Below, in pieces: positions 1 to 64,000 of a stretch of DNA of 64,000 nucleotides. Within the stretch, counting starts at the first letter, position 1; every line of letters starts with the position of its first letter. Below the pieces are notes generated by a model, which was given only the letters and a program-made list of their open reading frames with translations, ran no database searches and was not told where the DNA came from. Location of the stretch: assembly GCA_027923505.1 (NCBI GenBank), contig BROI01000004.1, forward strand, positions 124,001-188,000. The letters are read 5' to 3'. Made by a program: the position numbers and the translations under genes. The stretch is from Mayamaea pseudoterrestris. Taxonomy: Eukaryota.

Positions 1-196
1 CGTGGTGAAGGACTTGGTGGTTACTGTTGGAGCAGTATAGTTCGCCCGTGCGACACTGGAAAGGCAGTCGCAAGAATTGACAGGAGGGAGCAACGAGCGC
101 TGATATCGGCAAGGGCGAGCGATTAATCACGACGCGGCCGCTCACATCCTTTGGACTGCTCGTCTTTGAGCTGGATACATACAGAGAAAGTTGCAT
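1..196 (-). CDS. Possible 5' part of a gene running off the left edge (MQLSLYVSSSK...)
   Basis: Minus-strand frame from ATG at 196 stays open to position 1; no recognisable motif. Confidence 0.2.
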   Translation of the reverse strand, partial: MQLSLYVSSSKTSSPKDVSGRVVINRSPLPISALVAPSCQFLRLPFQCRTGELYCSNSNHQVLHH

Positions 197-912
197 GTTG
201 CGCTGCAGCAGCCAAAGTGCGACTCATTGTCGGCGTTCGGCACGGCCCGGGCGCAAAATTATCTGCCATAACTGAGTGCCATACACTGTACGCCTTTTAT
301 GTAGAGTTTGTCAAGCAAAATTAAAACAAATAGACCGTTTACTTATAGCTGCAACGTTTCAACACGCCTAGAGTTACTTGTGGACTTGGGGCAGGGGAGG
401 GAGCTTCTTTTGCGCTTCGGCCAATTCCTGTCACAAAGAGTCACAATTGCGTCAGACATGCACATTGGTACGCCATCAATGTAGATGCTTATTGCACATT
501 CCCGCACTTAGACTATCATGTACGTACAGCTGCCGTCTTTTCGCGACTCTTGTAAAACGTGGAAGGTCGAGCAGCCTTACATTTGCCAAGCTGCGCTTCG
601 AGCTGAGCCGGAACGGGAAGAGGATCTGTTTCGTAGAGCGGCATTTTTCGTTGAACTGTAAATTGGCAGCAAACGAACTGTAAACTTGATCAAAGGGAGA
701 CCAAAGGGATGAGACCAATTCGATGAACGGCTGATGATGTGGGCCTGCGAAACAGAAATGTCGCACAGAGATCGAACGAATTTAGCTACAAAGCTACTGC
801 CTCGCAAAACTGTCTATCTACGGTAGTTGCCACTTAATAAGCGTACCGGTACTATTACAACGAACTTATAGCAATTACGATCTCTACCAATCGATTGCTA
901 GAGTAAGCGCGA

Positions 913-995
913 AATGGCTTTGACGAGATTTTGTCTGCATACGGGTAGACTGGTGCAAAAATTCACATAACAGACAAAATCTCGTCAAAGCCATT
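913..995. repeat. Perfect 25-bp inverted repeat with 33-nt spacer (hairpin / tiny MITE-like element)
   Basis: AATGGCTTTGACGAGATTTTGTCTG (913-937) is the exact reverse complement of CAGACAAAATCTCGTCAAAGCCATT (971-995). Confidence 0.9.
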
Positions 996-1136
996 AGCAG
1001 TGTGGTTATTTATCTGACTACCTACTCGCTAATAAACTTTTTAGCGGTAGAAGAGTTCTAACATGATGTAAATAGTTGCAAGACTAAGGCTGCGTGCTTG
1101 TGCACGCGCAGGGAAAGTGTCAATGTGTTTGTTGCC

Positions 1137-2348
1137 TCATGGGTTGGCGACATCTTCCTGATGCCTATTTCTGCTGGTATTGTCTTCACTTTCGCCAGCT
1201 ATCGCGTCATTCGTGACAGACACATCGACAACGTCGTCTTCGCTGTCGTCTTTTGCTGCGTCTGGTTCCGTCCTTGTCGCCAAAGCGGTGCAGCGCTTGT
1301 ATTTCAAGTAATGCAGGAGTGCAAGCATTGCTAGCCAGGACCAAAAGACGACAATTTGTAACACAGTCCGCGAGCTGCTGTAACCAAATGGCTCCAAGAA
1401 GGTCATGGGTATCTTGTGGTCATCCCAAAACGATGGCATTGGAATGGCCCATACTTGCTTGGTCGGTGTCGTTTCCTCCTCCACGTTGTGCACTCCGTCA
1501 GTCAACAGGCCAGCTGATAGAAAGCTCACGAGCACAATCACAAACAGCGAAAAGCCTAATTTCTTGTTCTGCTGTAGCTTTTGGTTTGTATAGTAAATAC
1601 CATAGCCGAGCCCTCCGCCGATGATGATTCCAATGAATGCGCTCAGCGGGATCGCAGCCAAGTCATCTCCAGTCAGAAACGATGGAATGAGAAAGACACC
1701 GCATTCAGCCACTTCGCGCCATATATTCCAGGCAATGTTGAATCGAATTGATTTCAAAGTAAGCGCGTCGGCCGTGTCCTCGGCAGTGGTATTGGAGGCT
1801 GTTACAACTTCCGTTACATGAGGCGCAGCCTCATCGTCGACCGGAATGGCAGCCTCACAATCGGCGTCGGCATCGACATCAGCTTGCATGAGCGTTAAGG
1901 TTTGATCCGTGGACAAAGGCTGTTCATCTTCAAGGGGTGTCTTCACCTCCTTGATACTTGCACCTCTCATCTTTTCCTTGTTTCCAGCTTTTTTCGAGCC
2001 GTAAAAGCCGAGCCACTTTGGTAGCTTCAAACTCAGCTGCAGCATGCATACCGAGGCTACAATCTTGCTCACTCCCTCAATAAGCTCAGACGTGGTTGTA
2101 TCAAAGTCCTTGGACAAAAGCGCCAAAGGAACTGCCACTGCGAAAATCACAATAATGGCAAGCAACGTCGCGAGTAGCGACGACACGGTAATCGCTCGGA
2201 GCGCCTTTTCGCGAGTCAAGCCTTGCTCCAAACTGTCGCCGTACATGACAACGGTGCGATACTCGGCGATGATGATGCTGCCCTCCAAGATTTCTCGAGC
2301 AAACACCGTCAGAATGGATGCGTTGATGAGCTGAGAGGACGATGACAT
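1137..2348 (-). CDS. FTR1: High-affinity iron permease, FTR1 family
   Basis: Multiple TM helices; two RExxE iron-binding motifs (AREILEG, WREVAEC); FTR1-like C-terminus (PFGYSSSRTVLQIVVFW). Start taken at ATG 2348. Confidence 0.85.
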   Translation of the reverse strand: MSSSSQLINASILTVFAREILEGSIIIAEYRTVVMYGDSLEQGLTREKALRAITVSSLLATLLAIIVIFAVAVPLALLSKDFDTTTSELIEGVSKIVASVCMLQLSLKLPKWLGFYGSKKAGNKEKMRGASIKEVKTPLEDEQPLSTDQTLTLMQADVDADADCEAAIPVDDEAAPHVTEVVTASNTTAEDTADALTLKSIRFNIAWNIWREVAECGVFLIPSFLTGDDLAAIPLSAFIGIIIGGGLGYGIYYTNQKLQQNKKLGFSLFVIVLVSFLSAGLLTDGVHNVEEETTPTKQVWAIPMPSFWDDHKIPMTFLEPFGYSSSRTVLQIVVFWSWLAMLALLHYLKYKRCTALATRTEPDAAKDDSEDDVVDVSVTNDAIAGESEDNTSRNRHQEDVANP

Positions 2349-3294
2349 GATGATGGTCTTGTAATGAGGTGCCTGTACTAGCAGCAGTCCTTCCAAGTCA
2401 AGTCGATACACCCCAAGACTATCTTAACCAACGCACAGTCACCCTTTTAAAGAGACTTGCTTGAGCTCCGTTCTTGCACTATGATCGCCACCGTGCCTTT
2501 TCGCTTGCTTGATATGAAGGCTCGTGCCGCCATGCTGCGTCAAGGGTTGCCGAGGCACCCCATAATAGTGCACAAGTCGAAAAACCGACTCCGCGAGGGC
2601 TTATATTTCAGTGAGTCATTGTGATACGTGAGTACAATGTCTTTTCATGAAGTGGGACTCACAAGGTTCGCTTGGAACGTCAAGTTCAAGGCATTGACTT
2701 TTGTCCCGCATTGCTGCTTCTGCTTCTATCCGGCAAGTTACCGTAATCTAAGCTCTATCACAGTATGTAACAAAGATATGTTGGTGATACCTAATACTAC
2801 TGGAGTTCACACTTTGCGAAAGCCAGCCCTGTGCTGGCAAGGAAAAGCATGCTTTGCTTGCGTCGCGTGCTTTGCAACGCCCATCCATTGACTTTCGGTA
2901 TGAAATGTAAGAGTCAAACAAACACAGTATAGAAAGATCTAATGTATAGTATGAACATTAGGAAGATGAAAGCCGAAAATTGTCTTAGCCTCGATGAACG
3001 CGGTCCTTAACGTTTTGCGAGCGAGGCGAGGTCCGTTTCGAGCGTTGGCGACGAACGCCAAACGAACGTGCTGCGAGTCGTGCGAGCTTTATGCATGTTT
3101 CTCCAAACGACCAGCACGAGCGATTCAATGCTCGTGATGAGCATGGACACACAACAAACGCATTGCGTGATGTCTTGATTGCTGAAAGTGTCAAGTAAAC
3201 GTTTAGAGGCAGAGTCCCCGCACAAAACGACATTTTAGCAACGCCTCGACGACACTCGTTCCGTGCTCCGATCATCAAACACCCACCACAAACA

Positions 3295-4626
3295 ATGATG
3301 TCAGAGCATTTGACCTTGCAGAATGAAGAGCACAAGGAAGACGATTTGTCTTCAGAGACAGCAAGGTTTGCATCATTTTCTCCCGAAACGTCGGCTGCTG
3401 CTGGTCCAACGTTGATAGGATCGCCAGCATGTCCTTGCTGCAACCAACGGTTCGACCGTCAACATCAGCAGACAATGAACGAGCCTACCATTTGCATGGC
3501 AACATCTCATCCAGCTAGCAGTGGAATCAATGCTCCAAAGTCTTTTAACGAAATGCACCAAGAAGAACAAGACGCATTGCCTGGTGTGCTTGATCAGGGT
3601 CTACAATACACGCCAGTTCGCATTTTGGCGGAAGGGTGGTTGCACAAGAAGGGAACTGGCAATGATTGGTTAAGCTCTCGCGGGTGGAAGACTCGATGGG
3701 CGCGATTGTGTTTGGCTCGCGTGGATGGCTTTGAGACGGAAGTTCCATTGCTTTTGATTTATTGGTTTCCCATTTCGGAAGACCCGTCGACAATTATCGT
3801 GCTGGATCACACGGTGGTTATCAAGCTTGATAAGGAGGATCAAAGTCAGTGGAACTCGTTTCGTTTCGAGGTTCGCCACGTGTCAAAGGAGGGTCGAAAG
3901 ACAATGGTGACTCGAACATTTGCGGCTCCTCGAAAAGGTCGAGACGCTTGGGTCTACGCAATCAGCAATGCGCTACTCTATTACGAAAAGAAGAAGGATC
4001 AAGTTCGAAAGCAAGCGATAAGGGCAACGTCACCATTTCAGGTCGAACGGAGCAGGAGCTTGAGCCCAATCATGAACGACTTGTGGTTGGGTGATCGCAT
4101 GGTAAGTCCACCAAGTAGCCCTGTTTCATCACTTGCAAAGGGCACGCCGAATCGCAATCCTCGGCTACCTCGTGCGTATACCAACTGCTATCTCGCCTGC
4201 AACAGCGAACCAGCCTGGCAACACCAGGTTGTAAAAGCCTCTTTGTATACTAGCGTAAATCATCAAATAATATGCAACATATTTCTACGGATTTTAACGA
4301 GCTACTATCGTTCACTATTAGTCGAATTATCTGGCGGCAGCAGCAGCGAGTTCGTTTCCGGACCTTTCCAAAACTTGTGTGAAATGCGTCTTCTGTCCAA
4401 AATGCGACCTCCAAACCAATCACTATATAGCATGGAATTTTCAACTGGCCGAAGGAGCTTGGCCGTCCAATTATCCTTGATATTTTCTGGCCCTTGGCAA
4501 AGGGGCAAGCAGTGCACCGTCAATAGTCCATACAAGTTACCAAACACGACATCAGTCAGTAATCGATCGCCAACGATGCAAATCGTCGCAGGATCCTCCA
4601 ACTCAAAGTGTTGTAGCATTTCCTGA
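3295..4626 (+). CDS. PH-domain protein (3' end uncertain)
   Basis: LAEGWLHKKG...WKTRWARL...FEVRH...RTFAAP...RDAWVYAI is a typical PH domain; the last ~140 aa look non-coding and overlap the next gene. Confidence 0.75.
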   Translation: MMSEHLTLQNEEHKEDDLSSETARFASFSPETSAAAGPTLIGSPACPCCNQRFDRQHQQTMNEPTICMATSHPASSGINAPKSFNEMHQEEQDALPGVLDQGLQYTPVRILAEGWLHKKGTGNDWLSSRGWKTRWARLCLARVDGFETEVPLLLIYWFPISEDPSTIIVLDHTVVIKLDKEDQSQWNSFRFEVRHVSKEGRKTMVTRTFAAPRKGRDAWVYAISNALLYYEKKKDQVRKQAIRATSPFQVERSRSLSPIMNDLWLGDRMVSPPSSPVSSLAKGTPNRNPRLPRAYTNCYLACNSEPAWQHQVVKASLYTSVNHQIICNIFLRILTSYYRSLLVELSGGSSSEFVSGPFQNLCEMRLLSKMRPPNQSLYSMEFSTGRRSLAVQLSLIFSGPWQRGKQCTVNSPYKLPNTTSVSNRSPTMQIVAGSSNSKCCSIS

Positions 4627-5000
4627 AGTCCGCCAGGTTTCTTTTCATCATGTCGAATAACCCTAATTCCCAAGGCAGCTTCAATTTCAATCGCATCCTT
4701 GTAGTCGACATCGTCGCGCGTCCCAGCCGAGTTGCTCAGTATGGCGACATTAGCAACGCCAAACGCTTCAATCGCCCGCTTGAGGCCCGGAACGACCGCT
4801 GGATGTAACACGTTTTCGTACGGCGCTGTCAGTGTATTGTCCTTGTCAAAGACGACTGCTTGAATTCCGGAGTCTTGCTTCATGGCGATAAAATTGAGCT
4901 GGCTAATGGTATGGACGGATATTTGAGGAACGATCAAACCTGGCCGCCGCACAATGGAGGCGAGCGTGACAATGGCTTTAGTGTTGATGGACTGAACCAT
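4305..5000 (-). CDS. HAD-superfamily phosphatidylglycerophosphate phosphatase (GEP4/YqeG-like)
   Basis: Motifs VVFDKDNTLT, ILSNSAG, KKPG, VGDRLLTDVVFGN. Confidence 0.9.
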   Translation of the reverse strand: MVQSINTKAIVTLASIVRRPGLIVPQISVHTISQLNFIAMKQDSGIQAVVFDKDNTLTAPYENVLHPAVVPGLKRAIEAFGVANVAILSNSAGTRDDVDYKDAIEIEAALGIRVIRHDEKKPGGLQEMLQHFELEDPATICIVGDRLLTDVVFGNLYGLLTVHCLPLCQGPENIKDNWTAKLLRPVENSMLYSDWFGGRILDRRRISHKFWKGPETNSLLLPPDNSTNSER

Positions 5001-5383
5001 TATTGTAAAGAAGCCAACACGATGCAGGTAGCGACAAGGCAGAAATCACTTGATGTTATAGATTGCTGCTACTCTATTTGGTAGACGGAGCAAATTAAGA
5101 CTAGAAGAATTGCAATTTTGCAAGTTGCTTTTGCTTTTGCCATGGTCCACTCGTCGCTCTCGCTCGCCAATTCTTCTCCAAAAGTCGTATCGGCAATGAC
5201 GAATACCGCTCCGACTTGAGACACGAATGATCTTGACACCAGGTTCAATTTCCAATTGCCTGACCTTCCGACTCGGATGAGGCCGTCCATCACAAGTTGC
5301 TTCGCTTGTTTCCAAACTCAGCATTCGAAATAGACAGCTTCTTATCGTAAGCGACAATGATGTATATCAAATAGCTGCCAAAG

Positions 5384-7679
5384 ATGCCGCATCAGTACGC
5401 GTTCGACGCCGCCAAGCGCTTGACGCAATGCCTCGAGGTGCTTGACGACGCCCACAAGGCATCGCCTCATCTCATGAGCTTGAAGGATGCACTGTTGGAG
5501 GTGGAGACGCAGCTGCAATCTTACTTTCAAAGGTATATTGACAAGGAACGACATGAAGAAGACTCTGCGATACATGCACTATTTGACGTATATCCACCAA
5601 ATACACTCGAGTCATCCATGCGTCTGCTGAAACGCATTCGCAAGCACAAGCGCAAAATGCAGACACAACAATGTAGCGCAACTCAATCAGCAGTGCCATC
5701 CATATTCTACGAGTACCCGCAACGAACGACTGCCGATACACTACTGTTTCGACTCATTAACGTGTTGCGACTCTGCCTAGTGCGATTGGAGAACGAAACG
5801 CCACGTCGAAACAACAATTCACAGTCTTCAATGTCATTGATTGGTCCATCCTCGCGCAGTGTTGCAGTATCATTCTTGGGCGTGTTGACATGTTGGCGAT
5901 TTGCACAGACTCGAACAACCTTACTGCGACCACCATTGGGAACAACGACGTCAACGTACACTTCACTGGACTGGATAATCCTTGCCACCAAGGTTGGCGT
6001 CACTGGAATCATACTAGTTGCCGTTCGCAAGGCGGGTGAAAGTGTGTGGAGAGCGTCCAAGATTGCCAATTCGACGGGCGCCGTCGAGGACTGGAGTCGG
6101 CAGTGGCGCGCCATTCAGCCCCCCAAAGTAATTGCGCCTGGAACGAAGCAAACGCGCGATTTGAATGACAAGGAGCAGGCGAGACTTTTAGTGGAGTTTG
6201 CTTTAAAGGAACCAAGAAAGGTATGTGGCAATAGAACACTCGCAACCTGTGATTTCATGGCCATCACGTGCTCACGAGTGTCTTTTATAACAGTTGACAA
6301 TCTGGAGGACATCTGGCGAACTGCGATTCTTCATGCTGAAACGCGCCATGGACATTTTCTACGCATCCGTCGAGACTGCCATGGAGGTTACAAACGCTCG
6401 CTCCGCATCGGATTGGCAGCTGTTGGGTGCGACGGCAGCTGCGGCGTCGTTCTATTCCACGCCTGGTACAGGAGCGGGTAAACGTGTGGCCGCAATTACT
6501 TCGTCGTCACGAGCAGCTGGAGATTTGATCCGGAATGCGTGGGGTATGGTGTCGCTTCCGGCGGTCAAAAATTTGTCCCTTCAGGCATCTCGGTTTTTGA
6601 AAGGAGCATCGGTGGCCGATCGAATTGAAATATGCGGCGTCTCATGTTTCGTCCTATCCAAGGACCCGGCTCCTGAATTAGCCACCAGCATTGATCGCCA
6701 TAAGCGCCTGACAGGCATGGCGTCGGCGCCATCTTTGGATACGATTGACGAAGACGAGGAGCATACGCCTACAGCAACCTGCAGTTCCAAGCCTTTTGCG
6801 CGGACGACATCGCTATCTCGCCATCGTCAAAGGGACGTTATATTTCATCTCACTGGCGGGGGATTTTTCGCGCATATTATAGCTACTGACTTGCCATATC
6901 TACTGGATTGGAGTGCAGCGACTGGTGCTGTTGTCATCTGCCCCGAATACGCATTGCTGCCAGACCATTGCTTTCCAGATGCGCTTCATCAAATTACAAA
7001 CGTTTATAGCACGTTGGTGAATGGCGATGCTACACCGCAACTTGGATTCGAAGTCAATCGCATAGTTCTGACTGGAGAGTCTGCGGGCGGGAATTTGGCA
7101 TCGGCTCTGTGTATCCAACTGTCGCGCCAAGTGACCGAAGGCTCTCCAGAGCAAGCGGATAGTCATACTGCTACTATAGCAAGCAACTCAGATATTGAAG
7201 GACTAGAATGGGTCCGAATGCCTGACGCGCTCATGCTTTCCTGCCCTGTGCTAAACTTGTCATCCGATCTGAGTCCGTCGCGCATGGCCAGCACAACAGA
7301 CCCAGTCATGCCAGGAAGTGTCATTTCCGCCATTTCCGACGCTTACATTCCACAACGTCTCAACGTAAATCGAAAGGATCCGTTGGTGTCACCAATCTTT
7401 GCCAGCGACGAAAACCTCAAGCACTTTCCACCGACGTTGCTCTTTGCCAGCTCCAACGACCCCGTCTTGGACGATTCGGTCATTTTCAATCGCCGCTTAC
7501 GAAGCTTGGGCGTGGATGCGGACCTGCAAGTGGCCGACAACCTTCCGCACGCTTACTTGGGTCTTGGCATTGCCGCCTTTCCGGAAGCGGTCCAGGTGCA
7601 ACAGCATTGCCAAAGCTGGTTGACGTATCAACTTACCAGGCGGCACTTGCTGGAGGAAGATAGCTCCAATTCATGGTAA
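5384..7679 (+). CDS. Hormone-sensitive lipase-like alpha/beta hydrolase (2 exons; intron 6221-6293)
   Basis: HLTGGGF, PEYALLP..FP, GESAGG nucleophile motif, DPVLDDS, LPHAY; GTATGT..CAG intron joins ORFs 5384 and 6294 in frame. Confidence 0.85.
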
Positions 7680-7791
7680 AATTAGCTATTGTATATTACT
7701 AACTGCAATGTTCATAAGAATGACGTATAAGTTTAATTTGATCAAACTGTGACCAAGCTATTATCAAGGAATGATGCATAAGGTACGCACG

Positions 7792-8379
7792 CTACCGTCG
7801 TCGCTTGACGACCCATTCGCGTGGAACGTCTTGCAGCTGCGGATTCAAACTCCGATAGGCCGGATCCCAGGGCGCTGGCTGCTCGTAAAAGCCAGTCTCT
7901 GGATTCTTCCACGCCTTGACAAGGTCTGGTCCACCCAACGTTGTGTCTTGCCTTTTAATGACAGGATCACCACTCAAGTAGGACAGCGTGTAGGCAGTCA
8001 CAACGGCGGCGCACCATCCATATACAAATGTTCGAGGTCGCATAATATTGCTGACGAATATTTGGAGTGGTGTCGTGGCGACTCCAGCTGGACCTGGACG
8101 GAAACCTGTCCCCTTGGGATGGTTGTAATATGGACCCGACTTGTGCAGTCCCCTTCCCATGGCCCCAGATTCTCGCAAGTGATAGTCATAGACTCGTCGT
8201 CTCTTTTCGTTCGTCAAAATGTTTGCTGCCACTGAAATTTCCTTGAAGCGTTCCGGACAGGCCGTGACGCCTCCCACGTCTGGATGCAGCTCCATGGATA
8301 GCTTGCGAAAGGTTGCCTTGATGGTTTCCTGCGAGTCGTCACGACGGACGCCCAGTGTGTCGTAATGGTTCTTTTTCAT
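7792..8379 (-). CDS. DnaJ (J-domain) protein with a TM segment
   Basis: NHYDTLGV...IKATFRKLSMELHPD...FKEIS..A..L...KRRRVYD. Confidence 0.85.
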   Translation of the reverse strand: MKKNHYDTLGVRRDDSQETIKATFRKLSMELHPDVGGVTACPERFKEISVAANILTNEKRRRVYDYHLRESGAMGRGLHKSGPYYNHPKGTGFRPGPAGVATTPLQIFVSNIMRPRTFVYGWCAAVVTAYTLSYLSGDPVIKRQDTTLGGPDLVKAWKNPETGFYEQPAPWDPAYRSLNPQLQDVPREWVVKRRR

Positions 8380-8663
8380 TGTGATGAAAGGCTTATTTGT
8401 GTAATTCACTTGCTTGTTCGTCTGTCAGTTCTCTCACTTTTATAAATTTCGTTTGGGTGAGCGCATATTCTCCATGGTCGAATCAGCGCGCGATTGGCAA
8501 TCGCTCGTGTGCTTTGTCGGAGCGGTTCTCAAAAAAGTTTTCATTTCTGCGAAACTTTGTCGCACTTTTCCTCCGGATTCTATCTGCAAAACCATCCAAA
8601 CAACACCGAATCTGGAGAGTTGCCGACCATTGGAGGCGACGGAAGTTAGCGTTGTAAGCTCTT

Positions 8664-9704
8664 ATGCGTCTCGTGTTGAAAAATGTACGAGTATTTCTTC
8701 CAAATCCTTCAAAAACGACATACATTCTACGACGACATGTATCGTCCGGTAACACAATCATCGGCCAGCAAGACGAGTTGCATACACCGAAAACAATCGT
8801 TCGAAGTTCCTTATGCTCGACGGGACGTACCATTGACTTTTGCAGAGGCTGGGCCTGGCAGCAGCTTTTGTTGAGTCGACGACTTGCGCATCGAAGACGT
8901 CTGCCGCAAGTAGTCAATGATGGCGAAGGCAATGACATTGCTGCTACTGCTGACGACAATACGATACTAGTATTGGAACACTCTCCCGTCTATACGTTAG
9001 GCAGGGGAGCGAATGAAAAGCATTTGACGTTTCTAAACGGCGAAAACTCGCATGCACAAAGCATGCTTGAAAAACTAGCACGCACCAATCGCAACACAGA
9101 TTCGGCTCGATTATCGGTCGATCGAAAACTCTTACATGACGACGCACTATGGCAAGGCGATTGTCACGAGATTGTCAATTACGTGTCGAAGATTGCATCG
9201 CCCGTGGTGGCACCTAACGGGGTTCCCATTTACCGCGTCGAGCGCGGAGGGGAAGTCACCTTTCACGGGCCTGGACAGTTGGTGGTTTACCCCATGCTTG
9301 ACTTGCAGCAAGCACCCTTTCGACAAGACTTGAAGTGGTATCTGTGCATGCTGGAGGAGGTTGTCATTAATGTGTTGGAGGAATACGATATAGTTGGCGT
9401 TCGCGATTGTATCAATACTGGTGTGTGGGTGGATCAACGTAAAATTTGCGCCGTTGGCGTGAGTGCATCGCGATGGATCACTACCCATGGTTTCGCGTTG
9501 AATGTATCGGCGGATTTGGACTACTTTGATGCGTCATTCATTACGCCCTGCGGTATCGAAGGACGCGGAGTCACTAGTCTTGCCGAAATTCTGCAGCGAC
9601 GCGGCGCCGAGGTACCGACCTTGAGTGAGGTTTCAAACGTTGTTCTCGACAAGATTCAACAAGCCTTTCGCATAGACCTGGAGCACGGTGACAATATTAT
9701 ATGA
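8664..9704 (+). CDS. lipB: Lipoyl(octanoyl) transferase
   Basis: LEHSPVYTLG, RGGEVTFHGPGQLVVYP, TGVWV..RKICAVG, WITTHGFALNV, ITPCG. Confidence 0.93.
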   Translation: MRLVLKNVRVFLPNPSKTTYILRRHVSSGNTIIGQQDELHTPKTIVRSSLCSTGRTIDFCRGWAWQQLLLSRRLAHRRRLPQVVNDGEGNDIAATADDNTILVLEHSPVYTLGRGANEKHLTFLNGENSHAQSMLEKLARTNRNTDSARLSVDRKLLHDDALWQGDCHEIVNYVSKIASPVVAPNGVPIYRVERGGEVTFHGPGQLVVYPMLDLQQAPFRQDLKWYLCMLEEVVINVLEEYDIVGVRDCINTGVWVDQRKICAVGVSASRWITTHGFALNVSADLDYFDASFITPCGIEGRGVTSLAEILQRRGAEVPTLSEVSNVVLDKIQQAFRIDLEHGDNII

Positions 9705-9910
9705 ATTGGATTTTCAGAGCAGCATGGAGTGCTCCGTTTACGACGTGATGCTTGTGGACGACACTGACAGCGCGGATGCAGAGACATCAGTTGCTGAACT
9801 TTCGCCTTGCACTGTTTTAAACGACGTAAAATTTCGTAACTTAGCAGTGGAATGAATTTTGTTTAGTACTTTACTATAAAGTGTAAAGTTATGTGTAATG
9901 GGGCAAGGCA

Positions 9911-11092
9911 CTACCACGAGTCCAGCTCTGCCCAGATATCTGACTCATCCTTTTTCGGTGCGTCTGCTGCATCTGCAGAATCGTCTGTTGCATCTGCAGA
10001 AATGTCCGCCTTAGTGGTATTTGTAGCCTTTCTGTCTTCCTTCATTGCGACGTCATTCGACGACTCGTCGTCAAAAGCGCTGCTTCGAACTGGCAGAGCA
10101 GCATCCGAGTCATCATCAAGAAAAGCATCGCCATCAATCTCCATGGCACCAGTCACTGGGTTGCGCCGATGACTAAAGCGACTCTCGCCGTCACTAGATT
10201 CTGAAAAAGCATCCTTTTCAGTGACTGGAGACGGCGCTTTTGCTGCAATTTTGCGCTTCTTACTCGTTTTTGCATCCGCCTTGGGCCTTTTCTTGGGTCC
10301 CTTGGCCAAGCGCAATGCATCCTCCGTCGACAGGAGTTCATTCTCATCCAAATGTGGTTCATCATGAGCCGGCAAGCGTTTTCGCGTCTGCTTGGTTGCT
10401 TGGGCTAGCTCATCTTCCAGACGATTCATCTTATTCCGAGTAGGTTCAAGTTCACTCTCCAAACGCTTTTCATTCTCCAACGCCCGCTGCAGCTCGTCCT
10501 TGCGTCCATTGTATAGAGTCAAAAAGTTGTGAAACAGTCTAGACTTTTCCTTCTCCCATCCACCTTCTAGTGTTTCCGCAGTGGCTTTCCACGCATCGCG
10601 AGCTTGCTCGATTTTGTTCGTTTGCTTTATTTGCTCCTCCACTTGTTCCATGCAAGCCAGCAAGAGTCGAACATGCTCCGTGGAGTTTGATGAAACGCGG
10701 CGCAACTTGGTTGGCGGAAAGCAATTCTTGACCATGGAGTTTTCGTCAATCGTCCAGGCTCGTATTTCAATAGTGTCGTCGTCCATTGCTTGAATCTTGG
10801 TCTGCACGGTAGATGGCATTTCTGAATTCTGCGAAACCTTCTTGGCAGCGGCAGAAGCTTTCTTTCTGTCACTTAAAGTATCATTTGGTGCTCTGAAATA
10901 TTGCATCACTTGGGATGCAGTTTGTTTCGCAACAACGCCTTTATAAGCGCCCGTTTCATCCATGGCGCGGAGCAAGCAACTGCGGTTCGCATCGTCGTCC
11001 TGGTCGACCGCTTCCAAAACGGCCGTACGACTCGATGCAGAAGAGCCAGAAGTCCCAGCTGCAATGATTTTGACTTTGCATATATCAAGCAT
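9911..11092 (-). CDS. Probable XRCC4-like NHEJ factor (globular head, coiled coil, acidic tail)
   Basis: LLRAMDETGAYKGVV resembles the XRCC4 head strand; EKEKSRLFHNFLTLYNGRKDEL resembles the ligase IV-binding coil (LYxxFxxxLNxKKxxI). Confidence 0.5.
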   Translation of the reverse strand: MLDICKVKIIAAGTSGSSASSRTAVLEAVDQDDDANRSCLLRAMDETGAYKGVVAKQTASQVMQYFRAPNDTLSDRKKASAAAKKVSQNSEMPSTVQTKIQAMDDDTIEIRAWTIDENSMVKNCFPPTKLRRVSSNSTEHVRLLLACMEQVEEQIKQTNKIEQARDAWKATAETLEGGWEKEKSRLFHNFLTLYNGRKDELQRALENEKRLESELEPTRNKMNRLEDELAQATKQTRKRLPAHDEPHLDENELLSTEDALRLAKGPKKRPKADAKTSKKRKIAAKAPSPVTEKDAFSESSDGESRFSHRRNPVTGAMEIDGDAFLDDDSDAALPVRSSAFDDESSNDVAMKEDRKATNTTKADISADATDDSADAADAPKKDESDIWAELDSW

Positions 11093-11309
11093 ATCTAGTT
11101 TCAGGGGAGGAGCTATAGAGATGACATTCGCATCGATGGTGGATGTTGTGACGAGAAAATCAAAAGAAAATTAATTTAGTGTCTTAGCGGTACTGAAATT
11201 TAGCTACGGCAAATAAAATAATGCGCAGGACGGATTATACAGCCTACCTGTACCGTATAACACGGCGTTTATAAACAAAGCATACATGAACTATGCTGAG
11301 ACATGACAT

Positions 11310-12281
11310 TTACTTTGCTGGACGAATATGAGCAAGATTTTCAGCTTCGACAATGATTGTCCTTTCGTGCGGCATACATAATGTCGTCACTTTCCATCGT
11401 TCATTCGCTTCCTCCGCTATTAGAGTAACTAGCTGCAGATTCAGATCTGGCTCATCTTCAATACCCCGAAGCTGCATTATGTCTCCCTGGACTCGCTGAT
11501 TTGGATGACGACAAGCTCCTTTGTGCCCATGCTTCCAGGCTATGACCTGACATTCCCGCGAGCAATAATAAGCCATGTTGCACCTGCTACAAACATCCAA
11601 TCTACGCACTTCCAATTGCTCCAAGGTCTTGCCACAGGCATCACACGCCTTGCCACCAATACTTTGGATTCTTCGCATCATGTCTGGATCACTGAGTGGT
11701 ACAGAGAACAAAAACGTCTGGCCTTCAATATAGGTCCCACTCGGCATGTAGTCGCAAAGCCTTGTTGTCTGGTTTATTGTCATGTCTGCAAGTGATAGTG
11801 CCGGAAATACCGCTAGTCGAACCGTCTCCATCTCCGCCAGGTTCTCTGCACAAAACTTTCGCAAATTCAGTAAAACCGTACGAAGACACACTTCCTTACG
11901 ATCCTTTCCAATAATGCGTCTACGCAACTCTTTTCTTCCTGTAGCATCAGCTATATCAAGCGCTTGCCGTAGCACATCTGCTGCATCTTCACGATCGTGT
12001 TTCAGATTGTGAAGAACAACGGCCAATGTCAAGCCAGCATCTACGCGACAAATAGAAATCTCGCGGTCATCGTTCAAAACGTCGTGAAGATTTGCCATAT
12101 CATCTTCGTTTGGCGCAAAATAGTTTTTCGAAATCTTTTCTGAAAACCCAGAAAATATCCAGTAGCGACATGGAGCCTGTCGCGGACATTGACTAAACGA
12201 CTGCCAGTACAAGTCTGCCGCGCGACGAAAGTCGCCTCGCTCAATTGACACTCCCGCTTCTCTACTACGCCGAGAACTCAT
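11310..12281 (-). CDS. MYND zinc-finger protein
   Basis: CDAC...CSRC..AYYCSRECQ...W..GHKGAC; start taken at MSSRRS. Confidence 0.88.
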   Translation of the reverse strand: MSSRRSREAGVSIERGDFRRAADLYWQSFSQCPRQAPCRYWIFSGFSEKISKNYFAPNEDDMANLHDVLNDDREISICRVDAGLTLAVVLHNLKHDREDAADVLRQALDIADATGRKELRRRIIGKDRKEVCLRTVLLNLRKFCAENLAEMETVRLAVFPALSLADMTINQTTRLCDYMPSGTYIEGQTFLFSVPLSDPDMMRRIQSIGGKACDACGKTLEQLEVRRLDVCSRCNMAYYCSRECQVIAWKHGHKGACRHPNQRVQGDIMQLRGIEDEPDLNLQLVTLIAEEANERWKVTTLCMPHERTIIVEAENLAHIRPAK

Positions 12282-12526
12282 ATTTTCTGTTGGAGATATC
12301 CAAAGGTGGCGACACAATGTTGTTAATGATGATGAGCGAAGCGAGGCTTTGCGGCTCTCGTGGATGGCGCGGATGAAGTTTTCAGCGAGCGACGACGCAA
12401 TCGAATTCCGTGGACTGTCGCTCGATACCGGTACGACTTAACGTGAAACCACAAACTCGTGTAACTCCTGCGACCATGACGACGATCACGCATTTATTTG
12501 CAGTCCAACTGGTGTAAACCCTTACC

Positions 12527-12826
12527 ATGACGGCAATACCCGAGCAAGCACAATCCAGCTCCATTACGAGCAGCAGTAGCAATAAGCTAGATCGCATCAA
12601 GTTGGAATGTTCAGCCATGATGCGCTTGCTCAAGAATTTGGAAAAGGAGGAGAAGCTGTTACAAACGCAGAACGAAATACTGGCTCGCGAGGCGCTCCTG
12701 TGCGGCTTTGAACCTCATTTACTGGAGCCTCCAGCTCCGAAACGACGAAAGAATGTACTGCAGAAGCAGAGTCTGCAGAGTAGTAATAGTGATGCTGCTG
12801 CTGCCGATGGAGGAAGTGCGGATTGA
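12527..12826 (+). CDS. Small coiled-coil hypothetical protein with basic NLS-like motif
   Basis: ATG-initiated 99-aa ORF with heptad pattern and PKRRK. Confidence 0.6.
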   Translation: MTAIPEQAQSSSITSSSSNKLDRIKLECSAMMRLLKNLEKEEKLLQTQNEILAREALLCGFEPHLLEPPAPKRRKNVLQKQSLQSSNSDAAAADGGSAD

Positions 12827-13110
12827 GAATTGAGAACCATCGGCCATTATCGATCGGAGCGGCTAGACTGCTTGCTGGCAATAGATTAATAGCCCAGAGC
12901 TGCTACTATCATTAGAATCATCGAATGCATCTCTACCGCAGAAGATTGGATCATTGCACATTCGGCGAATGGCGCGAAATGCTGTTACTTACAGTTAGGT
13001 TGAATAAGCAAAACAGTGTGAATACAATTTTAGCATTCGTGTTCTCCATCTTATAATTCTATTTACAGTATAATGCCCAATACGTAAGCATTATGCATGG
13101 ACGCAAGAGT

Positions 13111-13794
13111 CTAATACGGACCAACCATCAAGTCTGCAACTTCCGAAACGTACGGCAGCTTATCCGGTCGCTTTCCTCGCAGATTGCAGTAGACTGAATA
13201 AACGACAGCCGACATGTACGCATACCAAACGAAATTGCTGCACGGTTCGGAAAGGTAGCGAGGCACTGGATCGTCAATAAAGCTTTCGCGAATGAGCTCT
13301 GGTACAATGAGCAAGGCGTCCAGCAAGGCAGCCTGCTGCGCCGAGAATCGAACGTTGCGATCCATTTCCGTGTTGAAGCGCGTTCCCAATGTCAATGCGA
13401 TAAAGAAAAAAATGCTGAAAAAGGGTATCTTGTCATGCATTTGAACCAGTGGGCCAAGAATAAAGTCTGAAATGTCGCCAAGGATTGGTATTCGACCGTA
13501 AATGTACTGGCCAAAGACGTCTCCATCAATCAGAGGCAATAGATACGGAACGCAAGCTTTGATTCGATTGGACCCTCGCAGTTCCTCGTCCTGGCCCCAT
13601 ACGAACAGCTTTGTCGTCGGCCGTCGTGCACATGCACGGTGGCAGCAGCTGTCATTGGCAGCTTGATTTGGATGTAAAAGAGCCTTTCGATGCGGCGTCA
13701 GAGAGGATTCTCTCGTTATTGTAAAGGCCACGCAGGACAGCGGAGCAAAACATGCGAGTAGTATGCAGGCCAAAGCGTATCGTCTCGTCCGCAT
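13111..13794 (-). CDS. TIC20: Tic20-like plastid import component
   Basis: Signal peptide + 'VAF' bipartite presequence; R.KACVPYLLPLIDG..FG, RNVRFSAQQAALLD, P.KLPYVSE. Confidence 0.85.
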   Translation of the reverse strand: MRTRRYALACILLACFAPLSCVAFTITRESSLTPHRKALLHPNQAANDSCCHRACARRPTTKLFVWGQDEELRGSNRIKACVPYLLPLIDGDVFGQYIYGRIPILGDISDFILGPLVQMHDKIPFFSIFFFIALTLGTRFNTEMDRNVRFSAQQAALLDALLIVPELIRESFIDDPVPRYLSEPCSNFVWYAYMSAVVYSVYCNLRGKRPDKLPYVSEVADLMVGPY

Positions 13795-14047
13795 GGTTGG
13801 CAAAAGTTCAACTTGTGTGAGATTTTCATGGTCGAATTTCGACGAGGCTGTTTCGCGCTGAGGAACTTTGCCTGCGACGTCACACAAACCGAAACTGGAG
13901 TACGACTCAAAGAGCAGTCAAGTTGAAGTTGGGCGTCACGCACTTGACGCTCGCTCATTCTTTCCATCGAAGCATTGGGATTCATCGAAAGCAATCCGTC
14001 GCCCTCACATCATTGAAAGTTGATCCACTATCATACAGAGCCGAACC

Positions 14048-15282
14048 ATGAAGCTAACAAAAGGGACGGGAATGACCCGTGAGGAGATACAGACGATATT
14101 GGACGCGGAAATACCTTACGCTGACGAGAATCAGCCAGAAGCTGCCGAGGTTCGTCGGCCATTGGCTTTGGCTTGAAATAATAGATTCGATGGGTTGCAG
14201 GATTTGTGATACTGACACTGTCTAAAATTTTTCACACCACAGCAACTACTTACAATACTATCGGAAGAGCAAGTGGAGTTTGCCGCTCAAAGCTCCACTG
14301 CCTATTGGCTGGCGACGCTGTCCGACAAGCCTCCAACCGACGAGGAGCGACACCGCATGGCTTTGCGCGAAGCACGTCGCTACCTTTCGTACCATGAAGT
14401 GAAGGAGGAAATGCTAAAAAAGGCATGTGATTCTCGCAAGGTACGCACATATATTGATATTTAAGCTGCTTTCGCGCTGAAAAAATGTTGATTTGCTAAC
14501 TTTCAATTTTTTTCGTCACACTTTAGGATCGCCGCATCGACTTGATGCGAAGTTGTTTCATGGAAGGCGTCGAATACGAAAACGACGAAGACTCCAAAGA
14601 GGCAGAGCGGATACGTGACACCATTTTGAATGAACTGAAACGGCAACCTGTGTACGCCAGAGGAACAGACAAGGAGGGGCGCGCCATTTTGATCGTTGGA
14701 TCAAGGACGGAGGGTGTTGAAAATGACGAAGACTTTATCATGACACAGCTTTACAATGTGGAACGAGCAATCGCCGCATCCGAATACACGTCAAATGGTC
14801 TTCAGGAGATGATATGCGTCGTATTTGACTTTGCTGACCTCAAGCACAGCATGGCGCCATCCATTAGCCTCGTCAAGGATTTAGTTGGCGAGTTGGAGGC
14901 ATGCTATTGTGATCGACTTGATACTCTGTTCATTGTCGACCCTCCTTTCTGGATGCGGACAATATGGGGCGCGGTGAAGCCATTTCTTCACCCCGATACT
15001 CAAAAGAAGATAATCATGGCCAAGGGCGACAAGGAAAAGTCTGCGACGGTTGGGGAACTCGTCGAGGAAGACCAAGCAATGCCATTTTTGCTGCCAGAGG
15101 GAGAGTTGTCGGAAGAGGTTAGTGTGGAACGATTTACAAAGGATATTCCATTTTATTGCTTGTACGAAGAAGATTCAGCAGGGAAGGCTGACGCTGACGA
15201 CGAGGAACCAGAGACGACGACAGGCCCAGTTCTAATTAGTCATGCGTCGGAGTCGCGGCTTCATTGTCAGGGGACCTTCTAA
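14048..15282 (+). CDS. CRAL-TRIO/Sec14-like lipid-binding protein (3 exons; introns ~14150-14242, 14441-14526)
   Basis: G.DKEGRAIL, VVFDF, Y.DRL..LFIVDPPFW...IW..VKPFLHPDT.KKI; canonical splice sites. Confidence 0.85.
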
Positions 15283-15572
15283 TCTGCACTTGACGTTCGC
15301 AGGTAGCGCTATAACAAGGATGTTGGCATGTACGTTGGTCAATTCCCACTGTGCTGTACGATTGGAAATTGTGTATGCCTGCAAAACAAAAAAAAACACC
15401 TCGGTTTTTGCCAAAGCGCTGGCCTTAATGTCATAATGTAACTTTCAAAATCTATTAAGCAGTGATAGAAAATTTGAAACCGTTAATTTACAACGCAGAA
15501 GTGCCAGTTTAACGTCTCCCCGCATGCGTTTTTAATTGCGAAATTCAGGAGTCGGCAAGGCGGCACTAACCT

Positions 15573-17318
15573 TTACGTGATTGTAAACTCACTTCGACCT
15601 TCGCCATCTTGTTCAATACCAACAGATGTATCTGTATGTGCTTGGTCCTCATCAAGCGGCATATATTGCTATTTCATTGGAGAACCGAGGAGTTAGTGAG
15701 CTTAACGGTACTGCAATACCAAGATCTGACCCAAATGCTTATTACTTACCGCAAGAATGCCCCTCACTTGTTCTCGCATTACTCGTTGCTGTCTCCTATG
15801 CTGTATGTAACCTGTAACTGCAGCGAGGACAGTCAACACCAGTAGTGTACCAGCAAACGTAGTTGATGATACTCCATCGACTGATGCAGCTTGCGAAAAT
15901 CCAGATAAGCATGAACCATGCTTGACGCAAGCGGAGACGTCGTTGCACATGGCACACTTGTCGCAAATTGGAGGTTCCGAGCCTCGCGAATAACCAGAAC
16001 ATATGGCTTTTAACGCCGTGGCCAAGGAGAGCTCTCCGCGAATCGGCGCTCCGTTGACAATGAGACTTGGGATGAGTATTATACCAGACTTCTCCTTGTC
16101 GGCGAGCTGCTGGTCTAATATCTTGTTTGCAACGTCACCTTCCAGACCGCCCGAATCTGCCATGCAGCTTTCGATCAAGCTACTGTCGACACTGGCGCGA
16201 GTCATTGCATTCTTGATGCAGGTCTCGTCTTTGAACAATAATTCATTTTCGGGATCGTAGCAGCGCGATAAAAACTCCTCAATGTAACTCCAGTATTCTT
16301 TGCCAACACCATTGTTTTCGCCATATACTTGCCAGACGCAAAGACGACGAAGGCTCTCCGTAACCACATCCGCTCCCGAGAGGCCTTCATCCAAATCATC
16401 GTCGGGGTCTACGGCACAGTATCTCCCACTATTAGTACATAGATTGTAGCATTCGTCTTCACCATTTTGACTGCAGCCAGCCTTCATTCCATCGTAAATG
16501 TACATTTTCGGAGAGAAATGAGCCTTGTCGCCCAACGCCACGGCTGCAGCCTTGAAATTCCGTTCAATGGGCATGCTGACAGGATCCACTGGCGTTGACC
16601 ACAAGTCATACGTTACGCTGTCCTGATTCGTCGGAACAGCAAATGCCATTTCCACTCGAACCTGCTTGTTATCTTTCAGCGTGTGCTTGATCACATCCGC
16701 ATCCTGTTTGAACACCAGAAACGTCGGAATCGAAATATCATTCCCAGATCCATCATCCGCCATGATTGGTTCCTGGTTCTCGCACGAGGCACCCTCCTCA
16801 TTGTCGCAGGTATCCTGATTGACGCAGAGGCAGGTGTTGTCGGCAATCAACACGGCCGTGGCACCCGCTCGCTGCGCGTTGCGCACCTTTGCGACAAAGG
16901 TGCAGTCGCCGCGGTCAATCATCAAAACAAAGGGTGACTGCCACGGAAGCATTTCGTCATTCTTCGTTTCGCGTTCTGGATATCCTCGGTGTGGGTCAGC
17001 GGTTGTGCAGAGCGATTGGTCAGTGTAGTATAGTTGCGCCTGAATGGAACCGCCATATGGTGGAGTGCCGAATAATGCATCGCGGTGATCGTAGCCGTTT
17101 GTTTTATAGAGTGATTTGGGAATCTGATAATCATAGAATAGCAAAAATGAGCGTCAAACATTGAAATCTACGAGTAGTCGTGCCTGTGCATATGACGGAA
17201 CGATTGCAGAGACTGCGACGGAACTTACGTGAATCTGCAGCTTGCTGGTGCCCACGGGAACTGACCCCGAGACTCCCGACCACGCAAATATCAGTATGAG
17301 CAACTCAAGTGACTTCAT
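15573..17318 (-). CDS. VSR: Vacuolar sorting receptor (BP-80/VSR family, PA domain), 3 exons
   Basis: Signal peptide, ALFG.PPYGG, DRGDCTFVAKVRNAQ.AGA, CTNSGRYCA.DP, TM helix, spliced tail with QYMPLD sorting motif, stop at 15573. Confidence 0.9.
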
Positions 17319-17732
17319 TCTTGCTCGCTGTCGGTGTACAAATAATGGTGGCTCCAACAGGCCGCGAGCCAATTTCGAAATTGTGGTCGCTGGATCTTCG
17401 GCCTTGCGAATGCGCGCCGTCGCGGCGCGAGCTAACAGCCTGTCCGTCTGACCCACCGCATTTCGCCTTGCATACATCGCTACGGTGTTTATGTTCTACG
17501 ATCTACGATATTGCATTTCATTTTCTGACAAGCGGTAACTGGTGTAGAAGTGCAAAGACGTGACAACATTTAGTATAAACAAGAACTACATGTACTCGAA
17601 AATAGCAGGGACCGATGCACTCGCTCTCGCGAGGCCGAACAAGTATGAGTACCGACCATAAACTCGGTTTCTCAAACCAAGATCCAAGGAAATAGCAAAT
17701 GCCGCGACCAATTGAGTTCCAGAGCAATATCT

Positions 17733-19714
17733 TCACTCCTCCATTGCAGCATTCTCGCCAGGCACGCGCATTGAGCTATCCGAGACAACCTGCGCGACAA
17801 TCGCTTCCGCCTGCGCATTACCCGGCTGCAGCACTGGCGCCGGCGCCATCATACTATTACCACCGCCATCTTGTTGCGTTCCCGCAGTTTCAACAGATGG
17901 ACCACTAGCATTCTCATTGCCCAGCATAATCATGGAGAACAGCTTGTCGTCCCACGAAGACTTCATCACAACACCAGACGCCGTCGACTCGATTGATTGA
18001 CCGCGCGACAAACCAGACAAGCCTCGCGAAAGTGCGGAAATGCCTCGCAGCGAGCTAAAGCGGTTGATGCCACCGGGTGGGAAAATGGTCGCGACTGGCA
18101 GCGACTTTTGCTTTGGATGCGGAGGAAGAGTGGCGCCGGCTCCACCACCACCGCTTCCTTGATCCTGCTTGCTCTCATTCTGTGTTGGCTGCTGAAAACT
18201 TGCAATGGAATTAAGGCCAATCGAGGCCGTACGACCGTTGAAGGCAAACATGTCGGGCTCCCATGGTTGCTGCTGAGTGAGTAGCTGCAGCTGCTGAGAC
18301 GAAATCGAGGCTTGATGTTGCAGCGGCTGCTGGACTGGCAGGGGCAAATGTCCACCAGTGGTCGATTGATTACTACTGGACGTGGTCCCAACCGACGTTT
18401 GACTCTGAAGCTGCGTGCCAGGATGGTGCTGATGTTGTTGTTGCTGCTGCATCGCCAGCATCATTTGCTCCATGCGAGCAAGCATATCCATCTCCAAGCG
18501 ACGCATTCGGTCTTCAAATGAACCACTCATTTCCGTAAGTTGATCTTCAAGCGCATTCACTTGCTCCTTGAGCTGCTGAATCTCCCGACTTTGGTCTTGC
18601 CCAGTCCCAGTTCCACCGCCACGAGTGGATCGCTGAATCTTCTTCAACAAGTCACATCGGCCTCGCTTAAAGTTTTCGTTGTAAAACGTTATATGCTTGG
18701 CAGATCCAGCGTCAAAGTCGCTGTTCTTGATCGGTTTCGACTGCATTTTCCTAAAGCTAAAATATATCAATAGGGCACGCGCGTGAGCAATGAATGAGCA
18801 ATGTCATGTACTTGGATAATACGAAATTTCCACACAACATACCCGTAAAAGTTTAGCTGACGTGCAAAGCTAGAAAACTTGTTGTGATCAAAATATTGCG
18901 GGATAACTTGACCGGCAAAGGTATCGGCGTCCTTGACTGTAAAAGTTTCGCCATCCTCGGACCTGAATTGATCGTCGAGAAGGACGTTTGTTAGCAAAGA
19001 ACGAAGCAGCTTTCAAGCAAGCGCAGAACATTAACGAAGAGCATGGTCCGGTTAGATCGCAAGACGATAAATTTGAGCCCAAAAAATAGTAAAAGGAATG
19101 TCGCCAAATTCGAGCAAAGCTTTGGTCGGCCGTCAAAAGCTCCAGCCCTAACACATTAGGGTTTTGTTCTTGGAAGCTCCAGAAATCGCGTATCACTCAC
19201 TGCGCCTGCAAGACGAATCTTGCATACAGTATCCCTAATGAAAGCAATCGTGCATTTGGCCGACACGACCATGACAACTGGAGGTCGACTTACCATGAGC
19301 AGATCGTTGGATCGCAGCTATCAATCATCTTGTATGTCTCTAAAAAACAAAGTGACGACGGTGTGCGTTAGTAACGGCGCTCGTTTTCCGCTTTTACGCC
19401 AAATGTCGCCGCATAACATTGTTTAACAGTCGATGACGCCAACGCGAAGCAACAAGCTGCATGCATTGTATCCACTTACTCTTGAGAAACAGTGGAATAG
19501 TGGTAGCTCCTTTGCAACTTGATGTCTGTGTCGTCTTGCCGTCTGCTGACAGTTCATCCAAATCTTCCAAAAGAAGCTGAGGCTGATTGGCATTGTTGTA
19601 ATTCTGCGAGGTTGAAACGGTGCCACCTCCACTGCGCATGCGACGGCGCTTCGTTCCAATTGGTCCCGGAAAGTTGATCTTTACCGAAGGAGGAAAGCCT
19701 GATGATGTAGTCAT
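17733..19714 (-). CDS. HSF: Heat shock transcription factor (4 exons incl. a 46-nt exon 19339-19294)
   Basis: Spliced DBD: IPLFLKK|TYKMIDSCDP.I.SW|SEDGETF.VKD...FDHNKFSSFARQLNFYG|FRK; coiled coil; Q-rich C-terminus. Confidence 0.92.
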
Positions 19715-20198
19715 ATCGTTTTACTTTGTTTATGCTTGCTACGAGCAAATTAGTAGATGCAGTTCGTGTTTTGACTTCGCTGGTTTCTGGTTTTGTGTGA
19801 GGGTTGAGGGTGACGGAGCGAGTAACTCTAACCTTAATATAGTTGCTTTGACGGCCTAACTGTCTGACAGCCTTAATATTATCAAAAATGGAATAGCGAC
19901 TTTTTCTATTATATTAGCCGAGGGTGATCAAGACCATATCAAATGTTACGAGTATTGTACTACGTTAATGCGGTAAGAGCACTGGCCGATATTCGTCGCG
20001 TCGCTGTCAATGCACGTAGGTACAGCGAGTAATTTCCGCCTCCCAGTGCGACGGTTCGCAAAAGCAGAAGGCAGTTTCGCCGTCTTTTTAGTGCCGGTGC
20101 GTCGAAGCGCGTGTTCGCGTCGCGATCGATGCCGGCTGCCGCAATCCCCCACACAATCCAGTCGAGCAGCAAGACAAGCAGCAACAAACAAGATAACC

Positions 20199-21378
20199 AT
20201 GGCGCCCAACGATTATGACGATGATTTGGATGATGAGGAGGACGAGGATTCCGTAGATGACGTTGTCGCGACCAAGAAGAAGCGCGGCACCAAGAAGTGG
20301 AAGGGTAAGTTGTCGGATCAACGAGGATTGTGGTGATTCGCCGTGATTGTCGCAAGTTAACGGCAGTTCCAACCTTTCCTCACCTTTCTATTTGCTCTAT
20401 GAACAGATCCTAACAAGCCGAAGCGTGCCATGTCGGCATTCTTCCTCTACAGTCAGGCCTTCCGTGCCCAGACCAAGGAGGAGAATCCAGAAGCCTCCTT
20501 TGGAGAGTAAGTCATCGTAATGGGTTTTGTGCGAGCTCTTTGTGTCTCTTTTGGTTGTATTGAGTGTCTGCAAAAGTGAGAGTGTCGGAAAATTATCGGT
20601 CGAGGTACTTTTTCGTCGCGACTATCTTGCACGTGATTTTTGTGAGTGGGCTGCCTCGAGCAATGCGGCTGCACGGTTCATCGCGGTGCACAAGCACCAT
20701 CGCGAGAGGCCAGCGCAAGGACACCGCTGCTTCTTCGAGCACGTAGGACCTGGTACTGTTTCTACGTGTCGGGCCTGTCGCGTTGATCTCTCCACCACCA
20801 AAAGAGCGCCACGAGCTTCCATCGCGAGCGTTTGACGCGCTGGCAGTTGTCTGCGCGCGTCACGCGGGCAGAATTCAAATCGAATCTGACACCACGCAGA
20901 CAGACGGACAGAACGCAAATCTTTTGTGACGTCATTTTTCTAACCCTATCCTTTGGTCTTTCATTTTTGTTTCAGCATTGCCCGCCTCTTGGCGACCAAC
21001 TTTAAGGCTCTCCCGGAGAAGGAGCAGCGCAAGTGGGAAAAGAAGGCTGAACAGGACAAGGTTCGTTACCAGGAGGAGATGAAGGACTACGTTCCTGTAG
21101 ACGATCCATCTGGCGGCGGAGGTGGCGCACGCAAGGGAAAAAAGGCTAAGAAGGACCCATTGGCACCCAAGCGCAACATGTCGGCTTACTTTCTTTACTC
21201 GATTGATGCCCGCCCAAAGGTCAAGCTCGATCATCCGGAAGCGTCCTTTGGTGATATCGCTCGCCACATTTCCGAGCGCTTCAAGAGCTTGAGCGAGAAG
21301 GAGCGCAAGATTTGGGATACCAAGGCTGTTGCCGACAAGGAGCGCTACGAGCGCGAAATGTCCACGTACCAGGGGTAA
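20199..21378 (+). CDS. HMG-box (HMGB/NHP6-like) protein with two boxes; exons 20199-20304, 20407-20506, 20976-21378
   Basis: DPNKPKRAMSAFFLYS and DPLAPKRNMSAYFLYS...ASFGDIAR...DKERYEREM; strongly biased codon usage. Confidence 0.93.
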
Positions 21379-21541
21379 GCAGTGACCGGATGCACGATGT
21401 ATATGTTTGGAAACAAGAAAGACGGTCGATGCGCGCAATGATGAGTTAGCGTTGTCGATTGGAACGAGACGATTAGGAATGAGTCTCAATATGATTTTTA
21501 TATGTAGTCTTTCATTTATTCTGACTGGGAGCAAATCTTTC

Positions 21542-22283
21542 TTACTTGTTATCAGTAGCACGTAGCCCCTGCAGTAGCGATCCAAGCTGATAGGTGAAGA
21601 ATCCGAGAATGGTTGGCACCTCCATTAGACCCGACGATCGAAACTTGCCGACGAATATAAACAAAAGTATCAGAAAAGCGAACCGAGCCTGTCCAACACC
21701 AGCACCGCGAATTGCTTCGGCTTCTGTTGCCACTCCGCCAATTTGTTCCACGTACTTGCCCAGGCCGTAAGCGTACGCGAGTCCCTTGTGAATAAAGAAA
21801 GGGAACGTGAGAAGTGAGGATGCAATTGCGTTTCAAATGGCCTTTCTACCAACAAACAAGTACCAAGCAAGCTTGCAAAATGCGTAAATGACTTACAAGC
21901 GATGCTCCAAAGAGATACGAAAAGGCTACAAACGGATTCTCAAAGGCTGTCCAAAGGCCGCAAAAAATGGCAAAGGTTGTATACGCCGAGTAGACAATCA
22001 ATGCCTGCAGCTGCTGATTGTACTTGTCTTGCTCCTCTACCGCCAAGGATGTTTCAGCGGATTGTTTCAAGTCTTCCATGAGTGACTTTTGCTGCGACCA
22101 AAAATCGTTGCTGCTATTAGCATCTTGCTGCTGTTGTGCGAAACGCAGTGCCGAATCGTCGGAACGAAAGTGATGCCTCTCATATCGTTGAAAGACCTGA
22201 CTGATGCGTGACTGAAAGCTTACAGCCACATGAATGTAATTAGAAATGATCAATAAAGGTGTAAACAAGTGATTCCGTAGCAT
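21542..22283 (-). CDS. Plastid ATP synthase assembly factor CGL160/Atp1(UncI)-like, 2 exons
   Basis: Signal + 'SF' presequence; four TM segments, AFSYLFGA|GLAYAYGLGKYVE, ARFAF, LGFFTYQ. Confidence 0.7.
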
Positions 22284-22470
22284 ACTACAAGTAGTATTGG
22301 TGGCAAGAGATGTGCTGATGATGACAGGCGGTTTAAAATTTAAAATGTGATGGGCGACGAATGACGAATGGATCCGCGAAGTGAAGCCGATGCGACATTC
22401 TTGTGAGTCTTAATGCGACGCGCAAGAAAAAGCAGAACACAAAACCAACCAAACCTTCACCTCCATCACC

Positions 22471-23190
22471 ATGGCGTCTCTTCCGGCAAGCAACGACGCG
22501 GAAATATCCGCCGAAACCTCCCAACGAGTTTGTACGCACATGAACGAAGACCATGCCGTTTCTGTGTACGCCATGGCCAAATCCTTGCTGGCGCAGGATC
22601 CATCTGTAACTGCCAACGATAGCTTGACGGATGCGACACTGACACGCGTATCGCTGTCGGCCTGTCACATGCGAGCGATTCTCTGCAGCGGAAACGTTTG
22701 CGAAATGAAGCAACTGATATATCCATTGGAGCCTCCGCTAACTTCAGCATCCGAGCTGCGACCGCGGATGGTGGCGGTGCATCATAAAGTCACTCGCCCA
22801 AAAGTTACCTGGTTGTGGACCAAGCCGCTGTGTCGAGTCATATTGCCAGTGTCAATTGTTTTGCTGTATGCAACGTTTGTCATATGTATTGGAAATCTTG
22901 TCAGCTTAATAGAAAGCAAGGACATTGTTCATCAGCTCGTTTCCATGACGTTTGGATCGGCTCGCAACTTTGGTAATGTTGTTGCGTTTAGCGCTTGGTT
23001 CGTCGTTGTGGTTCATTCGGCGGAAGCTCTCTACGTGTTTTATCATGCAGTCAAGACTCTCAAGTTTCATCAAGATAGTGCATTATTGTGGTATGCCATG
23101 GTGACAATGTCTGGGTATCCTATTACGGCAGAGTTTCTCGATTTGCTAAAATTTCACCGAAAGACTCAAGCAGCCAAGAAGAAGAGTTGA
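22471..23190 (+). CDS. DUF2470-domain membrane protein
   Basis: RVCTHMNEDHA signature at N-terminus, followed by ~3 TM helices (HSAEA). Confidence 0.75.
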   Translation: MASLPASNDAEISAETSQRVCTHMNEDHAVSVYAMAKSLLAQDPSVTANDSLTDATLTRVSLSACHMRAILCSGNVCEMKQLIYPLEPPLTSASELRPRMVAVHHKVTRPKVTWLWTKPLCRVILPVSIVLLYATFVICIGNLVSLIESKDIVHQLVSMTFGSARNFGNVVAFSAWFVVVVHSAEALYVFYHAVKTLKFHQDSALLWYAMVTMSGYPITAEFLDLLKFHRKTQAAKKKS

Positions 23191-23230
23191 GAACAAACAA
23201 GCATGAGTAAGCATTGAGTAATATAATGTC

Positions 23231-25294
23231 TTAGCTTTTATTTTGGAACGCTAGCATCGGGACAGGGTAAATGTCAGACGGAAACGTCGTTTGTAGAGTT
23301 TCCTTGACAAGAACAAGTCCAGCTTGCATCGCAATTGACTTCAAGTAGGACACTGATCGTGTGACAGAAGCATCTTGTACGTCAAGCACAAAATCTTCAG
23401 TAACGCAAGTATTTTCTTTGACGCAAATGTAGCCGCCATTGACAAGCGCCGACGCGCATCGCTGCAGGAAACGAATGGCGTCCTGATCCGTCAGGTAACA
23501 AAGCACCCATTGTATCCAAATCAGCGAATACACCGCAGAAGCCGGTTCCCAGTCTTGCAGTCCGCAGCAATAAAAGCGACACTTGCCGGCGTCATCACCA
23601 ATGTAGTCGGGCGCCGCCGAAATGAGACGCGACGACGACTCCACAAGGTCGCATCGCGGAACACCAAGAGGCAGCAGCAAACCTTTGGTGACGCGGCCAA
23701 TGCCAGCGCCGCACTCACATGCTGCTCCAGTAGACCACTCGAATGAAGCCAGCGATTGCAGCTCCTGAATGAACTGGAGCGAGCCTTTCAAGTCAGATTC
23801 GGAGATTTCAGCAAATCCGCCCAAGACGCCATCCAGAGACGCATCGCAGTGTTCTTCGTAGTAGTCGGCGGCACGATGATACCAGTCGGATGAGTCATTA
23901 CCGTAGACACCTTGCGACTCCCACATTTCTTGAGTTGATTCGTACGACCTGCCATGAGTGTCTGATCCGCGATAATCTTTTAGCGAGAAATCATCGCTTG
24001 CTGTATTCAAACGTTTATCAGAACCAAGCTCAAACTCGTACTCCATCGTGTGCGTATATCGAGGATCGTCTGGCGTCAGGATTTTGCACTTGCCTTTATA
24101 AAACTCGAAATGTGCAGCAGCATCGACCAAGATTGAATCAGGAAAGGACTGCGTCTCCAAACAAACGCCCTGCCACTGTCGGTAGACTGCGTTGTCTTTA
24201 CACAGACCCGGGCCCACGGAAACTCCATCCAAATAGTTTGCCGTGTAAAGCTGAACACCAGGAGCGTCGGATCGTACAGTGAGCCGTCGCTGGGATGCCT
24301 CGTGTTCCAAAATGCCAACGACTGACAAACATTCATTTTCGCCTGGAGTAACAATAATGTAATTGTGATCAAACCCATACGGCGTTCCGGCAGACGCACT
24401 ACCAGATCCAGAAACTGCAATGTCAGGAGCTACTCGCGACTTTGAAAAATTGTCGTTCGCCTCGACTTTGCTCAACGCCGCCTTTGCATGCCCATAATCA
24501 ACAAGAGCATTGCGCATCAGCCGACGTTTGGTCCAGTCCATGGCTGGATCGTCAGCAACGTCAACAACCTCACGTGTCGGTATGCCGGAAGCGTCAATGG
24601 GAGTGTAGGAGTTTGCGTACAGTTTTAGTTTGTGGTCAAGAACACCTTGTGGATCATCATGACGAGCAAGGTTCAGGTAGACATGCTGTGCGAGGTTAAC
24701 TGGAGTTGGGCAACTGTTTGCCTGCTGAGTAGCATCCATCTCTAGTCGCAATTTAGCTCCATTGTCGGTCGCTTGGAGCGAATATGTTGCAGTCACTAAA
24801 AGGGCGCCAGGATAGTGTTGATCCATGTTTGGCGATACGAGTGAGAATCGGACAGCAGTAGCAGCCTTGCCATCTTGCCCCTCTACTGATATCATTTGCG
24901 CATCCCAAATGCAATAACCGAATCCTTTTATTCCTCCATGCAAATGGTTCGGATCATTGTTGATTTCCAATTGAATGATTGGAGCATTGTCGTTGAGCTT
25001 CAATTCTCCCTTTCGTATTCGATTGGCAACTCGACCGACGATGCATCCAAAGTAGGCTGGATTGCCAGAATGCCAAGCGTCCAGAGGCGTCTTGTATCCC
25101 AATACAATGTCATCAAATTTGTTTGCATTGGCAGATGGAAGCAGTATATGCGTCACGGAAGCCCCGAGGGACGAAAGTTTGACGCAAACGCCATTTTCGA
25201 GGGATAGCGAAAAGGTTTGAATCGATTGCTCGACACCAGTGTCCTTGTCGGTCACTAAATATGAATCGCCTTGTATGGGTGCAGCAAAAGGCAT
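23231..25294 (-). CDS. Fusion: aldose 1-epimerase (mutarotase) + alpha-N-terminal protein methyltransferase (NTMT1/Tae1-like)
   Basis: GRVANRI, NHLHGG, NLAQHVYLNL, GFDHNY, GVQLYTAN, CLETQ then GVLGG, ECGAGIGRVTK.LL, IWIQW..YLTD, VKEN, DASVTRS, FP.DIYPV in one 687-aa ORF. Confidence 0.9.
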   Translation of the reverse strand: MPFAAPIQGDSYLVTDKDTGVEQSIQTFSLSLENGVCVKLSSLGASVTHILLPSANANKFDDIVLGYKTPLDAWHSGNPAYFGCIVGRVANRIRKGELKLNDNAPIIQLEINNDPNHLHGGIKGFGYCIWDAQMISVEGQDGKAATAVRFSLVSPNMDQHYPGALLVTATYSLQATDNGAKLRLEMDATQQANSCPTPVNLAQHVYLNLARHDDPQGVLDHKLKLYANSYTPIDASGIPTREVVDVADDPAMDWTKRRLMRNALVDYGHAKAALSKVEANDNFSKSRVAPDIAVSGSGSASAGTPYGFDHNYIIVTPGENECLSVVGILEHEASQRRLTVRSDAPGVQLYTANYLDGVSVGPGLCKDNAVYRQWQGVCLETQSFPDSILVDAAAHFEFYKGKCKILTPDDPRYTHTMEYEFELGSDKRLNTASDDFSLKDYRGSDTHGRSYESTQEMWESQGVYGNDSSDWYHRAADYYEEHCDASLDGVLGGFAEISESDLKGSLQFIQELQSLASFEWSTGAACECGAGIGRVTKGLLLPLGVPRCDLVESSSRLISAAPDYIGDDAGKCRFYCCGLQDWEPASAVYSLIWIQWVLCYLTDQDAIRFLQRCASALVNGGYICVKENTCVTEDFVLDVQDASVTRSVSYLKSIAMQAGLVLVKETLQTTFPSDIYPVPMLAFQNKS

Positions 25295-25557
25295 GAATTC
25301 GAGTGTCTTTACAGTTAAGACGCGGCAACGCCGATGCTAGGTTTGATCCTCGTCGTCGATTACTTTGTTCTTGGTTGGAAACGCGATGCGGGACGTGCCG
25401 ATCTTGTCGCTTCCAAGTCGCAACGGTACTTCTCGACGTCAGTCGTTGATGAGTCACATGGCGCGATCTTTCGATCCACCATGATGAAAGGTTTGGCATC
25501 TCGTTTCAGACTGCTCCAACCGGTCCGTCTGACAATTTTCAACCTTCAGCTAGCATA

Positions 25558-26301
25558 ATGAAGCTTGCACTCATACTCACCATATCTGTGCCTCTGGTGG
25601 CATCGTTCCAGACTGGAGGAATCTCCTCCCAAAGACGACCAGCGACAACGACAAGATTGATGTCATCAACATCCAGCACCACGCGCCACGACTTTATTGT
25701 ATCGTCTGCGGCAACAATTATCGCCGGATGCGTCTTGTCGCCGCAACATGCTGCGGCTCGAGGTCGCGCCACCTTGGAGCAAAGCTACGAACGCTACGTG
25801 CCACGCATCAAGGCCGGCGGCGAATTCTACGGTAGGGATCTCAAGAATCTTGTTGGCGCCAACGACTGGAGCGGCATCAAGAAGGCACTCGCCGACGTTC
25901 CGGAACGAACCAAGGAAGACTTGATGAAGTCGGATGCGGGAGTGGCAGCGCGAGCGAGGCAGGCGGGTGGTTTCTCCGATGCTCGCGTGCTGACGGCTGC
26001 TGACTTGTACGCAGGTTCCTTTTCGGATAATTCCATTACTCCAAAGACAAAGAAGATGAAGGCTGCCATTGCAACTGTGCGTACGTCAGTGGAAGGCATG
26101 CAGAGTGTTGCACGACAGGCTCTAGGTGAGGAAGGTGGCGGCGGTTTGTTTGGGCTAGGCAAGTCCAAGCCTAATGAAGTTGAACTTGAAAAGAAGCTTC
26201 GTGAATACTATGTCGCCGGAGGAAATGCTTGGAATGAATACATTCTGGCTGCCAATGACGACTTGGCTCTCAAGTTTGATCGGTTGCCGTTTATCAAATA
26301 G
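25558..26301 (+). CDS. Thylakoid lumen protein with tripartite targeting (possibly PsbQ-like helical fold)
   Basis: Signal peptide + 'ASF', transit peptide, Tat-like TRHDF + hydrophobic stretch + AAA cleavage site. Confidence 0.7.
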   Translation: MKLALILTISVPLVASFQTGGISSQRRPATTTRLMSSTSSTTRHDFIVSSAATIIAGCVLSPQHAAARGRATLEQSYERYVPRIKAGGEFYGRDLKNLVGANDWSGIKKALADVPERTKEDLMKSDAGVAARARQAGGFSDARVLTAADLYAGSFSDNSITPKTKKMKAAIATVRTSVEGMQSVARQALGEEGGGGLFGLGKSKPNEVELEKKLREYYVAGGNAWNEYILAANDDLALKFDRLPFIK

Positions 26302-26636
26302 AGCCAACTTGTAAAGCTCAACTATACTCAAGGGAGTCTGATCTCATGGCCTACTCGTACTGACACTCAGGATTCGGGCAATCAGCTGCTAATAACTGCT
26401 ATAATAGGATATCGTTGCTAGAAGAATGAATAGCTGTAGTTACATTCAAAGGTAGGGGTAGAGTGGCTGAAGCTGCGGCTAGATGCTCACAACGATCCAA
26501 GTAACACTGTCTCATCGGCAACCGCTCCGACACTGATCGAATGAGCGACGACCGCGGACGACCATGAACATCCTTGCTGCGCTTCAAGGTCAGCCCTCTC
26601 ATTCACTTGTTCCTCCGACTGGTGTAGTTTTTGATC

Positions 26637-27394
26637 ATGAACATGTTTCCAGGAGCAGCAGGAGCTGCAGCCGGAGCTCTTGCGGAAGAAAAGGATGACG
26701 GAAAGATGCTCGACCTTCGTGACAAGATTGATTCCGCAATGTCGTACGCCAAGAATGAAGCTTCCGGCTACCCAATGTCGAACTTATTCATTGGCGACAG
26801 TCGATTGGGATGCAAGAGTGATACGGATGAGCAAATGATTATTCATATTGAGTTTCAGGAGTTTGTAAAGGTATATTATCATGATTGATTATTGCTAGCA
26901 GGATCATTATTGGCTCTGCTTTTTCTTGCTTGCAATGCTCACTCCTTCCTCAATGCGAACAGCTTCGTAGCATCAAATGGACTGAATATAACAATGGAAT
27001 CGACCCTGAAAGCAACCCAAGCAAGGTCCATCTCTACGTCAACCGCGCCAACCTTGGCTTTGAAGACTGCGAGGATGTCGAGGCAACGCAAACGATTCAA
27101 TTGACTGCAGAAGATTTGAAGGAGAACGCACCACCGACGCAGCTGAAGTATGTCAAATTCCAGCGCGTCAAGACTTTGACGATTTTTATCGAAGACAATC
27201 AAGGCGGCGAAGTGTCTGCCCTCGGAGGAATCAAGTTTTTTGGTCGGGTGCGTATTGGCTCATGAGTGGGCTTATCTCATCTTTTTTATTGGTTTGTCAT
27301 TGATGTCTGACAAATTCTTTTATTTGCCTGTCTCTCCTGCCAGCCCGTCGACAATGTCAATATGGCCGACTTCAAGAAGCAACCAGAGAATTAG
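26637..27394 (+). CDS. PITH-domain protein (3 exons)
   Basis: SD.DEQ.IIHIEF..VK|LRSI, P.KVHLYVN..NLGFED, LKYVKFQRV..LTIFIEDNQG; introns ~26871-26962, 27248-27343. Confidence 0.88.
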
Positions 27395-27431
27395 ACGAGT
27401 ATAAAATACACAGAAGTAATTACTATAAATG

Positions 27432-28926
27432 CTATGGTGAAATTGAGAATGATGCTGCGATTGGAAGATGGTCGGATGGCTCGTCTTTATTTGGACAAGG
27501 AGCATCGCACAAAAAGTCCATTACAGCGTATGGCTTTACGACTGCCGAGCAGTACATGCGATCATACCGCGACTGAAAGAGGCCAACATCAGGTAGAGGT
27601 TCGCCGAGAACGGCCATGTCGTATGCAATGCCCCAGAATTTGCCTTGGCGTAGTTCAGCCTGATATACGTTGACGAATCCATCGTAGTTGAGGACACCGT
27701 CTTGCGGAAGCTTGATTCTATCCTTGGCGGCGTCGGATCCTCCTTTCCCGTCGCTCTTTCCATCGTCCTTCCAGCCCATTTGTTTAGCAGCCTCTCGGAA
27801 CTCGCTTCCGCGCCCAAGCTGTCCATTAATCTTGATGAGCCATCCTTCCACATCCTCAACGCTCATTACTTTCTCGCCCAATGGCGACACTGTCGTGGCC
27901 ATTCGGTCATGAATTCTCCGCAGTCTCTCCAGCATGCTCACCGACAGCTTGGGATTCTCGTAGCTCGTTCCGTCGCCTGATTCTACCATGGTCGAAATGA
28001 GTTCACTCACCACCAGTGTCGCGGGAGGCTCGCGATGAGTGACGGTCGCCATGACGTCGACGAGTGGCTGTTCCAGTCGCAATTCTTTCCGACTCGACAC
28101 GACGGGTTCACCATCCTCCAAAAAGGTTTCGTCCAGTTTCCTATCCTCGAGTAGGCGCACGGCTCCGCATTCAAGACCACCGTTAAAGTCTCCGCATACA
28201 ATGACGGGAATATTCTCGGGCTTTTCTTCTATATAAGAGTGTTGACGATCGATATGGGTGAGTACATCTGATCGTATCAACATGTAGCAGCAACCATCTC
28301 GCATACGCACCTCTTCGCTTCTTGGCAAGGTTCACGACGGCCCCAATGCCTTCAATAAGCTGTCGCACCCGTCGCTTTCCTTCCTTGCCCGCTTGCAAGT
28401 GGCAGTTTAACACATACAAGGTCTTGTCGCATTGTTTCGTTTGACGCGTCGTCTCATCTTCATTGATTGCTGCTGCCAATGACTCCTTTACTTGAAAGGC
28501 TGTCAGCAGCGTCCGGTCCTTGTGCACGGGCGGCGACACCAGCTCGAGCTTGTCACGCTTCCAAAACGTGGCGGGCCGAAACCGTCCCCGCTTGAACATT
28601 TCGCAGTCGTATCCAAGCTCCGTCATGAATCTAAAGTCGTCTTGAAACGACACTGGAGCGACTTCCTGAAGACAGACTACATCGGCGTTGATGGTTTGCA
28701 TGCGCTGCTGCAGCAAGTCTCTGCGATGCCCCCACTGGGAAATATGCAACTGCTCCTCCGACAGTGGAGGCGAGTACATTTTGTAGTTCCACCATCCATC
28801 AATCGAGTTTGGCAGCAAAACGTTGTAGCTCAAGACGGAAACGTGCCATGCTGCTGCTGCAACGTCAGAAGAAGGAGGTGCAGGAAAGCAGGTTGGTCCA
28901 ATCAGATGCTGGACTGGCTGAAGCAT
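27432..28926 (-). CDS. Endonuclease/exonuclease/phosphatase (CCR4/nocturnin-like) with EF-hand-like insert, 2 exons
   Basis: LSYNVL, ADVVCLQEV, LNCHL, IVCGDFN, YDRMY, EPSDHLPIAA; intron ~28231-28310. Confidence 0.88.
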
Positions 28927-29219
28927 GGCTTGCTGTTAATTTCTGGATACCGTAGATACCGGAAGATGCGTTTTGATGGAAATGTGTTTGCTTGCCTTTT
29001 GTGGATGCAGTTTGCTTTTTGCTCATCGTCAACTCGAAAAGAAGCAGATGTCGTTTTCAAAACCGCTTCATTCCGCTGCGACACAAACACGCGACGAGAC
29101 TTCCAGCTTGGCCATGGGCGTCCACCACCCGTCCATTTCCGCACGACATATTCACGTCAAGAGCAATTGAGGGTCTCTAGGTTCGTCGCTGACATCCCAA
29201 TAAATATTTAACAATCAGC

Positions 29220-29582
29220 ATGAGTCTTTTATTTAGATCAGTTGCTTCGCGAACGACCCGCTCCTTGCTTTCTTCCATACCAGCATCAGCTACTGCTCGT
29301 CATGGTGCTGCTGTCGCTGCCATTCACTCCACAAGTCACGCGCAGCTCCCCATGACACCAGGAACCCCCATTCCTGGACTCGATTTCATCAAGAATCAAG
29401 ACCCTCCCGTCGCCTTGGATGAATATCCAGAATGGCTGCACCAGTTGCCACTAAAGTCGCTGGCGCAGCTGCGACGCATGCCGGAAGCGGAAGCGACGGA
29501 TCGCGAAAAGATGCGCTACTTGAAACTGACGCGCAAAATACTCATCAAGCAACGTAACGAAGTGGCGAGTGCGAGTAAATAA
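29220..29582 (+). CDS. MRPL54: Mitochondrial ribosomal protein mL54 (Ribosomal_L37 family)
   Basis: Mitochondrial presequence; IPGL..IK..DP.A..EYPEWL..L, RYLK..RK..IK..N. Confidence 0.85.
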   Translation: MSLLFRSVASRTTRSLLSSIPASATARHGAAVAAIHSTSHAQLPMTPGTPIPGLDFIKNQDPPVALDEYPEWLHQLPLKSLAQLRRMPEAEATDREKMRYLKLTRKILIKQRNEVASASK

Positions 29583-29834
29583 GAAATGTAGTCGTTGGTT
29601 GTGGTAATATGCTAATTGGTGGTATTGATGCGAGCAAGGCGCAAACTACAAGGGAAAACGTTGCTCACTGAAGGAGAGCTTAATATAATATTTTAGAGTG
29701 CAATACGACTAAATAAAAAATCTATTAGCATCATACTGGCGCTTCTTTGGTACGTTGCATGATCGCTCCCGTTGCTCGTAGGACTACTGGCTGACGGGAT
29801 ATTTGCAGACGCGCCTGTCTTTCACCTCCACTTA

Positions 29835-30392
29835 CTATGTTACCAACGAGTCTAGCATCTGCTGCCCATCCTCACTCGACAGCAAATAGCTCTCCAGGTC
29901 ATTGACGTAGGAGACAAAGTCTGGCTCGTTCAATAGGCGCGCCACATAGGTTAATGCCGCTCCCGATTCATCCATGCGGCGGCGGCCTGCATTTTCGTCA
30001 TTTTGCAAACAGTTTGGCGGATGTAGGCGCACGAACGCATCGCTAAATTCCTTGCACTCGGTCTCGTCGCGAAACTTGAGAATGAGCTTTCTGGTGCGGC
30101 CGTTTCCGCCAATGCAAATCATGTCGCGACGACGGCACACGAACGACATGGTTGGCTTGCTTTTGCCGCCTCCGTCTTGCTTGTTGCTGTGCACCGCCAT
30201 TTTGACATTGACGAGGGGCAAGACTATAAAGCCCCTGCAGACTTGCACCGTCACGATGAGCTCCTCGCCACTCTCGTTTCGAGCCAACAGGCGCGTGAGT
30301 CCGTTGGAACTGTGACGAAAGACTTGCACGCGCCACTCCTTTTGCGCATCGTTATTTTGGTGGTGATCATTGAAAGAGATATCCATTGTCAT
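29835..30392 (-). CDS. PH-like protein, possibly REC114/PHS1 meiotic DSB factor
   Basis: N-terminal WRVQVF, RKLILKF....C..F, C-terminal YVARLLNEPDFVSYVNDLE resembling the REC114 C-terminal motif. Confidence 0.45.
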   Translation of the reverse strand: MTMDISFNDHHQNNDAQKEWRVQVFRHSSNGLTRLLARNESGEELIVTVQVCRGFIVLPLVNVKMAVHSNKQDGGGKSKPTMSFVCRRRDMICIGGNGRTRKLILKFRDETECKEFSDAFVRLHPPNCLQNDENAGRRRMDESGAALTYVARLLNEPDFVSYVNDLESYLLSSEDGQQMLDSLVT

Positions 30393-30690
30393 GTGCTTGA
30401 GGTTGGTAAGTCAAGTGGAGATGGTTTCGAGAGAAAATGATTGCTTGTTGTCGTCGTTTGAAAGACAAGAAGGAGATCCATGCATGGGAAACGCGCGCAA
30501 AATCACGGAAGCCGAAGTGGCATCTAGCTATTCTACATTTGCCAAATTATCTGCGGCAAGAACGTATAGAAGATATACTAATGTAAAGTAGTAACCTTCG
30601 ACTTTTACATAAATTCGAAACTATGTTAAGAAGTAATTCGACCTGGCATCATGGCGACTCTGTCGCCAAACAATTTGCAAATGGTGCAAA

Positions 30691-32278
30691 TCATTTCTTG
30701 CCGTCATTGTGTACAGTCCATGCTTGACTCAAAGCATCAAATATACGTTTTGCTAGAAAGCGCTCCTCGGCAACCAATTGGTGCGTCTTGTCCGGATGGA
30801 CAACGCGAGACGCCTTGTGGTAGCAAATCTTGACCTTTTTGTCATCCAAAAGATCACCAATCGTCACCACCTTCCAACTCTTTGCTGCAGCTGGCCACAA
30901 GATGGTATGTAGCGACGCCAAGAGTGCACGCAGCTGCTTCTTTTGGCCATGCTCCTCGCTCCACGCTTTAATCTTTGGGGTCAGTCGCTGGCGCACCACA
31001 TCTTCGGCCGCCTCGTCCGACTTTTTCTTGGCCTCTCGCTCGCGCACCTCCTGCAGCGCCTTGGCTTGCGAGTTCTTCATGTCGCTGACGCGCTTTTCGA
31101 CGGCGGCGGCAACGTGGGCAGTCTTTCCAATCGCGGCAGTCGCATCCAACGAAAGCCCCACCACCACCTTGTCGCTCGACTTGGCAGGCGCCGAGCCGGA
31201 TGCACTGTTGGCCACCTTGGGATCTACTTCCACCCATCGCTCGTCCACTGGATCCCAAACACGATTCGATGTTTGCTTCTTTTCTTGGTACTCGCGCTTG
31301 AGCTTTTCCGTGCGCGTCTCGTTTGGATTCGACGACGCTCGGTGATTCAAGGATGATGGAGCCGAATGCATGTGATGCAAATTCCGTCCCGACGCCGGCG
31401 TTCCAAAATCCATTAAATTTCCTGTCGGCTGTTGGCGAGCTGCTGCAGGTGCTTGTCGATGTTGTTGTTGCTGCTGCGATGGAGCAGTAGGCCGCTGCTG
31501 CTGTTGTGTTCGTGCCGGTGACGCAGCTGCTGCTGGCGTTCGAGCGGGCTCTTGGTACTGTTGCTGCTTTGGCGCAGGACGCGCCTTTGGAGCTGATGCA
31601 GGTTGCTGAATATGCCCTCCGCGTCCATGGTTCTTGTTGGAGAAATCATCGTGCATTTTGACGAGATCAAGCAGTTTAAACGCAATGACTGTAACTTGAG
31701 GTCCATTGGCGGAATCATCCGCACCCACCGCGGCGGAGACTGCCTTTCCAACAGATTTGAACATTCCTTTGGCAGCCTTTGTCGCTTGATCAGATACACT
31801 TTCATCTGAGTGATGATGTTGCTTCGGTGGCGTAAAGAATCGTTGAAACTGCTGCGGAGTGGCCGACTTGACTGGCAGTGCCTTGTGCTCGTCCTGCACG
31901 TCCCACCAACTAAACGTTTTCGTATTTGGTTCGTCTCCTGGTGCAGGCTTGTCCTCGACGCATACGCGCCAATGGTATCCCTCCGGTCCTAAATGGTTCA
32001 GTCCATGCAACGCTGCCGAATGTCTGTGAAGCGAAAGAAAATGATATGTCACAATTTGGTGAGCAGCGACTCATAATGACACTGAACTGCATAAGCAGTA
32101 TACAAGGCTGCCTACATGTATTCCTCCCTCTCATTGATACTCACTTTTTGATGGCTTCCAACGTTGGGCCCTTTCCTCCTGGCCGCGGCATGGTAAAGGC
32201 GTTGAAATGCTCATCGTCCTTGTCGCATGCCGTGTTGATAATCTTGTAAAGGACGACAATCTTTTCGTACGAGCTCAT
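30691..32278 (-). CDS. DIX-like domain + auxilin-type J domain protein (intron ~32024-32144)
   Basis: N-terminal FNAF.MP...PTL..IK|...YHWRV...SWWDV.D...LPV; C-terminal LRALLASLHTILW...W..V...DL....VK..Y.KA..VVHPDK...A..IF..L..AW. Confidence 0.8.
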
Positions 32279-33101
32279 TTGATTACTGCAACAGCTAAAC
32301 ATGTAATTATTAGAGAAAATATTCGATCTGCTGAGCAAAACATTGGACTATAGAACGACTCTTTCATGCTTTGATGACATGATGAATTCAACGGATATAA
32401 ATGTTCGACCGCCGCATGGGAATAATTGTCGTTGGCGCCTATCAATGCGTCTGTACGGCTGCACGCGCATGAAACCTACGTTTTGTTTCTCCTCGGGTCT
32501 ATAGTGGCACTGTCTTTCAATTGATTCTGTATATACAAGGTCGTGATGAAGGCGCTCGGCCATTGACGGTCATCGTCATCGACCCGTTGCCGCTGGGATG
32601 AAACGTCTTTAGTACCGGTCAGACTTTTAATACCTATGCGACTTAATCGACGACGCCACTTTTTGCGATCTTGGATGGCATGCCAAATTCGATGAGTGAG
32701 CGATGTGAGCTCTCACTCAAGTAGTATGTTTTTACAGCAAGAGTCGTGATCTCTTATTAGCATGTCCACCAAGAGACAGCGGCAATCGTCTCGCCTGTCA
32801 GAAAAGCGAGCTCGACTAGAACAGGAGGACAGCCTGACGTCGCCTTCTCCGTGCGGCAACAATCAGCACCACCGACCCATTCCAGGAGCCAGTGCGTTTC
32901 GAAACGACTGCGGCATTTTGCCATCGGAATGATATTTAATATCGGCTAGCATCACGGAGGCAGTCCCGTGGGGCTACGTGTGTGGATATCCGACAAATCG
33001 AGGTACGATATGCTGAATGTGGATGATGGCCCATTTGCGAATGGATTATGTATCGTTATGTGTGAACCATTCTCATCAACCACTCCTTCCACAATACTAC
33101 T

Positions 33102-33425
33102 ATGACAGGCGACTTGTATGGCGGCGCGCACTACAGTCAGTCGGCGAGCGCTTCCATGACTTCGCAAGGTAGAGCCATTCGAAACGCATCCGTTCGCTTT
33201 GGTGACGGACGCACCTTGGCCTACACGCCCTGCAAGCGAGGTTATTTGCCAATGATCAACGGTCAGCCAATGTTTGCCTGCGTGCTGCATCATGAGCAAC
33301 GACGAAAGCGATTCGTCAAGGAAGGAAGAGTGTTTCGGAAGGGTGAAGTTGATTTGAACATGTTCTGGGAGTCCAGCAACGTGAACGAGGCGGATGCTGC
33401 GGATAAAGCGTCTGGTAGTCTGTGA
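33102..33425 (+). CDS. Hypothetical protein (possibly last exon of a gene starting near ATG 32762)
   Basis: 107-aa ATG ORF in an otherwise unassigned gap; no motif recognised. Confidence 0.25.
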   Translation: MTGDLYGGAHYSQSASASMTSQGRAIRNASVRFGDGRTLAYTPCKRGYLPMINGQPMFACVLHHEQRRKRFVKEGRVFRKGEVDLNMFWESSNVNEADAADKASGSL

Positions 33426-33834
33426 GAAATGAATGACGTTAGCGTCAGGGTTCCAGCAACATATCCTGACGACGAACTGATGATTTTTCTCGACTGCTTG
33501 CGCTTTTCGGTGCTTGACAATGAGTTGCTCTCGCACCAGCATCGTCCTTGGTGAGCGGCTTTGTCAGGAAATAACATCTTGCTAACAGTTAGAGACATCG
33601 CGAATTTTTTTGTTTGCACAGTTTATTGTTCATGAACTATTTCTTGTACTATAGTCTACAAACAGAAATCATGGCTAACACGATAGCGTCTTGATTGCTG
33701 CTTTGGATGTCACAGTCGGTACCGCTAAGACATCTGTCAAAAACCGACGCGACGCTCGTCGAAAGCCACAGCAAGAAAAGCGAGCAAAACCTCTTGCCGT
33801 CTGCCATTATTAATAGTAGAAGAACAAGGGCGTC

Positions 33835-35034
33835 ATGTATTCATCCCAGCCAGCCGACATTTCACTCGGTGAAAAATGCCGCACGCTAGTCTCTCTCCGC
33901 GCCGACAAGACCGAGTCTCGCTTTTTCGTCGGCACGAACTGCGTTCCAAATCCATCCAGCAACGGCGTTTACATGTTGCGCTACGACAGCGAAGCCAACG
34001 AGGTTAGCGTCGACGCCAAGCTGTCGCATCCCATTGGATCCATTGCCGCCATGTGTACGAGTCCGACGGAAGCGTCCGTGTTAATGACGGCGACGGAAGG
34101 AAGCAGTGACGCCACCTTGTGGAAAGTGCCACCCGAAGTCATGCTTTCGTCACATGACGACAAGTATGACAATGAGGATGAATCGAATCGACATAATCAC
34201 TCGTCGCGAGACTTGTTCATGACAAACACTGAATCAATGGAAGTCATGGCGACGCTTCCAGCTGGTGGAGCAGACTTGGTGGATGTGAAGTGGAGAGACC
34301 CTGGAGATGAAGGTGCCGTATCGGCTGGCGATGTGTTGACGATTGATCGCCAGGGACGAATATGTCAATGGGACGTTGGCTTTGGTCAAGCCGAGCAGAT
34401 TCAAAGTGTGCAAGCTCCGAGTGATAAGCTTCCCAGGTGGCAGCCACGTGTCGTATGGGATCCGCACGGCAATGGCAATGCAGTGGCTGTGACAAGGGGT
34501 CCGTCGGTTGGTCTTTTGGACTGGCGAATGGATACATCGATACCCTCAGGGACAGTGGATTCGTTTCTAGCACATCGATATGCTGTTACTGATTTGGATT
34601 ACAATCCAAACAAGCCCTTCGTCCTGGCGACGGCGGGTCAAGATGCATTAATCAAGTTTTGGGACTTGCGATCGGCCAAGCAGCCTCTTCTCGTAGCTCG
34701 AGGGGGGCATTCCCATTGGGCATACCGAGTCATGTATAATCCCTTTCATGACCAATTGCTGCTGTCGTCGGGCACTGACTCACAAGTGAACTTGTGGCGA
34801 TGCAGCACTATTTCGTCAGCCCCGCTAATGACTTTAGATGACTCTGATAACGGTGATGATGCATCTGATACGTCGGCTCCGAACGTTTTGGTGGATCGAT
34901 ACGAGCATAATGATTCCGTCTACGGTCTGGCATGGGGTGCTGCGGATGCGTGGATCTACATGTCGCTCGGCTATGATGGCAAGGCAGTGGCCAACCATGT
35001 GCCGAGCAAGGAAAAGTACAAGATTTTGTTGTAA
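33835..35034 (+). CDS. EIPR1: WD40 protein EIPR1/TSSC1 (EARP/GARP-interacting)
   Basis: RFFVGT, DLDYNPNK...LAT.G.D..IKFWDLR, GHSHW, YNPFHDQL.LS, HNDSVYG.AW, C-terminal VPSKEKYKILL. Confidence 0.9.
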   Translation: MYSSQPADISLGEKCRTLVSLRADKTESRFFVGTNCVPNPSSNGVYMLRYDSEANEVSVDAKLSHPIGSIAAMCTSPTEASVLMTATEGSSDATLWKVPPEVMLSSHDDKYDNEDESNRHNHSSRDLFMTNTESMEVMATLPAGGADLVDVKWRDPGDEGAVSAGDVLTIDRQGRICQWDVGFGQAEQIQSVQAPSDKLPRWQPRVVWDPHGNGNAVAVTRGPSVGLLDWRMDTSIPSGTVDSFLAHRYAVTDLDYNPNKPFVLATAGQDALIKFWDLRSAKQPLLVARGGHSHWAYRVMYNPFHDQLLLSSGTDSQVNLWRCSTISSAPLMTLDDSDNGDDASDTSAPNVLVDRYEHNDSVYGLAWGAADAWIYMSLGYDGKAVANHVPSKEKYKILL

Positions 35035-35457
35035 GATATGTATTAACCGTCTTTGTAATAGGTTGCCACCGATAGAGGGAGCCTCTGTTGTTAATCGATG
35101 TACCAGCTGGATGTTAGCGATTCAATAGTGCTGTTAGTACCGCTGCGATTAGACGATGTAGCAGCATCGCATGCGTTGAACGAACGCGAAACGGCTCGCC
35201 GCTTGATCAGCATGATGATGGGAGGAGGTGCAACCGGCACGTCCCTTTGACGTTACTACTGTAATACAAGTTGGCTATATTCAGCACGCAAAGTACAAGC
35301 TTGGAGACGCGGAAGCAAAATTATAGTACCTTTGGAGGAAAGACGGTGCTGTCAAGGAACAAATTTACTACTCGCAATACTCGATACAAAGCGACAGACG
35401 GCAGTCCAGAGGACAATCAAGCAGTAGACTGCAACAAGGAACAATCTGCTTGAAACC

Positions 35458-37443
35458 ATGATGAAATTCCGGCGACCATCGAGTCGGTCATCGCTATCCA
35501 AGGATACGTCCGTGACGCAATCTCAAAGCTCCAATCCACTTTCACCACGATCATCGAACGATCCTTACAGAAGTTTTCGCAGTCAAGGTGTAACTGTTCC
35601 AATTTCAGAAGACGGAAGGATACAAGCCGTGCATGAAATTGCCTACAAGACGCCCGATAGTCGCTATCGTTCCATGTCGGCGCAGCGAGCTGCTCCATCG
35701 TCTCGCGAAAGCGAGGAGCTGCGAATCATCGGTCGAGACGACGGACGACATTCGTCATCGCGCGGACGCAGTCACAGTCGCTCACGTGAGCAGGGTCGTA
35801 GCCAAAGCCAAGGACCAGTCCGCAGTCGCAGTCGAGGTCGGAAAGTAGACGATTCATATGATCATAGTCGACATAATCAACGCTCGACGAGTGTGACGCG
35901 GCATTCCAGCTACAGGCCGGGCTCGGAAGGCTTTCACATGTCGGAACCGACACTGTCAGTCGATACGTCGGAGGATGAAAACAAGAAACGAAAGTCGAAA
36001 ATGGAAAAGATTCGACAGCTGCAAGCAAAGAATGAGCTATACAAGGAGGAATTTAAAAAGGTGCAACGCGACAGAAAGAAACTGAAAAAGGAGCTGGAGG
36101 CAAAGGGTCAAGAGATTGAGTCGCTGACAAACGAAATCGACGCCCATGTTGCCGAGACATCTCGTTTAAAATCTCAGCTTTCAGAAGTCATGATGTTTGT
36201 CGATCGCAGAGTCGAAGACGACGGCAAGGAAAAACATGCATTAAAAGCGTTACAAAAGGAACTTGATGCTGCCAAGGCCGATCACGAATCTGCGCTGCGG
36301 CGAGTATCCGAGCTAAAGAATGATCTCAAGGATTTGAAAGAGTATGTGCGCCGAAAAGACGAGCAGCTTGAAACGCTGACTCTTGAGGTGTCGGAGCAAC
36401 AGCAGCAACTACACAAGCTTAAGGAAGAGAAGAAAAGTATGTTTAACCAAATGAATGATAAAGGGCTGCAAGAGTCGACGAGAGTCATTGAACTATGCAA
36501 ACAGAATGATAATCTCAAGACTGAACTTGATGCCACGGTTGAGCGCGCTGCCAACATGGTGCAGGAGCGGGAGGAAGCGATTGCAGACCTTTTGAAAGAA
36601 AACGACGAACTTAAAGGGCAGTTGACTAAAGCGCGAAGCGAAAGCAACGCTGATCGTGCATCACACGAAGAAATTGACCAACTTAGAGAGGAATTGCAGC
36701 AAGCACAAGCATCACTCGAAGAGGCACAAGATCGGAATGTACTTTTGGAGGAAGAAATTGAGCAGTGGATCAATAGAGGATCAGAGATGGAAGGATCTCT
36801 TGAGAGACTGGAAAGTGATGTCGCCACATGGCGAGACAAGGCCACTGACGCACAATCATCACTCGAAGAAGTACAGTCCCAGCTTGTTGATGCTCAATCC
36901 GAATCAGCAACTCACAAGGACGCCCTACGACTCGCCCAAGCAAAATTTGAAGCAGATGTGGTGGCGCTAAAGGAAAAGCACAATGCATCAATTGCAGACA
37001 TTGAGGCTCGAGCGTTTGCCGAACGCGTTGAAAAGCCAGCGCCGTCTCAACAAGCCATGTTGTTGGAGCAAGCAGTGGCGAAGCAGCGCGACCCTGCCAA
37101 GCTGGGGGCCGCGAACTGGCGCAAGTTTTTAGCCGGCGCACCAAGCGAGGATGGAAGTGATTCTGGTGAAAAGGACAAGCGGTTGAGGGAATTACAGGAG
37201 GAGAACCAAGCTCGCAGCGACGAAATAAAAGCTTTGAAAAGCGAATTGGTCAAGCTGCGATCGAGTTACAATGAAGCAATGTATGTGCACAAGAAGAAAA
37301 TTGAGTCGTTGGAAGAGGAAAACAACCAACATGTTGACAAGATCGCATCACTGGAGCATCAACTTCGTGAAGGATCTGCCTTTGAGAAATACTTGAAGGA
37401 ACGACAAGCGAGTGTGACTGATGGGTCAATTGCATCCGAGTAA
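35458..37443 (+). CDS. Long coiled-coil protein with SR-rich N-terminus
   Basis: 661-aa ORF, E/K/L/Q-rich heptads. Confidence 0.8.
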   Translation: MMKFRRPSSRSSLSKDTSVTQSQSSNPLSPRSSNDPYRSFRSQGVTVPISEDGRIQAVHEIAYKTPDSRYRSMSAQRAAPSSRESEELRIIGRDDGRHSSSRGRSHSRSREQGRSQSQGPVRSRSRGRKVDDSYDHSRHNQRSTSVTRHSSYRPGSEGFHMSEPTLSVDTSEDENKKRKSKMEKIRQLQAKNELYKEEFKKVQRDRKKLKKELEAKGQEIESLTNEIDAHVAETSRLKSQLSEVMMFVDRRVEDDGKEKHALKALQKELDAAKADHESALRRVSELKNDLKDLKEYVRRKDEQLETLTLEVSEQQQQLHKLKEEKKSMFNQMNDKGLQESTRVIELCKQNDNLKTELDATVERAANMVQEREEAIADLLKENDELKGQLTKARSESNADRASHEEIDQLREELQQAQASLEEAQDRNVLLEEEIEQWINRGSEMEGSLERLESDVATWRDKATDAQSSLEEVQSQLVDAQSESATHKDALRLAQAKFEADVVALKEKHNASIADIEARAFAERVEKPAPSQQAMLLEQAVAKQRDPAKLGAANWRKFLAGAPSEDGSDSGEKDKRLRELQEENQARSDEIKALKSELVKLRSSYNEAMYVHKKKIESLEEENNQHVDKIASLEHQLREGSAFEKYLKERQASVTDGSIASE

Positions 37444-37680
37444 GCTTCGGAAAGTTGGCGGTATGGCCAATTTCTGCTGCCGCAATTCCTCATCGTAGAA
37501 TGAATAGCTATGTATACTCTTTTGACTTGCATTGCCGGCGGCGATGCAGTAAACAACTATGAAGAACTGGTAGAACTAGTCAAAGAATGGATTATATTAT
37601 CTAGCTGAATGTTAGTCTAGACGGGCGCTCTCAAGGAAAGTAAGCCAAAGAGTTTCTCAAGGCGAGAAATAGCTGCTAGC

Positions 37681-38100
37681 TTAGAACTGGACAGGAACCG
37701 AGGAAGGGTCGAATCGGTCCGCAGCCAAGCCAAGGTTGACAAAGATCTCCTTTCCGTTGACAAGTTCCTGGGCAATGATACCCATGGCGCCAAGCATGGC
37801 CAAGCGGCCGTTCTGGAGCTCCTTGGTCTGGATCTCGGCAAACTCGGCCGGGTCGGAAGGCTTCAGGCCAAGTGGGTCGAAGCCAATATCACCTGGGTAG
37901 TACTCCTCTTTGAGAACCTTGTCAGTGACAAAAGCGTTGGCAGGGGCGTTCCATCCCTTGAGGGCGCGGTTCAACTCGAGGGTACCGATAATGACGGCAA
38001 GCAACTCGAAGAAAAAGGGCGAGACGGCACGGACTTCGTCAAGGTGACGAATGGAAGGTCCAATGTCCTTGGTTCCAGCCTCAAAGAGCGGGTGGAACTC
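37681..38100 (-). pseudogene. 5'-truncated Lhcx-type light-harvesting protein (helices 2-3 only)
   Basis: [20 protein letters not shown]...[10 protein letters not shown]...[15 protein letters not shown]...[12 protein letters not shown]; in-frame TGA at 38116-38118 and no helix-1 or presequence visible upstream. Confidence 0.7.
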
Positions 38101-38440
38101 AACTTTGGTGTGACATCAATCAAGCAAATGTCGCCGTGGCAGATGGCTGGTGGCAGGTGTCTGTACGGTTTGGTAATGTCGAGACTGTTGATTTGCGTCA
38201 AGTGCTTTGATGTCAATGTAACAGGCTTCAGACAGCGGAGCGGCGGCGCAATGCATCAAAAGCACCGTTTCTTCTTCATGGTGGATGGGAAGATTATTTT
38301 GTGAAGCCGAAACCGTCGCCACAGTAAAAAATTAGGTCGTACCGGTACCGCTACACGGAAGTCACATTGGTCATCAGTCTGACCCAAAGTGTAGCAAGTC
38401 CCGGAAGGACTTTTCCGCATTTTCTCCATCGCAAGTCGAC

Positions 38441-38460
38441 CCGCCATGGCGCCATGGCGG
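38441..38460. repeat. Perfect 20-bp GC-rich palindrome
   Basis: CCGCCATGGCGCCATGGCGG is its own reverse complement. Confidence 0.85.
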
Positions 38461-38782
38461 CGGCGATTGGCATTGCGAATGGCTCTGTTTCGAGTCGACC
38501 AATGGTCACTGCTAATTTAGTTCAACACCTTTAGGCTCAGCCATGGCTACTGGTAGCTAGAAGCGAGAATGATCGTACCTCTTGTGACGCTGTCGCCACG
38601 ACTCGGCCGTCCGTTTCATTCATCGCCAACACCGTATGATCAATCGTAACACGACAGCTAGAGGCTACCGGCGGAAAAATCATTCCGCAAGCGCCGCATA
38701 CTGTCACTCTTTGTCATAATTTCATTGTTGCAATCGAATCGCAAGCGACATTCCCCTTGCCATTCACCATTGTGACAGCTAT

Positions 38783-38807
38783 CTACTCCCTACTCCCTAC
38801 TCCCTAC
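38783..38807 (+). repeat. (CTACTCC)x3.5 microsatellite upstream of ORF 38858
   Basis: ctactcc ctactcc ctactcc ctac. Confidence 0.8.
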
Positions 38808-38857
38808 CTTTAACACTCAAGTCAAGCAGCGTTTCTCGTTCAACAAGACAAGTCACC

Positions 38858-40003
38858 ATGGTCAATTTCAAGGCTTCTGTCATTCTATTGCTCGGCATTG
38901 CCAGCACGACCGTCTGCGTCAAGGCGGACAAGACTGCAATCACAAACGTGGATGCGTCCGTCTCAAACGCGAATATGGGTTACTCCAACGCCAACATTTA
39001 CGGCATGGAAACACAGGAAGACAAGTCCAAGGACATTATGCAGTTTGCATCAGTCACAAGCGAATCGACTGGAGCGAAGGAACTCACGACTGGAATTACA
39101 AGCAAGACGAAGAGACGTAGGAACAAGACGCTCCGAAACAAGTTGGAAAAGCCACGCAGTGTCATGGCTCTTTCTGTATTGCTGCTCATTAGCGCAATAT
39201 CCATCACGGTATGGGCGATTGACAAGGTGGTAGATGGTATCAAGACCATCTTTGCGTCTGGATTTTTCATGGCGCTATGTGGACTCTGCGTCGTTCTCGA
39301 CTTTTTCTTGGTCTTGACTTGCGCTACCATCTTTGGAACGGCCATTTACGTTGTGCGACGCAAGTGGAACCGACTCACCTGGCCGATTCGCTACGTCAAT
39401 GACTGCGCCACGCAAAATGCTCAGAGTGCTGGCTTGCTGGCTTGGGTCTACAGTCTCATGGCCTCGTGGTTCATGACATGCATTGTGGTTGATGGCGATT
39501 GGGTACACGACGATACGCAGCTGTCGGCGTTCTTGACCTGCGCCATTGGAGCATCACTCTCTGCCAAGTTTGTTTACTGGATGGGATATGGCGAGACGCT
39601 CGTGCTGTTGACTGGATGGCGCTTCCTTGCGATTAGTCTGGCGCTGCTGTTGGTGGGACTCAATTGGCTCGTATATTATCACGACGACTCAAGCTTGGGC
39701 GGCCGCCTTGTCATTTACGCCACCTTTCTTCCGGTTTTGTACCATGTCGCGTTGATTGTCTTGCTCATTGGAGCCAAGATTCTTCTACTTGTCAGACTCG
39801 CGGTCGGCCTTGTCGTGTGGATCGCCACCTCGATCCCGACGGGCCGCCGAGCTGCTCAAGTGTACAATCACGAAGACGCCATGGACGAGCTCCAAATGGC
39901 CATGGGTAACCTATTCTTGGAAGACAAGATGGAATGTAACGAGTCAGAGTTCCGTTGGGGCGCTAGACTTGCCAACCTGAGACACCGTACGTATTTTATG
40001 TAA
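38858..40003 (+). CDS. Uncharacterised multi-pass membrane protein with signal peptide
   Basis: 381-aa intronless ORF; signal peptide and ~7 hydrophobic segments; no family recognised. Confidence 0.7.
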   Translation: MVNFKASVILLLGIASTTVCVKADKTAITNVDASVSNANMGYSNANIYGMETQEDKSKDIMQFASVTSESTGAKELTTGITSKTKRRRNKTLRNKLEKPRSVMALSVLLLISAISITVWAIDKVVDGIKTIFASGFFMALCGLCVVLDFFLVLTCATIFGTAIYVVRRKWNRLTWPIRYVNDCATQNAQSAGLLAWVYSLMASWFMTCIVVDGDWVHDDTQLSAFLTCAIGASLSAKFVYWMGYGETLVLLTGWRFLAISLALLLVGLNWLVYYHDDSSLGGRLVIYATFLPVLYHVALIVLLIGAKILLLVRLAVGLVVWIATSIPTGRRAAQVYNHEDAMDELQMAMGNLFLEDKMECNESEFRWGARLANLRHRTYFM

Positions 40004-40205
40004 ATTTGAAGAAACAAGGGCAAGAAAGGCCTGTGGATATATGGGAACATGCATTTAATTACATTTAAAAAGTATAAAAGAAAAAATATGGGGTTTCTGT
40101 TGTGTAATAAGTTACTAGCGGATGTACTTGACTTGTAAATAACTTGAGCCAGCCATTCTACAGGGATAACGGACGCTAATACAATTAGATAAAAACCTAT
40201 TCGAT

Positions 40206-41945
40206 CTACTTTCCTCCGCCCGGAGCATCGACACAGCCACATTCAAGTTCCAACCCCAGCCTAATCCTCGCGACGGCCGGAACATGTCGCCGCAGCTTCA
40301 CTCCAGCCAAGGTGAACATGATGCGGCTCGCCCGGCATGCATCTGTGTCATGATAAAAGTCATGCACGTAAACTACCTCGCGGACTCCTGCCTGGACAGT
40401 CACTTTTGCACATTCGTTACACGGAAAAAGAGCAACAAACAAGGTGGCTCCCCGAACATCGGCGCTGCCCTTATTCAAAATGGCATTCATTTCAGCGTGA
40501 CAGACGTAGGGATACTTGCAGTGCAAACTGTTAGTTGCGTGACGCGCCCATGGCAAGTCATCGTCAGAGCAACCAGATGGAAATCCATTGTAGCCAAGGC
40601 CAATAATGCGCTTTTGGTCGTCTACAAGGCAGGCGCCCACTTGTGTGTTGGGATCCTTGGAGCGCTGGGCTGTCAGGACGGCCATGCTGGTAAAGTAGTC
40701 GTCCCATGACAATACGTTGGGGCGTCGCGTTGGCGGGTGCAGGAGCGGATCATAGTTGGCTTCACGCAGTAGCAGTTGGCGATGCGACTCGTCAATCGTA
40801 GTCGACGTGGAAAGCCGTCTAAGCTGTGTCACTCGCTCATTTACGCTTAATTCGTCGATGGACGCGGCATTCGTCGCAACTCCCTCTTCGTCACCAACAG
40901 CAATCGTGCTTTGACGCATGTCCACCAGATCCAAGTCGATCATTGGCCGGCTCGGCTTAAGTTGAATCATCTCAACGCCAGCAAGGCTCAGCAGGATGCG
41001 ACTTGCTCGCAAACTTGTCCTCGCATCGTCATATTCACCGTCATCACAATTGCTTCCACCATTTGCATCATGACAACACTCTTTGCCCGACTCGCTATAT
41101 AATATTTTGCGTATTCGACTTTGGATAATCATCTTGGCGCAATCATGGCACGGAAAGCGCTGGCAGTAGAGGCGGCAATTTGCAACGTCGGCCGAGCACT
41201 TGTTCAGAATGGCATTCACTTCTGCATGCACGACAAACATTGATGGAGGCAGTCGCATTGACACTGACGATTCTTTGCTCGCATCATCTGACGTTGTTGT
41301 AGTTTTCCACGGCAATAAATCGTCACTGCAGCCGCGAGGAAACCCATTATAGCCGATCCCAACAATTCGCTGTCTTTCATCCACAATACATGCTCCGGTT
41401 GGGGTAACTGGATCCTTGGATCGCATGGCCGATAGTGCTGCGACTGCCATAAAGTAGTCGTCCCATGACAAGTAGTCTTTACGTTTTCGTATGACTGCTT
41501 TCAAGTCTGGAGAGTTGGATTGACTAGTCGCACTAGCTGCAGTAGCAGTTTCTTGGCGTGGCTCGGCACTGCCGTCGAGAGATGGCCCCGTCTCCAACTT
41601 TGTGGCACCAGTAGCTTCTTTCATCATTGACGACTTTGACGTCAAATATTTCGCTTCATTCCAAAGAACTGAATCAATTTGTTGCTGCGATAGTGGGTAA
41701 ACCGACCCACCGGACAACGTTTGACACGGCAATGAGAGCATTGAAATGGATGACGGCGACTCGGCGCAACATGGAGCCTCCTTCAGAGAAGCCAATGATA
41801 CGGGAATTGTTGAACTTTTTGTAATATTCATTGATGCTTGCGTATCCGCCGTTTCTTTGGTTTGTTTAAAGCGTTTCGTTATAGAATTCATCGGGACGGA
41901 CGAAGAGGTTTCCGTTTCATTCAAAGTAGTCATCGACGTCTCCAA
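40206..41945 (-). CDS. DCTD: dCMP deaminase with two tandem catalytic domains
   Basis: Two copies of LSWDDYF...RSKDP...GAC.V...GYNGFP.GCSDD..PW...HAE.NAILNK...FPC..CAK. Confidence 0.92.
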   Translation of the reverse strand: METSMTTLNETETSSSVPMNSITKRFKQTKETADTQASMNITKSSTIPVSLASLKEAPCCAESPSSISMLSLPCQTLSGGSVYPLSQQQIDSVLWNEAKYLTSKSSMMKEATGATKLETGPSLDGSAEPRQETATAASATSQSNSPDLKAVIRKRKDYLSWDDYFMAVAALSAMRSKDPVTPTGACIVDERQRIVGIGYNGFPRGCSDDLLPWKTTTTSDDASKESSVSMRLPPSMFVVHAEVNAILNKCSADVANCRLYCQRFPCHDCAKMIIQSRIRKILYSESGKECCHDANGGSNCDDGEYDDARTSLRASRILLSLAGVEMIQLKPSRPMIDLDLVDMRQSTIAVGDEEGVATNAASIDELSVNERVTQLRRLSTSTTIDESHRQLLLREANYDPLLHPPTRRPNVLSWDDYFTSMAVLTAQRSKDPNTQVGACLVDDQKRIIGLGYNGFPSGCSDDDLPWARHATNSLHCKYPYVCHAEMNAILNKGSADVRGATLFVALFPCNECAKVTVQAGVREVVYVHDFYHDTDACRASRIMFTLAGVKLRRHVPAVARIRLGLELECGCVDAPGGGK

Positions 41946-42566
41946 TACCCAGCGGATGCTGCCCAGCGAGAACGCTTCAGAACTACAACTTGTGTATCAG
42001 TTGCTTGAATAAATGTTGACGCAAGCAACACGATAAAACCTGGGAGGACCAGTCGATTGGAGCGTGAAAGTGACAAGCGCGTGATGATAATACTTTTACT
42101 GTTCGCCGTTGAGCAATCAAAGTTCGTCTCTCGCGCTCTCTACGTTAATAAGGCCAATTCAAAAGTGAGGTAGAAAAGCACCTATATCTGGTTTCTCGCT
42201 TAATATACAAGCTGCTTCAAGAGTGGTGATGTCGCATTGGATGGAGGATGGAGGAAAAACGGATCGAGATGCGGATGATGATGACTCACATCTGGCACGA
42301 AATCATGCATCAGGCAATAAAAGAACGACGTCACGAGCGTCATTCAGTTGAAAGGGTTAAATATAAATGAGTCATTGATATAAGCGTCGGTATTTATGCC
42401 ATGATATTGATTACCGCTGCGATGACACTGCAAGGGCAATGCTTGTCACCATAGACCATAGACGAGAATAAAATCCATCCAAGTTCCACCATCAACCGTC
42501 CTCACGACGCAACTCTAAGCCATTAGCCATCATCATACGCGGAAATTGAGACCTTTCTGTTGAATA

Positions 42567-43467
42567 ATGACGATTTCAGGAACTTTAAAGAGTCGCAAGA
42601 CAGCTCCCGAAACAGCCAAAGATTCAGCTAATTCCGCATTACCATCGACGGTGGATTTCTCCTCCGATGCCGCTTCCTGTCAGTTGAATCAAAACAGTCA
42701 ATCGTTCGTCTCATTGATGCACAAGCAAGTCTTGGAGCATGAAAAGGAGCGTCAGCTATTACAGCAAGCGGAGCAGGAGTACAACGAGCGCAAAAGTGCA
42801 CTGTCGAATGCTCAACGCAATATGCAAGCCAATGCTCGTTCCAAATTTTTAATTGCTGCTCGTCAATGTCACGGCGTTGAACTTGAATACATTCAATTAG
42901 AGTCGCAACTTGAGCAATGTCGGGCAGAACGAGACGCATTGCAGCGCGAATATGAAGCGCTAGAGCGAGACGTCCGTGAACAGCAAACGGAACGCGAAAA
43001 CGAGGCGATTTCCATGGGCAAGCAAGTCGCCAAACAACAAGCATATCAGCGTCGCCTGGAAGAAGCAATTCAAATTCATAATCAGGGCGTCGAAAAACGT
43101 CATGCCAAGCTTGACTTGCTGTCGTCCAAGGCGCAAGCGTTGGACGACGAGACGGATTGGAAGGAGCAGCAACTACAAGCTTGCCTGCGCGAAACGAAGC
43201 GACTGCACGGATTGGAGCAAGACAAGAATAATATTATTCAGCAGCTTGGAAGCGCGGTCCGGTCTCAGTTGAGCAAGGTACGAATAAGAGTACTTTGTAA
43301 TCTTTTTTTAAACAATCAGTAACAATCGCGCACTGGCTCACACACTCATTCGTTCCTATATTCATCAGCGACAAGAGCTTCGCAAAGCTCTCTACAAAGC
43401 GCAGGAGGACCATCGACGTGTCAGCGAGGAACTCATGGAGGAGGAGCGTCAGTTGAACAAGAAATGA
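42567..43467 (+). CDS. Coiled-coil protein (intron 43278-43368)
   Basis: Heptad-rich ORF; GTACGA..CAG intron restores the frame to TGA at 43465-43467. Confidence 0.7.
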
Positions 43468-43970
43468 ATAATAATGTCCTGCGACGAGTGACGTAACGAT
43501 TATATTGGGCAATCTGGTATTGTGGCAAACGATGCTAGAAATGGCCACGACAGCTCACGTACCTTTATTATTCCTTTAAATACACAACTTTAACTGACGA
43601 TATACAGTACCCTATTGTCCGGGAGGTGCATCGTATATCAGATTAGTACTGCATCGCTTCAGTATGAATCGCATCTACCGATGAAGCCGACCGACGCAAT
43701 AGATCATAAGCACGGTAGTAGACAAACTTTTTTTTCCATCATTATCTATACGTGTACAACACTTTAATTTTTTCTAATGTATCCTTGTCGACTCAATGAT
43801 ACTACATATATATACTCGTCGTGTCTGTCACATTTTCTATTCTTTTTCTTTCTTGTCGCTTTTGGTACATCTCGTCAAGAAAAAGGCTTTAAACACATTC
43901 TTGCTCCATTCACTCATCTATTATCAAATGACTGAACATCATCCTCGCTGCAGTGTTTGAGCCACACAAT

Positions 43971-46946
43971 TTACATGTCCCGATACCCGCCACCAAACTG
44001 TTGCTGCTGGTCAAAGTAAAGATTGCTGCCATCTCCCATGTTGTAAAACGACGGCATTAGCTGCTGCTGCGCCTGCACTTGATGTTGTTGCTGCTGCTGG
44101 ACTGGTGGCAGCGCCATGTTCATAAATCCAGGAGGCGAGTTCATGCGAGGATCATGCGAGTAGAACGGTTGCTGCAGCGATGGCGGCGGTGGACCAATGG
44201 ACGAGTAGGGCGAGACCATGACATGAGGCTGATGCTGATACTGCATCGGTTGCTGGTGCATGTGATGATGGTACGGCTGCTGTTGATGCTGTATATGGTG
44301 GCGATGGCCATGCGCCTTGAGCTGGTTCAGTGGTTCCGAAATGCCATCTTCGCTCAGAGTGAAATGCGGAAATCGGCGGCAAATCTTGGCAATTATGCGA
44401 CGTCCTCCTGCGGTGTTACGCACACCACCGTTGCGTTGACCCTGTGGTCCAATCGTTTGCGTGGCCGTCAAATGCGGACGCATGGCTTCCACGAGGCGAA
44501 TGGCTTGCGCATGAGTCGCAACTGCCAACGCACGCTGGACCACGTAGTTGCCAAACGGGTCCATCATCATTTCCCGAATACGTTCGGGATCACTCATCTC
44601 GTGCAAATACTGCTCCCTAACTCGGTCCGAGCAGCGTTCCAGACACTTCTCCATAACATTGGAGCTAAACTTTTGAACCGCCAAAACATTGACCTTTCCG
44701 ACGACACTTTCGCAAACGGCATGAACATCCTCGTCGGGACAAACGTCGAGAACGTACTGAACTACGTAGTTACCATACGCATCCTGCATGAGCTCGAGCG
44801 AAAACTCAACAATGCGAAGAATCAACATACTCCGTGCCTCGCCCGACGGAGAATCAAGACAGCGCTGAATGACGCAGCATCCATGCCGATGACGAGCTAC
44901 GTCTCCCACATTGGCAGCCACAGCATCAAAGACGAACCGCGTGTGCTTGGGGCCAAACTTGAGCAAGATGCGCTGAATGACGTGGTTGCCGTGACTGTCA
45001 ATGCAGAGCCGAGCGGCCGCAGGTCCCAAAGCTGTAGCCAAAATATCCGCCGCACTTTCTCCATCCGCCTCCACGGGTCGACTCTGCTCATCTAAAGCGC
45101 AAAGCTCCACCACCTTTTGAACACTGCGGGTACCATGGAGATTTAAACTCGCATTGACAAGCCTCGGACTAACTGACTTGATGAGCGTAATACGCTCCTC
45201 GGCTGTAACCTTTTCCAGCACCTTCTGAAACAAGTAGTTGCCAAACGGATCAATCATAGCTTCACCCCAAAAAGCCAAGCCTTCATTCATAATCATCGTT
45301 GCTGCTAATGGACCTTCCTCGTCGAGCGCCTGCTGGACCAAGCGGCAACCGACTTGATCCCTCGATAGTCGACGAACCTGCCCCAAAAGCGCATCAAGCT
45401 GCGGACGCTGAGGTGAGGCATACAACAAGGCCAGTGCTGGATCATTGGTGGTAAATGGACTCGACGTGCGCGAGTTGACCGATGCGCTAGAGCGGGCGTT
45501 GTCGGGCTGCGTCAATGGAGCTGGCGCAACATCAAGAGTAAACTGATGACTGTGCGAGGTGTTGTGCGCTGTCGTCAATGGCCCACTATCACTTCCATAA
45601 CTGGCTAAGCGAGGGCGATTGGTGGCAACCAAAGGACTTGCTTGGTAGTTGGTAGTCGGCAACGTCGGCGCCTGCAGTGATACATCCTCGAGAGGTGGAA
45701 GCACCATCATGGAGTTGGCATTGCCGTGGTTGGAACTATCGACTGATGCTGTTCCCGTCATCAACTGCGGCACTACCTGAAGCAGCTGCTGCTGCTGAGT
45801 CGCCGGCAAGGAAGTATTGCTGACAAAATGATAGGGCTTGCCTGGAAGCTGCATCATTTGCACCGGCTGTAAGACTTGGCCACGGCCATCCGGCGAGGGA
45901 ACCGCCATGTAGAGCACTTGAGGCTGCGTGTGCTGCGCAATTGGAAGCGTTGGGCTTGATGAATCGTTGTTTTCACTAGCAAAAGAAGCACTGCCGCCAT
46001 GGTGACTAGGCGTCTCGAACGGACTGCTTCCGCCGGAACTAAATCGCTGCTGCTGTCTCTGCTGCTCCTTGCTAATCGAGTATGGCGATTGATGATGTGT
46101 CTGGTGCGAGTCCACCGTTGCCAAACTTGGATGCGATCCTGCTCTCTTTGACATGGAGTAACCGCTGCTAGAGCGTTCATCCTCTTGAGTGTGATGAGGC
46201 GACTGCACGCTTCGACCAAGAACATCTGTAAAGACGCTTCCCGTCATGGGCGGCGTTCCATAGCGCTGGTTTCCATATCCTTGACTAGCGCGCGAGTAAT
46301 GATCGCTGCTATGCGTATATCCGCCTTGACTGCTGCTGGCAAAGGGAGAAACGGACCGACTGGAAGCAGTCGTTCCAGTGGCGGAGCAAACTGACGAGTC
46401 ACGAGTACGTCCGCGCGAAACTCCGTCCGCGAAACTATTCGCCTTGACGACTGGTCCAAGTGTTTCGCGCAAGTCACTTCCAGATCCGGTATGCATGCGA
46501 AAGGACGACTGCGACTCTGACTTTGTCATATTTGTTTCAAGGTGGTGGTGGTGGTGCTGCTGTTGCTGCTGGTCCTTGTAATGGAGGTCAACAAGGTTCG
46601 AGTTGCTAAGCTTTAACACTGACTCTCCAAGCGTCTTGGAAGGGTCTTGGGAAAGAAACAAGGCCAAATCGTCATTCTGTTGGTTACTGCTTGAGAGATT
46701 AGAAAAGGCTCCATTGCCGCTGTCAGTCGCAGTGAAGTTTCCCCATCCAGTCCCACTGTCGGCTCGAGCAATTGGATCATGGGAGGATCCAAAGCTAGCC
46801 GTCGCAGAGTTTCCAAGAGTCACTCCAGCAAGTGCTTCTCCAAGGGAATGGATCTCTGCTCCGTCGCTACCGTTAGCGCTTGTAGGAGCGAATTCCTCAT
46901 GGCGGTTGCTGCCTTCACGCGTTGCTGCAATGGAAGAGTTAATCAT
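43971..46946 (-). CDS. Pumilio/PUF RNA-binding protein
   Basis: Eight PUF repeats (DQVGCRLVQ, DPFGNYLFQ, HGTRSVQ, HGNHVIQ, HGCCVIQ, YGNYVVQ, FSSNVME, FGNYVVQ); start uncertain. Confidence 0.93.
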   Translation of the reverse strand: MINSSIAATREGSNRHEEFAPTSANGSDGAEIHSLGEALAGVTLGNSATASFGSSHDPIARADSGTGWGNFTATDSGNGAFSNLSSSNQQNDDLALFLSQDPSKTLGESVLKLSNSNLVDLHYKDQQQQQHHHHHLETNMTKSESQSSFRMHTGSGSDLRETLGPVVKANSFADGVSRGRTRDSSVCSATGTTASSRSVSPFASSSQGGYTHSSDHYSRASQGYGNQRYGTPPMTGSVFTDVLGRSVQSPHHTQEDERSSSGYSMSKRAGSHPSLATVDSHQTHHQSPYSISKEQQRQQQRFSSGGSSPFETPSHHGGSASFASENNDSSSPTLPIAQHTQPQVLYMAVPSPDGRGQVLQPVQMMQLPGKPYHFVSNTSLPATQQQQLLQVVPQLMTGTASVDSSNHGNANSMMVLPPLEDVSLQAPTLPTTNYQASPLVATNRPRLASYGSDSGPLTTAHNTSHSHQFTLDVAPAPLTQPDNARSSASVNSRTSSPFTTNDPALALLYASPQRPQLDALLGQVRRLSRDQVGCRLVQQALDEEGPLAATMIMNEGLAFWGEAMIDPFGNYLFQKVLEKVTAEERITLIKSVSPRLVNASLNLHGTRSVQKVVELCALDEQSRPVEADGESAADILATALGPAAARLCIDSHGNHVIQRILLKFGPKHTRFVFDAVAANVGDVARHRHGCCVIQRCLDSPSGEARSMLILRIVEFSLELMQDAYGNYVVQYVLDVCPDEDVHAVCESVVGKVNVLAVQKFSSNVMEKCLERCSDRVREQYLHEMSDPERIREMMMDPFGNYVVQRALAVATHAQAIRLVEAMRPHLTATQTIGPQGQRNGGVRNTAGGRRIIAKICRRFPHFTLSEDGISEPLNQLKAHGHRHHIQHQQQPYHHHMHQQPMQYQHQPHVMVSPYSSIGPPPPSLQQPFYSHDPRMNSPPGFMNMALPPVQQQQQHQVQAQQQLMPSFYNMGDGSNLYFDQQQQFGGGYRDM

Positions 46947-47748
46947 TGATGCTGCCCGCAGAGACGTCTCGATTCCGCTCACTCTCTCGCTCGCTCTTCT
47001 TCTATCTCCAGAAGCTTCTGAGCAAGTCAATGGCCAATGATCCTTAAATCGTACAGTACAGCAGAAAGTTTGCAGAAGGACTTATTCAAGAGGCAGTTTA
47101 TGAAACGAACGAATGACACTTGCTGGCAGACCAATGCAATTTAAATTTGCAACAAAGAGTAAGAAGCTCTCGTTGTTCAATGGAAGATGAACCTCTGAGC
47201 AGTATGATACTACAATTCAGTACAAGAAGAGAAAGTCGAAGCAAGCAAGCAAGCAATGAGAGGCAAGAGCCATCCAATGTTTTGGTCGAATGAAATCGGT
47301 TCCTTCGTGCCGCGTCGACGTGTTGAAATCCATGACGCCACGCGAGTGAATGTGTCAAGCGCCTGCAGGCCTCGGAGGGAGTCGATTGATGCACGCGTAG
47401 AATATGCTGCTACAACCGCTAAATTGACTTGCATGCTCTTTAAACGGCTATACATATGGATGATGAAGGTAATGCTGAAATGTTCTTGGATTCTAATGCT
47501 TAATCGTGGAGATGTTAGGCATCACTCGAAAAAGTGAGACGAGCTCATTGGTAGTCGCGAGCCGATTCGAGCGTGCCGCGTTTGCAACGGTCTTGGTGTC
47601 GTAACACCACTGAAAGTGTCGGTGTGTTTCGTCCAACTGCTTTCACTGTGGTCTACTATTGCCTCAACGAATAGTTTTCATTTGTATACCACGATTCTTA
47701 TTATTGCCTTGAGACGAGTTTTCATGAGAAGCTCGACGCCGACCAGCC

Positions 47749-49335
47749 ATGTCCATTCTTCTCGTCGACCCAAATCAGCATCGAGACCATACCTTACGGA
47801 TCATACGTCTCCCCAAGACAATGACGCTCACGGCTGGTCGGAGAGCAGTTACAATCAATGCATCAGCAATTTATACGAGAAAGCTTCATCATGTAAAGGG
47901 ACCTCCAATCCAAGCAACTCTATCGTCGTCGTCTCATTCATCCGCCGTCACGTCAGTCACCTTTTCACATGTGAATTTCCAAACCGGTAGCAAGTTAGCA
48001 CAAAGGCGAACTTTCTTTACTCGAATACAATCGGTTGTTCGAACTATACTAGTTGGCGACGACTTTGAGAATCCCAAAAAGTTGCTCGAGCGACAGTATA
48101 TTTACTTGTCCTTGCTAGCACTTGAGTATCGACGCCTTTGTCGACTTGCATCTGCGAACTCACTGTCAACAAACCAATTAGCGCATGACCAAGACAAGGA
48201 TGCGCTATACGAAGCTGCTATTGAGAAACTTGACGAAAGGAGGCTAGACGAAATGTCAAATGAACGATTGCGCATTGAGTTGCAGGACGCCATTCATCCG
48301 CAAGTTGTCGAAATCATTCATACCTTTCGTCAAGTTGATTCGAAATTATTTCCGTGTACTAATACCCAACTCAACCATTCGAACGGCTTGGATCCTTTTT
48401 GGGGAATGGACTCGGGGTCCTTTATCGCTATTTTGGAGCAAGAACTTGCCGACTTGCAAGACCAAATGGCTACCGCTACGGACTCATGCTCGCCCTCGTT
48501 GACAGGCTTCCTGACCACCAAGCAAGAGGCCATTACTTTGCTACTCCTCTTCCTCACTAGAGGAGAAACGCAAGCACATCGGAATGACCCTTTTGGTAAC
48601 GATACGTCCACTCTTGCGCCATCGAGTCTACAGCTCATGCGCAAGTATCAAACTATTAACCTGGTTCGGTCCGCTTGTATTCGCCGTCGAATTGGTTACT
48701 CCATCTTGTCGTTGCGATCATCCATTCCAAATGCTGGTCGAGGAGTCTTCGTGGATGGAAGTGCCCTGACAGGATCGATTGTTTCATTCCAGCCTGGAGA
48801 TGCTTGGCCAAAGGAGCATCTGCTGACTACAGCACCGGAGGTGATGGCACATTTTGCCGAGGAGGATGAACATTGCTTCATTTCGCTTCGGTTCGATGAC
48901 TTTATCATCGATTCGAGGCAATCACCAGTAACTGTACTAGTTGGAAACGCAAGTGGATGCAATCCGTGGGCGCTCGGTCACATGGTGAACCATCCCTTGC
49001 ACAAAACACGGCCTAATTGTTTAACGACCATGATTGATTTTTCGGAACGAATGTTCCATGACCTGGAGTCGGACGCAGCAGGCGAATGTCAGTCACACGC
49101 TTACATGAAATACTTACCCAACGCGTACGCAAGGCAGCCAAGTTGGAAGAGTCGGGCATTCTACAATGAGCCCATTGTCATGCACGGTCTGTGCTTGGTT
49201 GCCCGTCGCGACATTTGCGACGAAGAACTATTTTACGATTATCGACTGCAATCCAACGAGACACCTGACTGGTACAGTGTGGCCGATTCGGGAATTATGG
49301 AACAGGAGCAAGTGGTTTTCTTTCGTGACGATTGA
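47749..49335 (+). CDS. SET-domain-containing protein
   Basis: SSIPNAGRGVF, ALGHMVNHP, ARRDI..EELFYDY; start uncertain. Confidence 0.8.
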   Translation: MSILLVDPNQHRDHTLRIIRLPKTMTLTAGRRAVTINASAIYTRKLHHVKGPPIQATLSSSSHSSAVTSVTFSHVNFQTGSKLAQRRTFFTRIQSVVRTILVGDDFENPKKLLERQYIYLSLLALEYRRLCRLASANSLSTNQLAHDQDKDALYEAAIEKLDERRLDEMSNERLRIELQDAIHPQVVEIIHTFRQVDSKLFPCTNTQLNHSNGLDPFWGMDSGSFIAILEQELADLQDQMATATDSCSPSLTGFLTTKQEAITLLLLFLTRGETQAHRNDPFGNDTSTLAPSSLQLMRKYQTINLVRSACIRRRIGYSILSLRSSIPNAGRGVFVDGSALTGSIVSFQPGDAWPKEHLLTTAPEVMAHFAEEDEHCFISLRFDDFIIDSRQSPVTVLVGNASGCNPWALGHMVNHPLHKTRPNCLTTMIDFSERMFHDLESDAAGECQSHAYMKYLPNAYARQPSWKSRAFYNEPIVMHGLCLVARRDICDEELFYDYRLQSNETPDWYSVADSGIMEQEQVVFFRDD

Positions 49336-49435
49336 AAGGAAGATAAATCATAATTTAATGTAATTATGTAGCCGCCTCCACTTGGCGCTGCATACAGTTG
49401 ACTGCTTATAAGTTTACAGTATCACTATATAATGG

Positions 49436-51268
49436 TTACGGGTCCTTGCGAACTGACAAAGGCGCCAACCAACACCAACGGCCGTTGCCGCGAGACATGT
49501 CCTCATCGTCCACGGTCGGATCATGCCAACCTGCAATTTCCTTCCATAGTCGACTCACGGCCGTAAAGGTCGCTGGATCGTAGTTTCGCAATTGACCACA
49601 CGTAAACGGGTAAAACTTGTTGCACATGCGCTGTTCCTTTGTATGAAGAAACATTCTCTGCAGAAACGATTCAATGGGCGAGTGCGTTTTGTGGCTACAA
49701 TTCTTCTCAAAAGACTCAGCATGTTCGGGCATTTGGCCGCGGACCCTTTCAATGACCGTAGGTTCCATCAGTGGCGGCGTACAGCAAAGTAGCTCGGATT
49801 CATTCTCCTGGTCGAGCTCACGATATCCCTTGCTCCAGTATGCAACCGACATCTCGCTAAAAAATTCCTTACAGTCTACCATCGCGTATGCTAAATCACA
49901 ATCCTCGTCCTTTCCTGCCCAGTCTCGTCGACGAACGTTAGCGTATAGACCAGACGCCCGCGCCGTTTCGTACGCCTCCATGACAGGCTTGTTTTCAAGG
50001 CCATCAGCCAGTGCAAACTGATGAATTAGATGGCAGAGTTCATGCAGTACCAAGCCACACCCATTCCAATGCAGCCGCATCCGTCGGTAATCGTAACAAT
50101 TGTAAATTTCTATTTCATACGTCTTGTCGAGACGATCATGCGCCCACGCCAGCCACCCAGGATGATGATGCGCGGTCGTGTGGTTGACAACCATGGGAGA
50201 ATTGCGCGGTCCATACTGATAGGACGAATTCACCCAAACGCGAGTTCGTCGTATCAGGCGGTGCAGATTCCTCGGAAGTAAGTTCAAACAATCCATCAAG
50301 TCGGACTCTAGGTCACCAAGCACTGATGGGCACTGCGAAAAGACATTGGGAGCGCAATAGACTGTCACACCGCACTCAAGTTGCACCGAAAAATATGGAT
50401 TTGTCGAATTGTCAATGATTTCGGTGTATTCGTGCATGCCGTCGCAGAGAATATGCTCATGGTCAAACCGAGGATCCTCATTGGCTTGCATGGCACTCTC
50501 ATCGGGTGATCTCATTTGCGTGAGGTGTTGCATAGCTGCATCCTCAGTGAGCACCGACGACGGAAGGCGAAGGTTGGCAAGTTGTAGCAGACTTTTTTTG
50601 AGACTACCAACTTCACCACCGTCGCCATCTTTGTTGACGTCTATATCTGATTGATCATCATCATCGTCATCGGAGCTGGACGAGTCAAGTATCCCAAATC
50701 GATTCTGCATGGAGACTTGTTGTGGAGCACTTTCATTGTCTGCATCGTCCGACGACGAGATACTTGCGACGTCGTGCTCGCCCTCTCCAGCATTATTGAC
50801 GCCTCCATCTCCATTCTCCACATTTTCTACCTCGAGCTCAACCGTTTCTTTTCTTTCACGTGTTTTTGCAGCATTCTCTCGCATAATTGATGCATGCAAG
50901 GAACAGTTCGCAGCCACGTATCGGTTGGCTTCTGCAATACTTTTTGCTTGTCGAACTCGGACGCCGATCTTGTTATCATCCAACAACCCTTGCTTTCTAC
51001 ACTCCTTCATAATCCAAAGTCGTCGATTGTTCAATGAAATATAGCAAGGCTCGTCTCCGCCATTCTCTGCCGTTCCTGCAATCACTTGCATAGGAGGAAG
51101 ATTGGATGGATGCAGTCTTCCGTCGAGTATAGACTGCAGCGTTTCCTTAAGACTCCGCCCGCAACCTGAAAATACGGGACGAATTCGACTATGCTGAAAC
51201 CGAAGCAGGTCAGGATCCATCAAGACAAGTTCGTCAAGAGTCGTTTTCTTTTGCTTTGATGGTGCCAT
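49436..51268 (-). CDS. ParB/Srx-like N-terminal domain + acidic linker + HExxH zinc-metallopeptidase-like domain
   Basis: LRFQHSRI...F.G.G..L...L..G...P.MQV...YISLNNRRLW; C-terminal LVLHELCH...YA..D.KEFFSEMS.AY...FYPFT..QL..YDP. Confidence 0.75.
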   Translation of the reverse strand: MAPSKQKKTTLDELVLMDPDLLRFQHSRIRPVFSGCGRSLKETLQSILDGRLHPSNLPPMQVIAGTAENGGDEPCYISLNNRRLWIMKECRKQGLLDDNKIGVRVRQAKSIAEANRYVAANCSLHASIMRENAAKTRERKETVELEVENVENGDGGVNNAGEGEHDVASISSSDDADNESAPQQVSMQNRFGILDSSSSDDDDDDQSDIDVNKDGDGGEVGSLKKSLLQLANLRLPSSVLTEDAAMQHLTQMRSPDESAMQANEDPRFDHEHILCDGMHEYTEIIDNSTNPYFSVQLECGVTVYCAPNVFSQCPSVLGDLESDLMDCLNLLPRNLHRLIRRTRVWVNSSYQYGPRNSPMVVNHTTAHHHPGWLAWAHDRLDKTYEIEIYNCYDYRRMRLHWNGCGLVLHELCHLIHQFALADGLENKPVMEAYETARASGLYANVRRRDWAGKDEDCDLAYAMVDCKEFFSEMSVAYWSKGYRELDQENESELLCCTPPLMEPTVIERVRGQMPEHAESFEKNCSHKTHSPIESFLQRMFLHTKEQRMCNKFYPFTCGQLRNYDPATFTAVSRLWKEIAGWHDPTVDDEDMSRGNGRWCWLAPLSVRKDP

Positions 51269-51547
51269 GGTGGCGGATAGCGGTGTCCAAGAATGGATCG
51301 TGCCAATTCTCAACGATACATGCGTCGAAATTCGTTTAATGAATAATGAATAAGAAACGATTTGAGTCTAGCAGGTGTAGCTTTTATTTCAAATTGTTCC
51401 CATTTCGCTGCAGCGCTTCCTGGTTGGCTTCTCAAGTCCCTCGTCGAAATCTCGCATGTATCGATGTTGTTGCCTTGATGCGATTTCATTCTTCTTGTCG
51501 TACCGGTACAAACTACGACGCGCAAGTACGCCCCGTCGTAGCCCCGT

Positions 51548-52461
51548 CATCTGCCTGCCAGTAGAAGGTGCCACTGGAGCACCACTTTACCATCCTATGA
51601 GCACCTGCATGCAAAATTTTGTCCCATGTGTTCATTTGGCGTGGTAAACCCCTCCATGGCATCCAAGAAGCGCAGTGACGGCGAGAAGGAAGCACCTTCC
51701 AAGCGCCGGTAGAAGGGCCATCGGCCTAGAAGGCGCCACTGGTGCACCAATGGAGCATCCAATGAGCACCTGCATGGCCAAACCCTTGTCCTGTATGTTC
51801 ATTTGGCGTGGTGAAACCCCTCCATGGCATCTGTGTAGCTCCGTGACGACGAAAAGGAAAAATCTTCTGAACTCCCCTTGAAGGGCCTTTGGCCTAGAAG
51901 GCGCCACTGGTGCACCAATGGAGCATCCTATGATTAACTGCATGGCCAAACCCTTGCTTGTATGTTCATTTGGCGTGGCGAAACCCCTCCATGGCATCCG
52001 CGTAGCTCAGTGATGGCGAGAAGGAAAATCTATCTGAGCGCCAGTTGAAAAGCCATCTGCCTAGAAGGCGCCACTGGTGCACCAATGGAGCATCCTATGA
52101 GCACCTGCATGGCCAAACCCTTGTCCCATATGTTCATTTGGTGTGGTGAAAACCATCCACGGCATCCAAGTAGCTCAGTGGAAGCGAGAAGGAAAAGCCT
52201 TCTGAGTGCCCCTTGAAGGGCCATCTGCCTAGAAGGCGCCACTGGTGCACCAATGGAGCATCCAATGAGCACCTGCATGGCCAAACCCTTGTCCCATATG
52301 TTCATTTGGCGTGGTGAAACCCCTACATGGCATTCAAGTAGCTCAGTGACGGTGAGAAGGAAAATCCTTCTGAGCGCCAGTTGAAGGGCCATCTGTCTCG
52401 AAGACACCACTGGTGCACCAATGGAGCATTAAATGAGCACCTGCATGGCCAAACCTTTGGT
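51548..52461. repeat. Satellite A: ~168-bp tandem repeat, ~5.5 diverged copies
   Basis: CTAGAAGGCGCCACTGGTGCACCAATGGAGCATCC (degenerate in the outer copies) recurs at 51561, 51726, 51894, 52061, 52229, 52397. Confidence 0.93.
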
Positions 52462-54751
52462 CCAAGCCTACCATCTTGTAGCGCAGCCTGAATAATGATG
52501 TTGGCACCATTCTGGTGTATTTTGGGCACCTACAGGGCTTGCTGTAGGGGCGTTTGAATGTCACGGCATCGGCAGGCTGAGACTGGTGACAAGTTGTCAC
52601 CAAATACATTGCCATCCCCTGAGACACCATCCAAGCCTACCATCTTGTAGCTCAGCCTAAACAATAATGTTGGCACCATTCTGGTGTATGTTGGGCACCT
52701 ACAGGGCTTGCTGTAGGGGCGTTTGAATGTCACGACATCTGCGGGCTGAGACAGGTGACAAGTTGTCACCAAATACATTGCCATCTCCTGAACACCAGCC
52801 AAGCCTACCATGTTGTAGCGCAGCCTGATTAATGATGTTGGCACCATTCTGGTGTATTTTAGGCACCTACAGGGCTTGCTGTAGGGGCGTTTGAATGTCA
52901 CGGCATCGGCAGGCTGAGACTGGTGACAAGTTGTCACCAAATACAATGCCATCCCCTGAGACACCAGCCAAGCCTACCATCTTGTAGCGCAGCCTTAAAA
53001 ATAATGTTGGCACCATTCTGGTGTATTTTGGGCACCTACAGGGCTTGCTGTAGGGGCATTTGAATGTCACGGCATCTGCGGGCTGAGACTGGTGACAAGT
53101 TGTCACCAAATACATTGCCATGCCCTGAGACACCAGCCAAGACTGCCATCTTGTAGCGCAGCCTGATTAATGATGTTGGCACCATTTGGGTGTATTTTGG
53201 GCACCTACAGGGCTTGCTGTAGGGGCGTTTGAATGTCACAGCATCTGCGGGCTGAGACTGGTGACAAGTTGTCACCAAATACATTGCCATCCCCTGAGAC
53301 ACCAGCCAAGCATACCATCTTGTAGCGCAGCCTGATTAATGTTGTTGGTACCATTTGGGAGTATTTTGGGCACCTACAGGGCTTGCTGTAGGGGCGTTTG
53401 AATGTCACGGCATCTGCGGGCTGAGACTGGTGACAAGTTGTCACCAAATACATTGCCATCCCCTGAGACACCAGCCAAGACTACCATCTTGTAGCGCAGC
53501 CTGATTAATGATGTTGGCACCATTCTGGTGTATTTTGGGCACCTACAGGGCTTGCTGTAGGGGCGTTTGAATGTCACGGCATCGGCAGGCTGAGACTGGT
53601 GACAAGTTGTCACCAAATACAATGCCATCCCCTGAGACACCAGCCAAGCCTACCATCTTGTAGCGCAGCCTTAAAAATAATGTTGGCACCATTCTGGTGT
53701 ATTTTGGGCACCTACAGGGCTTGCTGTAGGGGCATTTGAATGTCACGGCATCTGCGGGCTGAGACTGGTGACAAGTTGTCACCAAATACATTGCCATGCC
53801 CTGAGACACCAGCCAAGACTGCCATCTTGTAGCGCAGCCTGATTAATGATGTTGGCACCATTTGGGTGTATTTTGGGCACCTACAGGGCTTGCTGTAGGG
53901 GCGTTTGAATGTCAAAGCATCTGCGGGCTGAGACTGGTGACAAGTTGTCACCAAATACATTGCCATCCCCTGAGACACCAGCCAAGCATACCATCTTGTA
54001 GCGCAGCCTGATTAATGTTGTTGGTACCATTTGGGAGTATTTTGGGCACCTACAGGGCTTGCTGTAGGGGCGTTTGAATGTCACGGCATCTGCAGGCTGA
54101 GACTGGTGACAAGTTGTCACCAAATACATTGCCATCCCCTGAGACACCAGCCAAGACTACCATCTTGTAACGCAGCCTGATTAATGATGTTGGCACCATT
54201 TGGGAGTATTTTGGGCACCTACAGGGCTTGCTGTAGGGGCGTTTGAATGTAACAGCATCTGCGGGCTGAGACTGGTGACAAGTTGTCACCAAATACATTG
54301 CCATCCCCTGAGACACCAGCCAAGCCTACCATGTTGTAGCGCATCCTGAATAAGGATTAGGGACCATTCTTATGTATTTTGGGCACCTACAGGGCTTGTT
54401 GTAGGGGCGTTTGAATGTCACGGCATCTGTGGGCTAAGACTGGTGACAAGTTGTCACCAAATACATTGCCATCCCCTGAGACACCAGCCAAGCATACCAT
54501 CTTGTAGCGCAGCCGGAATAAGGATGTTGGCACCATTTGGGAGTATTTTGGGCACCTACAGGGCTTGCTGTAGGGGCATTTGAATGTCACGGCATCTGCA
54601 GGCTGAGACTGGTGACAAGTTGTCACCGAATACATTGCCATCCCCTGAGACACCAGTCAAGCCAACTATCTTGTAGCGCAGCCGGAATAAGGATGTTGGC
54701 ACCATTCTGGTGTATTTTAGGCACCTACAGGGCTTGCTGTAGGGGCGTTTG
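52462..54751. repeat. Satellite B: 169-bp tandem repeat, ~13.5 copies, with 676-bp 4-mer higher-order repeat
   Basis: CCAAGCCTACCATCTTGTAGCGCAGCC-type starts at 52462, 52631, 52799, 52968 ... 54657; variants recur at 676-bp spacing. Confidence 0.95.
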
Positions 54752-57700
54752 TGACCTTGGATCATGCCCCAAGCCACTTTACAAAGAGATTGTGGGGATC
54801 TGATGTTTGCCACTGCTAGGGTAGGCAGTCACATAGTACCTGCTAACTGAAGCTGCTGACCTGAAGGCAAAAGGCAAGCAGAAGGCTGATGCGCAAAACA
54901 AATTACCAAGAAGGTATGTCTTGTGCCCTCGGATCATGCACAGTGGCTGTACGCATAGAGTGTGTGGGCACTTCATGTTTGCCACTGCTAGGTTGGTGTT
55001 CGGCAGTTGGGTAGTACATACCAGCAACTTCTGCGGATCTGGAAGCAGGCAACATGCAGGAGGCAAATGCACAAAGATAATGCGCTATACAATATCCATT
55101 TGTGACCTTGGATCATGCCCCAAGCCAGTTTACAAAGAGATTGTGGGGATCTGATGTTTGCCACTGCTAGGGTAGGCAGTCACATAGTACCTGCTAACTG
55201 AAGCTGCTGACCTGAAGGCAAAAGGCAAGCAGGAGGCTGATGCGCAAAACAAATTCACCAAGAAGGTTTGTCTTGTGCCCTCGGATCATGCACAGTGGCT
55301 GTACGCATAGAGTGTGGGGCACTTCATGTTTGCCACTGCTAGGTTGGTGTTTGGCAGTTGGGTAGTACATACCACTTCTGCGGATCTGGAAGCAGGCAAC
55401 ATGCAGGAGGCAAATGCACAAAGTGAATGCACTATACAATATCCATTTGTGACCTTGGATCATGCCCCAAGCCAGTTTACAAAGAGATTGTGGGGATCTG
55501 ATGTTTGCCACTGCTAGGGTAGGCAGTCACATAGTACCTGCTAACTGAAGCTGCTGACCTGAAGGCAAAAGGCAAGCAGGAGGCTGATGCGCAAAACAAA
55601 TTCACCAAGGAGGTATGTCTTGTGCCCTCGGATCATGCACAGTGGCTGTACGCATAGAGTGTGTGGGCACTTCATGTTTGGCACTGCTAGGTTGGTGTTC
55701 GGCAGTTGGGTAGTACATACCAGCAACTTCTGCGGATCTGGAAGCAGGCAACATGCAGGAGGCAAATGCACAAAGTGAATGCACTATACAATATCCATTT
55801 GTGACCTTGGATCATGCCCCAAGCCAGTTTACAAAGAGATTGTGGGGATCTGATGTTTGCCACTGCTAGGGTAGGCAGTCACATAGTACCTGCTAACTGA
55901 AGCTGCTGACCTGAAGGCAATAGGCAAGCAGGAGGCTGATGCGCAAAACAAATTCACCAAGGAGGTATGCCTTGTGCCCTTGGATCATGCACAGTAGCTG
56001 TACGCATAGAGTGTGTGGGCACTTCATGTTTGCCACTGCTAGGTTGGTGTTCGGCAGTTGGGTAGTACATACCAGCAACTTCTGCGGATCTGGAAGCAGG
56101 CAACATGCAGGAGGCAGATGCACAAAGTGAATGCACTATACAATATCCATTTGTGACCTTGGATCATGCCCCAAGCCAGTTTACAAAGAGATTGTGGGGA
56201 TCTGATGTTTGCCACTGCTAGGGTAGGCAGTCACATAGTACCTGCTAACTGAAGCTGCTGACCTGAAGGCAAAAGGCAAGCAGGAGGCTGATGCGCAAAA
56301 CAAATTCACCAAGGAGGTATGTCTTGTGCCCTTGGATCATGCTCTGTGGCTGTACGCATAGAGTGTGTGGGCACTTCATGTTTGCCACTGCTAGGTTGGT
56401 GTTCGGCAGTTGGGTAGTACATACCAGCAACTTCTGCAGATCTGGAAGCAGGCAACATGCAGGAGGCAAATGCACAAAGTGAATGCACTATACAATATCC
56501 ATTTGTGACCTTGGATCATGCCCCAAGCCAGTTTACAAAGAGATTGTGGGGATCTGATGTTTGCCACTGCTAGGGTAGGCAGTCACATAGTACCTGCTAA
56601 TTGAAGCTGCTGACCTGAAGGCAAAAGGCAAGCAGGAGGCTGATGCGCAAAACAAATTCACCAAGAAGGTATGTCTTGTGCCCTCGGATCATGCACAGTG
56701 GCTGTACGCATAGAGTGTGTGGGCACTTCATGTTTGCCACTGCTAGGTTGGTGTTCGGCAGTGGTGGTTGGTGTACATACCAGCAAGTGAAGCAGGCACC
56801 ATGCAGGAGGCAAATGCACAAAGTGAATGCACTATACAATATCAATTTGTGATCTTGGATCATGCCCCAAGCCAGTTTACAAAGAGATTGTGGGAATCTG
56901 GTGTTTGCCACTGCTAGGGTAGGCAGTCACATAGTACCTGCTAACTGAAGCTGCTGACCTGGACGCAAAAGGCAAGCAGGAGGCTGATGCGCAAAACAAA
57001 TTCACCAAGGAGGTATGTCTTGTGCCCTTGGATCATGCACAGTGGCTGTACGCATAGAGTGTGTGGGCACTTCATGTTTGCCACTGCTAGGTTGGTGTTC
57101 GGCAGTTGGGTAGTACATACCAGCAACTTCTGCGGATCTGGAAGCAGGCAACATGCAGGAGGCAAATGCACAAAGTGAATGCACTATACAATATCCATTT
57201 GTGACCTTGGATCATGCCCCAAGCCAGTTTACAAAGAGATTGTGGGGATCTGATGTTTGCCACTGCTAGGGTAGGCAGTCACATAGTACCTGCTAAATGA
57301 AGCTGCTGACCTGAAGGCAAATGGCAAGCAGGAGGCTGATGCGCAAAACAAATTCACCAAGGAGGTGTGTCTTGTGCCCTCAGATCATGCACAGTGGCTG
57401 TACGCATAGAGTGTGTGGGCACTTCATGTTTGCCACTGCTAGGTTGGTGTTCGGCAGTTGGGTAGAACATACCAGCAACTTCTGCGGATCTGGAAGCAGG
57501 CAACATGCAGGAGGCAAATGCACAAAGTGAATGCACTATACAATATCCATTTGTGACCTTGGATCATGCCCCAAGCCAGTTTACAAAGAGATTGTGGGGA
57601 TCTGATGTTTGCCACTGCTAGGGTAGGCAGTCACATAGTACCTGCTAACTGAAGCTGCTGACCTGAAGGCAAAGGGCAAGCAGGAGGCTGATGCGCAAAA

Positions 57701-60700
57701 CAAATTCACCAAGGAGGTATGTCTTGTGCCCTCGGATCATGCACAGTGGCTGTACGCATAGAGTGTGTGGGCACTTCATGTTTGCCACTGCTAGGTTGGT
57801 GTTCGGCAGTTGGGTAGTACATACCAGCAACTTCTGCGGATCTGGAAGCAGGCAACATGCAGGAGGCAAATGCACAAAGTGAATGCACTATACAATATCC
57901 ATTTGTGACCTTGGATCATGCCCCAAGCCAGTTTACAAAGAGATTGTGGGGATCTGATGTTTGCCACTGCTAGGGTAGGCAGTCACATAGTACCTGCTAA
58001 CTGAAGCTGCTGACCTGAAGGCAAAAGGCAAGCAGGAGGCTGATGCGCAAAACAAATTCACCAAGGAGGTATGTCTTGTGCCCTTGGATCATGCACAGTG
58101 GCTGTACGCATAGAGTGTGTGGGCACTTCATGTTTGCCACTGCTAGGTTGGTGTTCGGCAGTTGGGTAGTACATACCAGCAACTTCTGTGGATCTGGAAG
58201 CAGGCAACATGCAGGAGGCAAATGCACAAAGTGAATGCACTATACAATATCCATTTGTGACCTTGGATCATGCCCCAAGCCAGTTTACAAAGAGATTGTG
58301 GGGATCTGATGTTTGCCACTGCTAGGGTAGGCAGTCACATAGTACCTGCTAACTGAAGCTGCTGACCTGAAGGCAAAAGGCAAGCAGGAGGCTGATGCGC
58401 AAAACAAATTCACCAAGGAGGTATGTCTTGTGCCCTCGGATCATGCACAGTGGCTGTACGCATAGAGTGTGTGGGCACTTCATGTTTGCCACTGCTAGGT
58501 TGGTGTTCGGCAGTTGGGTAGTACATACCAGCAACTTCTGCGGATCTGGAAGCAGGCAACATGCAGGAGGCAAATGCACAAAGTGAATGCACTATACAAT
58601 ATCCATTTGTGACCTTGGATCATGCCCCAAGCCAGTTTACAAAGAGATTGTGGGGATCTGATGTTTGCCACTGCTAGGGTAGGCAGTCACATAGTACCTG
58701 CTAACTGAAGCTGCTGACCTGAAGGCAAAAGGCAAGCAGGAGGCTGATGCGCAAAACAAATTCACCAAGGAGGTATGTCTTGTGCCCTCGGATCATGCAC
58801 AGTGGCTGTACGCATAGAGTGTGTGGGCACTTCATGTTTGCCACTGCTAGGTTGGTGTTCGGCAGTTGGGTAGTACATACCAGCAACTTCTGCGGATCTG
58901 GAAGCAGGCAACATGCAGGAGGCAAATGCACAAAGTGAATGCACTATACAATATCCATTTGTGACCTTGGATCATGCCCCAAGCCAGTTTACAAAGAGAT
59001 TGTGGGGATCTGATGTTTGCCACTGCTAGGGTAGGCAGTCACATAGTACCTGCTAACTGAAGCTGCTGACCTGAAGGCAAAAGGCAAGCAGGAGGCTGAT
59101 GCGCAAAACAAATTCACCAAGGAGGTATGTCTTGTGCCCTCGGATCATGCACAGTGGCTGTACGCATAGAGTGTGTGGGCACTTCATGTTTGCCACTGCT
59201 AGGTTGGTGTTCGGCAGTTGGGTAGTACATACCAGCAACTTCTGCGGATCTGGAAGCAGGCAACATGCAGGAGGCAAATGCACAAAGTGAATGCACTATA
59301 CAATATCCATTTGTGACCTTGGATCATGCCCCAAGCCAGTTTACAAAGAGATTGTGGGGATCTGATGTTTGCCACTGCTAGGGTAGGCAGTCACATAGTA
59401 CCTGCTAACTGAAGCTGCTGACCTGAAGGCAAAAGGCAAGCAGGAGGCTGATGCGCAAAACAAATTCACCAAGGAGGTATGTCTTGTGCCCTCGGATCAT
59501 GCACAGTGGCTGTACGCATAGAGTGTGTGGGCACTTCATGTTTGCCACTGCTAGGTTGGTGTTCGGCAGTTGGGTAGTACATACCAGCAACTTCTGCGGA
59601 TCTGGAAGCAGGCAACATGCAGGAGGCAAATGCACAAAGTGAATGCACTATACAATATCCATTTGTGACCTTGGATCATGCCCCAAGCCAGTTTACAAAG
59701 AGATTGTGGGGATCTGATGTTTGCCACTGCTAGGGTAGGCAGTCACATAGTACCTGCTAACTGAAGCTGCTGACCTGAAGGCAAAAGGCAAGCAGGAGGC
59801 TGATGCGCAAAACAAATTCACCAAGGAGGTATGTCTTGTGCCCTCGGATCATGCACAGTGGCTGTACGCATAGAGTGTGTGGGCACTTCATGTTTGCCAC
59901 TGCTAGGTTGGTGTTCGGCAGTTGGGTAGTACATACCAGCAACTTCTGCGGATCTGGAAGCAGGCAACATGCAGGAGGCAAATGCACAAAGTGAATGCAC
60001 TATACAATATCCATTTGTGACCTTGGATCATGCCCCAAGCCAGTTTACAAAGAGATTGTGGGGATCTGATGTTTGCCACTGCTAGGGTAGGCAGTCACAT
60101 AGTACCTGCTAACTGAAGCTGCTGACCTGAAGGCAAAAGGCAAGCAGGAGGCTGATGCGCAAAACAAATTCACCAAGGAGGTATGTCTTGTGCCCTCGGA
60201 TCATGCACAGTGGCTGTACGCATAGAGTGTGTGGGCACTTCATGTTTGCCACTGCTAGGTTGGTGTTCGGCAGTTGGGTAGTACATACCAGCAACTTCTG
60301 CGGATCTGGAAGCAGGCAACATGCAGGAGGCAAATGCACAAAGTGAATGCACTATACAATATCCATTTGTGACCTTGGATCATGCCCCAAGCCAGTTTAC
60401 AAAGAGATTGTGGGGATCTGATGTTTGCCACTGCTAGGGTAGGCAGTCACATAGTACCTGCTAACTGAAGCTGCTGACCTGAAGGCAAAAGGCAAGCAGG
60501 AGGCTGATGCGCAAAACAAATTCACCAAGGAGGTATGTCTTGTGCCCTCGGATCATGCACAGTGGCTGTACGCATAGAGTGTGTGGGCACTTCATGTTTG
60601 CCACTGCTAGGTTGGTGTTCGGCAGTTGGGTAGTACATACCAGCAACTTCTGCGGATCTGGAAGCAGGCAACATGCAGGAGGCAAATGCACAAAGTGAAT

Positions 60701-63700
60701 GCACTATACAATATCCATTTGTGACCTTGGATCATGCCCCAAGCCAGTTTACAAAGAGATTGTGGGGATCTGATGTTTGCCACTGCTAGGGTAGGCAGTC
60801 ACATAGTACCTGCTAACTGAAGCTGCTGACCTGAAGGCAAAAGGCAAGCAGGAGGCTGATGCGCAAAACAAATTCACCAAGGAGGTATGTCTTGTGCCCT
60901 CGGATCATGCACAGTGGCTGTACGCATAGAGTGTGTGGGCACTTCATGTTTGCCACTGCTAGGTTGGTGTTCGGCAGTTGGGTAGTACATACCAGCAACT
61001 TCTGCGGATCTGGAAGCAGGCAACATGCAGGAGGCAAATGCACAAAGTGAATGCACTATACAATATCCATTTGTGACCTTGGATCATGCCCCAAGCCAGT
61101 TTACAAAGAGATTGTGGGGATCTGATGTTTGCCACTGCTAGGGTAGGCAGTCACATAGTACCTGCTAACTGAAGCTGCTGACCTGAAGGCAAAAGGCAAG
61201 CAGGAGGCTGATGCGCAAAACAAATTCACCAAGGAGGTATGTCTTGTGCCCTCGGATCATGCACAGTGGCTGTACGCATAGAGTGTGTGGGCACTTCATG
61301 TTTGCCACTGCTAGGTTGGTGTTCGGCAGTTGGGTAGTACATACCAGCAACTTCTGCGGATCTGGAAGCAGGCAACATGCAGGAGGCAAATGCACAAAGT
61401 GAATGCACTATACAATATCCATTTGTGACCTTGGATCATGCCCCAAGCCAGTTTACAAAGAGATTGTGGGGATCTGATGTTTGCCACTGCTAGGGTAGGC
61501 AGTCACATAGTACCTGCTAACTGAAGCTGCTGACCTGAAGGCAAAAGGCAAGCAGGAGGCTGATGCGCAAAACAAATTCACCAAGGAGGTATGTCTTGTG
61601 CCCTCGGATCATGCACAGTGGCTGTACGCATAGAGTGTGTGGGCACTTCATGTTTGCCACTGCTAGGTTGGTGTTCGGCAGTTGGGTAGTACATACCAGC
61701 AACTTCTGCGGATCTGGAAGCAGGCAACATGCAGGAGGCAAATGCACAAAGTGAATGCACTATACAATATCCATTTGTGACCTTGGATCATGCCCCAAGC
61801 CAGTTTACAAAGAGATTGTGGGGATCTGATGTTTGCCACTGCTAGGGTAGGCAGTCACATAGTACCTGCTAACTGAAGCTGCTGACCTGAAGGCAAAAGG
61901 CAAGCAGGAGGCTGATGCGCAAAACAAATTCACCAAGGAGGTATGTCTTGTGCCCTCGGATCATGCACAGTGGCTGTACGCATAGAGTGTGTGGGCACTT
62001 CATGTTTGCCACTGCTAGGTTGGTGTTCGGCAGTTGGGTAGTACATACCAGCAACTTCTGCGGATCTGGAAGCAGGCAACATGCAGGAGGCAAATGCACA
62101 AAGTGAATGCACTATACAATATCCATTTGTGACCTTGGATCATGCCCCAAGCCAGTTTACAAAGAGATTGTGGGGATCTGATGTTTGCCACTGCTAGGGT
62201 AGGCAGTCACATAGTACCTGCTAACTGAAGCTGCTGACCTGAAGGCAAAAGGCAAGCAGGAGGCTGATGCGCAAAACAAATTCACCAAGGAGGTATGTCT
62301 TGTGCCCTCGGATCATGCACAGTGGCTGTACGCATAGAGTGTGTGGGCACTTCATGTTTGCCACTGCTAGGTTGGTGTTCGGCAGTTGGGTAGTACATAC
62401 CAGCAACTTCTGCGGATCTGGAAGCAGGCAACATGCAGGAGGCAAATGCACAAAGTGAATGCACTATACAATATCCATTTGTGACCTTGGATCATGCCCC
62501 AAGCCAGTTTACAAAGAGATTGTGGGGATCTGATGTTTGCCACTGCTAGGGTAGGCAGTCACAGAACCTGCTAACTGAAGCGGCTGGGGGGGGAAACCTG
62601 AAGGCAAAAGGCAAGCAGGAGGCTGATGCGCAAAACAAATTCACCAAGGAGGTATGTCTTGTGCCCTCGGATCATGCACAGTGGCTGTACGCATAGAGTG
62701 TGTGGGCACTTCATGTTTGCCACTGCTAGGTTGGTGTTCGGCAGTTGGGTAGTACATACCAGCAACTTCTGCGGATCTGGAAGCAGGCAACATGCAGGAG
62801 GCAAATGCACAAAGTGAATGCACTATACAATATCCATTTGTGACCTTGGATCATGCCCCAAGCCAGTTTACAAAGAGATTGTGGGGATCTGATGTTTGCC
62901 ACTGCTAGGGTAGGCAGTCACATAGTACCTGCTAACTGAAGCTGCTGACCTGAAGGCAAAAGGCAAGCAGGAGGCTGATGCGCAAAACAAATTCACCAAG
63001 GAGGTATGTCTTGTGCCCTTGGATCATGCACAGTGGCTGTACGCATAGAGTGTGTGGGCACTTCATGTTTGCCACTGCTAGGTTGGTGTTCGGCAGTTGG
63101 GTAGTACATACCAGCAACTTCTGCGGATCTGGAAGCAGGCAACATGCAGGAGGCAAATGCACAAAGTGAATGCACTATACAATATCCATTTGTGACCTTG
63201 GATCATGCCCCAAGCCAGTTTACAAAGAGATTGTGGGGATCTGATGTTTGCCACTGCTAGGGTAGGCAGTCACATAGTACCTGCTAAAGAAGCTGCTGAC
63301 CTGAAGGCAAAAGGCAAGCAGGAGGCTGATGCGCAAAACAAATTCACCAAGGAGGTACGTCTTGTGCCCTCTGATCATGCACAGTGGCTGTACGCATAGA
63401 GTGTGTGGGCACTTCATGTTTGCCACTGCTAGGTTGGTGTTCGGCAGTTGGGTAGTACATACCAGCAACTTCTGCGGATCTGGAAGCAGGCAACATGCAG
63501 GAGGCAAATGCACAAAGTGAATGCACTATACAATATCCATTTGTGACCTTGGATCATGCCCCAAGCCAGTTTACAAAGAGATTGTGGGGATCTGATGTTT
63601 GCCACTGCTAGGGTAGGCAGTCACATCGTACCTGCTAACTGAAGCTGCTGACCTGATGGCAAGAGGCAAGCAGGAGGCTGATGCGCAAAACAAATTCACC

Positions 63701-64000
63701 AAGGAGGTATGTCTTGTGCCCTTGGATCATGCACAGTGGCTGTACGCATAAGTTTTGTGTGGGCACTTCATGTTTGCCACTGCTAGGTTGGTGTTCGGCA
63801 GTTGGGTAGTACATACCAGCAACTTCTGCGGATCTGGAAGCAGGCAACATGCAGGAGGCAAATGCACAAAGTGAATGCACTATACAATATCCATTTGTGA
63901 CCTTGGATCATGCCCCAAGCCAGTTTACAAAGAGATTGTGGGGATCTGATGTTTGCCACTGCTAGGGTAGGCAGTCACATAGTACCTGCTAAAGAAGCTG
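54748..64000. repeat. Satellite C: 352-bp tandem repeat (173+179 dimer), >=26 copies, continues past window end
   Basis: TTTGTGACCTTGGATCATGCCCCAAGCC recurs every 352 bp; identical ORF translations at 352-bp steps. Confidence 0.97.

Follow-up and report, generated by a model that had tools for sequence, protein, structure and literature searches.

Three unrelated nucleosome-sized satellite families abut gene space in a diatom nuclear chromosome, probably at an edge of constitutive heterochromatin

Satellite centromeres are exemplified by the 178-bp repeat of Arabidopsis and by human alpha satellite with its higher-order repeats and flanking older layers, and layered subtelomeric satellites by the telomere-associated repeat elements of Plasmodium, the subtelomeric satellites of potato and tomato and the subtelomeric arrays of Chlamydomonas. 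Satellite DNA as such is well known, and the only mapped diatom centromeres are repeat-free. In the portion of the source available, the ChIP-mapped centromeres of Phaeodactylum tricornutum are described as short, low in GC and without repeats, with 500 bp being enough for episome maintenance (10.1101/096016). Short, low-GC and repeat-free centromeres are also predicted for Thalassiosira pseudonana in the accessible text of two reports (10.1101/096016; 10.1101/2021.11.10.468027), and the predicted centromeres of Fistulifera solaris measure about 1.4-2 kb at 36-42% GC, as given in the available part of the latter (10.1101/2021.11.10.468027). Nucleosome-sized, high-copy satellite families in a diatom were not found described in the literature searched.

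The stretch of DNA analysed here, 64,000 nucleotides in length and referred to as the window, ends in three tandem arrays designated A, B and C (Table 1). Three unrelated, non-coding families with nucleosome-sized units directly abut a chromosome arm that is unique in sequence, gene-dense and free of transposons. The block is best understood as the edge of a domain of constitutive heterochromatin, made of satellites, on a nuclear chromosome of a diatom, a reading to which we assign a probability of roughly 0.8. New in this locus are the high copy number of its satellites genome-wide, their depletion in CpG, the unique and transposon-free flank, and the identity of B as the most abundant family, carrying two invariant dyads.

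Comparison with the described systems reveals partial likeness to each. Shared with the satellite centromeres of plants and primates are monomers of nucleosome size, dimeric or multimeric higher-order units, very high copy number and CpG decay, together with a homogenised stretch that has more diverged copies and older, unrelated arrays on its flanks. Unlike those centromeres, the present arrays are not AT-rich, lack a transposon-rich pericentromere and have conserved genes at a distance of only ~200 bp; moreover, the family that is long locally (C) is not the one most abundant genome-wide. Layered subtelomeric blocks are resembled in the stacking of unrelated tandem families without spacer, in the unit size of 160-360 bp and in the abrupt boundary to gene space, but neither a telomeric repeat nor a telomere-like motif is found in the present window, which stops inside C. 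Compared to the centromeres of P. tricornutum, T. pseudonana and F. solaris, as characterised in the accessible parts of the reports, the block shares the diatom lineage and the location amid ordinary genes of a compact genome, and differs from them in consisting of at least 12.4 kb of tandem repeat at 49-55% GC. The closest stramenopile counterparts may be PpSat1 and PpSat2 of Phytophthora parasitica (PMC7290008), whose likeness is one of features, with a relationship in sequence not being expected: as the available portion of that source has it, both are highly homogeneous satellites with predicted secondary structure, PpSat2 is embedded in gene-rich regions, and their function is left between centromeric, telomere-associated and none, as it is here. 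PpSat1, according to the same text, goes with transposon-rich regions and telomere-like repeats, neither of which is seen in the present window.

Table 1. Features of the satellite block and its flank (positions within the window)
Feature	Position	Strand	Description
Last gene before block	49436..51367	-	diatom-conserved protein; 5' end faces satellites about 200-250 bp off
Satellite A	51548..52459	.	5 full units (165-168 bp) and a 62-bp truncated unit; most diverged layer
Satellite B	52460..54747	.	13 full units of 168-169 bp and an 82-bp truncated unit
Example 19-bp palindrome in B	52584..52602	.	TGGTGACAA-G-TTGTCACCA; occurs in every B unit
Duplicated higher-order block in B	52968..54319	.	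four monomers (676 bp): B4-B7 and B8-B11
B-to-C junction	54744..54751	.	B unit cut at about position 82; TTTG (4 bp) common to C-unit start
Satellite C	54748..64000	.	26 complete 352-bp dimers (173 + 179 bp) and a partial dimer
Homogenised C core	58254..62477	.	dimers 11-22: 12 consecutive identical 352-bp dimers, 0 variants each

Tandem Repeats Finder resolves the arrays with periods of 168 bp (A: 51562-52459, 5.4 copies, 85% matches), 169 bp (B: 52462-54751, about 13.5-13.6 copies, 92% matches) and 352 bp (C: 54748-64000, 26.3 copies, 98% matches), the last of which can also be read at a period of 173 with 52.6 copies and 63% matches. Across all three arrays, the units are arranged head-to-tail on one and the same strand. 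A preliminary description of this DNA, made from the sequence alone, had proposed tandem families of ~168, 169 and 2x~176 bp, stacked with no spacer from position 51548 onward, and the analysis confirms it on each point: the units are 168 bp in A, 169 bp in B and 173+179 bp in C; the 8 bases ahead of the first full A unit match the end of an A unit; A ends at 52459 and B begins at 52460-52462; and B ends at ~54747 with C beginning at 54748. The Tandem Repeats Finder coordinates of B and C overlap by 4 bp. Array C continues past the end of the window (64000), so that its copy number of at least 26 dimers is a lower bound, as is the 12.4 kb for the block as a whole. The join of unique sequence to A is covered by a single 12,380-bp short-read contig from sequencing run X1, which matches 49000-51748 with 0 differences and represents non-independent support, because X1 may be the sample behind the window assembly.

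That the families are unrelated to one another, as their look had suggested, is borne out by the best local alignments scored against 200 shuffles per pair (z = -1.3 to +0.3 for A/B, A/C1, A/C2, B/C1 and B/C2). The two sub-monomers of C, by the same measure, are related (z = 21.6) and about 63% alike. Homogeneity was likewise correctly described as rising inward, which holds within the window: full A units are 77-90% and B units 88-100% identical in pairs, and the C dimers match their consensus at 93.0-100% identity. The B units show 93.5-98.2% identity to consensus; the C units range in length from 344 to 359 bp at a mean pairwise identity of 98.1%. Beyond the homogenised core of C, variation returns in the four final complete dimers (13, 1, 4 and 9 differences from consensus), the variants of the edge dimers are mostly private, and in dimer 23 a complex variant that includes a G8 run is clustered at about 62565-62595. 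The higher-order duplication in B is evident from the identity matrix (B4/B8 100%, B5/B9 99%, B6/B10 99%, B7/B11 95%, compared to 93-96% between neighbouring units) and from a self-match peak at lag 676. The block thereby combines higher-order repeats (the 676-bp duplication in B and the C dimer) with a homogenised core and with diverged flanking layers in the order A<B<C. As a general observation, higher-order repeats with a homogenised core are typical also of non-centromeric satellites.

The 676-bp duplication in B, the strict dimer of C and the 12 identical dimers flanked by privately mutated copies suggest unequal exchange and gene conversion as the processes by which the arrays would grow and become homogeneous. 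The families may have been brought together by illegitimate joins within monomers, involving 0-4 bp of shared sequence, and the older arrays, A and then B, would have been left behind as short relic layers beside the arm. Consensus polishing of a long-read assembly could be part of the reason why 12 C dimers are identical.

The arrays have the properties of satellite DNA, namely long tracts of 100-400 bp units in high copy number genome-wide that are non-coding and contain no known RNA gene. The longest stop-free stretch in any frame is 147 codons, compared to 579 in a control gene, and neither a tRNA nor an Rfam family at the gathering score is present in the satellites. A coding repeat protein, considered for A on account of the 168-bp period being a multiple of three, is ruled out because the units vary between 165 and 168 bp and no frame is open beyond 147 codons in any array. 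An origin of the units from the flank receives no support from blastn, the best match of any A, B or C unit to 1-51540 having E = 0.22. The arrays had further been judged not AT-rich, rightly so, with consensus GC contents of 0.554 (A), 0.521 (B) and 0.494 (C) against a window mean of 0.494.

Indirect evidence for a heterochromatic character of the block comes from its dinucleotide composition. The observed/expected ratio of CpG is 0.43 in A, 0.32 in B and 0.22 in C, compared to 1.11 in the flank, where all 2-kb windows lie between 0.94 and 1.25 and the lowest 500-bp window is at 0.69; TpG/CpA is raised to 1.52-1.70 in the arrays from 1.19 in the flank. Among 3,000 flank windows of the same size as single units, 0.1%, 0.13% and 0% show CpG as low or lower. 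Substitutions are concentrated at CpG positions in all three families (A, 13/68, 2.7-fold over expectation, p 9e-4; B, 14/87, 3.4-fold, p 6e-5; C, 11/55, 7-fold, p 4e-7). CpG depletion and substitutions concentrated at CpG together would represent the footprint of long-term cytosine methylation, and they suggest, from sequence decay, that the chromatin of the arrays is silent and methylated at cytosine, or has long been so.

Sequencing runs X1 and X2, which come from different studies, extend the analysis to the genome as a whole; at a single flank position, the X2 sequence departs from the window. The 12 runs listed include no RNA or chromatin run, which has no bearing on whether the arrays are transcribed. 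Contig records matching 49000-55500 number 81,522/555,133 in X1 and 41,073/560,787 in X2, counts that contigs derived from errors in a high-copy repeat also inflate. The mean bin depth relative to the single-copy flank, which is a summed contig depth and not a copy number, amounts to 2,389 (X1) and 840 (X2) for A, 12,757 and 12,161 for B, and 3,072 and 3,843 for C. The family most abundant genome-wide is therefore B and not C, its depth per place being about 3-4 times that of C. Converted to megabases, the depths correspond to 1.6-28 Mb of B, 1-3 Mb of C and 0.1-2 Mb of A, estimates that span more than tenfold because summed depth is no copy number and error contigs inflate the counts. With summed depths of 840- to 12,800-fold in two studies, the satellites are no oddity of a single locus: A, B and C are high-copy families genome-wide, and this locus holds a tiny share of their copies. 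Searches with a B motif and a C motif gave 0 matches in a metagenome contig collection and in a genome contig collection. A contig of X1 connects B (at 52546) with C (at 55387), with a shorter side of 24 letters that is too weak to indicate a second B/C junction.

The arm beside the block is 51 kb of unique housekeeping gene space. The last gene, which has a single-copy depth of 117 in X1, encodes a protein without a Pfam domain that has 82 homologues at E<=1e-5, those named being from Odontella, Cylindrotheca, Nitzschia, Seminavis, Cyclotella and Leptocylindrus. The 38 ORFs scanned in the flank include genes for TIC20, a lipoyl ligase, a PGP phosphatase, a DnaJ protein, a vacuolar sorting receptor, a Pumilio protein and a dCMP deaminase, among others; none of the 38 has a transposon domain, and no direct or inverted repeat of at least 60 bp occurs in 1-51561. 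The transposon-rich, gene-poor pericentromeric flank that is a usual, not obligatory, feature of a satellite centromere is thus absent.

An abrupt switch of this kind, from conserved single-copy genes to satellites without a transposon zone or dispersed repeats, is what a subtelomeric block would present, with A, B and C placed between the last genes of the arm and the telomere and homogenised by exchange among chromosome ends. Such a position is a serious possibility that still falls short of being probable. It is consistent with the stacking of several unrelated families, the most homogeneous of them outermost, and weakly with the G-rich strand of C running 5' to 3' away from the genes like a telomeric G-strand (GC skew of +0.11 to +0.14). 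The literature points the same way: as far as the accessible text of the sources goes, diatom centromeres mapped or predicted to date are short, low-GC and repeat-free (10.1101/096016; 10.1101/2021.11.10.468027), and oomycete centromeres are transposon-rich (PMC7082073). Against the subtelomeric position, the window, ending inside C, contains no run of two or more units of (TTAGGG)n or (TTTAGGG)n, and a telomere-like motif in the monomers does not exceed chance. Derivation of the monomers from telomere sequence is unsupported, given that a fraction of 0.18-0.82 of shuffles score as high for the motif. Subtelomeric satellites have no diatom precedent, because the subtelomeres of P. tricornutum are described as unique sequences in the available part of the source (PMC9266582), and very large blocks would be needed if the upper estimate of B abundance holds.

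Family B is distinguished not only by its abundance. In addition to the palindrome given in Table 1, whose 17-bp core has 13 occurrences, each B unit contains a second dyad, CCTACAG-N6-CTGTAGG, 55 bp upstream of the first. Among the aligned B units, the dyads fall on the two longest invariant runs, each of 17 columns, and the 19-bp palindrome window has just 2 variable columns, both at its edges. The DNA fold of B is stronger than that of shuffles (z = -3.4); in the C unit, the dyad scan and DNA fold reveal no dyads and a fold z of -0.06. The power ratios of 10-bp WW phasing are uninterpretable in tandem repeats.

These features bear on the proposal, made in the preliminary description, of a candidate satellite-based regional centromere or the edge of one, in which CENH3 nucleosomes would occupy one family and older families would be displaced outward as relics. 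We regard it as unlikely, despite several properties that it would explain. Lengths of 168-179 bp for the monomers, the presence of a dimeric and of a four-monomer higher-order unit, and the age gradient A<B<C are in line with it, as is the very high genome-wide abundance of the satellites; Melters et al. (2013) reportedly found that the tandem repeat of highest abundance is often that of the centromere. Dyad symmetry and non-B-DNA have been proposed as a principle of centromeric satellites, and B offers two invariant dyads per unit together with its fold z of -3.4. In addition, the window contains no competing low-GC cluster of the P. tricornutum type: at most 1 of 30 100-bp boxes per 3-kb window has a GC of <=32%, and the lowest 500-bp GC is 0.38, at 43442. 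The low-GC stretch of at least 500 bp, rich in such boxes and without repeats, that characterises a Phaeodactylum-type centromere is not provided by the arrays either, at GC 0.49-0.55. Opposed to the centromere is that B, the dominant family, occupies only 2.3 kb here, whereas the long local array is C, which lacks dyads. The genome-wide predominance of B argues mildly, not decisively, against C as a centromere core, and equally mild and short of decisive is the lack in the flank of a transposon-rich transition, such as usually borders the satellite centromeres of plants and primates. Nor are the arrays AT-rich; the centromeres of diatoms and other stramenopiles found in the literature searched are all non-satellite, to the extent of the source text available; and a conventional low-GC centromere could sit elsewhere on the 1.27-Mb contig. 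The fuller claim, of a diatom with satellite-based regional centromeres in which one family carries CENH3 and the present block is a candidate centromere edge recording satellite turnover, is improbable, at about one chance in five; the candidates for association with CENH3 would be B, by its genome-wide abundance and two invariant dyads, or C, by its local homogeneity.

A knob-like, interstitial island of heterochromatin, that is, selfish tandem DNA silenced between genes and having no role in segregation or end protection, is a similarly doubtful account of the chromosomal position. It would accommodate the gene-rich flank reaching up to the array edge and the methylation-type decay, indicative of silencing, and it has a stramenopile precedent in PpSat2 of P. 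parasitica, a satellite reported in the accessible text as embedded in gene-rich regions (PMC7290008). The megabase-scale total and the three stacked families suggest large specialised domains over scattered islands. An assembly artefact, in which satellite reads would have been joined chimerically or in collapsed form to the end of a unique contig and polishing would have created the perfect dimers, is highly improbable: satellites of such abundance commonly break or mis-join assemblies, and the 12 identical 352-bp dimers and the clustered G8 variant of dimer 23 would fit that origin, but the short-read contig of X1 continues from unique sequence across the whole first A unit with no difference, all three families recur at high depth in runs of two studies, and at 55263 and 55268, where C dimer 2 deviates from the local consensus, the genome-wide majority letters are those of the local consensus.

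The edge of constitutive satellite heterochromatin, as the preferred reading of the block, has importance in suggesting that megabases of a diatom genome may consist of three satellites that bear a methylation-type signature of decay. The sharp boundary, of about 200 bp, to gene space of unmethylated appearance would offer a compact stramenopile system in which to study repeat turnover and the boundaries of heterochromatin. Were the satellites centromeric, the design rule for diatom artificial chromosomes that low GC is enough would not be general. Centromere architecture would then be labile within diatoms, and a natural test would be available of satellite DNA versus low GC in specifying diatom centromeres.

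Low-depth satellites also occur in X6 and X7, runs of the same study as X1 that are labelled as other organisms. They were rejected as evidence of conservation because carry-over of traces of the same organism accounts for the two runs no less well than a sharing of satellites between species. In X6, two short contigs from the flank show no difference from the window, at a depth of 2.5-3.6, and the ratio of B to flank, about 8,400, is similar to the one in X1. The repeats, being abundant enough to appear in runs under other organism labels, are thus usable as a marker of carry-over. Four rhizosphere-metagenome runs contain 5-7% of the sampled words.

The repeat block that begins at 51548 and runs past 64000 is a genuine, abundant satellite system, one that seems not to have been described before and whose heterochromatin signature is clear. 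It appears to represent satellite heterochromatin new for diatoms, in a lineage whose centromere rules are considered simple. Neither nucleosome-sized satellite families nor a satellite centromere in a diatom were found in the literature searched (without subscription journals and bioRxiv supplements, hence absence is not proven), work combining diatom genomes with satellite DNA reported no such repeats, and a paper that revisits two diatom reference genomes with long reads (PMC8147415) contains none of the terms "satellite", "tandem repeat" and "subtelomer". The three families of the preliminary description, A, B and C, were recovered at the sizes noted there by Tandem Repeats Finder (see table) and by the peak lags of self-matches, at 168 (A), 169 and 676 (B) and 352 (C); read at a period of 173, C gives 52.6 copies with 63% matches. 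All three lie in one orientation and, as had been described, are stacked without spacer; the joins lie inside monomers: A breaks off mid-unit at 52459, where B adjoins, and B breaks off mid-unit in turn, the TTTG at its end being common to the first C unit at 54748. The block start originally given is correct, since the last 8 bases of an A unit are present at 51548.

Features of the satellite block and of the neighbouring gene space (array periods, copies and matches from Tandem Repeats Finder)
Feature	Position	Strand	Details
Aldose 1-epimerase + N-terminal protein (proline) methyltransferase (PF05891) fusion	23231-25294	minus	single 687-aa ORF
Exo_endo_phos ORF pair	27432-28331 + 28183-28935, overlapping	minus	different domain parts matched
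dCMP/cytidine deaminase, zinc-binding domain matched twice	40206-41945	minus	579-aa ORF
Last gene before arrays	49436-51367	minus	5' end toward satellites, ~200-250 bp away
Satellite A	51562-52459		period 168, 5.4 copies, 85% matches
Satellite B	52462-54751		period 169, 13.6 copies, 92% matches
Satellite C	54748-64000		period 352, 26.3 copies, 98% matches

Alignment of the units, obtained by cutting the arrays at conserved anchors, bears out that homogeneity rises inward. Satellite A comprises 5 full units of 165-168 bp, pairwise 77-90% alike, and a 62-bp stump; B comprises 13 full units of 168-169 bp with 93.5-98.2% identity to consensus, and an 82-bp stump; C comprises 26 complete dimers of 344-359 bp with 93.0-100% identity to consensus. 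The age gradient across the three runs outward from the chromosome arm. Within B a four-monomer block is duplicated, the fourth to seventh units recurring as the eighth to eleventh (B4/B8 100%, B5/B9 99%, B6/B10 99%, B7/B11 95%). Within C, 12 of the 26 dimers, consecutive at 58254-62477, are mutually identical, and variation returns in the final four dimers, which carry 13, 1, 4 and 9 differences from consensus. The families are as unrelated as they had first looked (inter-family alignment z -1.3 to +0.3, 200 shuffles per pair), and the two halves of the C dimer are related (z 21.6 in the shuffle comparison). Likewise upheld is that the arrays are not AT-rich, their GC being 0.554 (A), 0.521 (B) and 0.494 (C) against a window mean of 0.494. 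The longest open frame in any array is 147 codons, compared to 579 in a control gene, and the best match of any unit to the gene flank, the 51 kb left of the arrays, reached only E = 0.22. The arrays may have grown and been homogenised through unequal exchange or conversion, as the identical core between C dimers with mostly private mutations suggests for that family; new families would have been added by illegitimate recombination within monomers, with 0-4 bp overlap. The twenty-third C dimer is a 359-bp unit with a net gain of 7 bp, and its changes, which include a run of eight G, cluster within ~40 bp (62565-62595); either true mutation of this copy or a local error of the long-read assembly could explain it.

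The heterochromatin signature resides in the CpG content. Observed/expected CpG is 1.11 in the flank (0.94-1.25 in all 2-kb windows; lowest 500-bp window 0.69) and 0.43, 0.32 and 0.22 in A, B and C, while TpG/CpA is 1.52-1.70 in the arrays as opposed to 1.19 in the flank. With single units compared rather than whole arrays so as to avoid pseudo-replication, same-size flank windows (n = 3,000) lay at or below the CpG of the unit in 0.1% (A), 0.13% (B) and 0% (C) of cases. Unit-versus-consensus differences at CpG positions amounted to 13/68 in A (2.7-fold over expectation, p 9e-4), 14/87 in B (3.4-fold, p 6e-5) and 11/55 in C (7-fold, p 4e-7). Loss of CpG together with CpG-focused substitution is the footprint of 5-methylcytosine deamination. 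From this pattern of decay we infer that the arrays are silent chromatin, probably methylated over a long time, with a seemingly sharp boundary to the unmethylated-looking gene space; the entire block would be maintained as methylated heterochromatin.

Each of the three families is present in many copies across the genome, B rather than C being the dominant one. Twelve public sequencing runs from six studies share words with 48000-57000, all as contigs and none labelled RNA, and the contigs of four runs were compared with 49000-55500. Matching records numbered 81,522 of 555,133 in one run (X1) and 41,073 of 560,787 in another from a different study (X2). Depth over the unique flank was 117 and flat in X1 and 9.3-10 in X2; summed depth of satellite bins was 85,000-5,300,000 and 1,700-462,000, respectively. 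Mean ratios to the flank in X1 and X2 were 2,389 and 840 for A, 12,757 and 12,161 for B, and 3,072 and 3,843 for C, where summed contig depth is no copy number and conversion to genome totals (B 1.6-28 Mb, C 1-3 Mb, A 0.1-2 Mb) is a crude bracket. A 12,380-bp contig of X1, which is possibly the window's own sample, spans unique sequence into the first A unit with 0 differences. Two runs of the same study under other organism labels (X6, X7) carry the satellites at low depth, and their proportions are accounted for equally well by trace carry-over of this diatom's DNA, noticeable owing to the high copy number of the repeats, and by shared ancestry; two short X6 contigs (depth 2.5-3.6) that match the unique flank without a difference fit such carry-over. 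Four rhizosphere metagenomes from four studies (X9-X12) contain 5-7% of the sampled 48000-57000 words, whose source may be this organism or another.

Regarding chromosomal role, the preliminary description had favoured a satellite centromere with a subtelomeric block as main alternative. We tentatively place the subtelomere first, at a probability of roughly 0.35: the gene-to-array boundary is abrupt, unrelated families are stacked and, as a weak indication, C has a strand polarity, although no telomere repeat was found in the arrays or the flank and no telomere-like motif in the monomers, and P. tricornutum subtelomeres are described in one account as unique (PMC9266582). The polarity is steady over 54001-64000 (GC skew +0.11 to +0.14, AT skew +0.03 to +0.07) and absent from A, B and flank. 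A satellite-based centromere, unlikely in our estimate, would accord with the unit sizes, higher-order structure and layering, the high abundance and the dyads in B. Each B unit contains two perfect dyads, CCTACAG-N6-CTGTAGG and the 19-bp palindrome TGGTGACAA-G-TTGTCACCA (17-bp core, 13 occurrences), which are the sites of the two longest invariant runs in the B alignment; of its 169 columns, 23/60 vary in the first 60 as compared to 19/109 elsewhere. Folding of the DNA relative to shuffles gave z -3.4 for a two-unit B stretch, -2.0 for A and -0.06 for C. Such dyads and invariance might stem from protein binding or from a tendency of the DNA to form cruciforms, which given just 13 related copies is only suggestive. 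Against a centromere, B is a thin layer at this locus, dyads are missing from the long C array, none of the arrays is AT-rich, and the flank has no transposon-rich transition (transposon domains in 0/38 ORFs compared with Pfam; no direct or inverted repeats of at least 60 bp). Oomycete centromeres are described as transposon-rich (PMC7082073). Diatom centromeres described so far are, in the accounts consulted, short, low in GC and repeat-free (10.1101/096016; 10.1101/2021.11.10.468027), and the flank has no equivalent of the low-GC cluster of Phaeodactylum: any 3-kb window has at most 1/30 boxes at GC ≤32%, and the lowest 500-bp GC is 0.38. Equally doubtful is an interstitial satellite block, for which PpSat2 of Phytophthora parasitica, a satellite set among genes in another stramenopile, is a precedent (PMC7290008). 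An assembly artefact we consider very improbable.

The flank itself is eukaryotic, gene-dense and intron-poor, and the Pfam matches of its 38 ORFs are to ordinary cellular proteins, among them FTR1 permease, PGP phosphatase, alpha/beta hydrolase, DnaJ, lipoyl ligase, zf-MYND, TIC20, CRAL-TRIO, a vacuolar sorting receptor, an EIPR1-type WD40 protein and Pumilio; tRNA and Rfam family searches of it gave no match. Each ORF of the Exo_endo_phos pair covers a different part of the domain, which suggests one gene (27432-28935) broken by a short intron or frameshift, and the two matched zinc-binding stretches make the deaminase look like a tandem-domain enzyme. The protein of the last gene before the arrays is without Pfam domain and has 82 homologues, most of which span only ~47% of its length. 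The named homologues are from centric and pennate diatoms, among them a Seminavis protein that its source annotates as amino-acid transporter. The epimerase/methyltransferase fusion matches diatom proteins (best non-self match 62% identical; named matches Amphora, Epithemia, Seminavis, Fragilaria and Thalassiosira), and the same fusion recurs at similar length in many of them, others having the epimerase alone.
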